Shown here: positions 1 through 37,791 of the stretch, in pieces
How positions within the stretch are numbered: position 1 is the stretch's first letter
How the letters are laid out: the number at the start of each line of letters is the position of its first letter
Assembly (NCBI GenBank): GCA_011522855.1
Contig: WTID01000005.1
Location: 42,965-80,755 of the forward strand
Source of the DNA: Flavobacteriales bacterium
Lineage (GTDB): Bacteria; Bacteroidota; Bacteroidia; Flavobacteriales_D; Sanyastnellaceae
Direction: 5' to 3'
Length of the DNA: 37,791 bases
Notes under the pieces: model-generated
What the model was told of the DNA's origin: nothing
The model's database searches: none
What the model saw: only the letters and a program-made list of their open reading frames with translations
Program-made: the position numbers and the translations under genes

Positions 1-25
1 GCCCCCTTAACGGGCGATTAACACG

Positions 26-619
26 TCAGGTGGTGGATTGCGTCGAGGCGAGGTGAATGAGCGCGAACAGGGCGTAATTGGCCATGTCCATATAGCCCGC
101 ATCCGCCCCCTCGCTCACCTTGGCCCCTCCGTCAAGGTCTTCGAGTTGCTTGATGCGCAGCAACTTCATGAGGATCAGGTCGGTCAGGCTCGAGATGCGC
201 ATGTCCCGCCAGGCCTCGCCATAGTCGTGGTTCTTCCGCATCATGAGAGACCGCGTCCGCTCCACCATGCCCCGGAACAGGCGCTCGGCCTCGGACGGCT
301 CGAGCTCCATCGGGGCCTCCTCCGGCAACTCCATCTGCAGCAGCGCCATCATGCAATAGTTGACGATGCCCACGAATTCGGGCTGGATGCCTTCATCCAC
401 CTTCCGTTCTCCCCCCTCCTGCAGGGTCCGGATGCGCTGAGCTTTGATGAAAATCTGGTCCGTTAGGGAACTCGGGCGCAGAATGCGCCAAGCCGTCCCG
501 TAGTCGTGCATCTTGTCGAGGAACAGACCGGTGCACACCGCGACCTGGGCGTCGTACTGCTCCAGGGTCAGGGCGGGAATGCCGGTGGCGTCCGCTTCGT
601 GGGTTCCCTCTCCGCTCAT
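26..619 (-). CDS. DUF1599 domain-containing protein
   Basis: Two tandem ~90-aa units each carry the HDYG..AWR plus SSLTD.I..K..RI motifs (KMHDYGTAWRILRPSSLTDQIFIKAQRI and KNHDYGEAWRDMRISSLTDLILMKLLRI). This is typical of Bacteroidota DUF1599 proteins, which usually sit beside folP. The ORF track starts at a TTG (626-628); the first ATG is at 617-619 (minus strand). Confidence 0.8.
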   Translation of the reverse strand: MSGEGTHEADATGIPALTLEQYDAQVAVCTGLFLDKMHDYGTAWRILRPSSLTDQIFIKAQRIRTLQEGGERKVDEGIQPEFVGIVNYCMMALLQMELPEEAPMELEPSEAERLFRGMVERTRSLMMRKNHDYGEAWRDMRISSLTDLILMKLLRIKQLEDLDGGAKVSEGADAGYMDMANYALFALIHLASTQSTT

Positions 620-645
620 GGTCTGCAAGGTCCGCTTCAGAGCCG

Positions 646-688
646 GGGAAAAGAAATGCCGTCCCCACCATCCGCCCCGTCTTTTCCC
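646..688. promoter_or_regulatory. 9-bp perfect inverted repeat (GGGAAAAGA / TCTTTTCCC) with a 25-nt spacer in the divergent DUF1599/folP intergenic region
   Basis: GGGAAAAGA at 646-654 is the exact reverse complement of TCTTTTCCC at 680-688. It lies in the 122-nt divergent promoter region. A near -7 box, CACCTTTG, sits at 726-733, 8 nt before the folP ATG. Confidence 0.3.
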
Positions 689-741
689 ACAAGTCGGCGG
701 TCTTCGTCCACTGCTCTTCCGGTTGCACCTTTGCCAGCGTC

Positions 742-1593
742 ATGGTCGACCCCCTCCTCCTCCGGGGACACTCCCTCTCTGCCGATGTCCCGCGGATCAT
801 GGGCATCCTCAACGCCACGCCGGACTCGTTCCACGCGGGAAGCCGGGTGAGCGGGGCCTCGGCTGCGGATCAGGCCCTGCGCATGGTGTCCGAAGGGGCC
901 TCCCTCCTCGATCTAGGCGGTCAGAGCAGCCGGCCCGGTGCCGAGCGCATCGGCCCGACAGCCGAATGGCAACGGGTCCAGCCGGCCCTCGAGTCCATCC
1001 GCGAGGTGCTCCCCGAGGTGCCCGTCAGCGTGGACACCTTCCACGCCGAAGTGGCCCGCCGGGCGCTGGATGCCGGGGCCGACATGATCAACGACATCTC
1101 GGCGGGCACCCTGGATCCCGACCTCCCTCTGCTGGTCGCCGAAAGGCAGGTCCCCTATGCCATCATGCACATGCAGGGCACGCCGGCGACCATGCAGGAC
1201 CGCCCGCGGTACGGCGATGTTGTCCAGGACGTCCTGTCGCATCTCACGCAACGTCGGGACCGCTTCCGGGCCATGGGCATCCACCACCTGATGGTGGACC
1301 CCGGTTTCGGGTTCGGCAAACGCCTCGAACACAATTACCACCTGCTCGCCCACCTGCCCGAGATGCTCACCCTCGGCTGTCCTCTGCTCGTTGGAGTGAG
1401 CCGCAAATCCATGATCCACAAGGCGTTGGGGTGCACGGCAAACGAAGCGCTCAACGGCACCACCGCCCTCCATGCCTGGGCCCTCGACCGGGGTGCCCAT
1501 TGGCTCCGCGTGCACGATGTCGCGCCGGCCATGGAATGCATCCGGCTTCACCAATACCTTCGGGGCGCCGCTTCGGCATGCGACGATGATTGA
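742..1593 (+). CDS. folP: dihydropteroate synthase
   Basis: 283-aa ORF with pterin-binding DHPS motifs GILNATPDSF, LDLGGQSSRPG, VSVDT, MINDISAG, DPGFGFGK and VGVSRKS. Confidence 0.95.
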   Translation: MVDPLLLRGHSLSADVPRIMGILNATPDSFHAGSRVSGASAADQALRMVSEGASLLDLGGQSSRPGAERIGPTAEWQRVQPALESIREVLPEVPVSVDTFHAEVARRALDAGADMINDISAGTLDPDLPLLVAERQVPYAIMHMQGTPATMQDRPRYGDVVQDVLSHLTQRRDRFRAMGIHHLMVDPGFGFGKRLEHNYHLLAHLPEMLTLGCPLLVGVSRKSMIHKALGCTANEALNGTTALHAWALDRGAHWLRVHDVAPAMECIRLHQYLRGAASACDDD

Positions 1594-2395
1594 ACAACCC
1601 GCCCTCCAACTCGGCCTCTGGCAGGTCCTGGACATCGTTGCGGTGGCCCTCATCCTCTATCAGCTTTACCGGCTCACGCGGGGCACGGCGGCGATTCGGA
1701 TCTTCCTCGGAATCCTCGCCATCTACCTGGTTTACCAAATCGTGGACGCCCTGCAAATGCGAATGCTGGCAGAAATCCTGGGCCAGTTCATCGGCGTCGG
1801 AGTCATCGCCCTGCTCATCGTGTTCCAGCAGGAATTGCGACAGTTCCTGCTCCTTATCGGCAATCGGCAGTTCGTCCGCTCGGCCCCGCCATGGATTCAG
1901 AAATGGTTCGGTCGAAATGGCAATGGCCAAGGGACGCCCTCCCAATGGACCGAATTGAGGTTGGGCCTCGAGGAGTGCCGGCGCAGGCGACTTGGTGCCC
2001 TCGTGGTCATTCCTCGGGAAGCAGATCCCAGTCCGGTGGCCACCGGGTGGGTGTCCATCGACGCCCAGATCTCCGCGGGCCTGATCGTGTCCCTGTTCGA
2101 AAAAGCCAGCCCCCTTCACGACGGCGCCGCCTGCATCGACCGCCTGCGGGTGCGTTGGGCGGCCGGCATCCTTCCTGTCTCGGGACGCATGGATCTTCCA
2201 GCACAATGCGGTACCCGCCACCGCGCGGCGGTGGGCATTTCCGAACAGACCGACGCCCTCGTCCTCGTGGTCAGCGAAGAGACGGGCTCCCTGTCGATTG
2301 CCGAAGAAGGACGGTTGCAACTCGGGGTTCGCTTCGAGATGCTGGAAAGCCGGTTGGAAGCCGCCTTCTCATCCGGCGACTCCACTCCACACTGA
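1586..2395 (+). CDS. cdaA: diadenylate cyclase (c-di-AMP synthase), membrane-anchored CdaA type
   Basis: Three predicted N-terminal TM helices are followed by a DAC/DisA_N domain with PLHDGA and GTRHRAA motifs. The ATG at 1586 (MIEQPALQ...) overlaps the folP stop in ATGATTGA. The upstream part of the 1472 ORF lies inside folP. Confidence 0.9.
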   Translation: MIEQPALQLGLWQVLDIVAVALILYQLYRLTRGTAAIRIFLGILAIYLVYQIVDALQMRMLAEILGQFIGVGVIALLIVFQQELRQFLLLIGNRQFVRSAPPWIQKWFGRNGNGQGTPSQWTELRLGLEECRRRRLGALVVIPREADPSPVATGWVSIDAQISAGLIVSLFEKASPLHDGAACIDRLRVRWAAGILPVSGRMDLPAQCGTRHRAAVGISEQTDALVLVVSEETGSLSIAEEGRLQLGVRFEMLESRLEAAFSSGDSTPH

Positions 2396-2404
2396 AACTC
2401 GGAA

Positions 2405-3832
2405 TCAGCGGACCAGGAACGCCTCGGAGGCTCCCCAATCCGTCTTGATTACGTACGTGCCCGAAGGCCACCCTTCCGTCCGGAACGTGGACCAGCCTTC
2501 GGCCTGCATCGGCCAGTCGGCCTGATGGCGCCCCATGACATCGTACACCCGAGCCACTCCCGCGCGGGTCGAGCGGAGGCGAACCTGCCCTTCCTCGGGA
2601 TGGAGGACCACCTGGGGTTCCGGGACCGTCGGCTCCGCAACCGCGTCGATGAGTCCGGAGGGCCGGACCATGAAGAAATGGCTCTGCGTGCTGATGGCGA
2701 TGTTCCCACTCTCGAAGTAGGGATAGACACTCCAAGCTCCTCCACCGGTTCCGACCTGGTCGCTGAATGGATTGGTGTCGAAGAAGGCCGTCATCTCCAG
2801 CGTGGCGGTCGCGGGGTCCACGATGTCCAGCACCTGAATGCCGGCGAAGTAGTTCGCCGCGTACACCTTGCCCTCGTGGGTGTAGAGGTTGTGGTCGGTC
2901 ACCGGGAGTGCGCCCTCGTGGTACCCCACAACGATGGGGTTGTCCAAGTCCTGCACATCCATCACCCAGGTCCGGGTCAACGGAGCCACGCCAGTCGACT
3001 CGTCAATCTCGTCGTTCATGAAGAGGAAGCGGTGGTCCTCGGACAACCACCCCTGATGGGTGTAGACCCACGCCGAATCTGAAACATTGGCCACGGTGAA
3101 GCAGTCCGTCTTGTCCTCCACGTCCACAATGCGGACGCCGGCGAAACCACACAGGGCGAAGACCATTTCCCGGCCCACGTAGTCCTCGTCGGGCCCGGCA
3201 TAGACCACGGCCTGAGCATCATGTACGTAAAGGGCCTCCCAGGATCCGGCCAAGGTGGGACTGGACGGATTGCTGACATCCACGATGTGCAGGCCTCCTG
3301 AGAACGTGTCTGTCCCAACGCCGTAAACGTACCCGGTCTCCGGGTTCGCCACCACATTGTGGGCCCGACCGAAGCCGGTGTAATGGGCAAATGTGAGGGG
3401 CGGCGTCATCGGCTCCGCATCGGGGATGCCGGACAGGTCGATGACCTGCATACCATGCTCCTGGGCCTCGCTCACGATGAAGGCCACGTCGCCGATGACC
3501 TTGATGTCCCGCCACAAGCTCGGGATGGAGGCGGTCGGAACATCGGCGACCATCACGGGATTCACCGGATCGGTGACCTCGATGATGGACGTGCCGTCGC
3601 TGCGACCGTACAGGACGAACTCCCGGCCGTCATGGGTCCATCCCCAGCAGTCGTTTCCGTTGCCCGGAGGCACACCGCCGAGCTCCTCGAAGCTCCGGAC
3701 ACACATCAGGTCGAGTCCCTCGCAAGGATATTGTCCTGCCACGCCATCCTCACACGGGGTCTGGGCCACGGTTGACCCGGACAGTCCCAGCGTGACGAGC
3801 ATCAGGGCCAGGGAGAACAGGCGGAACCGCAT
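2405..3832 (-). CDS. secreted LVIVD-repeat (choice-of-anchor-B-like) beta-propeller protein with T9SS C-terminal sorting domain
   Basis: Signal peptide MRFRLFSLALMLVTLGLSGSTVAQ starts at the ATG at 3832. There are repeated LVIVD-type strands (MQVIDLSG, LHIVDVSNP, VRIVDVED, IQVLDIVDP). The last ~70 aa (VLHPEEGQVRLRS...VYDVMGRH...GTYVIKTDWGASEAFLVR) fit the Por/T9SS type-A CTD pattern. Confidence 0.85.
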   Translation of the reverse strand: MRFRLFSLALMLVTLGLSGSTVAQTPCEDGVAGQYPCEGLDLMCVRSFEELGGVPPGNGNDCWGWTHDGREFVLYGRSDGTSIIEVTDPVNPVMVADVPTASIPSLWRDIKVIGDVAFIVSEAQEHGMQVIDLSGIPDAEPMTPPLTFAHYTGFGRAHNVVANPETGYVYGVGTDTFSGGLHIVDVSNPSSPTLAGSWEALYVHDAQAVVYAGPDEDYVGREMVFALCGFAGVRIVDVEDKTDCFTVANVSDSAWVYTHQGWLSEDHRFLFMNDEIDESTGVAPLTRTWVMDVQDLDNPIVVGYHEGALPVTDHNLYTHEGKVYAANYFAGIQVLDIVDPATATLEMTAFFDTNPFSDQVGTGGGAWSVYPYFESGNIAISTQSHFFMVRPSGLIDAVAEPTVPEPQVVLHPEEGQVRLRSTRAGVARVYDVMGRHQADWPMQAEGWSTFRTEGWPSGTYVIKTDWGASEAFLVR

Positions 3833-3836
3833 GCCG

Positions 3837-4094
3837 TCACCAGTCGGCGGCACGGCGTTCAAAGGTGGCGAGAGGCAGGTATTCATTGTGCTCGATGTCG
3901 TGTAGGGTATGACGCAGCCGCTCGAGGAAGCGTTGCTTCAACACCGGGGTCCCCGAGGGGCGATACCCGATGACCAGCTGGCGCGCCCGGGCCGACTCCT
4001 TCACGGCCTCGACAGCCGTCTCGAGTGCCCGCAAATCCGCCTCGTTGTCCACCTCCAGGATGGACCGGACCAGATCCAGCTTCCGGTTTTCCAT
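3837..4094 (-). CDS. hypothetical small protein (85 aa)
   Basis: ATG-initiated ORF with the GC-rich third codon positions of its neighbours. It sits 18 nt after the M49 peptidase stop and 4 nt before the LVIVD gene start, on the same strand. I recognise no family. Confidence 0.55.
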   Translation of the reverse strand: MENRKLDLVRSILEVDNEADLRALETAVEAVKESARARQLVIGYRPSGTPVLKQRFLERLRHTLHDIEHNEYLPLATFERRAADW

Positions 4095-4112
4095 GTCGTG
4101 AATCCAGCCGAA

Positions 4113-6212
4113 TCAGTTGACCCGGGGAAGATGGCCGTAGGTGGCACCGTACCCCAGCATCTGCTCGGTGAAGTCCGCCGGATAGGACAGTTCCACGTCG
4201 ATCAGGGCGCCGGACTCATCCAAGGTCGGCACGAGCTCGGGGTTGATGAATCCACCGTAGGGCGCGATGCCGAGGGCCTCGGCGCGATCCAGAACCTGCT
4301 GGTGGACCACGGGGTCGACCTTGACGCCGTAGCCTTCGACGAGGGCCTTGGCGGCCTCGTAGTCGCCCTGGGACTTGATGCGCTGGACTTCCCGCAGCAA
4401 CTCACCGAAGAGCTCCCGCACACGGTCGTAATCCACGATGTTGTAGTACGTCTTGCCGTCCTGGTTGATTTCGCGGATGCTGTTGTCCGCCGCGGCGCGT
4501 TCCACCACCCAGTGGCTCACCCACGCACGGTTGCGCATGTGGGCCTCCTCGATGTCGTCTCCGACAGCGAGCCGGCGGAGCTGCATCAGCATTCCGTTCC
4601 GGATGTAGCTGTCGTATTCGCACCGTCCGGTCTCCAAATTCTTGACCAGGCCGAGTTCGATGAGCTTCTCGTCGAGCATGAAGTACAGCGCAACGAGGTC
4701 GGCCCGCCCTTCCTCGAGGGTGCTGGCGTACTCCTTGATGGTGCTCGCGGGCTCCGCCACCCCAGGCTCCAGCTGACCGCTCGCGTGGCCGATGACTTCG
4801 TGGAACGCCGTGTGGATTTTTCCGGCGAGGGTGCCATGGGACTTGGCGCGGCGCTTCTCCACCTCATCGAAGGCGAACTCATCGGTGAGGCCACCGCCGC
4901 CGGCATTGTCATAGGCGTCGATGATGTTGCCGAGGCTCACGCTCTTGGAGCCGTGCAGGGTGCGGATCCAGTTGGCGTTGGGCAGATTGACCCCGATCGG
5001 GGTGCTCGGGGAGGCATCCCCGGCTTCTCCGACCACATTGACCACGTTGTAGGTGATGCCGACGACTTCCTTCTTCTTGTGCTCGTCCATGAAGGGCATG
5101 TGGTCCTCGAACCACTGGGCGTTGTCCATCATGACAGCCATGCGGGCGGAGGCTTCGAAGTCCTTGATCTGGACAATCGTCTCATAGCTTCCGGTGTACC
5201 CCAGTGGGTCGTTGTAGACCTCCACGAATCCGTTGATGTAGTCGATGTCGCCTTCGGTGTCCTTGACCCAGTTGATGTTGTAGAGGCTCCACTTCTCCAG
5301 GTCGCCCGTGCGGTAGTAATCGACCAGGTGGCGGAGTGCCGCGGCCTGCTTGTCGTTCTCCGCGTACTGCTGGGCCTGCTCGAGCCAGTAGCACACCTGC
5401 TCGAGGGCGGGTCCGTAGAGCCCACCCACCTTGTAGGTTTCCTCGACGACATTGCCCTCGGCATCCTTCACGAGACGGCTGTTGAGTCCCTTCTCCACCG
5501 GCTTGTTGCGGTCGAGCTCGTAGGCATCGAAATAGGCCTGCGCCTCGACCGTGGTCATGTTCGGGCCGTAGAAGTTCACGGCGCTCGCCTCGACCAGCCC
5601 CTTCTCGGCGTCGAGCTCGACCTTCTTGGCTTCGCGGGTGGGGTCGTACAGGGCGTCGAGGGCCTCCACGAGATCCGCCTCCAGGGCCACACCGCTCTCG
5701 GTCACCACGTGCTCGAAGTAAGCGCGTCCGCACTCCGGTGTGATTTTGGCATTGGAGTAATGATGGTGGATTCCGTTGGAGAACCACACCCGCTTGGCGA
5801 AGGTGTGGAACCGCTCCCACCCCTTGGTGTTCCGGTCTCCCGGGAAGTTGCGGTGGGCCTCATCGATCATGTGGCGCACGCGGAGGTTGTACCGGTTGTT
5901 CTGGTCGTACATCATGTCCCGTCCGCTGAGTCCCGCCTGGGTCAGGCAGTAGGCCAGCTTGCGCTGGTCCTCACTGAGCTGGTTCCACCCGGGAACCTGG
6001 TACCGGATCATCTTGAGGTCGGCGAATTGCTCGGTCTTCCAGACGAAGCCGTTGGCGTCCGCCTCACTTGCCGTGGATTCGATGGCGTCGGCCGGCTGAC
6101 CATCCTCCCCGAGATCCGGGCCGGTGGCGCACCCTGCGGCCAAGGCAGTGAGAATGAAAAACGGAAGGACGCGGGCAAAAAAGGCACCCGCCATGTGGGA
6201 ATTGTTGTGCAT
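4113..6212 (-). CDS. dipeptidyl-peptidase III-like zinc metallopeptidase (family M49), lipoprotein
   Basis: Contains HEVIGH (HExxGH) and downstream EEGRAD (EExRAE-type) zinc-binding motifs. Its length of 699 aa is typical of Bacteroidota M49 proteins. The N-terminus has a lipobox, LTALAAGC. An alternative start exists at M7 (6194). Confidence 0.9.
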   Translation of the reverse strand: MHNNSHMAGAFFARVLPFFILTALAAGCATGPDLGEDGQPADAIESTASEADANGFVWKTEQFADLKMIRYQVPGWNQLSEDQRKLAYCLTQAGLSGRDMMYDQNNRYNLRVRHMIDEAHRNFPGDRNTKGWERFHTFAKRVWFSNGIHHHYSNAKITPECGRAYFEHVVTESGVALEADLVEALDALYDPTREAKKVELDAEKGLVEASAVNFYGPNMTTVEAQAYFDAYELDRNKPVEKGLNSRLVKDAEGNVVEETYKVGGLYGPALEQVCYWLEQAQQYAENDKQAAALRHLVDYYRTGDLEKWSLYNINWVKDTEGDIDYINGFVEVYNDPLGYTGSYETIVQIKDFEASARMAVMMDNAQWFEDHMPFMDEHKKKEVVGITYNVVNVVGEAGDASPSTPIGVNLPNANWIRTLHGSKSVSLGNIIDAYDNAGGGGLTDEFAFDEVEKRRAKSHGTLAGKIHTAFHEVIGHASGQLEPGVAEPASTIKEYASTLEEGRADLVALYFMLDEKLIELGLVKNLETGRCEYDSYIRNGMLMQLRRLAVGDDIEEAHMRNRAWVSHWVVERAAADNSIREINQDGKTYYNIVDYDRVRELFGELLREVQRIKSQGDYEAAKALVEGYGVKVDPVVHQQVLDRAEALGIAPYGGFINPELVPTLDESGALIDVELSYPADFTEQMLGYGATYGHLPRVN

Positions 6213-6289
6213 CAGTGGGCGATTCGAGGCCGAAAAATAGACAATCTTGCACCTCCCTGGCCGTTGGGACGGTCCAAGACGACGCTTCC

Positions 6290-7693
6290 GTGAAACGCAC
6301 CACGCGACTGCTGCTCCGGTCCTTCATCGGACCCTTCGTGATCACATTCATGGTCGCGCTGTTCTTCCTCGACATGCAGTTCCTGTGGGTCTATGCCGAC
6401 GAGATGATCGGCAAGGGCCTCAGCGTCTTCGTCGTCCTTGAACTGCTCCTGTATGCTTCCGCCCGGCTGGTCAACCTCGCGCTCCCGCTGGCCATCCTGA
6501 TGAGCAGCATCATGACGCTGGGCAGTCTGGCCGAACACGAGGAACTGACCGCCCTGAAATCATCGGGCATGCGCCTCGGCCGCATTCTCCGTCCACTGCT
6601 CGTCACCATGGTGCTCGTGGCGGGCGGCGCCCTGCTCTTCGCCAACTACGCCTGGCCGGTGGCCAACCTCAAATTCAGGACCCTCCTCTACAGCGTGACG
6701 CGCAAGAAGCCCACGCTGAACTTGGAGGATGGGGTGTTCTACAACGGCATCGAGGGCCATGCCATCCGCGCGGCCAAGGTGGACAAGGAAACCGGCAGAC
6801 TGGAGGACATTCTCATCCACCAGCATGGTGGCGGACGGGATGGGGCCGGGCTCGTGATCCGCGCCACCGAGGGCACGATGAAAACCTCCCGCACCGGGCG
6901 GTTCCTGCATTTCGACCTGCAGGATGGCACCAGCCATGAGGAGCGGCTCGAGCCTGGCGTCCGCCAACGCGAGCGAACGTATCCCCACATGATCACCGCA
7001 TTCGAGCGCCAGCAGATGCGCATCGACCTGAGCAGCCTGGACTTCGCCAAGGCCGACGAGGCCCTGTTCAAGCGCGCCTATGAAATGATGAGCCTCGGAC
7101 AGCTGTCCCTGGCCATCGACTCCATTGAAGGGCAACGCCGCCACGCCGGCGAGGCCATGCGGGACTTCGGCCAGCGCAACCTGAACCGGAGAACGCTGGA
7201 CGCCTCAGCCGTCCTTCCCACCGACACCGGGGCCGTGCACCGCGACTGGCTCGCCCGCCTCGGCCCTTCGGCAGAGCGCCGCGTGTTCGACGCCGCCAAG
7301 GACATGGTCCGGAACACCACCCAGACCGCGAGGAACCAGATCGACGAACGCAACGCCAAGCGGACGCTCGCCGACCGCCATGCCATCGAATGGCACCGCA
7401 AGCTGTTCCTCGCCTTTGCCTGCATCCTGCTGTTCCTCATCGGGGCCCCGCTGGGGGCCATCATCCGCAAGGGAGGACTCGGTCTGCCCACCGTGCTCGC
7501 GATTCTCCTCTTTGTGGCCTATTACGTCGTGACGATCATGGGGGAGCGCATGGTCCGCAGTGGAGCGCTTTCCCCTGCGCTGGGCATGTGGCTGGGCACC
7601 CTCCTCATGGTCCCTGCCGCCCTCTTCCTCAATTGGCGGGCCGCGCGGGAGAGCACCTGGTCGCCGTTTTCCCGCCTCCGGGCCAGCCGGTAA
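6290..7693 (+). CDS. LptF/LptG family LPS export permease
   Basis: YjgP/YjgQ architecture: an N-terminal TM bundle (LLLRSFIGPFVITFMVALFF...), a large periplasmic insert and three C-terminal TM helices. The start is ambiguous, since both 6215 and 6290 are GTG. I chose 6290 because it gives the canonical short N-terminus. Confidence 0.8.
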   Translation: MKRTTRLLLRSFIGPFVITFMVALFFLDMQFLWVYADEMIGKGLSVFVVLELLLYASARLVNLALPLAILMSSIMTLGSLAEHEELTALKSSGMRLGRILRPLLVTMVLVAGGALLFANYAWPVANLKFRTLLYSVTRKKPTLNLEDGVFYNGIEGHAIRAAKVDKETGRLEDILIHQHGGGRDGAGLVIRATEGTMKTSRTGRFLHFDLQDGTSHEERLEPGVRQRERTYPHMITAFERQQMRIDLSSLDFAKADEALFKRAYEMMSLGQLSLAIDSIEGQRRHAGEAMRDFGQRNLNRRTLDASAVLPTDTGAVHRDWLARLGPSAERRVFDAAKDMVRNTTQTARNQIDERNAKRTLADRHAIEWHRKLFLAFACILLFLIGAPLGAIIRKGGLGLPTVLAILLFVAYYVVTIMGERMVRSGALSPALGMWLGTLLMVPAALFLNWRAARESTWSPFSRLRASR

Positions 7694-7706
7694 CTTGACA
7701 GACTGA

Positions 7707-8921
7707 ATGCGCATCCTCCAACTGTGCCACAAGCCGCCCCGCCCCTCCATTGACGGAGGGTGCCTGGCCATGGATGCCATGACGCATGGGTTTCTGGACA
7801 ACGGAGCCGAAGTCAAGGTGCTCACCGCGTCGACGCACAAGCACCCGATTCTAATGGACACCCTCGGCGAGCGGTACCTCCACTCCACCGACCTGGAGGC
7901 GGTCGCCATCGAGACCCGACTCGACGTGCGCGATGCCTACGTCGCCTTCATGAATGGCGAATCGTACAACATCTCGAGGTTCTACGCCCACCACTACGCG
8001 ATGGTGGTCAAGCAGGCCCTATCCAAGAAACGGTACGACGTGGTCCACCTCGAAAGCCTCTACACCACGCCCTACATCGACGTCATCCGGCAATACGCAC
8101 CGAATGCCTTGATTTCCTTGAGAAGCCACAACCACGAATACCAAATCTGGGAGCAGCGGTGGAAGGCGAGCCGCAATCCGCTCTACCGCATCATTCTCCG
8201 CCACTTGAGCAAGACCCTCGAGCGGTACGAAAAGGAGGTGCTGGGGAAAGTGGACGCCCTGGTCTCCATCTCGGATCGGGAGGCCCAAGGCTATCGCAAC
8301 TGGGGTTATTCCGGGCCGATTCACGTGGCCGGCTTCGGCATCGACACCTCCGCCCACGCCGGAGGACTTGACCTCCCCGAGTCCAATGCAACAGGGCCGG
8401 TGCGGATGTTCCACCTCGGCGCCATGGATTGGGGCCCGAACCGGGAGGGAATTGATTGGTTCCTGACCTCGGTCTGGCCCGCCTTGGTGGCCCGCCATCC
8501 CGGCACCGAATTCCACCTCGCGGGGAAGGGCCTCGACCCGACATTGTACGCCCACATTCCGGGCGTCGTCAACCACGGAGAGGTGCCGGATGCCGAGGTC
8601 TTTTCTACCCAATTCGACCTGCTGGTCGTCCCCCTGCTCCGGGGGGCGGGCATCCGCGTGAAAATCGTGGAGGCCATGGCGAAAGGAATTCCTGTTGCCA
8701 CGACGGGCAAGGGCGTGTCAGGGCTCGATCTCGAAGACCGACAGTGCATTGTGCACGGCCCACCGGAGCAACTGGGCGACCTCCTCGATGGAATTCTGAA
8801 CCAGCCCGAGCAGCTCCGCACCATGTCCCAGCGTTCCCGGGAAATCGCCATGGAGCGGTTTGACCGGAAGCGCATCGGGCGGGAGCTGATGCTGTTCTAC
8901 GATGCCCATGCCCAGCTCTGA
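7707..8921 (+). CDS. glycosyltransferase family 4 (GT-B fold)
   Basis: The N-terminus MRILQLCHKPP...DGGCLAM...NGAEVKVLT is a typical GT4 N-domain. The C-terminal region has the GT1/GT4 pattern (VVPLLRGAGIRVKIVEAMAKGIPVATT). Confidence 0.85.
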   Translation: MRILQLCHKPPRPSIDGGCLAMDAMTHGFLDNGAEVKVLTASTHKHPILMDTLGERYLHSTDLEAVAIETRLDVRDAYVAFMNGESYNISRFYAHHYAMVVKQALSKKRYDVVHLESLYTTPYIDVIRQYAPNALISLRSHNHEYQIWEQRWKASRNPLYRIILRHLSKTLERYEKEVLGKVDALVSISDREAQGYRNWGYSGPIHVAGFGIDTSAHAGGLDLPESNATGPVRMFHLGAMDWGPNREGIDWFLTSVWPALVARHPGTEFHLAGKGLDPTLYAHIPGVVNHGEVPDAEVFSTQFDLLVVPLLRGAGIRVKIVEAMAKGIPVATTGKGVSGLDLEDRQCIVHGPPEQLGDLLDGILNQPEQLRTMSQRSREIAMERFDRKRIGRELMLFYDAHAQL

Positions 8922-10143
8922 GGCGCTGAAGCCCCGCCTGGCCGTGGTGACGCCCCGGTTTCCCCTTCCGCTCAACAAAGGCGATCGGCTGCGCATTCAC
9001 CATCAACTCGCCATTCTTCACCGTCACTTCGACATCGACTTGCACTGTCTCTCCTTCCGGACGGTGAGTGATGCGGAGCGGGAGTCCATCATGGACCGCT
9101 GTGATCACCTGACGGTGCATCGACTCAGCTGGTTCCGGGCCCTCATCCGGATGATGTGGGCGCCCCTGTCCAGAAGGCCGTTCCAAGTCCTCCTCTTCAC
9201 GGAAAAGCGCCTCATCCGGGACATGCGGCAACGGATTCTCCAGCGACACCCCGATGTCCTGCTGGCCCAGATGGTTCGGACGGCCGAGTACGTCAAGGAT
9301 TTCGACGCGGTCCCCCATGTGCTCGACATCATGGACACCCTGCACGCCGGAGCGGAGCGCGAGGCGGAGAAGGCCCCCTTCTGGAAGCGGCCCTTGCTCC
9401 TCGAGGAAGGCCGGAGGCTCGTGCGATACGAGCACCGCATGCCCAACTACTTCGATGCTTGCACCATCATCAGCCGGCAAGACCGCGACCTCCTGCCCCA
9501 TCCGGACCGGGAGGCCGTGGTCATCGTACCGAATGGCGTGAACACGGACTTCTTCAATCCGGACGCCGCTGCACAGCCCCTTGCGGGCAACCCTGGCCCC
9601 TTCGATGTGGCGTTCTGCGGCAACCTCGGCTATGCCCCCAACATCGTGGCGGCCCGTTACATCGTCCAGGACATTGCGCCGGCTTTCGAGTCCCTCACGG
9701 GCCGCCCGCTGAAGGTGCTGCTCTCTGGAGCCCAGCCGGCCCAGTCGGTTCTGGCCCTCGCCGGACGTCATGTCGAGGTCGCGGCCAACGTGCCCGACAT
9801 CCGGTCTGCCTATCTCGCTGCACCCCTGTTCGTCGCTCCGATGCTCGTGAACACGGGCCTGCAGAACAAACTGCTCGAAGCCATGGCCCTGGGCCGGGTC
9901 TGCATCACCACGCCCCGGGCCCTGTCCGCCATGGGAAAGGACCCCGGTGCCACGGTCACCTCGGCCGAGGAACCCGGAGACTTCGCCCGGAAAATCGCCC
10001 GCTGGTTGGACGATGAGGAGGGGCGAATCCAGATGGGTCAGGAGGCCAGACAATGGGTCGCCGAGGCGTTCGATTGGACGACAGCCACGGCAACCTTGGT
10101 TGCCTTGCTGATGAATCATGCCCGAAAGGGCGATTCAGCTTGA
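8902..10143 (+). CDS. glycosyltransferase family 4 (GT-B fold)
   Basis: LAVVTPRFPLPLNKGDRLRIHHQL is a GT4 N-domain, and the C-terminus carries FVAPMLVNTGLQNKLLEAMALGRVCITT. It overlaps the upstream glycosyltransferase by 20 nt. Confidence 0.8.
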   Translation: MPMPSSEALKPRLAVVTPRFPLPLNKGDRLRIHHQLAILHRHFDIDLHCLSFRTVSDAERESIMDRCDHLTVHRLSWFRALIRMMWAPLSRRPFQVLLFTEKRLIRDMRQRILQRHPDVLLAQMVRTAEYVKDFDAVPHVLDIMDTLHAGAEREAEKAPFWKRPLLLEEGRRLVRYEHRMPNYFDACTIISRQDRDLLPHPDREAVVIVPNGVNTDFFNPDAAAQPLAGNPGPFDVAFCGNLGYAPNIVAARYIVQDIAPAFESLTGRPLKVLLSGAQPAQSVLALAGRHVEVAANVPDIRSAYLAAPLFVAPMLVNTGLQNKLLEAMALGRVCITTPRALSAMGKDPGATVTSAEEPGDFARKIARWLDDEEGRIQMGQEARQWVAEAFDWTTATATLVALLMNHARKGDSA

Positions 10144-10153
10144 TTCGACCCCG

Positions 10154-10161
10154 TATTTTTG
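10154..10161 (+). promoter_or_regulatory. candidate Bacteroidota -7 promoter box TATTTTTG
   Basis: Exact match to TAnnTTTG, in the 22-nt intergenic gap, 4 nt before the ATG at 10166. Confidence 0.35.
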
Positions 10162-10165
10162 AGAC

Positions 10166-11068
10166 ATGGAGAAGACCATTCCCCTTCTGGACGCTTCCCA
10201 GTTCCTTCGCGGATCGGAGGACGACCGGATGCGCTTTGCCAAAGACCTGAGGGACGCTTTTGAGCGGTACGGGTTCATTACCCTTGAGAACCACGGCCTC
10301 GAACAGGACCTCATCGACCAGACCTACGGACAGGCCCAACAGTTCTTCGCCCTTCCGGAGGCGAGCAAACTCCAAGCGAGCATTCCCGGCGTGGGAGGCA
10401 ACTTCGGCTACACGCCCTTCGGCCGAGAGCACGCCAAGGATGAGACCCGGGCCGACCTGAAGGAATTCTATCACTTCGCCCAGCGCCATTACGACCAGCC
10501 GGAATGTCCCGAAGCGCCCGGCTTCGTCGCCGCCGGCAAGGAATTGTATGGCCGCATGGAGGCCCTGGCGGGAGAATTGCTCAAGGCTGTCGCCCTCGCC
10601 CTGGACCTGGACCTCGATTACTTCTCAGAGCACGTCGAGGGGGGCAACAGCATCCTGCGTGTCTTGCATTATCCCCCGGCGCCCGACGCGCCGGCTGATG
10701 CACCCCGGGCGGGAAGCCATGAGGACATCAACCTCATCACCCTCCTCGTGGGCAGCTCGGCCGATGGCCTCGAGGTGCTCGACATGGAGGGCGATTGGAT
10801 TCCCGTCAAGGCCCACAGCCAGCACTTGACCGTCAACGTCGGGGACATGCTGCAGAACCTCACCGGAGGCCTGCTCCGCTCCACGACCCACCGCGTCGTC
10901 TTGCCAGAAGGAAGCGGGCGCGAGTCCTCTCGGTTCAGCCTGCCGTTCTTCCTGCATCCGATGGGCACCATGCCCCTCGACCCCATCATGGGGGACCGGG
11001 ATGCGCACCCATGCTGGACCGCCGCAGATTTCCTGGACCATCGGCTGAACGAAATCGGTCTGAAATAA
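10166..11068 (+). CDS. 2OG-Fe(II) oxygenase (isopenicillin-N-synthase-like family)
   Basis: 300 aa with an HxD...H facial triad context (GSHEDINLITLL ... STTHRV) and RxS (SRFSLPFF), typical of the non-haem Fe/2-oxoglutarate dioxygenase fold. Confidence 0.85.
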   Translation: MEKTIPLLDASQFLRGSEDDRMRFAKDLRDAFERYGFITLENHGLEQDLIDQTYGQAQQFFALPEASKLQASIPGVGGNFGYTPFGREHAKDETRADLKEFYHFAQRHYDQPECPEAPGFVAAGKELYGRMEALAGELLKAVALALDLDLDYFSEHVEGGNSILRVLHYPPAPDAPADAPRAGSHEDINLITLLVGSSADGLEVLDMEGDWIPVKAHSQHLTVNVGDMLQNLTGGLLRSTTHRVVLPEGSGRESSRFSLPFFLHPMGTMPLDPIMGDRDAHPCWTAADFLDHRLNEIGLK

Positions 11069-11069
11069 C

Positions 11070-11636
11070 ATGCTCCACCTCTCGCCATGGCCTTGGTATG
11101 TGGTGGGCCCCCTCATCGTGATCACCATGGCCAGCCTCCTGTTGGCCGGGAAGCGGTTTGGCCTCAGCTCCAACCTCCAGACGCTTTGTGCTGCGGCCGG
11201 GGCGGACCGTCTCGCGGAGTACTTCCGGATTGATTGGGTTTCCCGATCGTGGAATCTGGTGTTCGTGGCCGGCACCATCGCCGGTGGAGCCGTGGCCCGC
11301 TATCTCCTGCTCGGCGACCACGCTGTGGCCCTGAATCCCACCACCGTGGAGGGCCTGCAATCGATGGGCATCACCGATGCCGGTGACGCGTTTGCTCCCG
11401 CGGCCTTGTTCAGTGCCGCAGCTTGGACCCATCCCGTGGCCATCGCGATGCTGCTCGTGGGAGGCATTCTGGTGGGACTCGGCACGCGATGGGCCAATGG
11501 ATGCACGAGCGGTCATGCCATCAGTGGCCTCAGCGCCATGCAATGGCCCAGCCTGATTGCCGTCATCGGCTTCTTCATCGGTGGGTTGGCTGTGTCCCAT
11601 TTTGTCCTGCCCTCCTTGTTCCCCCTCTTGTCATGA
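11070..11636 (+). CDS. YeeE/YedE family sulfur-compound transporter subunit
   Basis: Polytopic membrane protein with the conserved GCTSGH motif (WANGCTSGHAISG). Confidence 0.85.
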   Translation: MLHLSPWPWYVVGPLIVITMASLLLAGKRFGLSSNLQTLCAAAGADRLAEYFRIDWVSRSWNLVFVAGTIAGGAVARYLLLGDHAVALNPTTVEGLQSMGITDAGDAFAPAALFSAAAWTHPVAIAMLLVGGILVGLGTRWANGCTSGHAISGLSAMQWPSLIAVIGFFIGGLAVSHFVLPSLFPLLS

Positions 11637-12043
11637 CCCGCATCTTCCTACTCGGCCTCTTGTTCGGAGTCACCCTCACGATGGGCGAAGTCATCAGCTG
11701 GTTCCGCATCCAGGAGATGTTTCGGTTCGAGTCCTTCCACATGTACGGGGTGATTGGAAGCGCCATTGTATTGGGTGCTGTCTTTCACCTTGTGGCCCGT
11801 CGCCTGCGTTGGAAGACCGCAGAAGGCGAAGACCTCGACATCTACCGTTACCCTGCCACAGAATGGAAAGCCTACTTGATCGGGGGCACCATCTTCGGCA
11901 TGGGCTGGGCCATCACCGGTGCCTGTCCGGGACCGCTCTTCATCACGTTCGGGGCTGGATACTGGCCCATTCTGGTGGCCATCCTGGGCGCCCTCCTCGG
12001 CACCTTGATCTACGGCGTGATGAAATCCAAGCTCCCGCACTGA
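11633..12043 (+). CDS. YeeE/YedE-related small membrane protein (second half of a split transporter)
   Basis: The ATG at 11633 overlaps the upstream stop (ATGA). The 136-aa, 4-TM protein has a conserved Cys motif (GWAITGACPGP). Confidence 0.8.
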   Translation: MTRIFLLGLLFGVTLTMGEVISWFRIQEMFRFESFHMYGVIGSAIVLGAVFHLVARRLRWKTAEGEDLDIYRYPATEWKAYLIGGTIFGMGWAITGACPGPLFITFGAGYWPILVAILGALLGTLIYGVMKSKLPH

Positions 12044-12133
12044 TTCGGGAGTCCGCCGGATAGCATTTCTTAAGACGGCCTCCTCAACTGGTCAGGCGGC
12101 CTTGGCGTTACTTCAGCGTAGCACAATCGCTGA

Positions 12134-13594
12134 ATGAACATCCGTACGATTCTCCTCTCTCTCCTGTCCGCCGCCGTCGGCGGATGGATGGTCCTCCAAT
12201 TCCAACCCGCCCAACCACGAGCCCTAGAGGACACACCGCCCTTGCCGGTCATGGAGGCGTTGCACCCCGCGCCCGCTGCGCCGTCGCCTGTGTCGCCCTC
12301 CCGGCCCGCACCTGCCGCATTCCCTGCCGACGGATTCAATGCTGCAGCGGATGCCGCATTGGACGCCGTGGTCCACGTTCGCACCGCCCAGACGATGGCC
12401 ACGACCGGCGGGTGGGGCCAGTTTTTCGGCATGCCCGGCCCCTCAAACATCCAGCGCGGGTCTGGCAGCGGCGTCATCCTGTCCGAAGCCGGTCTGATCG
12501 TCACCAACCACCACGTCATCGAGGGGGCAGACGCCATCGAAGTCGGCCTCAACGACAATCGGTCCTTCGAGGCTGAACTGGTTGGAAGCGATCCGGCCAC
12601 CGACATCGCCGTGCTCCGCATCGAGGCCAACGGGCTCACGGCCCTCCCCTGGGGAAACAGCGATGACGTGCGCATCGGCGATTGGGTCCTGGCCGTGGGC
12701 AACCCCTTTGACCTGACGAGCACGGTCACGGCGGGCATCGTCTCGGCCAAGGCGCGCGACATCCAGTTGCTCCGTCCCGATTACGCCCGGGATGTCTTTC
12801 CTGTCGAGAGCTTCATCCAGACGGATGCCGCCGTGAACCCCGGAAATTCAGGGGGCGCCCTCGTCGACACCCGTGGACAGCTCGTGGGCATCAACACCGC
12901 CATCGCGTCGCGAACCGGCAGTTATGCGGGCTACTCTTTTGCCGTGCCCGCCAACCTGGCCGCAAAGGTGGCCCGGGACCTGATCGAATTCGGCCGGGTC
13001 CAGCGCGCCTTCCTCGGCGTGACCATCCGCCCCGTGGATGAAGCACTGGCCGAGGAAACCGGACTGCCCGGTGTGGAGGGCGTCGTGGTCACCGGACTGA
13101 CCGAGGATGGCGGGGCGGCGGAAGCCGGACTGCGGGAAGGCGATGTGATCCTCTCCGTGGATGGCGGCGAGACCCCAACCTTGCCCCTCCTGCTGGAGCG
13201 GGTCAACCGCCACAGACCCGGGGAACGGACCGACATAGAAGTGTGGAGGGACGGGCAGACCCAGCGGTTCACGGTCGAGTTGAAGGACCGATTCGGCAGC
13301 ACGGAACTCAGTGCGGCGGACGAGACCCGTCGGGAAACACTCTACGGCGCCGTCCTTGAAGAGGGCGCGGACGGAGAGGGTGTGATCGTGCTTGAATCAG
13401 GAACCGGGGCCCTCGGCCGGACCGGCGTGCCCTCCGGCACGCGCATCCAATTGGTGGATGGAGCCCCGATCGACTCCACGGAGGATTTATTGGCCGCCGT
13501 CGAACAGGCCAAGGAAGCCGGGCAGAAGGCCGTGCTTATCGAGGGACTCACTCCGGATGGACAGTCCGCCTGGTTCGGGATGGGCATCCGCTGA
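12134..13594 (+). CDS. HtrA/Do family periplasmic serine endopeptidase with two PDZ domains
   Basis: N-terminal TM/signal anchor, trypsin-like catalytic motifs (TNHHVI, DIAVL, GNSGGALVD) and two PDZ-like regions (GVVVTGL...GDVILSVDG). Confidence 0.9.
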   Translation: MNIRTILLSLLSAAVGGWMVLQFQPAQPRALEDTPPLPVMEALHPAPAAPSPVSPSRPAPAAFPADGFNAAADAALDAVVHVRTAQTMATTGGWGQFFGMPGPSNIQRGSGSGVILSEAGLIVTNHHVIEGADAIEVGLNDNRSFEAELVGSDPATDIAVLRIEANGLTALPWGNSDDVRIGDWVLAVGNPFDLTSTVTAGIVSAKARDIQLLRPDYARDVFPVESFIQTDAAVNPGNSGGALVDTRGQLVGINTAIASRTGSYAGYSFAVPANLAAKVARDLIEFGRVQRAFLGVTIRPVDEALAEETGLPGVEGVVVTGLTEDGGAAEAGLREGDVILSVDGGETPTLPLLLERVNRHRPGERTDIEVWRDGQTQRFTVELKDRFGSTELSAADETRRETLYGAVLEEGADGEGVIVLESGTGALGRTGVPSGTRIQLVDGAPIDSTEDLLAAVEQAKEAGQKAVLIEGLTPDGQSAWFGMGIR

Positions 13595-13624
13595 GTCCCC
13601 CCAAGAATCCCGTATCTTGAAGTG

Positions 13625-14248
13625 ATGGCTGGTGCAGCATTCCGAATCCCCCTGTTTCCCCTCGGGGTCTTCCTCCTTCCCGGGGAACGGACCGGCCTGC
13701 ACATCTTCGAACCCCGGTACCGCCAGCTCATCGGAGAGCTGGAGGACGCCTTGAGTGAGGGCCGTGAACAGGACAATCGATTCGGCATTCCCTTCCACCA
13801 TGAGGACGTGACCGCCTCGACGGGGTGCATCGCCCGGCTCGTCGAGGTCAAGAAGGTGCACCCCGGAGGCCGGAAGGACATCGTGGTCGAATGCGTGGGT
13901 CACTTCGAGACCCGTCGGTTCGAATCCGTGTCCTCCCCCAAGCTCTACCCTGCCGGACAGGTGGTCAGGCGGGACATCGGTCTGGATGCGGAGCTCGAGA
14001 CCCGCCACATCGCCTTGGTCATGCGGATCAAGGAGATTCTGAGCGAGCGCGACATTGATGTCGCCGCCCTCCCCAGCACCACCATTTCCGACATCACCAC
14101 CTGGCTTGGGCTCCCACCAGCCCACAAGCACAGGTTGCTGACGAGCAACGACGCGGAGCGCTCTGACTTCATGCAGAGCGTGCTCCGTTGGACCCTGTCC
14201 ATCCTTCAACAGGAATCCCGGATCGACAAGGGTTTCTTTCCGAATTGA
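13625..14248 (+). CDS. LON substrate-binding (LON-N/PUA-like) domain protein
   Basis: The N-terminus IPLFPLGVFLLPGERTGLHIFEPRYRQLI is the signature start of the Lon N-terminal domain. The ORF track starts at a GTG (13622); the ATG is at 13625. Confidence 0.8.
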   Translation: MAGAAFRIPLFPLGVFLLPGERTGLHIFEPRYRQLIGELEDALSEGREQDNRFGIPFHHEDVTASTGCIARLVEVKKVHPGGRKDIVVECVGHFETRRFESVSSPKLYPAGQVVRRDIGLDAELETRHIALVMRIKEILSERDIDVAALPSTTISDITTWLGLPPAHKHRLLTSNDAERSDFMQSVLRWTLSILQQESRIDKGFFPN

Positions 14249-14274
14249 TCGGATTGCCGGGCTTGCACCGCCAG

Positions 14275-14282
14275 TATCTTTG
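14275..14282 (+). promoter_or_regulatory. candidate Bacteroidota -7 promoter box TATCTTTG
   Basis: Exact TAnnTTTG match 4 nt upstream of the ATG at 14287. A TTG at 14254-14256 lies 18 nt upstream of the box and could be a -33 element. Confidence 0.4.
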
Positions 14283-14286
14283 TCGC

Positions 14287-15117
14287 ATGAATGCACACCG
14301 GCTTCATCTGAGCGCTTCTGCGTTGATTCCGGGACTCATCGGGTTGATGCTCCTCTCGGGGTGCACCCACCCGCAGGGGTCCCAATCCGGCCATGGGGAG
14401 ACGCCCGTCTTCGACGAGACCTATCTGGATCCCACGGGACCAGGCTACATGACCGGCCCCACCCGGGTTCATTACCCGGACCTCACCGATGTGCACCTCC
14501 AAGACGAGGAGTATGCCGAGTTCCAGAGCCAGCTTTTTGGCTTCATGGAATCCAACAATGAGGGGGAATTCGAACGGCACTTCCGGGACCATTACATCCC
14601 GGAAACCTTCCCGCACGACTCCCTGCTCGACCTCTATGTGCGCATGTACTTTCAGTGGGACAGCATCGGAGTGACCAACCGGTTCGATCACTGGTGGGTG
14701 CGCTACGTCTCCCCGTTTGCAGAGGGATCGGTCTATGACGTGGCCATCGCGGAGGTCCGGATGCGCCACCACCAGGTTTTCCAAAAGCGCTGGACCGGCA
14801 ACTACCGCAACTTCGGCCGAACGTTTGCCCAACGCTACCCCGGGGCGACCATCGAATACATGGACACCACCTGGGTCGAAGACAACGGCGACACCGCCCT
14901 ACACAGGCTGATTTCCGTGGAGACGGATCGCTTCATCTATCTCGTCCGCGGCCATGCTGACAGCACCCACGACGACCGCATCCGCCTGTTGCCCGATGGG
15001 TGGCAACTCAGCCCGGAGGTCTTCGCGCTCATGGACTCCAACGCCGTGGCCACCGTGGAGGAGCACCAAAGGCAATTCGGAAAGCTCGAGGACCGGCCCA
15101 AAGTTTCCGGCCGATAA
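14287..15117 (+). CDS. hypothetical lipoprotein
   Basis: The ATG at 14287 gives MNAHRLHLSASALIPGLIGLMLLSGC, a signal peptide with a lipobox. 276 aa with no family I recognise. Codon usage matches the neighbours. Confidence 0.65.
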   Translation: MNAHRLHLSASALIPGLIGLMLLSGCTHPQGSQSGHGETPVFDETYLDPTGPGYMTGPTRVHYPDLTDVHLQDEEYAEFQSQLFGFMESNNEGEFERHFRDHYIPETFPHDSLLDLYVRMYFQWDSIGVTNRFDHWWVRYVSPFAEGSVYDVAIAEVRMRHHQVFQKRWTGNYRNFGRTFAQRYPGATIEYMDTTWVEDNGDTALHRLISVETDRFIYLVRGHADSTHDDRIRLLPDGWQLSPEVFALMDSNAVATVEEHQRQFGKLEDRPKVSGR

Positions 15118-15124
15118 CCGCACC

Positions 15125-16024
15125 ATGGCCCTTCGCATCCACACTGAATGGGGAAGGCTCGACAGGGTCGTCGTCGGTCACGGCCGGGACATGGGCGTCC
15201 GGCCCACGGTGGAGACGGCGTATGACCCGACGTCCCGGTCGCACTTGGCCGCCGGCACCTACCCGGGGGAAACCCAGGTGGCGACGGAATTGGACGGATT
15301 GGCCCAGGCCCTCACTTCCCGCGGAGTGGACGTTCTGAGACCAGTGGATGTTCCGGAACTGGAACAGGTGTTCGCCCGGGACGTGGGCCTCGTCATCGAA
15401 GACGTCTTCTTCCGCTCGCGCATGATCGAGGATCGCCAGGCAGAATGGGCGGGCATTGCCCCCTTGCTCGGGGACATCACGCTCGACACGTTTCCCGATG
15501 AGGTCCGTGTGGAAGGTGGGGACGTTCTCCTGCTCGACGATGCCATCGCCATTGGGGTGACCCAAGACCCCGACTTGGTCGGCCTCCAAACGGCGAGGAC
15601 CAATCCGGAGGCAGCTGAGTTCCTCCGCGGTCGGTTTCCGCACCGGGAAGTGATCGAAGTCGAGCTCTACAAGGATGACCACAATCCGCTGCGGAGTGCC
15701 CTCCACCTTGATTGCGCCTACATGCCCCTCGGGGGCGGTGAGGCCATCATCGCACCTGAAGCTTTTCTTGAGCAGAGGCAACTTGACCTGCTGAAAAACA
15801 GGCACTCGAGCATCATCACGATTTCAGGTGCAGAGGCCGCATTGCTTCAGTCCAACCTGCTTCACCTGGATGCCCGAACCATCCTCATCGATCCCCGTTT
15901 CCAGCGGGTGGGACGTGCGCTGGAGTCCCTCGGTTACACCCTCATTCCCTGCCCCATGGAATCCGTGGGCCGGATGGGAGGCCTCTTCCGTTGCACCACC
16001 CTTCCTCTGAACCGCCATTCCTGA
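15125..16024 (+). CDS. guanidino-group modifying enzyme (amidinotransferase / DDAH / arginine deiminase superfamily)
   Basis: 299 aa. The C-terminal catalytic Cys motif MGGLFRCTTLPL and the internal EGGDVLLL and LHLDC motifs are typical of the GME fold. Confidence 0.8.
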   Translation: MALRIHTEWGRLDRVVVGHGRDMGVRPTVETAYDPTSRSHLAAGTYPGETQVATELDGLAQALTSRGVDVLRPVDVPELEQVFARDVGLVIEDVFFRSRMIEDRQAEWAGIAPLLGDITLDTFPDEVRVEGGDVLLLDDAIAIGVTQDPDLVGLQTARTNPEAAEFLRGRFPHREVIEVELYKDDHNPLRSALHLDCAYMPLGGGEAIIAPEAFLEQRQLDLLKNRHSSIITISGAEAALLQSNLLHLDARTILIDPRFQRVGRALESLGYTLIPCPMESVGRMGGLFRCTTLPLNRHS

Positions 16025-16031
16025 TCTCTCC

Positions 16032-16985
16032 ATGGACTCCCCCCACCTGCACCAGTCGGCCGACTTGCTCTTGATGATCCGGCCGGCGTCCTTCCGGAAG
16101 AATGAGGAAACCGCCGTCAACAATGGCTACCAGCAGGATGCTGACTCCGGTGAGGACACGGTGGACCTTGCCCGCCGGGAATTCGATGGACTGGTCGATG
16201 CTCTGCGCGCCGAAGACATCGACGTGGCGGTCTACGAGGATGATCCCGAAGCCGACACTCCCGACGCCTTGTTCCCCAACAACTGGGTCAGCTTCCATGC
16301 CGATGGCCGGGTGGGACTCTACCCCATGTTTGCCGTGAACCGCCGCCGGGAGCGCCGGGAAGAGCTCATCCACCGCCTTGCTGCAGACCATGACCGCGAC
16401 ATGGAGGAATGGGTCGACTTCACGGAATTTGAAGCGCACGACGTGTTCCTCGAGGGAACGGGCAGTCTGATCCTCGACCGGCCCGGTGGTATCGTCTACG
16501 CCTCAGTCGGTCCGCGGACGGATGCCCGGGCCGCCGAACAGTTCGCCGACACCTTTGGCATGGAGCTGGAAGCCTTCACCGCCTTTCAGACTGCAGGCGA
16601 CCGCCAGGCCCCCATCTACCACACCAACGTGATGCTGGCCATCGGTACGGATTGGGCGGTGGTCTGTGACGAGATCGTCACCGATGACGCCGAGAGACAG
16701 GCCCTCCTCGATCGATTGACAGGATCGGGCAAGGTTGTGGTCCGGATCACCGCCGAGCAAGTCAATGGCTTTGCGGGCAACGTGCTCGAGGTCCTGAACC
16801 GAAAGGGGGAACGGCTGATTGCCATGAGCTCCGCGGCGCACGCGAGTTTCACAGAGACCCAGCGCGCCACGCTCGCCTCCTGCGCCCGATTGGTCCACGC
16901 CCCCATTCCCACCATCGAAAAGCTCGGGGGTGGATCCGTCCGCTGCATGTTGGCGGAAGTGTTCCTCCCCAAAGCCCAAGACTGA
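16032..16985 (+). CDS. arginine deiminase-related protein (CtlX-like citrulline utilisation hydrolase family)
   Basis: 317 aa. The C-terminal GGGSVRCMLAEVF catalytic Cys motif and the N-terminal LLMIRPASFRKNEETAVNN resemble the amidinotransferase-like CtlX family. Confidence 0.75.
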   Translation: MDSPHLHQSADLLLMIRPASFRKNEETAVNNGYQQDADSGEDTVDLARREFDGLVDALRAEDIDVAVYEDDPEADTPDALFPNNWVSFHADGRVGLYPMFAVNRRRERREELIHRLAADHDRDMEEWVDFTEFEAHDVFLEGTGSLILDRPGGIVYASVGPRTDARAAEQFADTFGMELEAFTAFQTAGDRQAPIYHTNVMLAIGTDWAVVCDEIVTDDAERQALLDRLTGSGKVVVRITAEQVNGFAGNVLEVLNRKGERLIAMSSAAHASFTETQRATLASCARLVHAPIPTIEKLGGGSVRCMLAEVFLPKAQD

Positions 16986-16987
16986 CC

Positions 16988-18775
16988 ATGCGACTCGACG
17001 CCCTTCTTCAGACTCTCGCCGTCCGGGCCTTTTCCGATTGCTTCGGCACCGACCTCGAAGCCGGTCAGTTCTCCGTGCAGAAAACACGCAGTGAATTCCC
17101 CGGGGACCGCACCATCGTGTGCTTTCCCCTGGCCCGATTCAGCAAGGTGGCTCCGGACGCCACAGCCGACGCGCTCGGTCAGGCGCTCGTCGGGATGGAC
17201 GGTCCCGTGACCGGACACAATGTGGTCAAAGGCTTCCTCAACCTCGAACTCGACCCCACCTACTGGTTGAGCTGGCTCCTCGAGGATGCCGCCGCCGCGG
17301 ACTACGGAATCGAGGCTCCGGAAAGCGCGCCCCATGTGATGGTCGAGTACAGCTCGCCCAACACCAACAAGCCGCTCCACCTCGGGCACCTGCGCAACAA
17401 TTTCCTCGGGCACTCGGTGAGCCGCATCCTGGAGAACCGCGGGCACACCGTCACCAAGGTCCAGATCATCAACGACCGCGGCATTCACATCTGCAAGTCC
17501 ATGGTCGCCTGGCAGCGGTTCGGCCACGGCGAAACGCCCGAGACCAGCGGTTTGAAGGGCGACAAACTGGTCGGCAAGTACTACGTGGCCTTCGATCAGG
17601 CCTACAAGGAGGAAGTCACTGAACTCGTCGAGGGCGGTATGGCCAAGGAGGAGGCGGAAAAGGCCGCGCCCATCCTCCTCGAAGCGCAGGAGACGCTCCG
17701 GCGCTGGGAAGACGGAGAGGCCGACACTGTAGCCCTGTGGAAGACCATGAACGGCTGGGTCTACGCCGGATTCGACATCACCTATGCCACGATGGGCGTC
17801 GAGTTCGACACGCTCTACTACGAAAGCGACACCTACCTCATCGGCCGGGACCGGGTGCTGGAAGGCGTCGAGCGGGGTCTCTTCCAGCAGCGCGAGGATG
17901 GCTCCGTTTGGGTCGATCTGACCGGGGACGGCCTCGACGAGAAACTCCTGCTCCGCAAGGATGGAACGGCGGTGTACATGACGCAGGACATCGGTACGGC
18001 GATGCTTCGTTTTCAGGATGTACCCGATCTGGACCGGCAAGTCTACACCGTCGGCAATGAGCAGGAATACCATTTCAAGGTGCTCTTCCTCGTGTTGGCC
18101 AAACTGGGATTCGAACAGGCCAAACGGTGCCACCATCTCAGCTACGGCATGGTGGAGCTCCCGGAGGGCAAAATGAAGTCGCGTGAGGGCACGGTCGTGG
18201 ATGCGGACGATTTGATGGAAGAGATGTTCGGCATCGCCCGGGACATCGCCCAGGAAGCCGGGAAGCTGGACGGCCTCGATGAGGAGGAACAGCAGGACGT
18301 CTTCCAGCGGGTCGGACTCAGCGCGTTGAAATACTACCTCATCAAGGTCGACCCGAAGAAGAACATGATGTTCGACCCGAAGGCGTCAATCGACTTCTAC
18401 GGCAACACCGGTCCCTTCATCCTCTTCAACTATGTGCGGGGACGGAGCGTGCTGCGCAAGATGGAGGGTCAGGGCATCGCCCTGCCGACCGCTGGTCTGG
18501 CCACCCCTGGGCCCGACGAGATGGACCTCATCGGCCTGCTGCACGACCTGCCGGATGTCCTCGACGAGGCGGCGGAGACCTACAACCCTTCCCTCGTGGC
18601 CAATTGGTGCTACGATTTGACGAAAGCCTACAGCAGCTACTACCAGGACCACCCGATCCTCACGGCGGATTCCGAGGAGGACCGCAACCTGAGGCTCGTG
18701 TTGACGGAGCGGTTCACCCGCTGCCTGAATCTCGCGATGGGCCTGCTCGGTATCGCCCTTCCGGAGCGGATGTAA
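16988..18775 (+). CDS. argS: arginine--tRNA ligase
   Basis: 595 aa with the class I HIGH motif (SSPNTNKPLHLGHLRN), the KMSK-equivalent (GKMKSREG) and a DALR anticodon-binding C-terminus ending in ...PERM. Confidence 0.95.
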   Translation: MRLDALLQTLAVRAFSDCFGTDLEAGQFSVQKTRSEFPGDRTIVCFPLARFSKVAPDATADALGQALVGMDGPVTGHNVVKGFLNLELDPTYWLSWLLEDAAAADYGIEAPESAPHVMVEYSSPNTNKPLHLGHLRNNFLGHSVSRILENRGHTVTKVQIINDRGIHICKSMVAWQRFGHGETPETSGLKGDKLVGKYYVAFDQAYKEEVTELVEGGMAKEEAEKAAPILLEAQETLRRWEDGEADTVALWKTMNGWVYAGFDITYATMGVEFDTLYYESDTYLIGRDRVLEGVERGLFQQREDGSVWVDLTGDGLDEKLLLRKDGTAVYMTQDIGTAMLRFQDVPDLDRQVYTVGNEQEYHFKVLFLVLAKLGFEQAKRCHHLSYGMVELPEGKMKSREGTVVDADDLMEEMFGIARDIAQEAGKLDGLDEEEQQDVFQRVGLSALKYYLIKVDPKKNMMFDPKASIDFYGNTGPFILFNYVRGRSVLRKMEGQGIALPTAGLATPGPDEMDLIGLLHDLPDVLDEAAETYNPSLVANWCYDLTKAYSSYYQDHPILTADSEEDRNLRLVLTERFTRCLNLAMGLLGIALPERM

Positions 18776-19120
18776 TCAGCCTTCGATGCGGCGCGCCACC
18801 TGTTGGTTGCCGAAATCGATGTGCACCTGCTGGACTTCAGCCCCTTGGAGGTCCACTTCCACCGTCTGCTCGCCGGGCTTGAGGTTCAGCTCGACCGGAG
18901 CGCCTCCCTCCCACCGGATGGTGCAGGATTGCGCTCCGGCCGCATCGAGGGCAATGTGCACCCGGCCCTCCCCGGCTCGGTGGCAGGAGATCACCCGCGA
19001 ATACGCCCCCGTGATCCGCCCCTTCATCATCATGGCCACGAAGCGGCGGTACAGAACGTAGAGGAACATCGCCATCAAGGCGACAAACAGGACTTGGGAC
19101 AGGAGATCCAACGTGGGCAT
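18776..19120 (-). CDS. hypothetical single-pass membrane protein (114 aa)
   Basis: ATG start and one N-terminal TM helix (LLSQVLFVALMAMFLYVLY), followed by a ~80-aa beta-rich region. GC3-rich codons. Its stop codon directly abuts the argS stop codon. Confidence 0.55.
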   Translation of the reverse strand: MPTLDLLSQVLFVALMAMFLYVLYRRFVAMMMKGRITGAYSRVISCHRAGEGRVHIALDAAGAQSCTIRWEGGAPVELNLKPGEQTVEVDLQGAEVQQVHIDFGNQQVARRIEG

Positions 19121-19129
19121 GACCGGAGT

Positions 19130-19402
19130 TCAGAGTGCGAAGATGCCGCCAATCCGGCCAACGGCCTCGTAGCGCTCAAAGACGTGGTCCGCTGACGCCA
19201 TCTCCTCCCAGATGGTCAGGGAAACGTACTTCCCTCCCCCACTGGACTTGCGCTCGACCCGGACGTCATCGGGAAACACGGCGAGCACGGATCCGATGCG
19301 GTCCGCCTGATTGGGCGCGATGAACTTGAACATGTACTCGGCCGGCCAGTCATGGTGTGCGTCGAGTTGGGCCCGAAGCCCTGCCTTCCTGTCCTCGTCC
19401 AT
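19130..19402 (-). CDS. DUF493 (YbeD-like) family protein
   Basis: The 90-aa product from the ATG at 19402 (MDEDRKAGLRAQLDAHHDWPAEYMFKFIAPNQ...) fits the YbeD/DUF493 pattern. The longer ORF from 19582 would overlap the giant gene. Confidence 0.75.
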   Translation of the reverse strand: MDEDRKAGLRAQLDAHHDWPAEYMFKFIAPNQADRIGSVLAVFPDDVRVERKSSGGGKYVSLTIWEEMASADHVFERYEAVGRIGGIFAL

Positions 19403-19419
19403 GCCGCGAAGGTACCCGT

Positions 19420-19451
19420 GGAAAATGGAAAGGGACGCCCGAAGGCGCCCC
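19420..19451 (-). terminator. candidate rho-independent terminator of the giant gene
   Basis: The minus strand reads GGGGCGCC-TTCG-GGCGTCCC (8-bp stem including one G-U pair, UUCG tetraloop; 19432-19451). It is followed by TTTCCATTTTCC (19420-19431) and begins 48 nt after the stop at 19500. Confidence 0.45.
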
Positions 19452-19499
19452 TTTCGCTTGGTTCTCGTGAGAAGGATGTGGTGTCCCCTCAAGCGAGCA

Positions 19500-22400
19500 T
19501 CACTGCGGGCAATCCGATCCGTAGATCTGGAAGAAGTCCAGCAGGTCATTGATGTTGATCGTGCCGTCTCCATTGAGGTCACCCGGGCACGGCGGCGTGT
19601 ACTCGCAGCTGCCGTCGTTGGTGTTGGCGAGCGGGTTGTAGTTCTCGGCCTGTGGATCCGTGCAGCCTTCCAGCGGCAGGATGCAACCGGAATCGAAGTT
19701 GGCGCTCGGGTCGTAGTTCAGGGCCGTCTCATCGGTACAACCGGGGTAGAGACAGGAACCGTCGTCGATCAGGGCATTCTCGTCGTAGTTGGCCGCGGCA
19801 GCGTCCGTGCAGCCTTCCGTCGGGTAGGCGCAGAAGCCGGCGACGTTCGCATTCGGGTCGTAGTTGTCGGCCTCCGGGTCCATGCAGCCGAGGAACAGGC
19901 AGGTGCCGTCATCGACCAGGGCGGTGGCGTCATAGTTGACCGCAGCCGCATCGGTACAGCCCTCCATCGGGTAGGAACACTCACCGTCCACATTGGCCGA
20001 GGCGTCGTAGTTGTCGGCTTCCGGATCCGTACAGCCAAGGAGCAGGCACGTGCCGTCCTCGTCCGTGGCGGAGGCGTCGTAGTTCAGGGCGTTCGGGTTG
20101 GTACACCCGGCCACCTCGAGCTCGTCGCAGATGCCGTCACCATCCCCGTCGTTCATGCAGGTCTCCCCATCGCAGTCGTAAATGCCCGTGTAGGTGCAGC
20201 TTCCGTCGTCGCTGGTGGCGCCATCCACGTAGTTGCAGGCGCTCTCGTCCGTGCATCCGCAACCGGGGTTGCCGATCGGGAAGGTCATCACGAGGTCGTT
20301 CTCGCCATCGCCCTCAGGGAAGACCTGGAGGCTGATCTGGCCGCTGAGCGTACCACTCGTGGTGAATTGGCCGAGCAGGACGCGGAGGTCGTCACCGGCC
20401 TGAGCGTTGGTCGCCCCGTTCAGGGTGAACCAGGCACCACCGAAGGATCCATCGATGGTGATGTTGCCACCGGCCTCGAACGGCTCGATCCAGTTGGCGT
20501 CCTCACTCTGGACTGCGGTCACTTCCACCTCACCGGCGAGCAGGTTGGGAGCCTGCGTCAGTCCGATGGTCACGTAGCTGTCGTACTCCAGGGCCGGCTG
20601 GATGCCGAACAGGATCGGGTTGATCACCTGTCCGAGGGCTCCGCCGAAGGGATCCTGGTAAAAGGACGTGCTCGTGTTGATGTACGTCTCCAGTCCGTTC
20701 TCACCGACCACGCTGGAGAGCACATCGGTCGGGTTGACCATCGTCACGTACAGGCGGTAGGTCGTCATGCCCGGGATGGCGTCCTCGGCCACGGTCTCCA
20801 GCTCGATGCTGTAGCCGTCGATGACCGGGGCGTTGACGCAGCTGCAGTAGTCGCAGGAACCGTCGTCCACGTTGGCGGGCTCGAAGTAGTTGCAGGCACT
20901 CGGGTCCGTGCAGCCTTCGATGTCGGCCACCACACAGGAACCGTCGTCCTCGTCGGCCAGCGGGTTGTAGTTCAGGGCCTCCGGGTTGGTGCAACCGGCA
21001 TAGAGGCAGGATCCGTCACCGGCCATGGCGTCGGGGTCGAAGTTCAGGGCAGCCGGGTCGTCACAGCCGAGGGCGAAGGTCACCGTGATGGCCTGGGCCA
21101 CTTCGGTGCTGTTGCCACAGTCGTCGGCGATGGTGAAGGTCCGGGTGGCCGTGTAGCCTCCCAGCCCCTGCTCCGTGCAGACGTCGACAAAAGTGATTGT
21201 CACCGTGCCACAGGCATCCTCGGCCTCCGGCATGTCCACCGGGATGGACTGACCGGCCACCACCTGGTAGCTCGTGTCGGCCGGAGCGGAGGTCACCACA
21301 GGCGCCGTGTTGTCGGTGAAGACGATGGTCTGGAGGTGCGTGGCGCTGTTGCCGCAACCATCCTCCGCCGTGAAGGTCCGCAGGACGGTGAAGTCGCCGG
21401 CGCAGTCTCCCTGAACAGTCTCATCGCTGTAGGTCACGGTGACAGAACCGCAGTCATCGCTGGCCGTGGCTTCCGTGACGGGCAGTTCCTCACTGCACTC
21501 GAGGGCGAGGTCCTCCGGGGTGCTGGTGAACACCGGAGCCGTCGTGTCGAGGAAGGAGATCGTCTGCAGGTGCGTGCTGACGTTGCCACAGCCGTCGATG
21601 GCCGTGAAGGTCCGCTCGATCACACGGCTTCCGTCGCACGGGAAGCTCTCGCTGTCGGCGTACGTCACCGCAACACCGGAACAGGCATCGGTGGCCGTGG
21701 CCATCTCGAGGGTGTAGTCGTCGCTGCAATCCAGCGTCTGATCAGCCGGAGCGAAGTCGAACACCGGGGCCGTCATGTCTTCCAACGTGATGACCTGCTG
21801 GGCGCTCGTGCTGTTGCCACAAGCGTCCGTGACCGTCCACGTCCGGGTGATGATGTTGCCGGAAATGCAGTTGGAAGCGCCTTGGGCGGTCATGGAGGCC
21901 GCACCACCGCTGGTGATGGACATCATGCTGCCGGCCACTTCGGTCCAGCTCAGGACGATCTCCTCGCTGGAGACGGACTGGCTGTACTCGGCCGTGGACG
22001 CATCCACGAAGAGGCTGTTGGCGCCGAGTTGGGCTCCCACGAGTCCGGCACCGCTGATGTTGCTGATGCGCACCTCAATGTAGTCGTAGCTCTCGGAGCC
22101 AATCACGTCGAGAACGCTCAGGTTGATCTGGTCACCGGCGATGTCCACGCTGAGGGCACCGCGCAGGTTGATCGGGTTGGACACCTGATCGTCCAGGTCG
22201 AGTTCGACACCGTCGCCGATGGTCACGCCCGTGGCCTCGAGGACCCGCGGGAAGGCGGCGAGGTTGTTGAGGCGGAGCTCCACGCGGAGGTCGGCAGTCA
22301 GGCCGTCGAGCGAGAACTGGCCATCGGTCACCGCATCGCTGAAGCTCACTGTCGGATCGGCATCGCAAGCATCCGCGGCATCGGTCACGTCTCCAGCCCC

Positions 22401-25400
22401 GGCCGGCGTCGTGTCGGCGGAACAATCAAGGGTCACATCAGCCGGTGCCGTGAAGGTCGGCGCGGTGGTGTCCTCAAAGGTGATCGTCCAATCGTGCGTG
22501 GCCGTGTTGCCACAATCGTCCTCAGCGGAGAAGGTCCGCACGACCTGGTAGGTGCAGGCGTCAAGGGTGGTTTCCACATCGGAGAAGGTCACGTTGATGG
22601 CGCCGGAGCAGAGGTCGTCCGCCGTCACCGCAGTGGCCGGGATGGCCTCACCGCATTCCAGTGTGGTGTCCGCGGGCAGACCGGAGAAGGCCGGAGCCGT
22701 CTCGTCCACCACGGTCACTGCCTGGATGGCCTGGCTGAAGTTGCCACAGGCATCGATGGCCGTGAAGGTCCGGATGAGCGTGTACTGGTTGGCACACGTT
22801 CCGGCCTGCGTCGTCATCTCTTCTGTCAGGTCCACCGTGCCGCAGGCATCGCTGGCCGTCGGCATGGGGAAGTCGTACTCGTCCTCACAGCTGAGGGTCA
22901 CATCGGCGGGCAAGTTTTCGATGGTCGGAGCCGTCGTGTCCTCGATGGTGTAGGTCGTCACGGCCGTGTTTACGTTGCCGCAGGCATCCTCAGCAGACCA
23001 GGTCCGCACGAGGGTTCCCGTACCACCGCACCCGGTTTCCGTCATCTCGTCAACGTAGGTGATCGTCACACCATTGCAGTTGTCCACGGCCACGGCGAGG
23101 TTCGTCGGGAGCGGATCGCCGCACTCGAGCGTGGCATCGGCCGGCACGTTGGTGAAGACCGGAGCGGAATTGTCGACCACATGGATCACGTGGCTGACGG
23201 TGTCGGCATAACCGAAGTTGTCGGTCACCACGTAGGAACGGACGATGTCATAGGTCTCGCCACACGGTCCGTCGAGGATCTCGTCGAAGTAGGAGAAATC
23301 GAGATCCGTGTCGCAGTTGTCCGTGGCCGCGGGGTACTCCACGTCCATGCTGGCGGCGGTGCAGCTGATCTCCATGTCCTCGGGCGTCTCGGTGAAGACC
23401 GGAGCCTCGCTGTCGAACAGGCAGACATCGTCGCACTCGTAACCGAACTGCGGGTAGTAGCAGCTCTCGTCGTCGATGATGGCGCTCGGCGAGTAGTTGC
23501 AAGCCGTCTCATCGGTACAGCCACACTGGCTGCCGCCGAAGGTGAGGGTCACGCGCTCCTGGTTCAGGTTGCTTCCCTCCGGGAACACCTGGACGTAGAA
23601 CTGACCGCTGAGTTCGCCGTTCGTCGTGAGCTGGGCGAGCAGGACCTTGTGGTCGTCGCCGGCCACACCGTTGGTCACGTCGGGATTGACGAACCAACCG
23701 GAACCGATGATGTCATCGATGGTGAAGCCGTTGCCTGCCTCAAACGGTCCGCTCCACGGATCGGGTTCGGGCAGTCCCTGGACGCTTCCCTGACCGAGGG
23801 ACGTGTTGGGCACGGCGTCGATGCCAATGGTGAACCAGCTGTCGTACTGGATCTCCGGGAAGAAGTCATACAGGATGGGGTTGATGCCGTTCGGGAACAC
23901 ACCTCCATTCGGGTGCTGGTAGAAGTCCCCCGTGGTCTCCACGTAGAGGGGATTCTCCGTTTGACCCGTCACCGCGCTCACCTGGTCGGTGGCATTCGGC
24001 ATGGTGATGTAGATCCGGTAGGTCGTGTAGCCGGGGATGCCGTTGAGGGCATACTCTTCAATCTCCACGCCGTACTCGGGCATGTCGGTCGTGTAGCCGG
24101 CGCAGCTGCAGTAGTCGCAGGAACCGTTGTCGGTGTCGGCCAGCGGCTGGTAGTTGCAGGCCAGCTCGTCCATGCAGCCCTCGAAGTTGCCGTCGAAGGC
24201 GTCACAGATGCCGTCGCCGTCGCTGTCCACGAGGCAGTTGCCGTCGCAGTCGTATTCGGGCTCCGGATACGTACAGGATCCATCGTCGGTCGTGGCCGTG
24301 GCATCGTAGTTGCACGCCGTGGCGTCGATGCAGCCGAGGCAGCTCGTGAAGTCACAGGACCCGTCGTTCAACGTGGCCGTGGCGTCGTAGTTGCAGGCCG
24401 TGGCGACGGTACATCCTGCGCAGCTCGTGCTCTCGCAGCTTCCGTCATCGAACGTGGCGTTGATGTCGAAGTTGCAGGCCTCGAGGTCCGTGCAGCCCAA
24501 GGTCTCCTGCTCGTCGCAGATGCCGTTGGCGTTGCTGTCGTTCAGGCAGTCTCCGTTGCAGTCCACGAAGGCACTGGCCGGGAACACGCATCCGCCGTCG
24601 TCGGAGGTGGCCGTGGCGTCATAGTTGCACGCCGTGGCGTCCGTACAGCCGCTGCAGGAAGCGTAGTCACACGTGCCGTCGTTGATCGACGCCGCAGCGT
24701 CGTAGTTGCAGGCGGCAGCGTCGGTACAACCGGCACAGCTGGTGGTGTCGCAAGAGCCATCGTCAAACGTGGCGCCGTCGGTGTAGTTGCAGGCCAGCGG
24801 GTTCGTGCAGCCCATCACCTCGGTCTCGTCGCACAGGCCATTGGCATTGGCGTCGTTGAGGCAGTTGCCGTCACAGTCCACATAGTCCACTCCATAGAAG
24901 TCCACGGCGTAGAGGCAGGTCACGGAAATCGTGGCGTCTGCGTCATAGTTGCAGGCAGCCGGATCCGTACAACCGGCACAGGAGGAGAACTCACAATCGT
25001 TCTCCGTATCGCCGAAGTTGCAAGCGAAGGGCAGCTCACACCCCACGAACTCGATGCTCGGGGCGGAACCACCATAGGTGCATCCGTAGGTCAGGAAATC
25101 GGCCACGCCGTCCTCATAGTTGTCGGCAGCAGGGTCACCACAGCAGGTCGTGAAGTCACAGGCGCTGTCGTCCTGGAGCGTGGCCGTCGGGTCGTAGTTG
25201 CAGGCGAAGGTCACCATGCACCCGGCGCAGCTCGTGTACTCACAGGAACCGTCGTCGACGTTGGCCCCGATGAAGAAGTTGCACGCTTGCGGATCAGTAC
25301 ACCCGCCATACTCGCAGGAGCCATCGTTGAAGTCCACCGTGGCGTCGTAGTTGTCGGCGTCCGTATCGGTGCAACCGCCAAAGAGGCACGAACCATCGTC

Positions 25401-28400
25401 GATTGTGGCCGTCTCGTCGTAGTTGAAGGCATCGGCCGAAGTGCATCCGCGGCAGCTGAAGAACTCACAGGAGCCGTCGTTCAACGTGGCCGTCTCGTCG
25501 TAGTTGCACGCGATGTCGTTGGTACAACCGGCGCAGCTCGTGGTGTCACAGGAACCGTCGTCCACGTTGGCGTCCAGGTCGAAGTTGCAGGCGAGCGGAT
25601 CGGTACAACCGGGGTACTCGCAGGAGCCGTCGTTGAAGTCGGCCGTGGCGGAGTAATTCGATGCGGCGTCATCGGTACAGCCACCAAAGACACAGGAGCC
25701 GTCATCGAGAAGGGCGTCCGCCTCGTAGTTGGCGGCGGTGGCATCCGTGCAGCCATAGCAGTCGAACGTACAGGAGCCATCGTTCTCCGTGGCGGCCGGA
25801 TCGTAGTTGCAGGCGCCTTCGTTGTTGCAGCCCTGGACCTCGTTGAGGTCACAGATGCCATCGAAGTCGGCGTCGCTGATGCAGGATCCGTCACACTCGT
25901 AGCCGTAGTCGGCGTACCAGCAGGTGCCATCGTCATCCGTCGCGTCGGCGCTGAAGTTGCAGGCCGTGTCGTCCATGCAGCCGGGGACCTCGTCCTCGTC
26001 ACACACACCGTCCTCATCGAGGTCGTTCAAACAGATGCCGTCACAATCGAAGTGGGTGGCGCCGTACAGATCCTCGGGGAACAGACAGTTGTCGTTGTCC
26101 GTGTAGGCCGTGGACGGATCGTAGTTGCAGGCCGTCTCCAACTGGCAGCCACATTGGGGCTCACCCCAGCGGAGGGTCTGGAATTGCATGTTGTCGCCGT
26201 CTCCGTTGGGGAAGACCTGGACATACACCTGGCCACTGAACACGCCGTCCGTGGTGAACTGACCAATCAGCACACGCAGGTCGTCGCCAGCGGCTCCGTT
26301 GGAAGAGCCGTTCAAGGAGAACCAGCCGCCGCCATAGGCGCCACCGAGTTCGATGTTGCCTCCGGCCTCGAAGGCGCTCACCCAGGACTCGCCCTCGACG
26401 AGGGTCACTTCGCCTTCACCGGCAGCCGGATCGGCCGTGCTGGTGAGGCCGACGGTCACCCAGCTGTCGTAGACGAGCGGCGGGAAGGCGTCGTAGAGCA
26501 TGCCGTTGATGCCATGGGCACTGGCGGCGCCGAGCGGATCCTGATGGAAGCTCGTGCTCGTCCGGATGTAGGTGGGGTTCTCGGAATCGCCGGTCACGGC
26601 GCTGAGGAAGTCGTCCGCGCTCTCCATGGTCACGTAGACCTGGTACGTGGTCATGCCGTCGATGCCGTCCTCGATCGTGTCGATGTCGAGGTTGTACGGA
26701 CCGCTGGCCGGGTACACCCCGTCACAGGAACAGTAGTCGCAAGACCCGTCGTCCGCGGTGGCCACGGCATCGTAGTTGCAGGCGAGGGCGTCCGTGCATC
26801 CAAGGCTCTGCAGGACCGTAATGGTTTGCGTGGCCGTGGCGGCATTGCCGCAGGCGTCCACGGCCGTGAAGGTCCGGGTCACCAGGGTGTAGTCGTTGGC
26901 GGAATCGTCCGTCTCGTCGGCGCTCAGGATGGTGGCGCTGCTGCAGTTGTCCGCCGCTTCGGCCGCATCCGTCGGAAGCGCGTCGTAGATGCTGATGGTC
27001 ACGTCTGCCGGCACGCTCGAGAAGATGGGCGCGACGGTGTCGATGATCTGAATCGTCTGGACATGCTGGGTGCTGTTGCCACAGGGATCAGCCGCCGTGA
27101 AGGTCCGGGTGATCGTGGACTCACCGGCACACTCCCCGTCCTGGGTCTCTTCGGACAGGCTGATGGTCACGTCGCCACAATCATCTGCCGCCTCGATGGT
27201 GGACGCGGGCACGGTGGCGTCACAGGCGATGGCCGTGTCGGCCGGGAATGCCGTGATGGTCGGAGCCTGGGCGTCGACCACGGTGATGACCTGGATGCTC
27301 ACGGATTCATTGCCGCAGGCATCGGTCACACGCCACGTCCGGGCGATGTTCTCGCCGACGCAGGGGTCCATGTTGAACAGGTCGGCATCGTTGTAGGTCA
27401 CCGTGTACTCATCGCAATCGTCCGCGACGGTCACGTCACCCGTGGTGGCGGGGCTGAGGTCGGAACCGCAGGCCACCGTCAGGTCAGCCGGAGCTTCGAA
27501 AACAGGAGCGTCGTCGTCGATGACGGTCAGCGTCCAGGTGGCGGTGCTGCTGTTGCCGGCGGCGTCCGTGGCCGTGTAGGTCCGGGTGATGATGGTCGTA
27601 CAGGCGTCGCCGGAGGTGGTCTCCTGCAGGTCGACCGTGAAGTCGGAACAGGTGTCTTCCACCGTCACGTCGGATCCGGGCAGCGCCTCCTCGCATCCGA
27701 GGGTGAGGTCGGCCGGGAAGTCCACAAAGGCCGGAGCCGTCGTGTCGACGTGGGGACCGAAGGTGAGCATCACGAGCTCACCGAGGCCGTCGGCCTGTCC
27801 GTGCGGGAAGACCTGCACGTAGAACTGGCCGCTGGGCGTGCCATCGGTGGTCAGCTGGGCGAGCAGGACGCGCTGGTCAGCACCCGACACACCGTTGGTG
27901 TTGTCGCTGGTCACGTACCAGGCGCCACCGAAGAAGCCGTCAATGGCGAAATCCTGACCGGCCTCGAACTCGGCGGTCCAGCTTTCGCTGTCAGCCTCGG
28001 CATAGCTGATGTTGGCCTCACCGGCGGCGAGGTCGGGCATCTGGTCGATGCCAATGGTCAGCCAGCTGTCGAACTCCAACGAGGGGAAGGACTCGAACAG
28101 AAGCGGGTTGATGCCATTCGGGAAGAGTCCTCCGAGCTCATCCTGGTAGAACGTGCCCGTGCTGGACAGTGCCGTGGGGTTCTCGGAGTCACCGCTGACC
28201 GCGCTGACGAGGTCGTCGGCATTCGGAGTGTGGATGTAGTAGCGGTAGGTCGTCATGCCCGGCACGCCGTCCACGGCCACGATCTCCTGCTCGAGGCTAT
28301 AACCCGCGCTGCTGGAGGTCACATCGGCACAGCAGAAGAAGCAGGAACCGTCGTCGTCGGTGGCGCCGGAGCTGTAGTTGCAGGCCGTGGCGTCCGTACA

Positions 28401-31367
28401 ACCGGCGATCTCCTGTCCGTCGCAGATGCCGTCGGCATCAGCGTCGGCGAGGCAATTGCCGTCACAGTCGACGTGCTCATTGGCCGGGAACGTGCAAGTT
28501 CCGTCGTCGGTCAGGGCATCCGCATCGTAGTTGCAGGCCGTGGCGTCCATGCACCCGGGGTTGGATGAGGACAGAACGGTCGGAATCCCCACGGCTTGAA
28601 GGCCGGCATCGGTCGCTGCCTGGGCTGCTGCAGAGTTGAAGTAGTAGATGTAGCCAATGGCTGCGGCCTCAAGGGACCACCAGTCCGTGACATCCGGCAA
28701 GATGCTGTTCGGCAGGCTGGCCAGGAGGATCAAGGACGTACCGTTCGTGTATTGGTTCAAATCCAAGGACGTGTTGGTGCAGGCGGTCAAGACCGAAGCA
28801 TATCCGAGACCGTCCATGTTGTTTCCAGAAATGGCCAGATTGTTGGCCTGTCCGGCCACGACTCCGGAGGTCCAGGGAGCGCCATTGACCAACACCTGCT
28901 GGATGTTGTAGAAGTGGTTGTTGGAGATGGTCACCCCCTCGGTGTTGTCCCCCAGCGAAATTGCGGTACCGGACACGCCGTGAATCTCGTTGCCATCGAT
29001 CAGGATGTTGGACGGCGGGTTGACGGGATCCGAATTGCCCCAGCACAGGATGCCATAGGACAACGGCGAGCTGTTGCCAGGGTTGGACAAGGCCATTCCG
29101 CTGATGTCATTGTTCTGGATGGACACATTGGAGGCGCCGGGGTTGACCGTGATTCCAGAGTACGTGCTCGCATCCCCCACCAGGGTGAAGTTGCTGATGC
29201 TCACACCGTCCACATCGGAGGCGATGGAGATACCGACACCAAGGCCGGAGACATCGAGGGTGCTTCCATTTCCGTTCAGGGAAAGGCCCTTGTCGACCGT
29301 GATGCTTTCCGAAAGGGTGATTCCGGAGACCACTTCGAGGGCATCGCCAGCCGAAGCGGCGTCAATGGCGCCCTGCAGCGTGGTGTGGGCCGTACCGGCT
29401 GTGGTGTTGTTGACGTCGTAGCAGATGTCGCAGCTGTTCCAGCAGACGACCGGGAGGGTCGCAGTGCCGGTCACGTCGACTACGCGGTTGACGAATTCAG
29501 CGGGATCGGTCGTGCAGGACTCGGTGCCGTCGAAAGACTCGGACGCATCCCAGCCATTGACGGTGTATTTGTACTCCTGCAGTCCCTCGGTGAGGGCCAC
29601 CGTGAAGGTGTAGACGCCGTCGCCGTCGGAATCGTCCATGGCGTTGCAGCCACCACACCATCCGTTGTAGGTGCCGTTCAGGAAGACGCCGTCCCCGGCA
29701 TTCAGCCCATACTGGCTCATGTCGACTTGGAAGGTGACGTTGTACTGGCAGGACGCATCGTCCACGAGGGCGGTGCTGTCGTAGTTCAAGGCGTCGGAGT
29801 CCATGCAACCGGCGTTTTCCACGCAGGCCTCACAGCTGTTGTAGCAGACCAGATCCAACGTCAGGGGAGCGTCAATCAGCTCGAAGCCGCGGTTGGCGAA
29901 CCCGTCGTTGGGGTTGTAGTCACACGGAGCGCCCACGGGGAGCTCCTCCTGGGCCGTCCATCCGTTGATCGTGAACTTGTATTCGACCACGCCGGGGGCG
30001 AGCGGCAGGGTGGCGGTCCAAACGCCGTCGGCATCGTCGTCAGCGAGCGGATTGCAGGCGCCGCACCACCCATTGAAGCTGCCATTGACGTAGGCGATGT
30101 CCCCGTCTTGCAGACCGGCCTGGCTCATGTCGACCTGGAAGGTGACGTTGTAGAGGCAGGATCCGTCATCGGTGGTCGCCGTGGCGCTGTAGTTGGTGGC
30201 ATCGTCGTCCGTGCAACCGAGGGCGGCCTCGGCCTGCTCGTCGCAGGTCAGGCAGCTGCCGTAGGTGTCGGTCGTGGTCGAACCCGCCGCCGTGAGGCGG
30301 TTGGCGTAGGTGGCGGCATCGGTGACCGCGGCGCAGGCTGCTCCGGCCTGGGCGTCATCGATGAGGTTTTCCTGGGAAGCCCAGTTGTCGATCATGTACT
30401 TGTACTCCACATCACCGGCCGGAATGCACACGGAGACGCTGTACACGCCGTCTCCGTCCTCATCGGACAGGGTGTTGTAGGCCTCGGCACCGCACCAGCC
30501 GCACCAAGGGCCGGTCACGTGCACGGAGGAGAAGGTCTCGCCGCTGCAGGACATGTCCACGGTGAACGTGGTCGGCGTGGTCAGGCAGTTGCCGTCGCAG
30601 TCGAAGTTGGCGGCTGCATAGGTGCAGGTGCCGTCATCCTCGGTGGCCGAGTCGTCATAGTTGCAGGCGTTGCTGTCGGTACACCCGGCGCTGCCGCAGG
30701 ACACGGTCTGGAAGCCGAAGGTGTTCTCGATCAGGAGGGACTGGTCTCCGTTGGGGAAGATCTGGATGTAGAACTGCCCGCTGAGGTCACCGTCGGTGGT
30801 GGCCTGCGCGAGGAGCACCTTCTGATCGGCACCGGAGATGCCGTTGGCGCTGCTGGGCAGAATGTACCATCCCCCGCCGATGGGCGAGCTGATGTCCACG
30901 TTGCCGCCGGCGCCGAACCCGATTTCCCAGGAAGCGACGTTGGGGTCGACAAGCAAGGAGATGTCGGTCTCACCCGCGCCGAGGTCCGGCTGCTGTTCGA
31001 TTCCGATTGTCACCCAGCTGTCGTACAGGACATTCTCCAGTCCCGGCATGGTGTAGAACAAGGGGTTGATGGCCGCAGGGGTCGTTCCACCCAGAGCGTC
31101 CTGATAGAAGGACGTGGTGGTGTTGAGGAACAAGGGATCCGTAGCATCTCCAATCACGGCGGACACGAAGTCATCCGTGGAGGGGGTGTTGAGATACACC
31201 CGGTAGGTGGTCAAACCGGCGACCACATCCGTGGCCACGGTCTCCACCGAGAGCGAGAATCCCGCCATGTCTCCAGTGGACTGGAAACAGGCGTTCTGGG
31301 CATTCGCGGTGCCAAAGAAGGTCACCAGCAAACAAGCGAGGGAGTACAGTTGAAAGCGCATGTTCAT
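19500..31367 (-). CDS. giant secreted Cys-rich mosaic surface protein / putative adhesin (3,955 aa)
   Basis: Uninterrupted frame. The ATG at 31367 gives the signal peptide MNMRFQLYSLACLLVTFFGTANA-Q. The upstream part of the 4,464-aa ORF-track entry is antisense to ffh and is discarded. Modular repeats are listed as separate features. Confidence 0.9.
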   Translation of the reverse strand: MNMRFQLYSLACLLVTFFGTANAQNACFQSTGDMAGFSLSVETVATDVVAGLTTYRVYLNTPSTDDFVSAVIGDATDPLFLNTTTSFYQDALGGTTPAAINPLFYTMPGLENVLYDSWVTIGIEQQPDLGAGETDISLLVDPNVASWEIGFGAGGNVDISSPIGGGWYILPSSANGISGADQKVLLAQATTDGDLSGQFYIQIFPNGDQSLLIENTFGFQTVSCGSAGCTDSNACNYDDSATEDDGTCTYAAANFDCDGNCLTTPTTFTVDMSCSGETFSSVHVTGPWCGWCGAEAYNTLSDEDGDGVYSVSVCIPAGDVEYKYMIDNWASQENLIDDAQAGAACAAVTDAATYANRLTAAGSTTTDTYGSCLTCDEQAEAALGCTDDDATNYSATATTDDGSCLYNVTFQVDMSQAGLQDGDIAYVNGSFNGWCGACNPLADDDADGVWTATLPLAPGVVEYKFTINGWTAQEELPVGAPCDYNPNDGFANRGFELIDAPLTLDLVCYNSCEACVENAGCMDSDALNYDSTALVDDASCQYNVTFQVDMSQYGLNAGDGVFLNGTYNGWCGGCNAMDDSDGDGVYTFTVALTEGLQEYKYTVNGWDASESFDGTESCTTDPAEFVNRVVDVTGTATLPVVCWNSCDICYDVNNTTAGTAHTTLQGAIDAASAGDALEVVSGITLSESITVDKGLSLNGNGSTLDVSGLGVGISIASDVDGVSISNFTLVGDASTYSGITVNPGASNVSIQNNDISGMALSNPGNSSPLSYGILCWGNSDPVNPPSNILIDGNEIHGVSGTAISLGDNTEGVTISNNHFYNIQQVLVNGAPWTSGVVAGQANNLAISGNNMDGLGYASVLTACTNTSLDLNQYTNGTSLILLASLPNSILPDVTDWWSLEAAAIGYIYYFNSAAAQAATDAGLQAVGIPTVLSSSNPGCMDATACNYDADALTDDGTCTFPANEHVDCDGNCLADADADGICDGQEIAGCTDATACNYSSGATDDDGSCFFCCADVTSSSAGYSLEQEIVAVDGVPGMTTYRYYIHTPNADDLVSAVSGDSENPTALSSTGTFYQDELGGLFPNGINPLLFESFPSLEFDSWLTIGIDQMPDLAAGEANISYAEADSESWTAEFEAGQDFAIDGFFGGAWYVTSDNTNGVSGADQRVLLAQLTTDGTPSGQFYVQVFPHGQADGLGELVMLTFGPHVDTTAPAFVDFPADLTLGCEEALPGSDVTVEDTCSDFTVDLQETTSGDACTTIITRTYTATDAAGNSSTATWTLTVIDDDAPVFEAPADLTVACGSDLSPATTGDVTVADDCDEYTVTYNDADLFNMDPCVGENIARTWRVTDACGNESVSIQVITVVDAQAPTITAFPADTAIACDATVPASTIEAADDCGDVTISLSEETQDGECAGESTITRTFTAADPCGNSTQHVQTIQIIDTVAPIFSSVPADVTISIYDALPTDAAEAADNCSSATILSADETDDSANDYTLVTRTFTAVDACGNAATATQTITVLQSLGCTDALACNYDAVATADDGSCDYCSCDGVYPASGPYNLDIDTIEDGIDGMTTYQVYVTMESADDFLSAVTGDSENPTYIRTSTSFHQDPLGAASAHGINGMLYDAFPPLVYDSWVTVGLTSTADPAAGEGEVTLVEGESWVSAFEAGGNIELGGAYGGGWFSLNGSSNGAAGDDLRVLIGQFTTDGVFSGQVYVQVFPNGDGDNMQFQTLRWGEPQCGCQLETACNYDPSTAYTDNDNCLFPEDLYGATHFDCDGICLNDLDEDGVCDEDEVPGCMDDTACNFSADATDDDGTCWYADYGYECDGSCISDADFDGICDLNEVQGCNNEGACNYDPAATENDGSCTFDCYGCTDATAANYEADALLDDGSCVFGGCTDDAASNYSATADFNDGSCEYPGCTDPLACNFDLDANVDDGSCDTTSCAGCTNDIACNYDETATLNDGSCEFFSCRGCTSADAFNYDETATIDDGSCLFGGCTDTDADNYDATVDFNDGSCEYGGCTDPQACNFFIGANVDDGSCEYTSCAGCMVTFACNYDPTATLQDDSACDFTTCCGDPAADNYEDGVADFLTYGCTYGGSAPSIEFVGCELPFACNFGDTENDCEFSSCAGCTDPAACNYDADATISVTCLYAVDFYGVDYVDCDGNCLNDANANGLCDETEVMGCTNPLACNYTDGATFDDGSCDTTSCAGCTDAAACNYDAAASINDGTCDYASCSGCTDATACNYDATATSDDGGCVFPASAFVDCNGDCLNDSNANGICDEQETLGCTDLEACNFDINATFDDGSCESTSCAGCTVATACNYDATATLNDGSCDFTSCLGCIDATACNYDATATTDDGSCTYPEPEYDCDGNCLVDSDGDGICDAFDGNFEGCMDELACNYQPLADTDNGSCDYCSCAGYTTDMPEYGVEIEEYALNGIPGYTTYRIYITMPNATDQVSAVTGQTENPLYVETTGDFYQHPNGGVFPNGINPILYDFFPEIQYDSWFTIGIDAVPNTSLGQGSVQGLPEPDPWSGPFEAGNGFTIDDIIGSGWFVNPDVTNGVAGDDHKVLLAQLTTNGELSGQFYVQVFPEGSNLNQERVTLTFGGSQCGCTDETACNYSPSAIIDDESCYYPQFGYECDDVCLFDSEAPVFTETPEDMEISCTAASMDVEYPAATDNCDTDLDFSYFDEILDGPCGETYDIVRSYVVTDNFGYADTVSHVIHVVDNSAPVFTNVPADATLECGDPLPTNLAVAVDNCNGVTITYVDEMTETGCGGTGTLVRTWSAEDACGNVNTAVTTYTIEDTTAPTIENLPADVTLSCEDEYDFPMPTASDACGTVDLTEEMTTQAGTCANQYTLIRTFTAIDACGNFSQAIQAVTVVDETAPAFSGLPADTTLECGEAIPATAVTADDLCSGAINVTFSDVETTLDACTYQVVRTFSAEDDCGNTATHDWTITFEDTTAPTFTAPADVTLDCSADTTPAGAGDVTDAADACDADPTVSFSDAVTDGQFSLDGLTADLRVELRLNNLAAFPRVLEATGVTIGDGVELDLDDQVSNPINLRGALSVDIAGDQINLSVLDVIGSESYDYIEVRISNISGAGLVGAQLGANSLFVDASTAEYSQSVSSEEIVLSWTEVAGSMMSITSGGAASMTAQGASNCISGNIITRTWTVTDACGNSTSAQQVITLEDMTAPVFDFAPADQTLDCSDDYTLEMATATDACSGVAVTYADSESFPCDGSRVIERTFTAIDGCGNVSTHLQTISFLDTTAPVFTSTPEDLALECSEELPVTEATASDDCGSVTVTYSDETVQGDCAGDFTVLRTFTAEDGCGNSATHLQTIVFTDNTAPVVTSAPADTSYQVVAGQSIPVDMPEAEDACGTVTITFVDVCTEQGLGGYTATRTFTIADDCGNSTEVAQAITVTFALGCDDPAALNFDPDAMAGDGSCLYAGCTNPEALNYNPLADEDDGSCVVADIEGCTDPSACNYFEPANVDDGSCDYCSCVNAPVIDGYSIELETVAEDAIPGMTTYRLYVTMVNPTDVLSSVVGENGLETYINTSTSFYQDPFGGALGQVINPILFGIQPALEYDSYVTIGLTQAPNLLAGEVEVTAVQSEDANWIEPFEAGGNITIDGSFGGAWFTLNGATNAQAGDDLRVLLGQFTTSGTLSGQISLQVFPEGDGENDLVMTFPIGNPGCGCTDESACNYVDGATSDDGSCTYTGIYDCDGETCMNDGDGDGICDELEVAGCTNPNALNYDASATDEDGTCLLLGCTDPEADNYDASANVDGECSYPMEGCTDAAAVNYDATALVDDGTCLFLGCMDPEADNYDPNANVAGFCAYPTEGCTDAAAANYDENALIDDGSCLYPGCTDETALNYDPSANFDSGCILPLEGCTDPQAENYNPLANTNDGSCEYTPPCPGDLNGDGTININDLLDFFQIYGSDCPQ
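19503..19589 (-). other. C-terminal dockerin / EF-hand-like Ca-binding motif bracketed by two Cys
   Basis: aa 3927-3955, CPGDLNGDGTININDLLDFFQIYGSDCPQ. The DxNGDGxIxxxDLL pattern equals one half of a type-I dockerin. Confidence 0.55.
19590..20264 (-). repeat. C-terminal array of 8 Cys repeats (GCTDxxAxNYDxxAxxDDGSCxY) plus one TSP3-like motif
   Basis: aa 3702-3926. The last six units alternate between two subtypes, forming a ~49-aa super-repeat present three times. Confidence 0.8.
20265..20816 (-). repeat. unassigned ~185-aa module, copy 5
   Basis: aa 3518-3701: GMTTYRLYVTM...FYQDPFGG...INPILF...YDSYVTIG...FEAGG...GGAWF...DDLRVLLGQFTTSGTLSGQ..QVFPEG. Confidence 0.8.
21069..23414 (-). repeat. 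8 tandem HYR-like (Ig-fold) modules; the fifth is split by an insertion
   Basis: aa 2652-3433. The ~80-aa period has the pattern D..AP.F...P.D.T..C......A.D.C........C....RT.T..D.CGN......I... Confidence 0.7.
23526..24074 (-). repeat. unassigned ~185-aa module, copy 4
   Basis: aa 2432-2614: GYTTYRIYITM...FYQHPNGG...INPILY...YDSWFTIG...FEAGN...GSGWF...DDHKVLLAQLTTNGELSGQFYVQVFPEG. Confidence 0.8.
24075..26153 (-). repeat. main array of ~21 Cys repeats (CxxACNYDxxAxxDDGSC) interleaved with 5 TSP3-like DCDGxCxxDxDxDGxCDxxE motifs
   Basis: aa 1739-2431. Two adjacent ~104-aa higher-order units at 24255..24881 are roughly two-thirds identical by eye. Confidence 0.85.
26154..26696 (-). repeat. unassigned ~185-aa module, copy 3
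   Basis: aa 1558-1738: GMTTYQVYVTM...FHQDPLG...INGMLY...YDSWVTVG...FEAGG...GGGWF...DDLRVLIGQFTTDGVFSGQVYVQVFPNG. Confidence 0.8.
26802..27746 (-). repeat. 4 tandem HYR-like (Ig-fold) modules
   Basis: aa 1208-1522, with the same ~80-aa pattern as 21069..23414 (DTTAPAFVDFPADLTLGC ... RTYTATDAAGN ...). Confidence 0.7.
27747..28304 (-). repeat. unassigned ~185-aa module, copy 2
   Basis: aa 1022-1207: GMTTYRYYIHT...FYQDELGG...INPLLF...FDSWLTIG...FEAGQ...GGAWY...ADQRVLLAQLTTDGTPSGQFYVQVFPHG. Confidence 0.8.
28557..29411 (-). other. right-handed parallel beta-helix (PbH1 / pectate-lyase-fold-like) region
   Basis: aa 653-937. Successive ~22-aa rungs are rich in G/N/I/S (ISIASDVDGVSISNFTLVGD, GITVNPGASNVSIQNNDISG, NILIDGNEIHG, GVTISNNHFYN, NLAISGNNMDG). 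Confidence 0.6.
29412..30569 (-). other. three CBM20/CBM48-like (E-set) beta-sandwich modules separated by single Cys repeats
   Basis: aa 267-652. Each unit has VTFQVDMS...V.V.G.FNGWCG...D.DGDGVW/Y...L..G..EYKY/F..NGW. Confidence 0.6.
30684..31295 (-). repeat. unassigned ~185-aa module, copy 1
   Basis: aa 25-228: GLTTYRVYLNT...FYQDALGG...INPLFY...YDSWVTIG...GGGWY...ADQKVLLAQATTDGDLSGQFYIQIFPNG. Confidence 0.8.
31296..31367 (-). other. Sec signal peptide of the giant protein
   Basis: MNMRFQLYSLACLLVTFFGTANA|Q: basic N-region, hydrophobic core and an A-x-A cleavage motif. Confidence 0.8.
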
Positions 31368-31508
31368 GCAGTTAAGCGCATCTAAGATAGCTCTTTTGTC
31401 CAAGACTTCTACAGTTTCATCTAAGTTTTTTTCTGTTTCGTCGTCATTTTGAACACTTACAGGCAGCTCAGGGCCCTCCCCTTTCCCCGGTCTACCTTTG
31501 CCGTCCCC
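31368..31508. promoter_or_regulatory. AT-rich divergent promoter region between the giant gene and ffh
   Basis: This is the lowest-GC stretch I saw in the window (tctaagatagctcttttgtccaagacttctacagtttcatctaagtttttttctgtttcgtcgtcatttt). An exact -7 box, TACCTTTG, lies at 31493-31500, 8 nt before the ffh ATG. A near box, TATCTTAG, lies on the minus strand at 31382-31389, 14 nt before the giant-gene ATG. Confidence 0.45.
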
Positions 31509-32870
31509 ATGTTCGAGAACCTCAGCGACCGCTTCGAAAAAGCCTTCCAGCGCATCAAGGGCGAGGCCACGATCACCGAAGCCAACATTGCCGAAACCAC
31601 CAAGGAAATCCGCCGTGCCCTCGTCGAGGCGGATGTGAACTACAGCGTCGCCAAACGCTTCGCCAACCGGGTGAAGGACAAGGCCGTTGGCCAGGAGGTC
31701 CTCACCTCCGTGCGCCCGGGCCAGCTCCTCGTGAAAATCACGCAGGAAGAGCTCGCCGAATTCATGGGCGGCCAACACGCTGGCCTCAACCTCAAAGGCA
31801 AGCCCGGGGTCATCCTCATGAGCGGCTTGCAGGGCTCCGGAAAGACCACACACACCTCCAAACTGGCGCTGCACCTCCAGTCCAAGCAGGGCAAGCGCCC
31901 GCTGCTGGTGGCCTGCGATGTCTACCGACCGGCGGCCATCGACCAGCTTGAGGTCATGGGCAAGCGCGTCGGGGCCGACGTGTTCACCCAACGGGAGGAG
32001 AAGAATCCGGTGGCCATTGCCGAAGCCGCCCTGCGGCATGCCCGGAGCCACGGCAACGACGTCGTCATCATCGACACGGCGGGCCGTCTGGCTGTGGACG
32101 AGGCCATGATGGACGAGATCGCCCGGATCAAGGAGGCCGTCCAGCCCAGCGAGACCCTCTTCGTGGTCGACGCCATGACCGGGCAGGACGCCGTGCGGAC
32201 GGCGCAAGCCTTCCACGAGCGCATCGCCTTCGACGGGGTCATCCTGACCAAGATGGATGGCGACACCCGCGGCGGTGCGGCCCTGTCCATCCGGGAGGAG
32301 ACGGGCAAGCCGATCAAGTTCATCGGCACGGGCGAGAAGCCCGAGGCCCTCGAGCCCTTCCACCCCGACCGGATGGCCCAGCGCATCCTCGGGATGGGCG
32401 ATGTGGTCACCCTCGTCGAGAAGGCCCAGGAGCAGTTTGACGAGGCCCAGGCCAAGAAGCTCGAGAAGAAGATCCGCAAGAACAGCTTCGACTTCGAGGA
32501 TTTCCTGGAACAGGTCCAGCAAATCAAGAAGATGGGCAACGTCAAGGATCTCCTCGCCATGGTGCCGGGCATGGGCAAGGCCCTTCGGGGGGTGGACATT
32601 GACGACGACGCCTTCAAGCACATCGAAGCGATCATCCGGTCGATGACCCCCGATGAACGCCAGCATCCCGAGAAGCTCAACGGCAGCCGGAAAACCCGCA
32701 TTGCCAAGGGCAGCGGCACCTCGGTCCAGGAGGTCAACCAGCTGCTCAAGCAGTTCGGCGAGATGAAGAAGATGATGAAGATGATGAACGCGGGCGGCGG
32801 ACGCCGGCGCGGATTGGGTGGCATGATGGGCCGCGGCGCCATGCCTGGAGGAATGCGCATGCCCCGATGA
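31509..32870 (+). CDS. ffh: signal recognition particle protein Ffh
   Basis: MFENLSDRFEKAFQRIKG N-domain, GTPase motifs GLQGSGKTT, DTAGR and TKMDGD, and a Met-rich M domain and tail (MKKMMKMMNAGGG...). The start is the ATG at 31509; the ORF track starts earlier at a TTG. Confidence 0.95.
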   Translation: MFENLSDRFEKAFQRIKGEATITEANIAETTKEIRRALVEADVNYSVAKRFANRVKDKAVGQEVLTSVRPGQLLVKITQEELAEFMGGQHAGLNLKGKPGVILMSGLQGSGKTTHTSKLALHLQSKQGKRPLLVACDVYRPAAIDQLEVMGKRVGADVFTQREEKNPVAIAEAALRHARSHGNDVVIIDTAGRLAVDEAMMDEIARIKEAVQPSETLFVVDAMTGQDAVRTAQAFHERIAFDGVILTKMDGDTRGGAALSIREETGKPIKFIGTGEKPEALEPFHPDRMAQRILGMGDVVTLVEKAQEQFDEAQAKKLEKKIRKNSFDFEDFLEQVQQIKKMGNVKDLLAMVPGMGKALRGVDIDDDAFKHIEAIIRSMTPDERQHPEKLNGSRKTRIAKGSGTSVQEVNQLLKQFGEMKKMMKMMNAGGGRRRGLGGMMGRGAMPGGMRMPR

Positions 32871-33772
32871 GCCACATGACCATGGAGGACACACGCATCC
32901 TGGACGGCAAGGCCCTGTCGGAGGCCATCAAGGGGGAAATCGCGGACGAGGTTCGGGATTGGGTCGCAGCCGGAAACCCGGCGCCCCACCTGGCCGCCGT
33001 GCTCATCGGCGAGGACGGCGCCAGCCGCACCTATGTCGACCACAAGGTGCGCAGCTGCGCCCGGGTCGGATTCGAGAGCACCCTCATCCAACGGCCAGCG
33101 GACATTACGCAGGAAGAGCTCCTCGAGATCGTGCACGGCCTCAATGACGACCCGGCCATCGACGGGTTCATCGTCCAACTTCCCCTCCCCGACCATCTCG
33201 ACGCCCATGCGGTGATCGAGGCGGTGGACCCCGCCAAGGACGTGGACGGGTTCCACCCCATCAACATGGGCAACCTCGCCCTCGGACTGCCCGGCTTCGT
33301 CCCCGCCACGCCGGCCGGCATCATGACGATGCTCGAGCGTTCCGGCATCGACACCCAGGGCAAGCATGCCGTGGTCATCGGCCGGTCCAGCATCGTCGGC
33401 ACCCCCATGTCCCTCCTGCTCAGCCGGAGCGGTCAGCCGGGCAATTGCACCGTCACGCTGTGTCACAGCCGGACGGTCGATCTGGCCGGCCATTGCCGTG
33501 AAGCCGACATCCTGGTGGCGGCCGTCGGCCGTCCGGAAATGGTCAAGGCCGACATGGTCAAGGAAGGCGCCGTCGTCATCGATGTGGGCATCACCCGCGT
33601 GGAAGACCCCAGCGCCAAAAGGGGATACCGCCTCAAAGGCGATGTGGATTACGCCGACGTCGCCCCCAAATGCAGCTGGATCACCCCCGTCCCGGGCGGT
33701 GTCGGGCCGATGACCATCGTGAGCCTGCTGCGCAACACCCTCACCGCCGCCCGGGCCAAGCACCGGGCCTGA
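32867..33772 (+). CDS. folD: bifunctional methylenetetrahydrofolate dehydrogenase / methenyltetrahydrofolate cyclohydrolase
   Basis: ILDGKALS..., YV..K.K.C..VG, VQLPLP, DVDGFHP.N.G, GRS.IVG.P and PVPGGVGPMT motifs. Its ATG overlaps the ffh stop (ATGA). Alternative in-frame ATGs lie at 32876 and 32882. Confidence 0.95.
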   Translation: MSHMTMEDTRILDGKALSEAIKGEIADEVRDWVAAGNPAPHLAAVLIGEDGASRTYVDHKVRSCARVGFESTLIQRPADITQEELLEIVHGLNDDPAIDGFIVQLPLPDHLDAHAVIEAVDPAKDVDGFHPINMGNLALGLPGFVPATPAGIMTMLERSGIDTQGKHAVVIGRSSIVGTPMSLLLSRSGQPGNCTVTLCHSRTVDLAGHCREADILVAAVGRPEMVKADMVKEGAVVIDVGITRVEDPSAKRGYRLKGDVDYADVAPKCSWITPVPGGVGPMTIVSLLRNTLTAARAKHRA

Positions 33773-33775
33773 GCC

Positions 33776-34891
33776 ATGTCGGAGGTCACCCCCCGGGACC
33801 GGGAATGGATGGCCGAGGCCCTCACGCTGGCGCGTCGGGGCCACATCGGCACGGCGCCCAATCCCCGGGTCGGCTGTGTCCTGGTCCGCGATGGCCACGT
33901 CCTCTCTTCCGGTTGGCATGCCGCCGTCGGCGGCCCCCACGCCGAAGCGGCCGCCCTTCAAGCGCTCCCACCAGGCGGAAATGCTCGGGGTGCAACAGCC
34001 TACGTCACGCTTGAGCCCTGCAGCCACCACGGCCGCACCCCACCCTGCTCGGAGGCCCTCATCGCCTCCGGCATTGCGCGGTGCGTTGTGGGCATGGTGG
34101 ATCCGAACCCCAAGGTGGCCGGCTCCGGCATCGACCGCATGCGAGCCGCCGGCATCGAGGTCACCATCCTGGACGCATTTCCCGAGGGCCGCTGGCTCAA
34201 CCGCCGCTTCCTGAGTGCCATGGAGCGGGGGCGTCCCTGGATCATCCTGAAGTGCGCCGTCAGTGCCGATGGGTTCATGGACCCGCCACGCGAGAGGGGC
34301 GAAATGGGCAGTTTGGCCATCACCTCCCCTGCATTGCGCCGACTCACCCACCACTGGCGGGCCGAGGAAGGGGCCATCCTCGTGGGAGCGGGCACCGTTG
34401 GCACCGATGACCCCGCTCTGAATGTTCGGGAAGCCGAGGGTCCGAATCCACTCCGCATTGTCTTGGACCCTGAGGGACGCACGATGGCAGACCGTCAGGT
34501 CTATGCCGATGGGCACCCCACGCTCGTGGTGGGTGGACCCCAAGAACTGCCGGAATCCGTCGTGCGCCTCGACGCGAACAGCCAGGACGCCCTGCCGCTG
34601 CTCATGGAGGACCTGATGGCCCGGGAGGTTCGATCTGTGCTGGTCGAGGGCGGTGCCGACACCCTTGGCCGCTTCCTCGACACTGGACTGTGGGACGAAC
34701 TCCGCTTGTGCCACGCTCCCCAGCGGACTGGAGGCGGATTGCCCGCCCCGTCCTGGCCCACCGGGGAGGATGCCCTTCTTCGCGGCGAGCATCCTTTTGG
34801 CGCAGATCGTGTCGAGTACCAGGTGCATCCGGCCAGTGCTGCCTGGGTCGGAACCCTTTGTCCCCCCACCCTCTCGGTGCCGCTGCCATGA
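33776..34891 (+). CDS. ribD: bifunctional riboflavin biosynthesis protein RibD (deaminase / reductase)
   Basis: CMP/dCMP deaminase zinc motifs HAEAAAL and TLEPCSHHGRTPPC, followed by a RibD_C reductase domain (PWIILKCAVSADG...). Confidence 0.93.
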   Translation: MSEVTPRDREWMAEALTLARRGHIGTAPNPRVGCVLVRDGHVLSSGWHAAVGGPHAEAAALQALPPGGNARGATAYVTLEPCSHHGRTPPCSEALIASGIARCVVGMVDPNPKVAGSGIDRMRAAGIEVTILDAFPEGRWLNRRFLSAMERGRPWIILKCAVSADGFMDPPRERGEMGSLAITSPALRRLTHHWRAEEGAILVGAGTVGTDDPALNVREAEGPNPLRIVLDPEGRTMADRQVYADGHPTLVVGGPQELPESVVRLDANSQDALPLLMEDLMAREVRSVLVEGGADTLGRFLDTGLWDELRLCHAPQRTGGGLPAPSWPTGEDALLRGEHPFGADRVEYQVHPASAAWVGTLCPPTLSVPLP

Positions 34892-35784
34892 TTGCCCTCG
34901 CCCTCAGCATTCTGGTGTCCACCCTTCTGTTCAGCTGTTTCCGGCTGTTCCCCAAGTTCAATGTCCGGCTGGAAGAAGCCGTGGTCCTCAACTACATCGT
35001 GGCCGGCTCCGTCGCCATCGGCATTGCCGGACCTTCCCATGCCCTCGATCGGGTGGCCGAGCCCAGCTCCCTGGCCGGAGCGGTGATGGGTCTGGCCTTC
35101 CTCTACATGTTCAAGAAAATCGGCGAGTGCACCCAGCACCTCGGCATGGGCGTGGTGGCCATCGCCACCAAGATGTCGATGGTCCTGCCCATGTCCATCT
35201 TCATTCTGCTGGATCCGGCCGACCCCTTCACATGGCCAAAAGCGGCCGCCGTCCTCCTCGCCTTTCCCGCCGTCTGGCTGGCCAGCAGTCCGGGACGGAA
35301 CGCCGACGATCCCGTCATTGACGCCGCCGACGACCGCCCCGACCTCGACTGGACGCTTCCGGCCATCGTGTTCTTCGGCTCCGGCCTGATTGATCTCGGC
35401 TTCGGTTGGTTTTCTTCGGAAGCGCACATGTCGAGCGATGCCGACCGCCTGTCGTTTGCCGCCGTGCCCTTCACCGTGGCTGCCCTCATCGGGCTGCTCC
35501 GGTGGGCCGTCGTTCCATCGGCCAAACCCGTGCTCAGTCGCGCCACGGTCCTCGGCGGGATCATTCTGGGGGTCATCAATGTGGGCTCCCTCTTCTTCCT
35601 GCTCTCGGCCTATGAGAGTATGCCGTTCCCCCGGTCCGCCATCGTCCCGTCCAACAACCTTGGTATCGTCCTCGCCACCTCGCTGGCGGGCATCGCCTTC
35701 TTCAAAGAGCGTCCCGATGGCCGGAACATCCTCGGATGGGGCCTCGCCACGACGGCGCTCGTGCTCCTGCTCCTGCCGGATTGA
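34888..35784 (+). CDS. DMT/EamA-like 10-TM membrane transporter
   Basis: The ATG at 34888 overlaps the ribD stop (ATGA). The 298-aa protein has two ~5-TM halves. The family assignment rests on topology only. Confidence 0.65.
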   Translation: MIALALSILVSTLLFSCFRLFPKFNVRLEEAVVLNYIVAGSVAIGIAGPSHALDRVAEPSSLAGAVMGLAFLYMFKKIGECTQHLGMGVVAIATKMSMVLPMSIFILLDPADPFTWPKAAAVLLAFPAVWLASSPGRNADDPVIDAADDRPDLDWTLPAIVFFGSGLIDLGFGWFSSEAHMSSDADRLSFAAVPFTVAALIGLLRWAVVPSAKPVLSRATVLGGIILGVINVGSLFFLLSAYESMPFPRSAIVPSNNLGIVLATSLAGIAFFKERPDGRNILGWGLATTALVLLLLPD

Positions 35785-35789
35785 GGCAA

Positions 35790-36548
35790 ATGCCGTTCCT
35801 TGGGTCCATGCGGTTTGCGATTCCCCTCTTGTGCCTCCTGTTCACCTCCTGCCTGGTGTCCCGCGAGGATCCGCCTCCGCCTCCCACCCCGGCTCCGACT
35901 CCGGCCCCACCGCAGCCTGACCCGGTGACGGGAGCCGCACCGGATACGGTGCGCTACCTCGCTCTCGGTGACAGCTACACCATCGGCGAAAGCGTTCCGG
36001 ACATCGGGGACTGGCCGAACCAGCTGGTGGACTCCCTGTCCCTGCGCCTGCCCGAGACCCATTTCGAACCGGCCCACATCATCGCCACCACCGGCTGGAC
36101 CACGGCGAACCTGAGCAACGCCATGGACGCCCAGCAGATTGACACTTCGACCTTCGACCTGGTGTCGCTCCTCATCGGCGTCAACAACCAATATCAAGGC
36201 CTTCCGCTGGACGCTTACGAGGTGGAATTCCAGGCCCTGCTCGAGCGGGCCGTCAACCTCGCCGATGGCCGGGATGACCGCGTCTTCGTGGTGAGCATTC
36301 CCGATTACGGGTATACGCCCTTCGGCCAGGGCAACCAGTCCACCATCTCGATGGAACTCGCCCAGTTCAATGCCGCCTGCTCCACACTGACCGTCCAGGC
36401 GGGCATTGCCCATTATGACATTACGGGAATCAGCCAGCAGTGGAATCCAATCTGGGTGGCCCCCGACGGCCTGCACCCCAGTGGGGCCCAATACGCGGCG
36501 TGGGTGGCCTCCTTCGCCGACGGCGTCGAGGCCCAGCTGCTCGATTGA
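35790..36548 (+). CDS. SGNH/GDSL hydrolase family lipoprotein
   Basis: Signal peptide with lipobox (LLCLLFTSC), a Pro-rich linker, block I GDS (YLALGDSYTIGE), block III GVNN and block V DGLHPS. Confidence 0.8.
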   Translation: MPFLGSMRFAIPLLCLLFTSCLVSREDPPPPPTPAPTPAPPQPDPVTGAAPDTVRYLALGDSYTIGESVPDIGDWPNQLVDSLSLRLPETHFEPAHIIATTGWTTANLSNAMDAQQIDTSTFDLVSLLIGVNNQYQGLPLDAYEVEFQALLERAVNLADGRDDRVFVVSIPDYGYTPFGQGNQSTISMELAQFNAACSTLTVQAGIAHYDITGISQQWNPIWVAPDGLHPSGAQYAAWVASFADGVEAQLLD

Positions 36549-36551
36549 GAA

Positions 36552-37310
36552 TCAGGGGCCGATGATCTCGCCTGTCGCCTCCGGCCACACATAGAGGTCC
36601 TGCGCCTCGGGCTCGCTCAGCACGTAGACCGTGCCAGCCCCGGACAACTCCAAGTAGAGATAGCCCTCCGGCCGCAAGGTCATCACCCCTGTTCCGGCCT
36701 GGTGGGCCACAACCCGCTCCGCGTCGAGGGCAGAGGCATCGAAATCCCCATAGCCGGAGCGGAAAGTGGAAAAGCGCACGGCTGCGCCTTTGGCCGATGC
36801 ATGACCGATGCCATTGGGCAAGCGCACCTTGAGGCTGTCCGCTTCGAACCACAAGTCGATGCGGCCGGCCATCTGGTCGCCCTCCACGGTCAAATCCCCG
36901 GACGTGCAGGGTGCCTCCATGATGAAGTCCGCTTGGGACTCGAGCAGCACCTCCCGGGGCATCATTCCACGGAGGTCTACGCGGGGGACCGCATCCAAAC
37001 GGCGGACCCAACCGCACCGGTTGCGGTCCTCGATCATCAATTCCCCGTTGTTCAGGCGCACCTCAATCCCGTCCACCGTGCCGTCCCAGGCATGGCGCAC
37101 CGCGTGAGGCAACGTGTCTCCGGGCCACCAATGAACCTCCACCCGGTCGGTCACGAGCAACTGCTCGGGCACGTCTTCAAACCAGAGGGTGTCCGACACC
37201 GGTTGGCCCAGCGGCGTTCCACATCCCGCGCCCTCTGCCGTGCACCCCTCCATCAGGATCCACACCGGAACGACCAGAGCCAGCCAAGCCAGGAATCGCC
37301 CTCGCGTCAT
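36552..37310 (-). CDS. hypothetical lipoprotein, possibly head GIN domain (DUF2807)-like
   Basis: Signal peptide with Cys (VWILMEGC). The beta-rich body has repeated strand pairs reminiscent of DUF2807. Its ATG overlaps the mazG stop (ATGA on the minus strand). The function call is weak. Confidence 0.55.
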   Translation of the reverse strand: MTRGRFLAWLALVVPVWILMEGCTAEGAGCGTPLGQPVSDTLWFEDVPEQLLVTDRVEVHWWPGDTLPHAVRHAWDGTVDGIEVRLNNGELMIEDRNRCGWVRRLDAVPRVDLRGMMPREVLLESQADFIMEAPCTSGDLTVEGDQMAGRIDLWFEADSLKVRLPNGIGHASAKGAAVRFSTFRSGYGDFDASALDAERVVAHQAGTGVMTLRPEGYLYLELSGAGTVYVLSEPEAQDLYVWPEATGEIIGP

Positions 37311-37791
37311 TGGCCGAGTTCGAGTTTGGCTGCGTCCCAGTGGCGGTCCATCTCTTCCAGGGGCATCTCGCCCAAATCGAGTCCGGCCTCGGCAATGCGG
37401 CGCTCCATGGCCTCGAAGCGGGCCTTGAACCGGCGGTTGGTCCGCTCCAACGCTTCGTCGGGGTTGACATCGAGGAACCGCGCGTAATTGATCAAGGCAA
37501 AGAGCACATCCCCGAATTCATCGGCGATGCGGTCGCTCTTCCGGTCCACCTCCTCCCGCAATTCCCCCAGCTCCTCCTGGACCTTGTCCCAGACCTGACC
37601 GGCGTGGTCCCAGTCAAATCCGACGCCGCGGACCTTTTCCTGGATGCGTTGCGCCTTGACCAGGGAAGGCAGTCCGGAGGGGACGCCCTGCAGGACGCTT
37701 TGTCGCTCCTCCCCCTTTTCCTTGAGTTTGATCTTCTCCCAATTGGCCTTGACCTCCTCCTCGGTCGCCGCCTCCACATCCCCGTAGATGT
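37307..37791 (-). CDS. mazG: nucleoside triphosphate pyrophosphohydrolase MazG (5' end beyond window)
   Basis: C-terminal MazG repeat: FDWDHAGQVWDKVQEELGELREEV...EFGDVLFALINYARFLDVNPDEALERTNRRFKARF. The frame stays open to the window edge (IYGDVEAATEEEVKANWEKIK). Confidence 0.9.
   Translation of the reverse strand, partial: IYGDVEAATEEEVKANWEKIKLKEKGEERQSVLQGVPSGLPSLVKAQRIQEKVRGVGFDWDHAGQVWDKVQEELGELREEVDRKSDRIADEFGDVLFALINYARFLDVNPDEALERTNRRFKARFEAMERRIAEAGLDLGEMPLEEMDRHWDAAKLELGQ

What the first reader, a model, noticed from the sequence alone, without database searches (positions are those of the whole stretch)
19500..31367. An 11.9-kb gene for a 3,955-aa secreted mosaic protein inserted between argS and ffh
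This single uninterrupted frame makes up about a third of the window and is flanked by core genes. It combines a signal peptide, 5 unassigned modules, about 39 Cys repeats, TSP3-like Ca sites, 3 CBM-like domains, a beta-helix, 12 HYR-like domains and a dockerin-like tail. I do not recognise this combination from any characterised adhesin, such as SprB, RTX or Bap types. Its codon usage matches the neighbours, so it looks native rather than recently acquired. The likely role is Ca-dependent, glycan-directed attachment to particles, algae or other cells.
Basis: partly seen in the sequence, partly recalled or inferred. Interest (0 to 1): 0.8.

Follow-up and report, generated by a model that had tools for sequence, protein, structure and literature searches.

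The report
Giant Flavobacteriales surface protein, half-dockerin tail
This is a real, conserved 3,955-residue secreted fibre protein of an uncultured planktonic Flavobacteriales bacterium, built partly from unnamed domains and ending in a 29-residue single dockerin repeat where relatives carry the usual type IX secretion (T9SS) tag, so how it reaches and stays on the cell surface is an open question.

Summary
A 3,955-aa ORF lies on the minus strand at 19500-31367. It has a signal peptide, 5 copies of an unnamed 190-aa domain ("module A"), about 38 Cys repeats of 23 aa, 7 TSP3-like motifs, 3 CBM48-like domains, a beta-helix, 12 HYR_4C domains and a dockerin-like tail.

It is not an insertion. 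The block folD-ffh / giant gene-DUF493-argS is conserved in uncultured Flavobacteriales MAGs down to about 56-60% Ffh identity. Independent assemblies give 3,300-3,600-aa orthologues, and dN/dS against one orthologue is 0.13.

The stretch between the first two A modules is a swappable cassette: relatives carry 0, 3 or 4 CBMs, with or without the beta-helix.

Module A is a large unannotated family (2,557 clusters). Its predicted fold is confident (pLDDT 96) and has no PDB match.

The tail is one Cys-bracketed dockerin repeat, half of NCBIfam's "GC-type dockerin", always at the extreme C-terminus. Among module-A proteins it never co-occurs with the T9SS type A sorting domain (61 tail, 24 T9SS domain, 0 both). 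It also ends unrelated secreted proteins.

Best reading: a Ca-stabilised surface fibre or adhesin with a non-T9SS anchoring or sorting tail. Function is untested. All orthologues are annotated "hypothetical".

The parts
19500..31367 (-). Whole gene, 3,955 aa plus stop codon
   Evidence: dN/dS is 0.126 against the L008 orthologue over 3,555 codons.
31299..31367 (-). Sec signal peptide (aa 1-23, ...TANA|Q). Gln at +1 fits the Bacteroidetes 'Q-rule' (from my own knowledge, not tested).
   Evidence: Read directly from the sequence. The N-terminus is conserved in P0001, P0002 and the L003/L004 products.
30693..31268 (-). Module A copy 1 (unnamed ~190-aa beta domain)
28311..30692 (-). Variable cassette between A1 and A2: Cys repeats, 3 CBM48-like domains (aa 264-378, 406-518, 542-652) and a beta-helix (aa 661-935)
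   Evidence: The cassette differs between orthologues.
27747..28310 (-). Module A copy 2
26808..27734 (-). HYR_4C domains 1-4
26148..26705 (-). Module A copy 3
24111..26150 (-). Long array of about 22 Cys repeats interspersed with 5 TSP3-like DxDxDGxCDxxE motifs
23520..24083 (-). Module A copy 4
21078..23402 (-). HYR_4C domains 5-12
21906..22301 (-). Cys-free domain of about 132 aa nested inside one HYR domain (aa 3023-3154). No Pfam, PDB or PHROGs match. Conserved in all HYR-bearing orthologues at this locus, but absent from the CBM-type genes there (L061, L067, L080).
20256..20822 (-). Module A copy 5
19599..20258 (-). C-terminal array of 8 Cys repeats plus one TSP3-like motif
   Evidence: AF2 gives pLDDT 90-97 for the repeats.
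19503..19589 (-). Tail CPGDLNGDGTININDLLDFFQIYGSDCPQ: one Cys-bracketed dockerin/EF-hand repeat at the extreme C-terminus
31368..31508 (.). 141-bp AT-richer divergent intergenic region shared with ffh (presumed promoters, not tested)
19130..19402 (-). DUF493 (YbeD-like) small gene directly downstream on the same strand. It holds this position throughout the clade.

Best explanation
This is a native, vertically inherited gene for a giant Sec-exported extracellular fibre, most likely a cell-surface adhesin or coat protein, of an uncultured planktonic Flavobacteriales lineage.

The chain is a string of small independently folded units:
- About 38 23-residue Cys repeats, with 7 TSP3-like acidic loops.
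- 12 Ig-like HYR_4C domains that act as stalk.
- Five regularly spaced copies of an unnamed 190-aa beta domain (module A), the family's signature and the likely interaction module.
- Near the N-terminal tip, a strain-variable cassette of CBM48-like and beta-helix modules that tunes ligand specificity.

The protein lacks any T9SS C-terminal domain. It ends instead in a 29-residue Cys-bracketed single dockerin repeat (a Ca loop plus a helix).

I infer that this tail is the anchoring or sorting element. It would hold the fibre on the cell, or direct it there, through a Ca-dependent dockerin-type interaction in place of T9SS sortase attachment.

Shown here: the architecture, conservation, purifying selection, cassette variability, the strictly terminal position of the tail, and its mutual exclusivity with T9SS domains.

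Inferred only: extracellular location, Ca binding, disulfide bonding, adhesion, and what the tail does.
For: A real gene under selection:
- dN/dS is 0.126 over 3,555 codons.
- Codon usage matches the flanking genes.
- Colinear orthologues of 3,297-3,611 aa occur in independent assemblies, including contigs of 120-200 kb.

Organism: the closest loci are Flavobacteriales MAGs.

Synteny: the order folD-ffh / giant-DUF493-argS-ddah holds down to about 56-60% Ffh identity.

Conserved module grammar with a variable A1-A2 cassette.

Module A:
- 2,557 representative clusters at E<=1e-3, with no Pfam or NCBIfam family.
- AF2 pLDDT 96.3.
- No structural match at E<=1e-3 in PDB or BFVD.

Tail:
- It aligns to each repeat of a solved type I dockerin, 2y3n_B, E 3e-4.
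- It gives weak matches to NF041540, Dockerin_1 and EF-hand models.
- AF2 predicts a loop followed by a helix.
- Geometry is fixed: 25 residues between the two Cys in 83 of 90 tails, and at most 2 residues after the last Cys in 82 of 90.
- Among the top 149 module-A proteins, 61 end in the tail, 24 end in a T9SS type A CTD and none has both. The CTD assignment was verified against TIGR04183 in 8 of 10 tested cases.
- Both kinds of ending occur within single MAG loci.
- The tail also ends an EEP-family enzyme and a beta-helix protein.

CBMs resemble starch- and glycogen-binding CBM48 domains.
Against: - There is no experimental or expression evidence.
- No export route across the outer membrane is known in Bacteroidota for a Sec substrate that lacks both a T9SS CTD and a lipobox, so surface location is assumed.
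- The tail scores below the curated cut-offs of every dockerin model (15.3 bits against 29; 16.7 against 22.9). It has one repeat where true dockerins have two.
- No cohesin-type partner was identified.
- CBMs are absent from close orthologues, which weakens the glycan-binding part of the story.
- T9SS presence in this exact organism is only suggested: the choice-of-anchor B protein at 2405-3886 has a sub-threshold CTD-like end (12.9 bits).
Confidence: 0.6

Rival explanations
1. The tail is a miniature, non-canonical T9SS export signal. The protein would then be an ordinary T9SS-secreted adhesin of the SprB/RemA kind that lost the ~80-aa Ig-like CTD.
For: Related module-A giants do use canonical T9SS type A CTDs, for example L074 at 3,576 aa. 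The tail sits exactly where a CTD would. T9SS is the only known route for such proteins in Bacteroidota (my own knowledge).
Against: A 29-residue loop plus helix has none of the beta-sandwich structure of T9SS CTDs. No TIGR04183, PF18962 or PF13585 signal was found. Its sequence is that of a dockerin repeat.
Confidence: 0.17
2. This is a cellulosome-like assembly system. Module A would be the cohesin-like receptor for the tail. Surface-anchored module-A proteins would act as docking sites for tail-bearing enzymes and giants. Giants with 5 A modules and 1 tail would chain into a Ca-dependent surface network.
For: Module A and the tail co-occur from minimal 287-aa proteins (P0010) up to 4,400-aa giants. 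Module A is also found with T9SS CTDs and PEP-CTERM-like ends, which are anchor-type contexts. The tail also sits on enzymes, as on cellulosomal clients. Weak Foldseek hits of module A include type II cohesins, with probability up to 0.82-0.85.
Against: The structural similarity is not significant: best E is 0.018, TM normalised to the query (TMq) is at most 0.37, and TM normalised to the cohesin target (TMt) is at most 0.47. There was no cohesin Pfam hit. No binding prediction could be run. Co-occurrence alone is equally explained by shared ancestry of surface proteins.
Confidence: 0.12
3. It is primarily a polysaccharide-processing scaffold, with the beta-helix as a lyase or hydrolase and the CBMs as targeting modules, and not mainly an adhesin.
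For: It has a right-handed beta-helix and three CBM48-like domains.
Against: No catalytic family was recognised. The whole cassette is missing in close orthologues while the rest of the protein is conserved.
Confidence: 0.06
4. It is an assembly chimera or a decaying pseudogene.
For: Short-read contigs break inside the gene. L004 joins the same 5' end to a different CBM-rich 3' part. The K_MB5 allele is split by a frameshift.
Against: Internal DNA repeats are at most 83% identical. Colinear orthologues come from many assemblies. dN/dS is 0.13.
Confidence: 0.02

Closest known systems
SprB / RemA-type T9SS cell-surface adhesins of Flavobacterium johnsoniae
   Same: Giant, highly repetitive, Sec-dependent surface proteins of Flavobacteriia with Ig-like or HYR-like repeat arrays. 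Relatives of this protein with the same modules do carry T9SS CTDs.
   Different: This protein has no type A or type B CTD. It contains module A, the 23-aa Cys repeats and a dockerin-repeat tail. No link to gliding is known.
Dockerin-bearing proteins: type I dockerins (PF00404) and NCBIfam NF041540 'GC-type dockerin domain-anchored protein'
   Same: The Ca-loop and helix sequence DLNGDGxINxxDLLxxxxxxG aligns to both repeats of solved dockerin 2y3n_B. Relatives carry a two-unit version in which each unit ends in FGxC. The position is C-terminal.
   Different: There is only one repeat, about 27 aa bracketed by two Cys. Scores are below the cut-offs. No cohesin is known in these genomes. The host is an aerobic planktonic Flavobacteriales, not a cellulosome producer.
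RTX/T1SS giant adhesins (LapA, Marinomonas MpIBP)
   Same: Multi-thousand-residue, Ca-dependent, modular fibres with ligand-binding modules near one end and a long repeat stalk.
   Different: Those proteins lack a Sec signal peptide and use C-terminal RTX repeats with a T1SS signal. Here there is a signal peptide and no RTX hit.
'Choice-of-anchor' domain families (NCBIfam naming, e.g. TIGR04312)
   Same: Module A behaves like such a family. The same passenger domain is found with alternative C-terminal ends: the half-dockerin tail, the T9SS CTD and PEP-CTERM-like ends.
   Different: Module A matches none of the curated families. The PEP-CTERM ends were read by eye only.
Segment 331-353 of MPEG-1/perforin-2 (PDB 6u2k, 6u23)
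   Same: One Cys repeat superposes at 0.7 A with 56% identity over 25 columns. The sequence match has E 0.085.
   Different: It is a single copy in a metazoan pore-forming protein. The match is too short to be statistically significant.

Membership tests
HYR_4C (PF23237) | HMM score above the gathering cut-off, in repeated ~75-aa 4-Cys Ig-like units | tested here: met
   166.8 bits against a cut-off of 27, 12 stretches.
CBM48 / AMPK1_CBM (PF02922, PF16561) | HMM score above the cut-off | tested here: met
   59.3 bits against 26.8, and 40.6 against 22.4. Weak PDB matches to SEX4, pullulanase and AMPK-beta CBMs.
CBM48 / AMPK1_CBM | Binds alpha-glucan | not testable with these tools
   Needs a binding assay or glycan array.
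Right-handed beta-helix (PF13229) | HMM score above the cut-off | tested here: met
   29.0 bits against 25.9 on aa 640-940. Not reported in the whole-protein scan.
T9SS type A cargo (TIGR04183 / PF18962) | C-terminal ~70-80-aa sorting domain | tested here: not met
   No hit at E<=1 on the whole protein or at E<=10 on the last 55 aa. The same models score 24-45 bits on relatives.
T9SS type B cargo, SprB-like (TIGR04131 / PF13585 CHU_C) | C-terminal type B sorting domain | tested here: not met
   No hit.
Type I dockerin (PF00404) | Two tandem ~22-aa Ca-binding loop-helix repeats, with a score above the cut-off | tested here: not met
   16.7 bits against 22.9, covering only profile positions 1-16. 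One repeat only.
GC-type dockerin (NF041540) | 67-position C-terminal domain scoring at least 29 bits | tested here: not met
   15.3 bits. 25 residues are stretched over profile positions 1-65. Two-unit versions exist in relatives.
Dockerin-type function | Ca-dependent binding to a cohesin partner | not testable with these tools
   No cohesin was found. Module A resembles cohesin only at Foldseek TMt <=0.47 (target-normalised) and TMq <=0.37.
RTX / T1SS adhesin | No Sec signal peptide, with C-terminal RTX nonapeptide repeats | tested here: not met
   A signal peptide is present and there are no RTX hits.
Thrombospondin type 3 / TSP3_bac repeats | DxDxDGxxDxxD Ca-binding repeat recognised by the HMM | tested here: inconclusive
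   7 regex matches to DxDxDGxCDxxE, but no PF02412 or PF18884 hit at E<=1.

The most novel reading that the evidence does not exclude
The Cys-bracketed single dockerin repeat would be a previously undescribed class of C-terminal anchoring or sorting tag in planktonic Flavobacteriales. It would be used in place of the T9SS C-terminal domain on giant fibres and on enzymes. The unnamed module A would be its cohesin-like receptor. Together they would form a Ca-dependent, cellulosome-style surface assembly system in a phylum where T9SS is thought to be the only route for such proteins.
Probability: 0.2. Interest if true: 0.85.

Novelty: new variant of a known kind. Interest (0 to 1): 0.62.

Why it matters
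Planktonic Flavobacteriales are major degraders of algal organic matter, and their surface proteins decide what they stick to.

This family is conserved at a fixed housekeeping locus across marine, brackish and freshwater MAGs, and every member is annotated as hypothetical.

It exposes two things that can be tested:
- A widespread domain, module A, with at least 2,557 sequence clusters, a confidently predicted fold and no match among solved structures.
- A 29-residue C-terminal tag that alternates with the T9SS sorting domain on the same kinds of passenger protein.

If that tag is an independent anchor or export signal, the view that T9SS CTDs define the Bacteroidota surface proteome would need revising. 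It would also give a very small tag for surface display.

If the tag turns out to be decorative, the protein is still a good case of cassette swapping in a giant adhesin.

Tried and rejected
- Exact look-up of the giant protein, and of Ffh with the TTG start, found nothing. Ffh from the ATG at 31509 worked.
- A single-sequence homologue search with module A returned only 14 fragments. Profile and exhaustive searches were needed.
- Foldseek of module A against PDB and BFVD gave nothing at E<=1e-3. A module A profile against PDB sequences also gave nothing.
- PDB sequence searches with the whole protein, the beta-helix and the nested insert found no useful relatives.
- PHROGs found nothing, and module A is absent from viral contigs.
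- Rfam and tRNA scans of the window were empty.
- Literature searches on GC-type dockerin, dockerin with T9SS, HYR giants in flavobacteria and the DDGSC motif found nothing specific.
- I tried to show a T9SS substrate in the window itself. The choice-of-anchor B protein's C-terminus reaches only 12.9 bits on TIGR04183, which is inconclusive.
- The ~65-aa C-terminal domain of the abundant ~290-aa module-A proteins matched no sorting-domain model.
- A lipoprotein reading of the N-terminus (Cys12) was rejected. The lipobox is poor and the Cys is not conserved in relatives.
- The 3,085-aa plus-strand ORF at 19311-28568 was rejected as an antisense shadow of a gene with GC3 of 84%.
- One Pfam call failed on out-of-frame coordinates.
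Full report
**1. Observation**

The window carries an uninterrupted minus-strand frame whose real start is the ATG at 31365-31367 and whose stop is at 19500-19502. It encodes 3,955 aa. The longer 4,464-aa "ORF" that the ORF lister reports simply runs on antisense through ffh.

The product begins with a typical signal peptide, MNMRFQLYSLACLLVTFFGTANA|Q. It is extremely acidic and Cys-rich: D 11.4%, C 5.5%, K 0.2%, R 0.9%.

Pfam recognises 12 HYR_4C domains and three AMPK1_CBM/CBM_48 domains and nothing else. NCBIfam finds nothing above its cut-offs.

Self-profile searches define the rest:
- Five copies of a ~190-aa module, "module A".
- About 38-39 copies of a 23-aa repeat, GCTDxxAxNYDxxAxxDDGSCxY.
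- Seven DxDxDGxCDxxE motifs.
- A beta-helix that passes the PF13229 cut-off when scanned alone.
- One HYR domain split by a nested Cys-free insert of about 132 aa.

**2. Is it a real gene?**

- Internal DNA repeats are at most 83% identical, so collapse during assembly is unlikely.
- Codon usage matches the flanking genes: RSCU r=0.94, GC3 0.84 against 0.79.
- Colinear orthologues turn up in independent assemblies. L008 has 3,555 aa on a 200-kb contig. L023 has an ORF of up to 3,297 aa (stop-to-stop). An NCBI MAG protein of 3,611 aa is named "hypothetical protein".
- dN/dS against the L008 orthologue is 0.126 over 3,555 codons. Values run from 0.03-0.17 in module A up to 0.25 in HYR domains 1-4.

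The 3,085-aa ORF on the opposite strand is a shadow of this GC3-rich gene.

**3. Organism and locus**

The closest genome loci all come from uncultured Flavobacteriales or Crocinitomicaceae MAGs. Judging from the isolate names, these come from marine, brackish and freshwater plankton.

The gene is not an insertion. Of 74 genome loci that contain module A, 50 have ffh and/or argS within 10 kb, and their Ffh identity to the window runs from 99.5% down to 56%.

The conserved order is folD-ffh, then divergently the giant gene, then a DUF493 gene on the same strand, then argS-ddah. Close relatives also carry a 114-aa membrane ORF after DUF493.

**4. Architecture compared across relatives**

Written as a string (A = module A, c = Cys repeat, B = CBM, H = HYR, T = tail), the window protein is AcBcBcB[beta-helix]ccA-HHHH-cA-c(x22)-Ac-HHHHH[insert]HHHH-ccccA-cccccccc-T.

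Close relatives keep everything after the second A module but differ between A1 and A2:
- No CBM and no beta-helix (L007).
- Beta-helix only (L008).
- Three CBMs without the helix (L013).
- Four CBMs (L016-L019, and L003).

Distant relatives (Ffh about 60% identical) show two patterns at the same locus. Most read AccAcccAH[insert]HHHcAcccAcHHHHHHHccT, again with five A modules, the HYR domain carrying the nested insert, and the tail. A few (L061, L067, L080) instead have a shorter CBM-type gene with 2-3 A modules and no HYR domains or insert.

So the stalk, the A modules and the tail form the conserved core in the HYR-type orthologues. The CBM/beta-helix block is a swappable cassette near the N-terminal tip.

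A second paralogous family of about 4,400 aa, with 5 A modules and about 98 Cys repeats, sits elsewhere in the same genomes and ends in a variant of the tail.

**5. Module A**

An exhaustive profile search finds 2,557 representative clusters at E<=1e-3, and 388 at E<=1e-30. No Pfam or NCBIfam family covers it, and every name supplied by a source is "hypothetical protein".

AlphaFold2 with a 57-sequence alignment gives a mostly-beta domain at pLDDT 96.3 and pTM 0.91.

Foldseek finds nothing at E<=1e-3 in PDB or BFVD. The best weak hits (query-normalised TM at most 0.37) are MSCRAMM adhesin domains, type II cohesins and adaptin ears.

It is a widespread, unnamed domain whose fold was not matched in the libraries available here.

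**6. Cys repeats**

AF2 predicts each 23-aa repeat as a tiny, well-defined unit (pLDDT 90-97), strung together without fixed mutual orientation (pTM 0.58).

The repeat is common in small Tara and GOS proteins. There it co-occurs with T9SS type A and type B CTDs, dockerin, EF-hand and C-type lectin domains.

One repeat superposes on residues 331-353 of MPEG-1/perforin-2 with 56% identity over 25 columns at 0.7 A. The match is too short for significance.

**7. The tail**

The last 29 residues are CPGDLNGDGTININDLLDFFQIYGSDCPQ.
- They align to each of the two repeats of a solved type I dockerin, 2y3n_B, at E 3e-4.
- They give sub-threshold matches to Dockerin_1, to EF-hand models and to NCBIfam's "GC-type dockerin" NF041540: 15.3 bits against a cut-off of 29, with 25 residues stretched over a 67-position profile.
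- Some relatives carry a two-unit form in which each unit ends in FGxC. The window tail is therefore a half, single-repeat version.
- AF2 predicts a loop followed by a helix.

In 90 tails the geometry is nearly invariant:
- The pattern is C-x2-D-[LIF]-[ND]-G-D-G-x-[VI]-x-[VI]-x-D-L-L-x-F-L-x-x-[FYW]-G-x-x-C.
- There are 25 residues between the two Cys in 83 of 90.
- There are at most 2 residues after the last Cys in 82 of 90.

Three observations bear on its role:
- Among the 149 best module-A proteins, 61 end in the tail, 24 end in a T9SS type A sorting domain and none has both. The T9SS model was checked against TIGR04183 in 10 cases, and 8 passed.
- Both kinds of ending occur within single MAG loci (L034, L063, L073). 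One MAG of the clade appears to hold both a tail-type orthologue (L035) and a 3,576-aa module-A/HYR giant with a canonical CTD (L074).
- The tail also ends unrelated secreted proteins: an endonuclease/exonuclease/phosphatase-family enzyme with TSP3_bac repeats, a beta-helix protein, and a 580-aa unknown protein about 7.5 kb beyond ffh.

The tail therefore behaves like a general C-terminal tag that stands in for the T9SS CTD.

**8. Mechanism**

The best-supported reading runs as follows. The protein is exported by Sec and folds oxidatively; it has 216 Cys. Its acidic loops load with Ca2+. The result would be a long, beads-on-a-string surface fibre. The swappable CBM/beta-helix tip and the five A modules supply binding sites, and the half-dockerin tail provides attachment or sorting.

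Everything beyond architecture, conservation and selection is inference.

The main unsolved step is crossing the outer membrane. Bacteroidota have no known route for a Sec substrate without a T9SS CTD or a lipobox (my own knowledge). Three options follow:
- The tail is a miniature T9SS signal.
- It uses or marks another route.
- The protein docks through it onto a partner.

The most novel consistent model treats module A as a cohesin-like receptor for the tail. That model rests only on co-occurrence and non-significant fold similarity.

**9. Comparison and novelty**

The protein works like giant modular adhesins such as SprB/RemA or the RTX adhesins. It fails the defining tests for each: no type A or type B CTD and no RTX repeats. 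It also fails the curated thresholds for dockerin families.

I file it as a new variant of a known kind, a giant bacterial surface fibre. It has two undescribed parts, module A and the Cys-bracketed half-dockerin tail, and a clear, testable question about sorting.

No characterised orthologue was found in PDB, in the curated family libraries or in the searchable literature.

Noticed in passing
window 2405-3886 (-): A 493-aa choice-of-anchor B family protein (TIGR04312, 374 bits). Its last ~60 aa look like a divergent T9SS type A sorting domain but reach only 12.9 bits (cut-off 23). This hints, without proving, that this organism has a T9SS.
   Followed up: partly
window 19130-19402 (-) and 18776-19120 (-): A DUF493 (YbeD-like) gene sits directly downstream of the giant gene on the same strand in every relative examined, and could be co-transcribed. 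A 114-aa membrane ORF follows it in close relatives only. The plus-strand ORF 18803-19195 is probably a shadow.
   Followed up: partly
L004 696-4793 (GCA_049617405.1): A contig with 100% identical Ffh carries a complete 1,365-aa gene. It shares the first ~440 aa with the window protein, then continues with about 8 CBM-like modules and a different tail (CPTDIDGDGATAVGDLLIILGAFGQTCE), followed by ribA and not argS. This is either recombination with a paralogue or an assembly chimera.
   Followed up: partly
L041, L049, L053, L066 (e.g. L041 2567-15889): A second paralogous giant family of about 4,400 aa in the same MAGs: 5 module A copies, about 98 Cys repeats, no HYR domains. It ends in the tail variant CWDFDFSGAVGIQDLLDLLLLFNQSCGAE.
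   Followed up: partly
window 19599-19670 region (one Cys repeat); PDB 6u2k_B and 6u23_A residues 331-353: The 23-aa Cys repeat matches a segment of metazoan MPEG-1/perforin-2 (56% identity over 25 columns, rmsd 0.7 A; sequence E 0.085). The match is too short to be significant.
   Followed up: partly
proteins P0198-P0264 (e.g. P0224, seen on 126 contigs): A very abundant family of ~290-aa proteins made of a signal peptide, one module A and an unassigned ~65-aa C-terminal domain with a 'YDxxGR' motif. That domain matched no sorting-domain model.
   Followed up: partly
P0008 and P0118 C-termini: Some module-A proteins end in PEP-CTERM-like sequences (VPAPATMVLFGLVFFKSRRR; PEPSSTLILGSTLVMGVLLRSKRR), a third type of anchor. 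These were read by eye only. P0008 shares the window protein's signal peptide and may be chimeric.
   Followed up: no
window 19311-28568 (+): A 3,085-aa antisense ORF lies opposite the giant gene. Its translation is low-complexity and R/G/V/A-rich. It is a by-product of 84% GC3 and not a gene.
   Followed up: yes
window 3909-6293 (+): A 794-aa ORF with no Pfam or NCBIfam hit and noticeably lower GC3 (0.64) than its neighbours.
   Followed up: no
L022 9884-20570 (OX044365.1, K_MB5 chromosome): In this complete MAG chromosome the orthologue is split into 995-aa and >2,648-aa ORFs by a frame change. This is either a long-read indel error or a natural pseudogene allele.
   Followed up: no

Follow-up and report, generated by a model that had tools for sequence, protein, structure and literature searches.

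Current accounts of surface display in Bacteroidota invoke the C-terminal sorting domains (CTDs) of the T9SS and lipoprotein export. T9SS CTDs of type A (TIGR04183/PF18962) and type B (TIGR04131/PF13585) are β-sandwiches of 70-100 amino acids found at the extreme C-terminus of Sec-exported Bacteroidota adhesins and enzymes. Uncultured marine Flavobacteriales play a major part in degrading algal organic matter, and the way in which they retain enzymes and adhesins at their surface shapes ocean carbon turnover. A different kind of C-terminal module is represented by cellulosomal dockerins (PF00404; for example 2y3n_B, 6kg9, 5nrm and 2ccl), which are often C-terminal on enzymes and work in an extracellular, Ca2+-dependent context. 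Canonical dockerins need two repeats, and a single dockerin repeat is not known to fold or bind alone. A further two-repeat form, the GC-type dockerin (NF041540, dockerin_GC, 67 positions), has been defined computationally, and we know of no partner for this family. A literature search returned no paper describing the GC-type dockerin or the tail reported here, a single Cys-bracketed repeat of dockerin type that closes a giant secreted protein in the position where related proteins carry a T9SS CTD.

The analysed window is a stretch of 37,791 nucleotides from an uncultured marine Flavobacteriales bacterium. Translation of positions 19500-32894 on the minus strand yielded a frame that closes with ...SCEYTPPCPGDLNGDGTININDLLDFFQIYGSDCPQ*. 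The protein actually begins with MNMRFQ at 31367, which makes it a giant secreted mosaic protein of 3,955 amino acids (19500..31367, minus strand, as are all features of this gene given below). Its domains comprise 11 HYR_4C matches, CBM48/AMPK1_CBM-like modules, five β-sandwich modules of 185 amino acids and Cys repeats; the protein contains 216 Cys in total and is otherwise rich in Ca-type motifs. A Sec signal peptide, MNMRFQLYSLACLLVTFFGTANA (31299..31367), is predicted from the sequence alone to be cut before Q, and the same A-Q type of cleavage site is present in other tail-bearing proteins. The ORF ends in the 29 residues CPGDLNGDGTININDLLDFFQIYGSDCPQ (19503..19589, 29 codons), hereafter the tail, followed by the stop codon TGA (19500..19502), which adjoins ...CPQ.

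HYR-rich giants of Bacteroidota were expected to end in a type-A or type-B CTD, and 85 of 116 non-orthologous matches (73%) indeed do. The giant protein of the window does not. NCBIfam, including TIGR04183 and TIGR04131, gave no match at E<=10 in its last 100 or 200 amino acids and no T9SS sorting-domain model over its whole length, and Pfam reported neither PF18962 nor PF13585. Profile-profile comparison with hhalign, using the last 62, 150 or 300 amino acids of 22 orthologues, returned probabilities of 0.1-1.4% against type-A and 1.4-18% against type-B CTDs. The highest of these, a local match over 15 columns, was rejected as spurious because all that is shared is a short NGDG-type motif that also occurs in type-B CTDs. 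As a positive control, the C-terminus of the protein encoded at 2405-3832 scored 95.8% (E=8e-9) against type A. The absence of a sorting domain noted in the preliminary description thus holds, and the divergent CTD that it had allowed a sensitive profile search to uncover did not emerge.

The control protein is a choice-of-anchor B protein (TIGR04312, E=7e-112), whose CTD (2408..2620, minus strand) was identified by way of homologues and profile-profile comparison. It had been taken for a classic CTD and as proof of T9SS use. It is a T9SS signal but not a classic one, scoring 14 bits with TIGR04183 against a cutoff of 23 (E=0.036); homologues at 45-52% identity carry PF18962, and one of them aligns colinearly. 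Since this protein carries a divergent type-A CTD, T9SS signals are used by the lineage. The tail occupies the slot that a T9SS CTD fills in related proteins without being one. Like CTDs, it stands at the extreme C-terminus in homologous architectures, but it shares no sequence or profile similarity with them and consists of about 29 amino acids, predicted to form a loop plus helix, rather than a β-sandwich.

The tail was confirmed to be what had been described as a dockerin/EF-hand half-site closed by a Cys pair and placed directly after a Cys-repeat array. The last repeat of this array, of the form GCTDxxAxNYxxxAxxxDGSC (19605..19667), has G8, C9, N16 and C28 invariant in 27 sequences that combine Cys repeat and tail, and is joined to the tail by the linker EYTPP (19590..19604), which varies from about 3 to 13 amino acids across families. 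Nearly all tail-bearing proteins have a Cys repeat upstream of the tail. The tail itself opens with the first bracket Cys (module position 1, 19587..19589), invariant in 20 diverse tails and in the 27 combined sequences. It continues with the 12-residue Ca2+-loop consensus DLNGDGTININD (D1, N3, D5, G6, I8, D12; 19545..19580), supported by conservation and by alignment to 2y3n_B, and with an exiting helix, INDLLDFFQIY (19521..19553), followed by an invariant Gly. This helix is taken from an AlphaFold2 model of Cys repeat plus tail, in which it spans residues 46-56 (mean pLDDT 86.8). The second bracket Cys (19509..19511) is likewise invariant and stands 0-2 residues before the C-terminus, and the C-x25-C spacing is constant across 41 distinct tails. 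In the 20 diverse tails, the invariant residues are the Ca ligands, the Gly and the two Cys; module positions D4, D8 and D15 show no variation, and conservation reaches 90% or more at N6 and G7. The loop would thus be able to bind Ca2+, and the two bracket Cys probably form a disulfide. A Foldseek search with the tail model gave no significant match (best E=3.1); its weak matches, almost all of them dockerins or EF-hands, are suggestive only.

Comparison with known families identifies the tail as one Cys-bracketed repeat of dockerin type, equivalent to half of a two-repeat dockerin. In the B. cellulosolvens dockerin 2y3n_B, the tail-family profile aligns with each of the two repeats (E=1e-9) over loop, helix and terminal FG, and more dockerins and EF-hands come after it in the match list. 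With NF041540, the tail matches model positions 1-32 of 67 at 17.2 bits against a cutoff of 29 and is therefore not a member by score. It shares with this family the C-terminal location, a DxNGDG loop with a hydrophobic helix after it, the starting Cys and the G-x-x-C end (neither C1 nor C27 varies, and the protein stops 0-2 residues past C27). The family is built on two tandem repeats, whereas the tail has one, so that half of the model is absent, and its presumed disulfide brackets just this one repeat; at locus L079, which has the Phycisphaerae form, two repeats lie between a single pair of Cys. NF041540 is matched by 14 of 20 diverse single tails (best E-value 4.6e-4). Two-repeat tails of Flavobacteriales, from related MAGs, match it end to end over positions 1-67 with 28.8-32.1 bits, around the cutoff, and an in-silico tandem of the window's tail reaches 28.3 bits over the same positions. 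The module is already known in its two-repeat, NCBI-curated form; the giant protein's tail is the single-repeat form.

Similar results were obtained with Pfam. Dockerin_1 (PF00404) covers positions 1-16 of 57 at 18.4 bits (gathering score 22.9); the tail lacks one of the two 22-residue segments of this family, while the sole segment present shows the Ca2+-loop (DxNxDGxIxxxD) as DLNGDGTININD, followed by the helix. The tail resembles cellulosomal dockerins in repeat sequence and predicted loop-helix fold, but differs in having one repeat instead of two, in its Cys bracket and in its host, which is not a cellulolytic Firmicute but a Gram-negative marine Flavobacteriales; neither a cohesin nor a scaffoldin was identified for it. 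The EF-hand model (PF00036) aligns over positions 10-27 of 29 at 18.1 bits (gathering score 25.4). With canonical EF-hands and their relatives the tail has the consensus of the 12-residue loop and an exiting helix in common, but it is extracellular, presumably disulfide-bracketed and without an entering helix, because CPG precedes the loop. As NF041540, PF00404 and the EF-hand model all stay below threshold on the single-repeat form, the proteins that carry it are filed as hypothetical and without an anchor. In dockerins, an intramolecular clasp between both termini stabilises the module (Slutzki et al. 2013, PMC3821032). This clasp, too, holds the module termini together and stabilises the Ca2+-bound fold, but it is a non-covalent stacking over two repeats, whereas that of the tail is presumed to be a disulfide over one; by analogy, the Cys pair of the tail would be a covalent version of it.

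The tail is the most conserved 29-residue window of the giant protein (98.9% against a mean of 75.8%). Tail and stop codon are common to 21 independent orthologue protein clusters and 14 MAG loci, and over the latter the tail codons show 34 extra synonymous codon types as opposed to 7 extra amino-acid types. The motif is thus far beyond chance. It should be noted that both sets were picked by tail similarity, so that orthologues with other ends would be missed; a tail-independent search returned only orthologues already known (P0006, P0007, P0008 and P0012) and unrelated HYR giants. Logan contigs from four runs of four studies span 19200-19900 with zero differences over tail and stop codon; one minor variant contig shows two changes around 19291-19306, past the 3' end of the gene. 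RNA contigs from seawater metatranscriptomes also cover the tail, with three differences there, all synonymous, showing that the tail is transcribed in seawater and that the expressed allele has an identical tail. Because clusters, MAG loci, contigs of four studies and metatranscriptomes agree, the end cannot be ascribed to the assembly, the other escape that the preliminary description had left open. That a true, CTD-bearing C-terminus was lost by misassembly or frameshift, or that a very divergent CTD is present, accordingly has a negligible chance of being correct. The sole trace in its favor is the 15-column match to type-B CTDs mentioned above, while against it stand the shared end, the negative HMM and profile-profile searches with a working control, the syntenic, convergent argS downstream and RNA contigs that stop 10-50 nucleotides past the stop codon.

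The motif had been described as lone, which is accurate within the giant protein but not beyond it, since it ends dozens of secreted proteins of marine Flavobacteriales. About 35 non-orthologous Sec-exported proteins from MAGs of this group stop 0-2 residues past a C-x25-C module, and about 15 further ORFs carry the double form. The passengers, all with Sec signal peptides, include Peptidase_M43, a BD-FAE esterase with CBM, Endonuclease_1 with LTD, and Kazal and ALK_LTK_GRD domains. Two to three tail genes are found in 17 of 64 loci, single and double forms occurring next to each other, and many proteins contain the module in 2-14 tandem copies. In P0054 and P0062 an internal pair of module repeats stands upstream of an end that by eye resembles a T9SS CTD, and one scaffold of 3.48 Mb encodes a giant with a type-A-like CTD (faint precomputed PF18962 match) together with two tail-bearing ORFs. 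Going by these two observations, the module would be independent of secretion signalling.

Candidates for a binding partner were sought within the giant protein and among neighboring genes. The 185-residue modules were considered as cohesins; their AlphaFold2 model (pLDDT 92.6) gave no Foldseek match in the PDB at E<=0.001, its top matches are generic adhesin β-sandwiches (Cna, C3c, RrgB), and cohesins rank only 10th, 23rd and 43rd with TM values of about 0.3. They were therefore rejected as an intramolecular candidate for the partner; the module is also missing from most tail-bearing proteins. Clustering of 579 flanking ORFs from the window and 65 loci (L016-L080) revealed no neighboring gene conserved across tail families; recurrent neighbors are housekeeping genes syntenic within one family only, among them ValRS, a TonB receptor, DUF1573 and photolyases.

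We hypothesize that the tail is a Ca2+-dependent, disulfide-clasped docking handle, a dockerin-type repeat acting at the cell surface, and assign a probability of about 0.5 to this reading. The giant protein would be exported by Sec, as its signal peptide suggests, and would fold oxidatively in the periplasm and load Ca2+ there. The tail could then serve as a small C-terminal handle holding the protein to a cell-surface partner, and other marine Flavobacteriales exoproteins with the same end may be held likewise. Docking alone leaves unexplained how a CTD-less protein of 3,955 amino acids crosses the outer membrane, which counts against this reading, as do the negative results for a cohesin-like fold in the 185-residue modules and for a gene shared by the surroundings of different tail families, and the two repeats on which canonical dockerins depend. 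Alternatively, the tail might be a new C-terminal sorting signal that replaces the CTD in directing passage across or onto the outer membrane and is read by the T9SS via an unrecognised adaptor or by another export or processing route. At least one protein with an atypical C-terminal region, F. johnsoniae ChiA, is accepted by the T9SS, and a sorting signal would agree with the strictly C-terminal placement in about 50 ORFs, with unrelated passengers of the kinds usual for T9SS cargo and with the position in which 73% of HYR giants have a CTD. Tail and CTD never end the same ORF, which is so by construction, because both must be C-terminal. We nevertheless consider a sorting signal unlikely: a loop plus one helix of 27-29 amino acids is unlike the CTD β-sandwich (hhalign 0.1-18%), no dedicated gene stands out among the flanking ORFs, and the module also occurs internally, upstream of the CTD-like ends of P0054 and P0062, and in tandem elsewhere, which is the behavior of a binding repeat and not of a signal.

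Two further explanations dispense with a receptor. In one, the single repeat pairs in a Ca2+-dependent manner with the repeat of another molecule, much like lone EF-hands, and so rebuilds the two-repeat fold without any cohesin-like receptor; the giant protein would thereby form dimers or have tail-bearing enzymes cross-linked to it. EF-hand-type motifs are stable as pairs, and the helix LLDFFQIY is almost all hydrophobic and could not be buried by a lone 29-residue module. The sharing of loci by single and double forms, the near-complete score of the artificial tandem and the lack of a cohesin candidate among the 185-residue modules point the same way. Still, the hydrophobic face could be covered by the neighboring Cys repeat, whose conservation goes along with that of the tail, and the monomer is already modelled with confidence (pLDDT 86.8); we regard such pairing as rather improbable. 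The tail may also be a structural end-cap, a plug stabilised by Ca2+ and disulfide that shields the Cys-repeat stalk at its C-terminal end against unfolding or proteolysis without any partner. This would suit its constant place after a Cys repeat in a unit of about 55 amino acids with four invariant Cys, the abundance of Cys and Ca-type motifs in the giant protein and the fact that no partner was found. One would hardly expect a cap to surpass every other stretch of 3,955 amino acids in conservation, or to be transplanted onto enzymes with only one Cys repeat. In addition, helix surface positions are fixed within orthologues and differ between families, and overall we find an end-cap quite doubtful.

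A conserved, expressed module in place of a CTD on dozens of exoproteins, including an adhesin of 3,955 amino acids, points to an extra mechanism of attachment or assembly. More speculatively, and with odds that we place well short of even, marine Flavobacteriales could possess a second system for placing exoproteins in parallel to CTD-based T9SS anchoring, in which minimal, disulfide-clasped half-dockerins at the very C-terminus tether giant adhesins and enzymes at the surface by mutual pairing in Ca2+-rich seawater or by an unrecognised receptor, which may also carry the protein across the outer membrane. Mutual pairing, if true, would amount to cohesin-free self-assembly of enzymes onto adhesins. 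Should a partner be found for the docking handle, a Ca2+-switchable, disulfide-stapled docking tag of 27 residues would be a compact tool for protein engineering.

The genes neighboring the giant gene in the window are housekeeping genes (cdaA, lptF/G, glycosyltransferases, htrA, ADI/DDAH, argS, ffh, folD and ribD). Neither the giant protein nor the 2405-3832 protein had an exact-sequence match on record. Beyond the giant-gene stop, at a distance of about 45-60 nucleotides, lies a GC-rich hairpin (19440..19456, no strand assigned) that may serve as a terminator; the RNA contigs covering the 3' end of the gene terminate at 19452-19491.

The minus-strand frame at 19500-32894 closes, on translation, with ...NDGSCEYTPPCPGDLNGDGTININDLLDFFQIYGSDCPQ followed by TGA. 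Upstream of the junction between MNMRFQLYSLACLLVTFFGTANA and Q, the frame runs over ffh on the opposite strand and is hence spurious; the giant protein gene therefore spans 19500-31367 (minus strand) and encodes a 3,955 aa product. Cleavage of its predicted Sec-type signal peptide falls, by eye, before Gln, in agreement with the Bacteroidetes "Q-rule", and Pfam identifies 11 HYR_4C matches together with CBM48/AMPK1_CBM/X25-like modules. The final 29 codons correspond exactly to 19503-19589 (minus strand) and are from now on referred to as the tail.

According to the preliminary description, the giant protein carries no T9SS sorting domain (CTD), unless a sensitive profile search were to detect a divergent one or the true C-terminus had been lost through an assembly error. 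Neither the last 100 nor the last 200 aa matched anything at E<=10 in the NCBIfam set, which includes TIGR04183 and TIGR04131, and the whole protein matched no T9SS sorting-domain model there; Pfam returned neither PF18962 nor PF13585. Type-A and type-B CTD profiles, each built from 34 HYR giants, were further run in hhalign against 22 orthologues, aligned over their last 62, 150 and 300 aa. Probabilities were 0.1-1.4% with the type-A profile and 1.4-18% with the type-B profile, the latter match covering 15 columns on an NGDG motif. The C-terminus of the choice-of-anchor B protein (TIGR04312; 2405-3832, minus strand), used as a positive control, reached 95.8% (E=8e-9), hence the method is able to see a divergent CTD. 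The weak 15-column local match to the dockerin loop stems from a short NGDG-type motif located close to the start of type-B CTDs; this resemblance is probably convergence or chance.

The end of the protein is reproducible. The same tail is found in 21 protein clusters of 2,190-3,955 aa (ENA, JGI, NCBI, Logan) and 14 MAG loci are syntenic, with a convergent argS downstream. The region 19200-19900 is covered by contigs from four runs, belonging to four studies, and these contain the tail and stop codon without differences; the sole variant is one minor contig that differs at two places near 19291-19306, downstream of the gene. The tail is also transcribed, being covered in four seawater metatranscriptomes at ~96% identity with three differences (19548, 19572 and 19578), all at third codon positions and checked to be synonymous. 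Both reservations are thus answered in the negative, and an artefact, be it a missing C-terminus or a highly divergent CTD, has a negligible probability. The RNA contigs stop 10-50 nt beyond the stop codon, at 19452-19491, inside or just short of a GC-rich hairpin (19440-19456, 45-60 nt beyond the stop codon) that may act as a terminator for this gene and the convergent upstream genes alike.

The tail is a single dockerin-type repeat, representing half of a GC-type dockerin, as follows from model searches, profile comparison and structure prediction. Alone, the 29-mer gives sub-threshold Pfam matches to EF-hand_1 (E=0.0018) and Dockerin_1 (positions 1-16 of 57, E=0.0025) and aligns with positions 1-32 of 67 of the NCBIfam model NF041540 ("GC-type dockerin") at 17.2 bits, missing the cutoff of 29. 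In the same MAGs, tails with two repeats align with NF041540 along its whole length (28.8-32.1 bits), and the window's tail, doubled in silico as a scoring control only, reaches 28.3 bits over positions 1-67. With a profile derived from 20 diverse single tails, both repeats of the solved dockerin 2y3n_B are matched (E=1e-9) across loop, helix and terminal FG, and other dockerins and EF-hand proteins come next. An AlphaFold2 model of the terminal 62 aa, computed with 27 homologues (pLDDT 86.8), places a helix on INDLLDFFQIY; Foldseek with this model found no significant match, its 17 weak matches being almost all dockerins or EF-hands. With the 31-aa end as query, phmmer retrieved 2,359 proteins (E<=0.001) from 1.84 billion representatives; in most of them the motif occurs 2, 4, 6 or more times, frequently in the form of CPxDxNGDGxVNxxDLLxLLxxWGxCP units. 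Among the 150 matches listed, only giant-protein orthologues or fragments and a 46-aa fragment (P0073) had a single matched stretch. NF041540 is an already curated two-repeat module, whereas the tail is a single repeat; this form is captured by none of the models searched, and our literature search yielded no paper describing it.

In 22 orthologues, no other 29-aa window of the giant protein is as conserved as residues 3922-3950 (98.9% vs a mean of 75.8%), a figure biased because the orthologue set was chosen by the tail. Over the 27 C-to-C codons of 14 loci, 34 extra synonymous codon types contrast with 7 extra amino-acid types, and tail conservation reflects purifying selection on the peptide. 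C1, P2, D4, D8, D15, G24 and C27 are invariant across tail families, comprising predicted Ca ligands, a helix-ending Gly and the Cys bracket with its fixed C-x25-C spacing. Helix surface positions are fixed inside the orthologue group and vary between families.

When one genome per species was scanned with the tail alignment, 240 loci were confirmed; 80 of them were retained, and almost all belong to uncultured marine MAGs of Flavobacteriales, Crocinitomicaceae or Cryomorphaceae. Apart from 15 orthologous loci, ~35 ORFs of other architectures stop 0-2 residues past the second Cys of a single repeat, and ~15 end in a double, four-Cys form. Passengers include Peptidase_M43, BD-FAE esterase with CBM, Endonuclease_1 with LTD, Kazal, ALK_LTK_GRD, P-domain and VCPO-like proteins, all with signal peptides and A-Q-type cleavage sites. 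One GCTDxxAxNY...DDGSC Cys repeat nearly always precedes the tail, and the two make up a ~55-aa unit in which four Cys are invariant. Two or three tail-bearing genes, single and double forms mixed, lie within 20 kb in 17 of 64 loci (clusters include L016, L017, L025, L029, L054 and L069; the two adjacent paralogues of L025 have nearly identical tails), and orthologue-bearing MAGs also hold other tail proteins (e.g. L013 with L020, L006 with L055).

T9SS signals coexist with the tail. Although below the TIGR04183 threshold, the C-terminus of the 2405-3832 protein is colinear with PF18962-bearing homologues and positive by hhalign, confirming the earlier view that this lineage uses T9SS signals. 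The expectation that HYR-rich giants of Bacteroidota usually end in a CTD also holds: in a search that used the HYR block and not the tail, 51 and 34 of the 116 non-orthologous giants among the matches listed contain PF13585 and PF18962, respectively, and several others have CTD-like ends by eye. Two giants (P0176, P0198) end instead in a single dockerin-like repeat, CPDFNGDGQVQTQDLLDFLIAWGAVYE, which keeps the first Cys and lacks the closing one, thus the Cys bracket is not universal. One 3.48-Mb scaffold encodes a giant with a type-A-like CTD (a faint precomputed PF18962 match only) and two tail-bearing ORFs. P0054 and P0062 combine an internal pair of tail-type repeats with an end that is CTD-like by eye, therefore the repeat is a module in its own right and not a disguised CTD. 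Four further HYR_4C giants (P0177, P0201, P0262, P0280) share a Cys-rich C-terminus, ...RLSC.G......F.G...C.....FDAACPDE.CLP..IELG.RP, that is neither CTD nor dockerin-like.

We hypothesize, with a probability of roughly 0.5, that the tail is a Ca2+-dependent docking handle. The tail would bind Ca2+, a C1-C27 disulfide would close it, the covalent counterpart of the "intramolecular clasp" of dockerins (PMC3821032), and it would dock the giant protein, for which an outer-membrane route is presumed. No partner was found in the protein's own 185-aa module, among locus neighbours, where no gene recurs beside tail genes across families, or among window neighbours, which are housekeeping genes. The 185-aa module has a confident predicted fold (pLDDT 92.6) with no PDB match at E<=0.001; cohesins rank 10th, 23rd and 43rd (TM ~0.3), so that a cohesin partner within the same protein is not supported, and the module is absent from most tail proteins.

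A true sorting signal would fit the strict terminal position and the spread over exoproteins; set beside the internal repeats of P0054 and P0062, it appears unlikely. Half-dockerins pairing with each other, a reading compatible with the score of the tandem tail and with single and double forms sharing loci, is less probable still. Least probable of these three is a mere structural cap, which the Cys repeat ahead of the tail might suggest and to which the family-specific helix surfaces can be opposed.

Elsewhere in the window, Pfam matches nothing at E<=1e-4 in a 794-aa ORF (3909-6293, plus strand) that lies between lptF/G and the choice-of-anchor B gene. Two adjoining amidinotransferase-superfamily genes, ADI-like and DDAH-like (15125-16985, plus strand), lie directly upstream of argS, an order syntenic in all orthologous loci. 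The PBNL01 MAG, labelled "Methanobacteriota archaeon SP189", carries Flavobacteriales-type Cys-repeat and tail proteins on three contigs (L018, L051, L058) and is probably contaminated or mislabelled. A 2,438-aa HYR_4C protein (P0282) attributed to the copepod Tigriopus californicus probably comes from bacteria contaminating that assembly.
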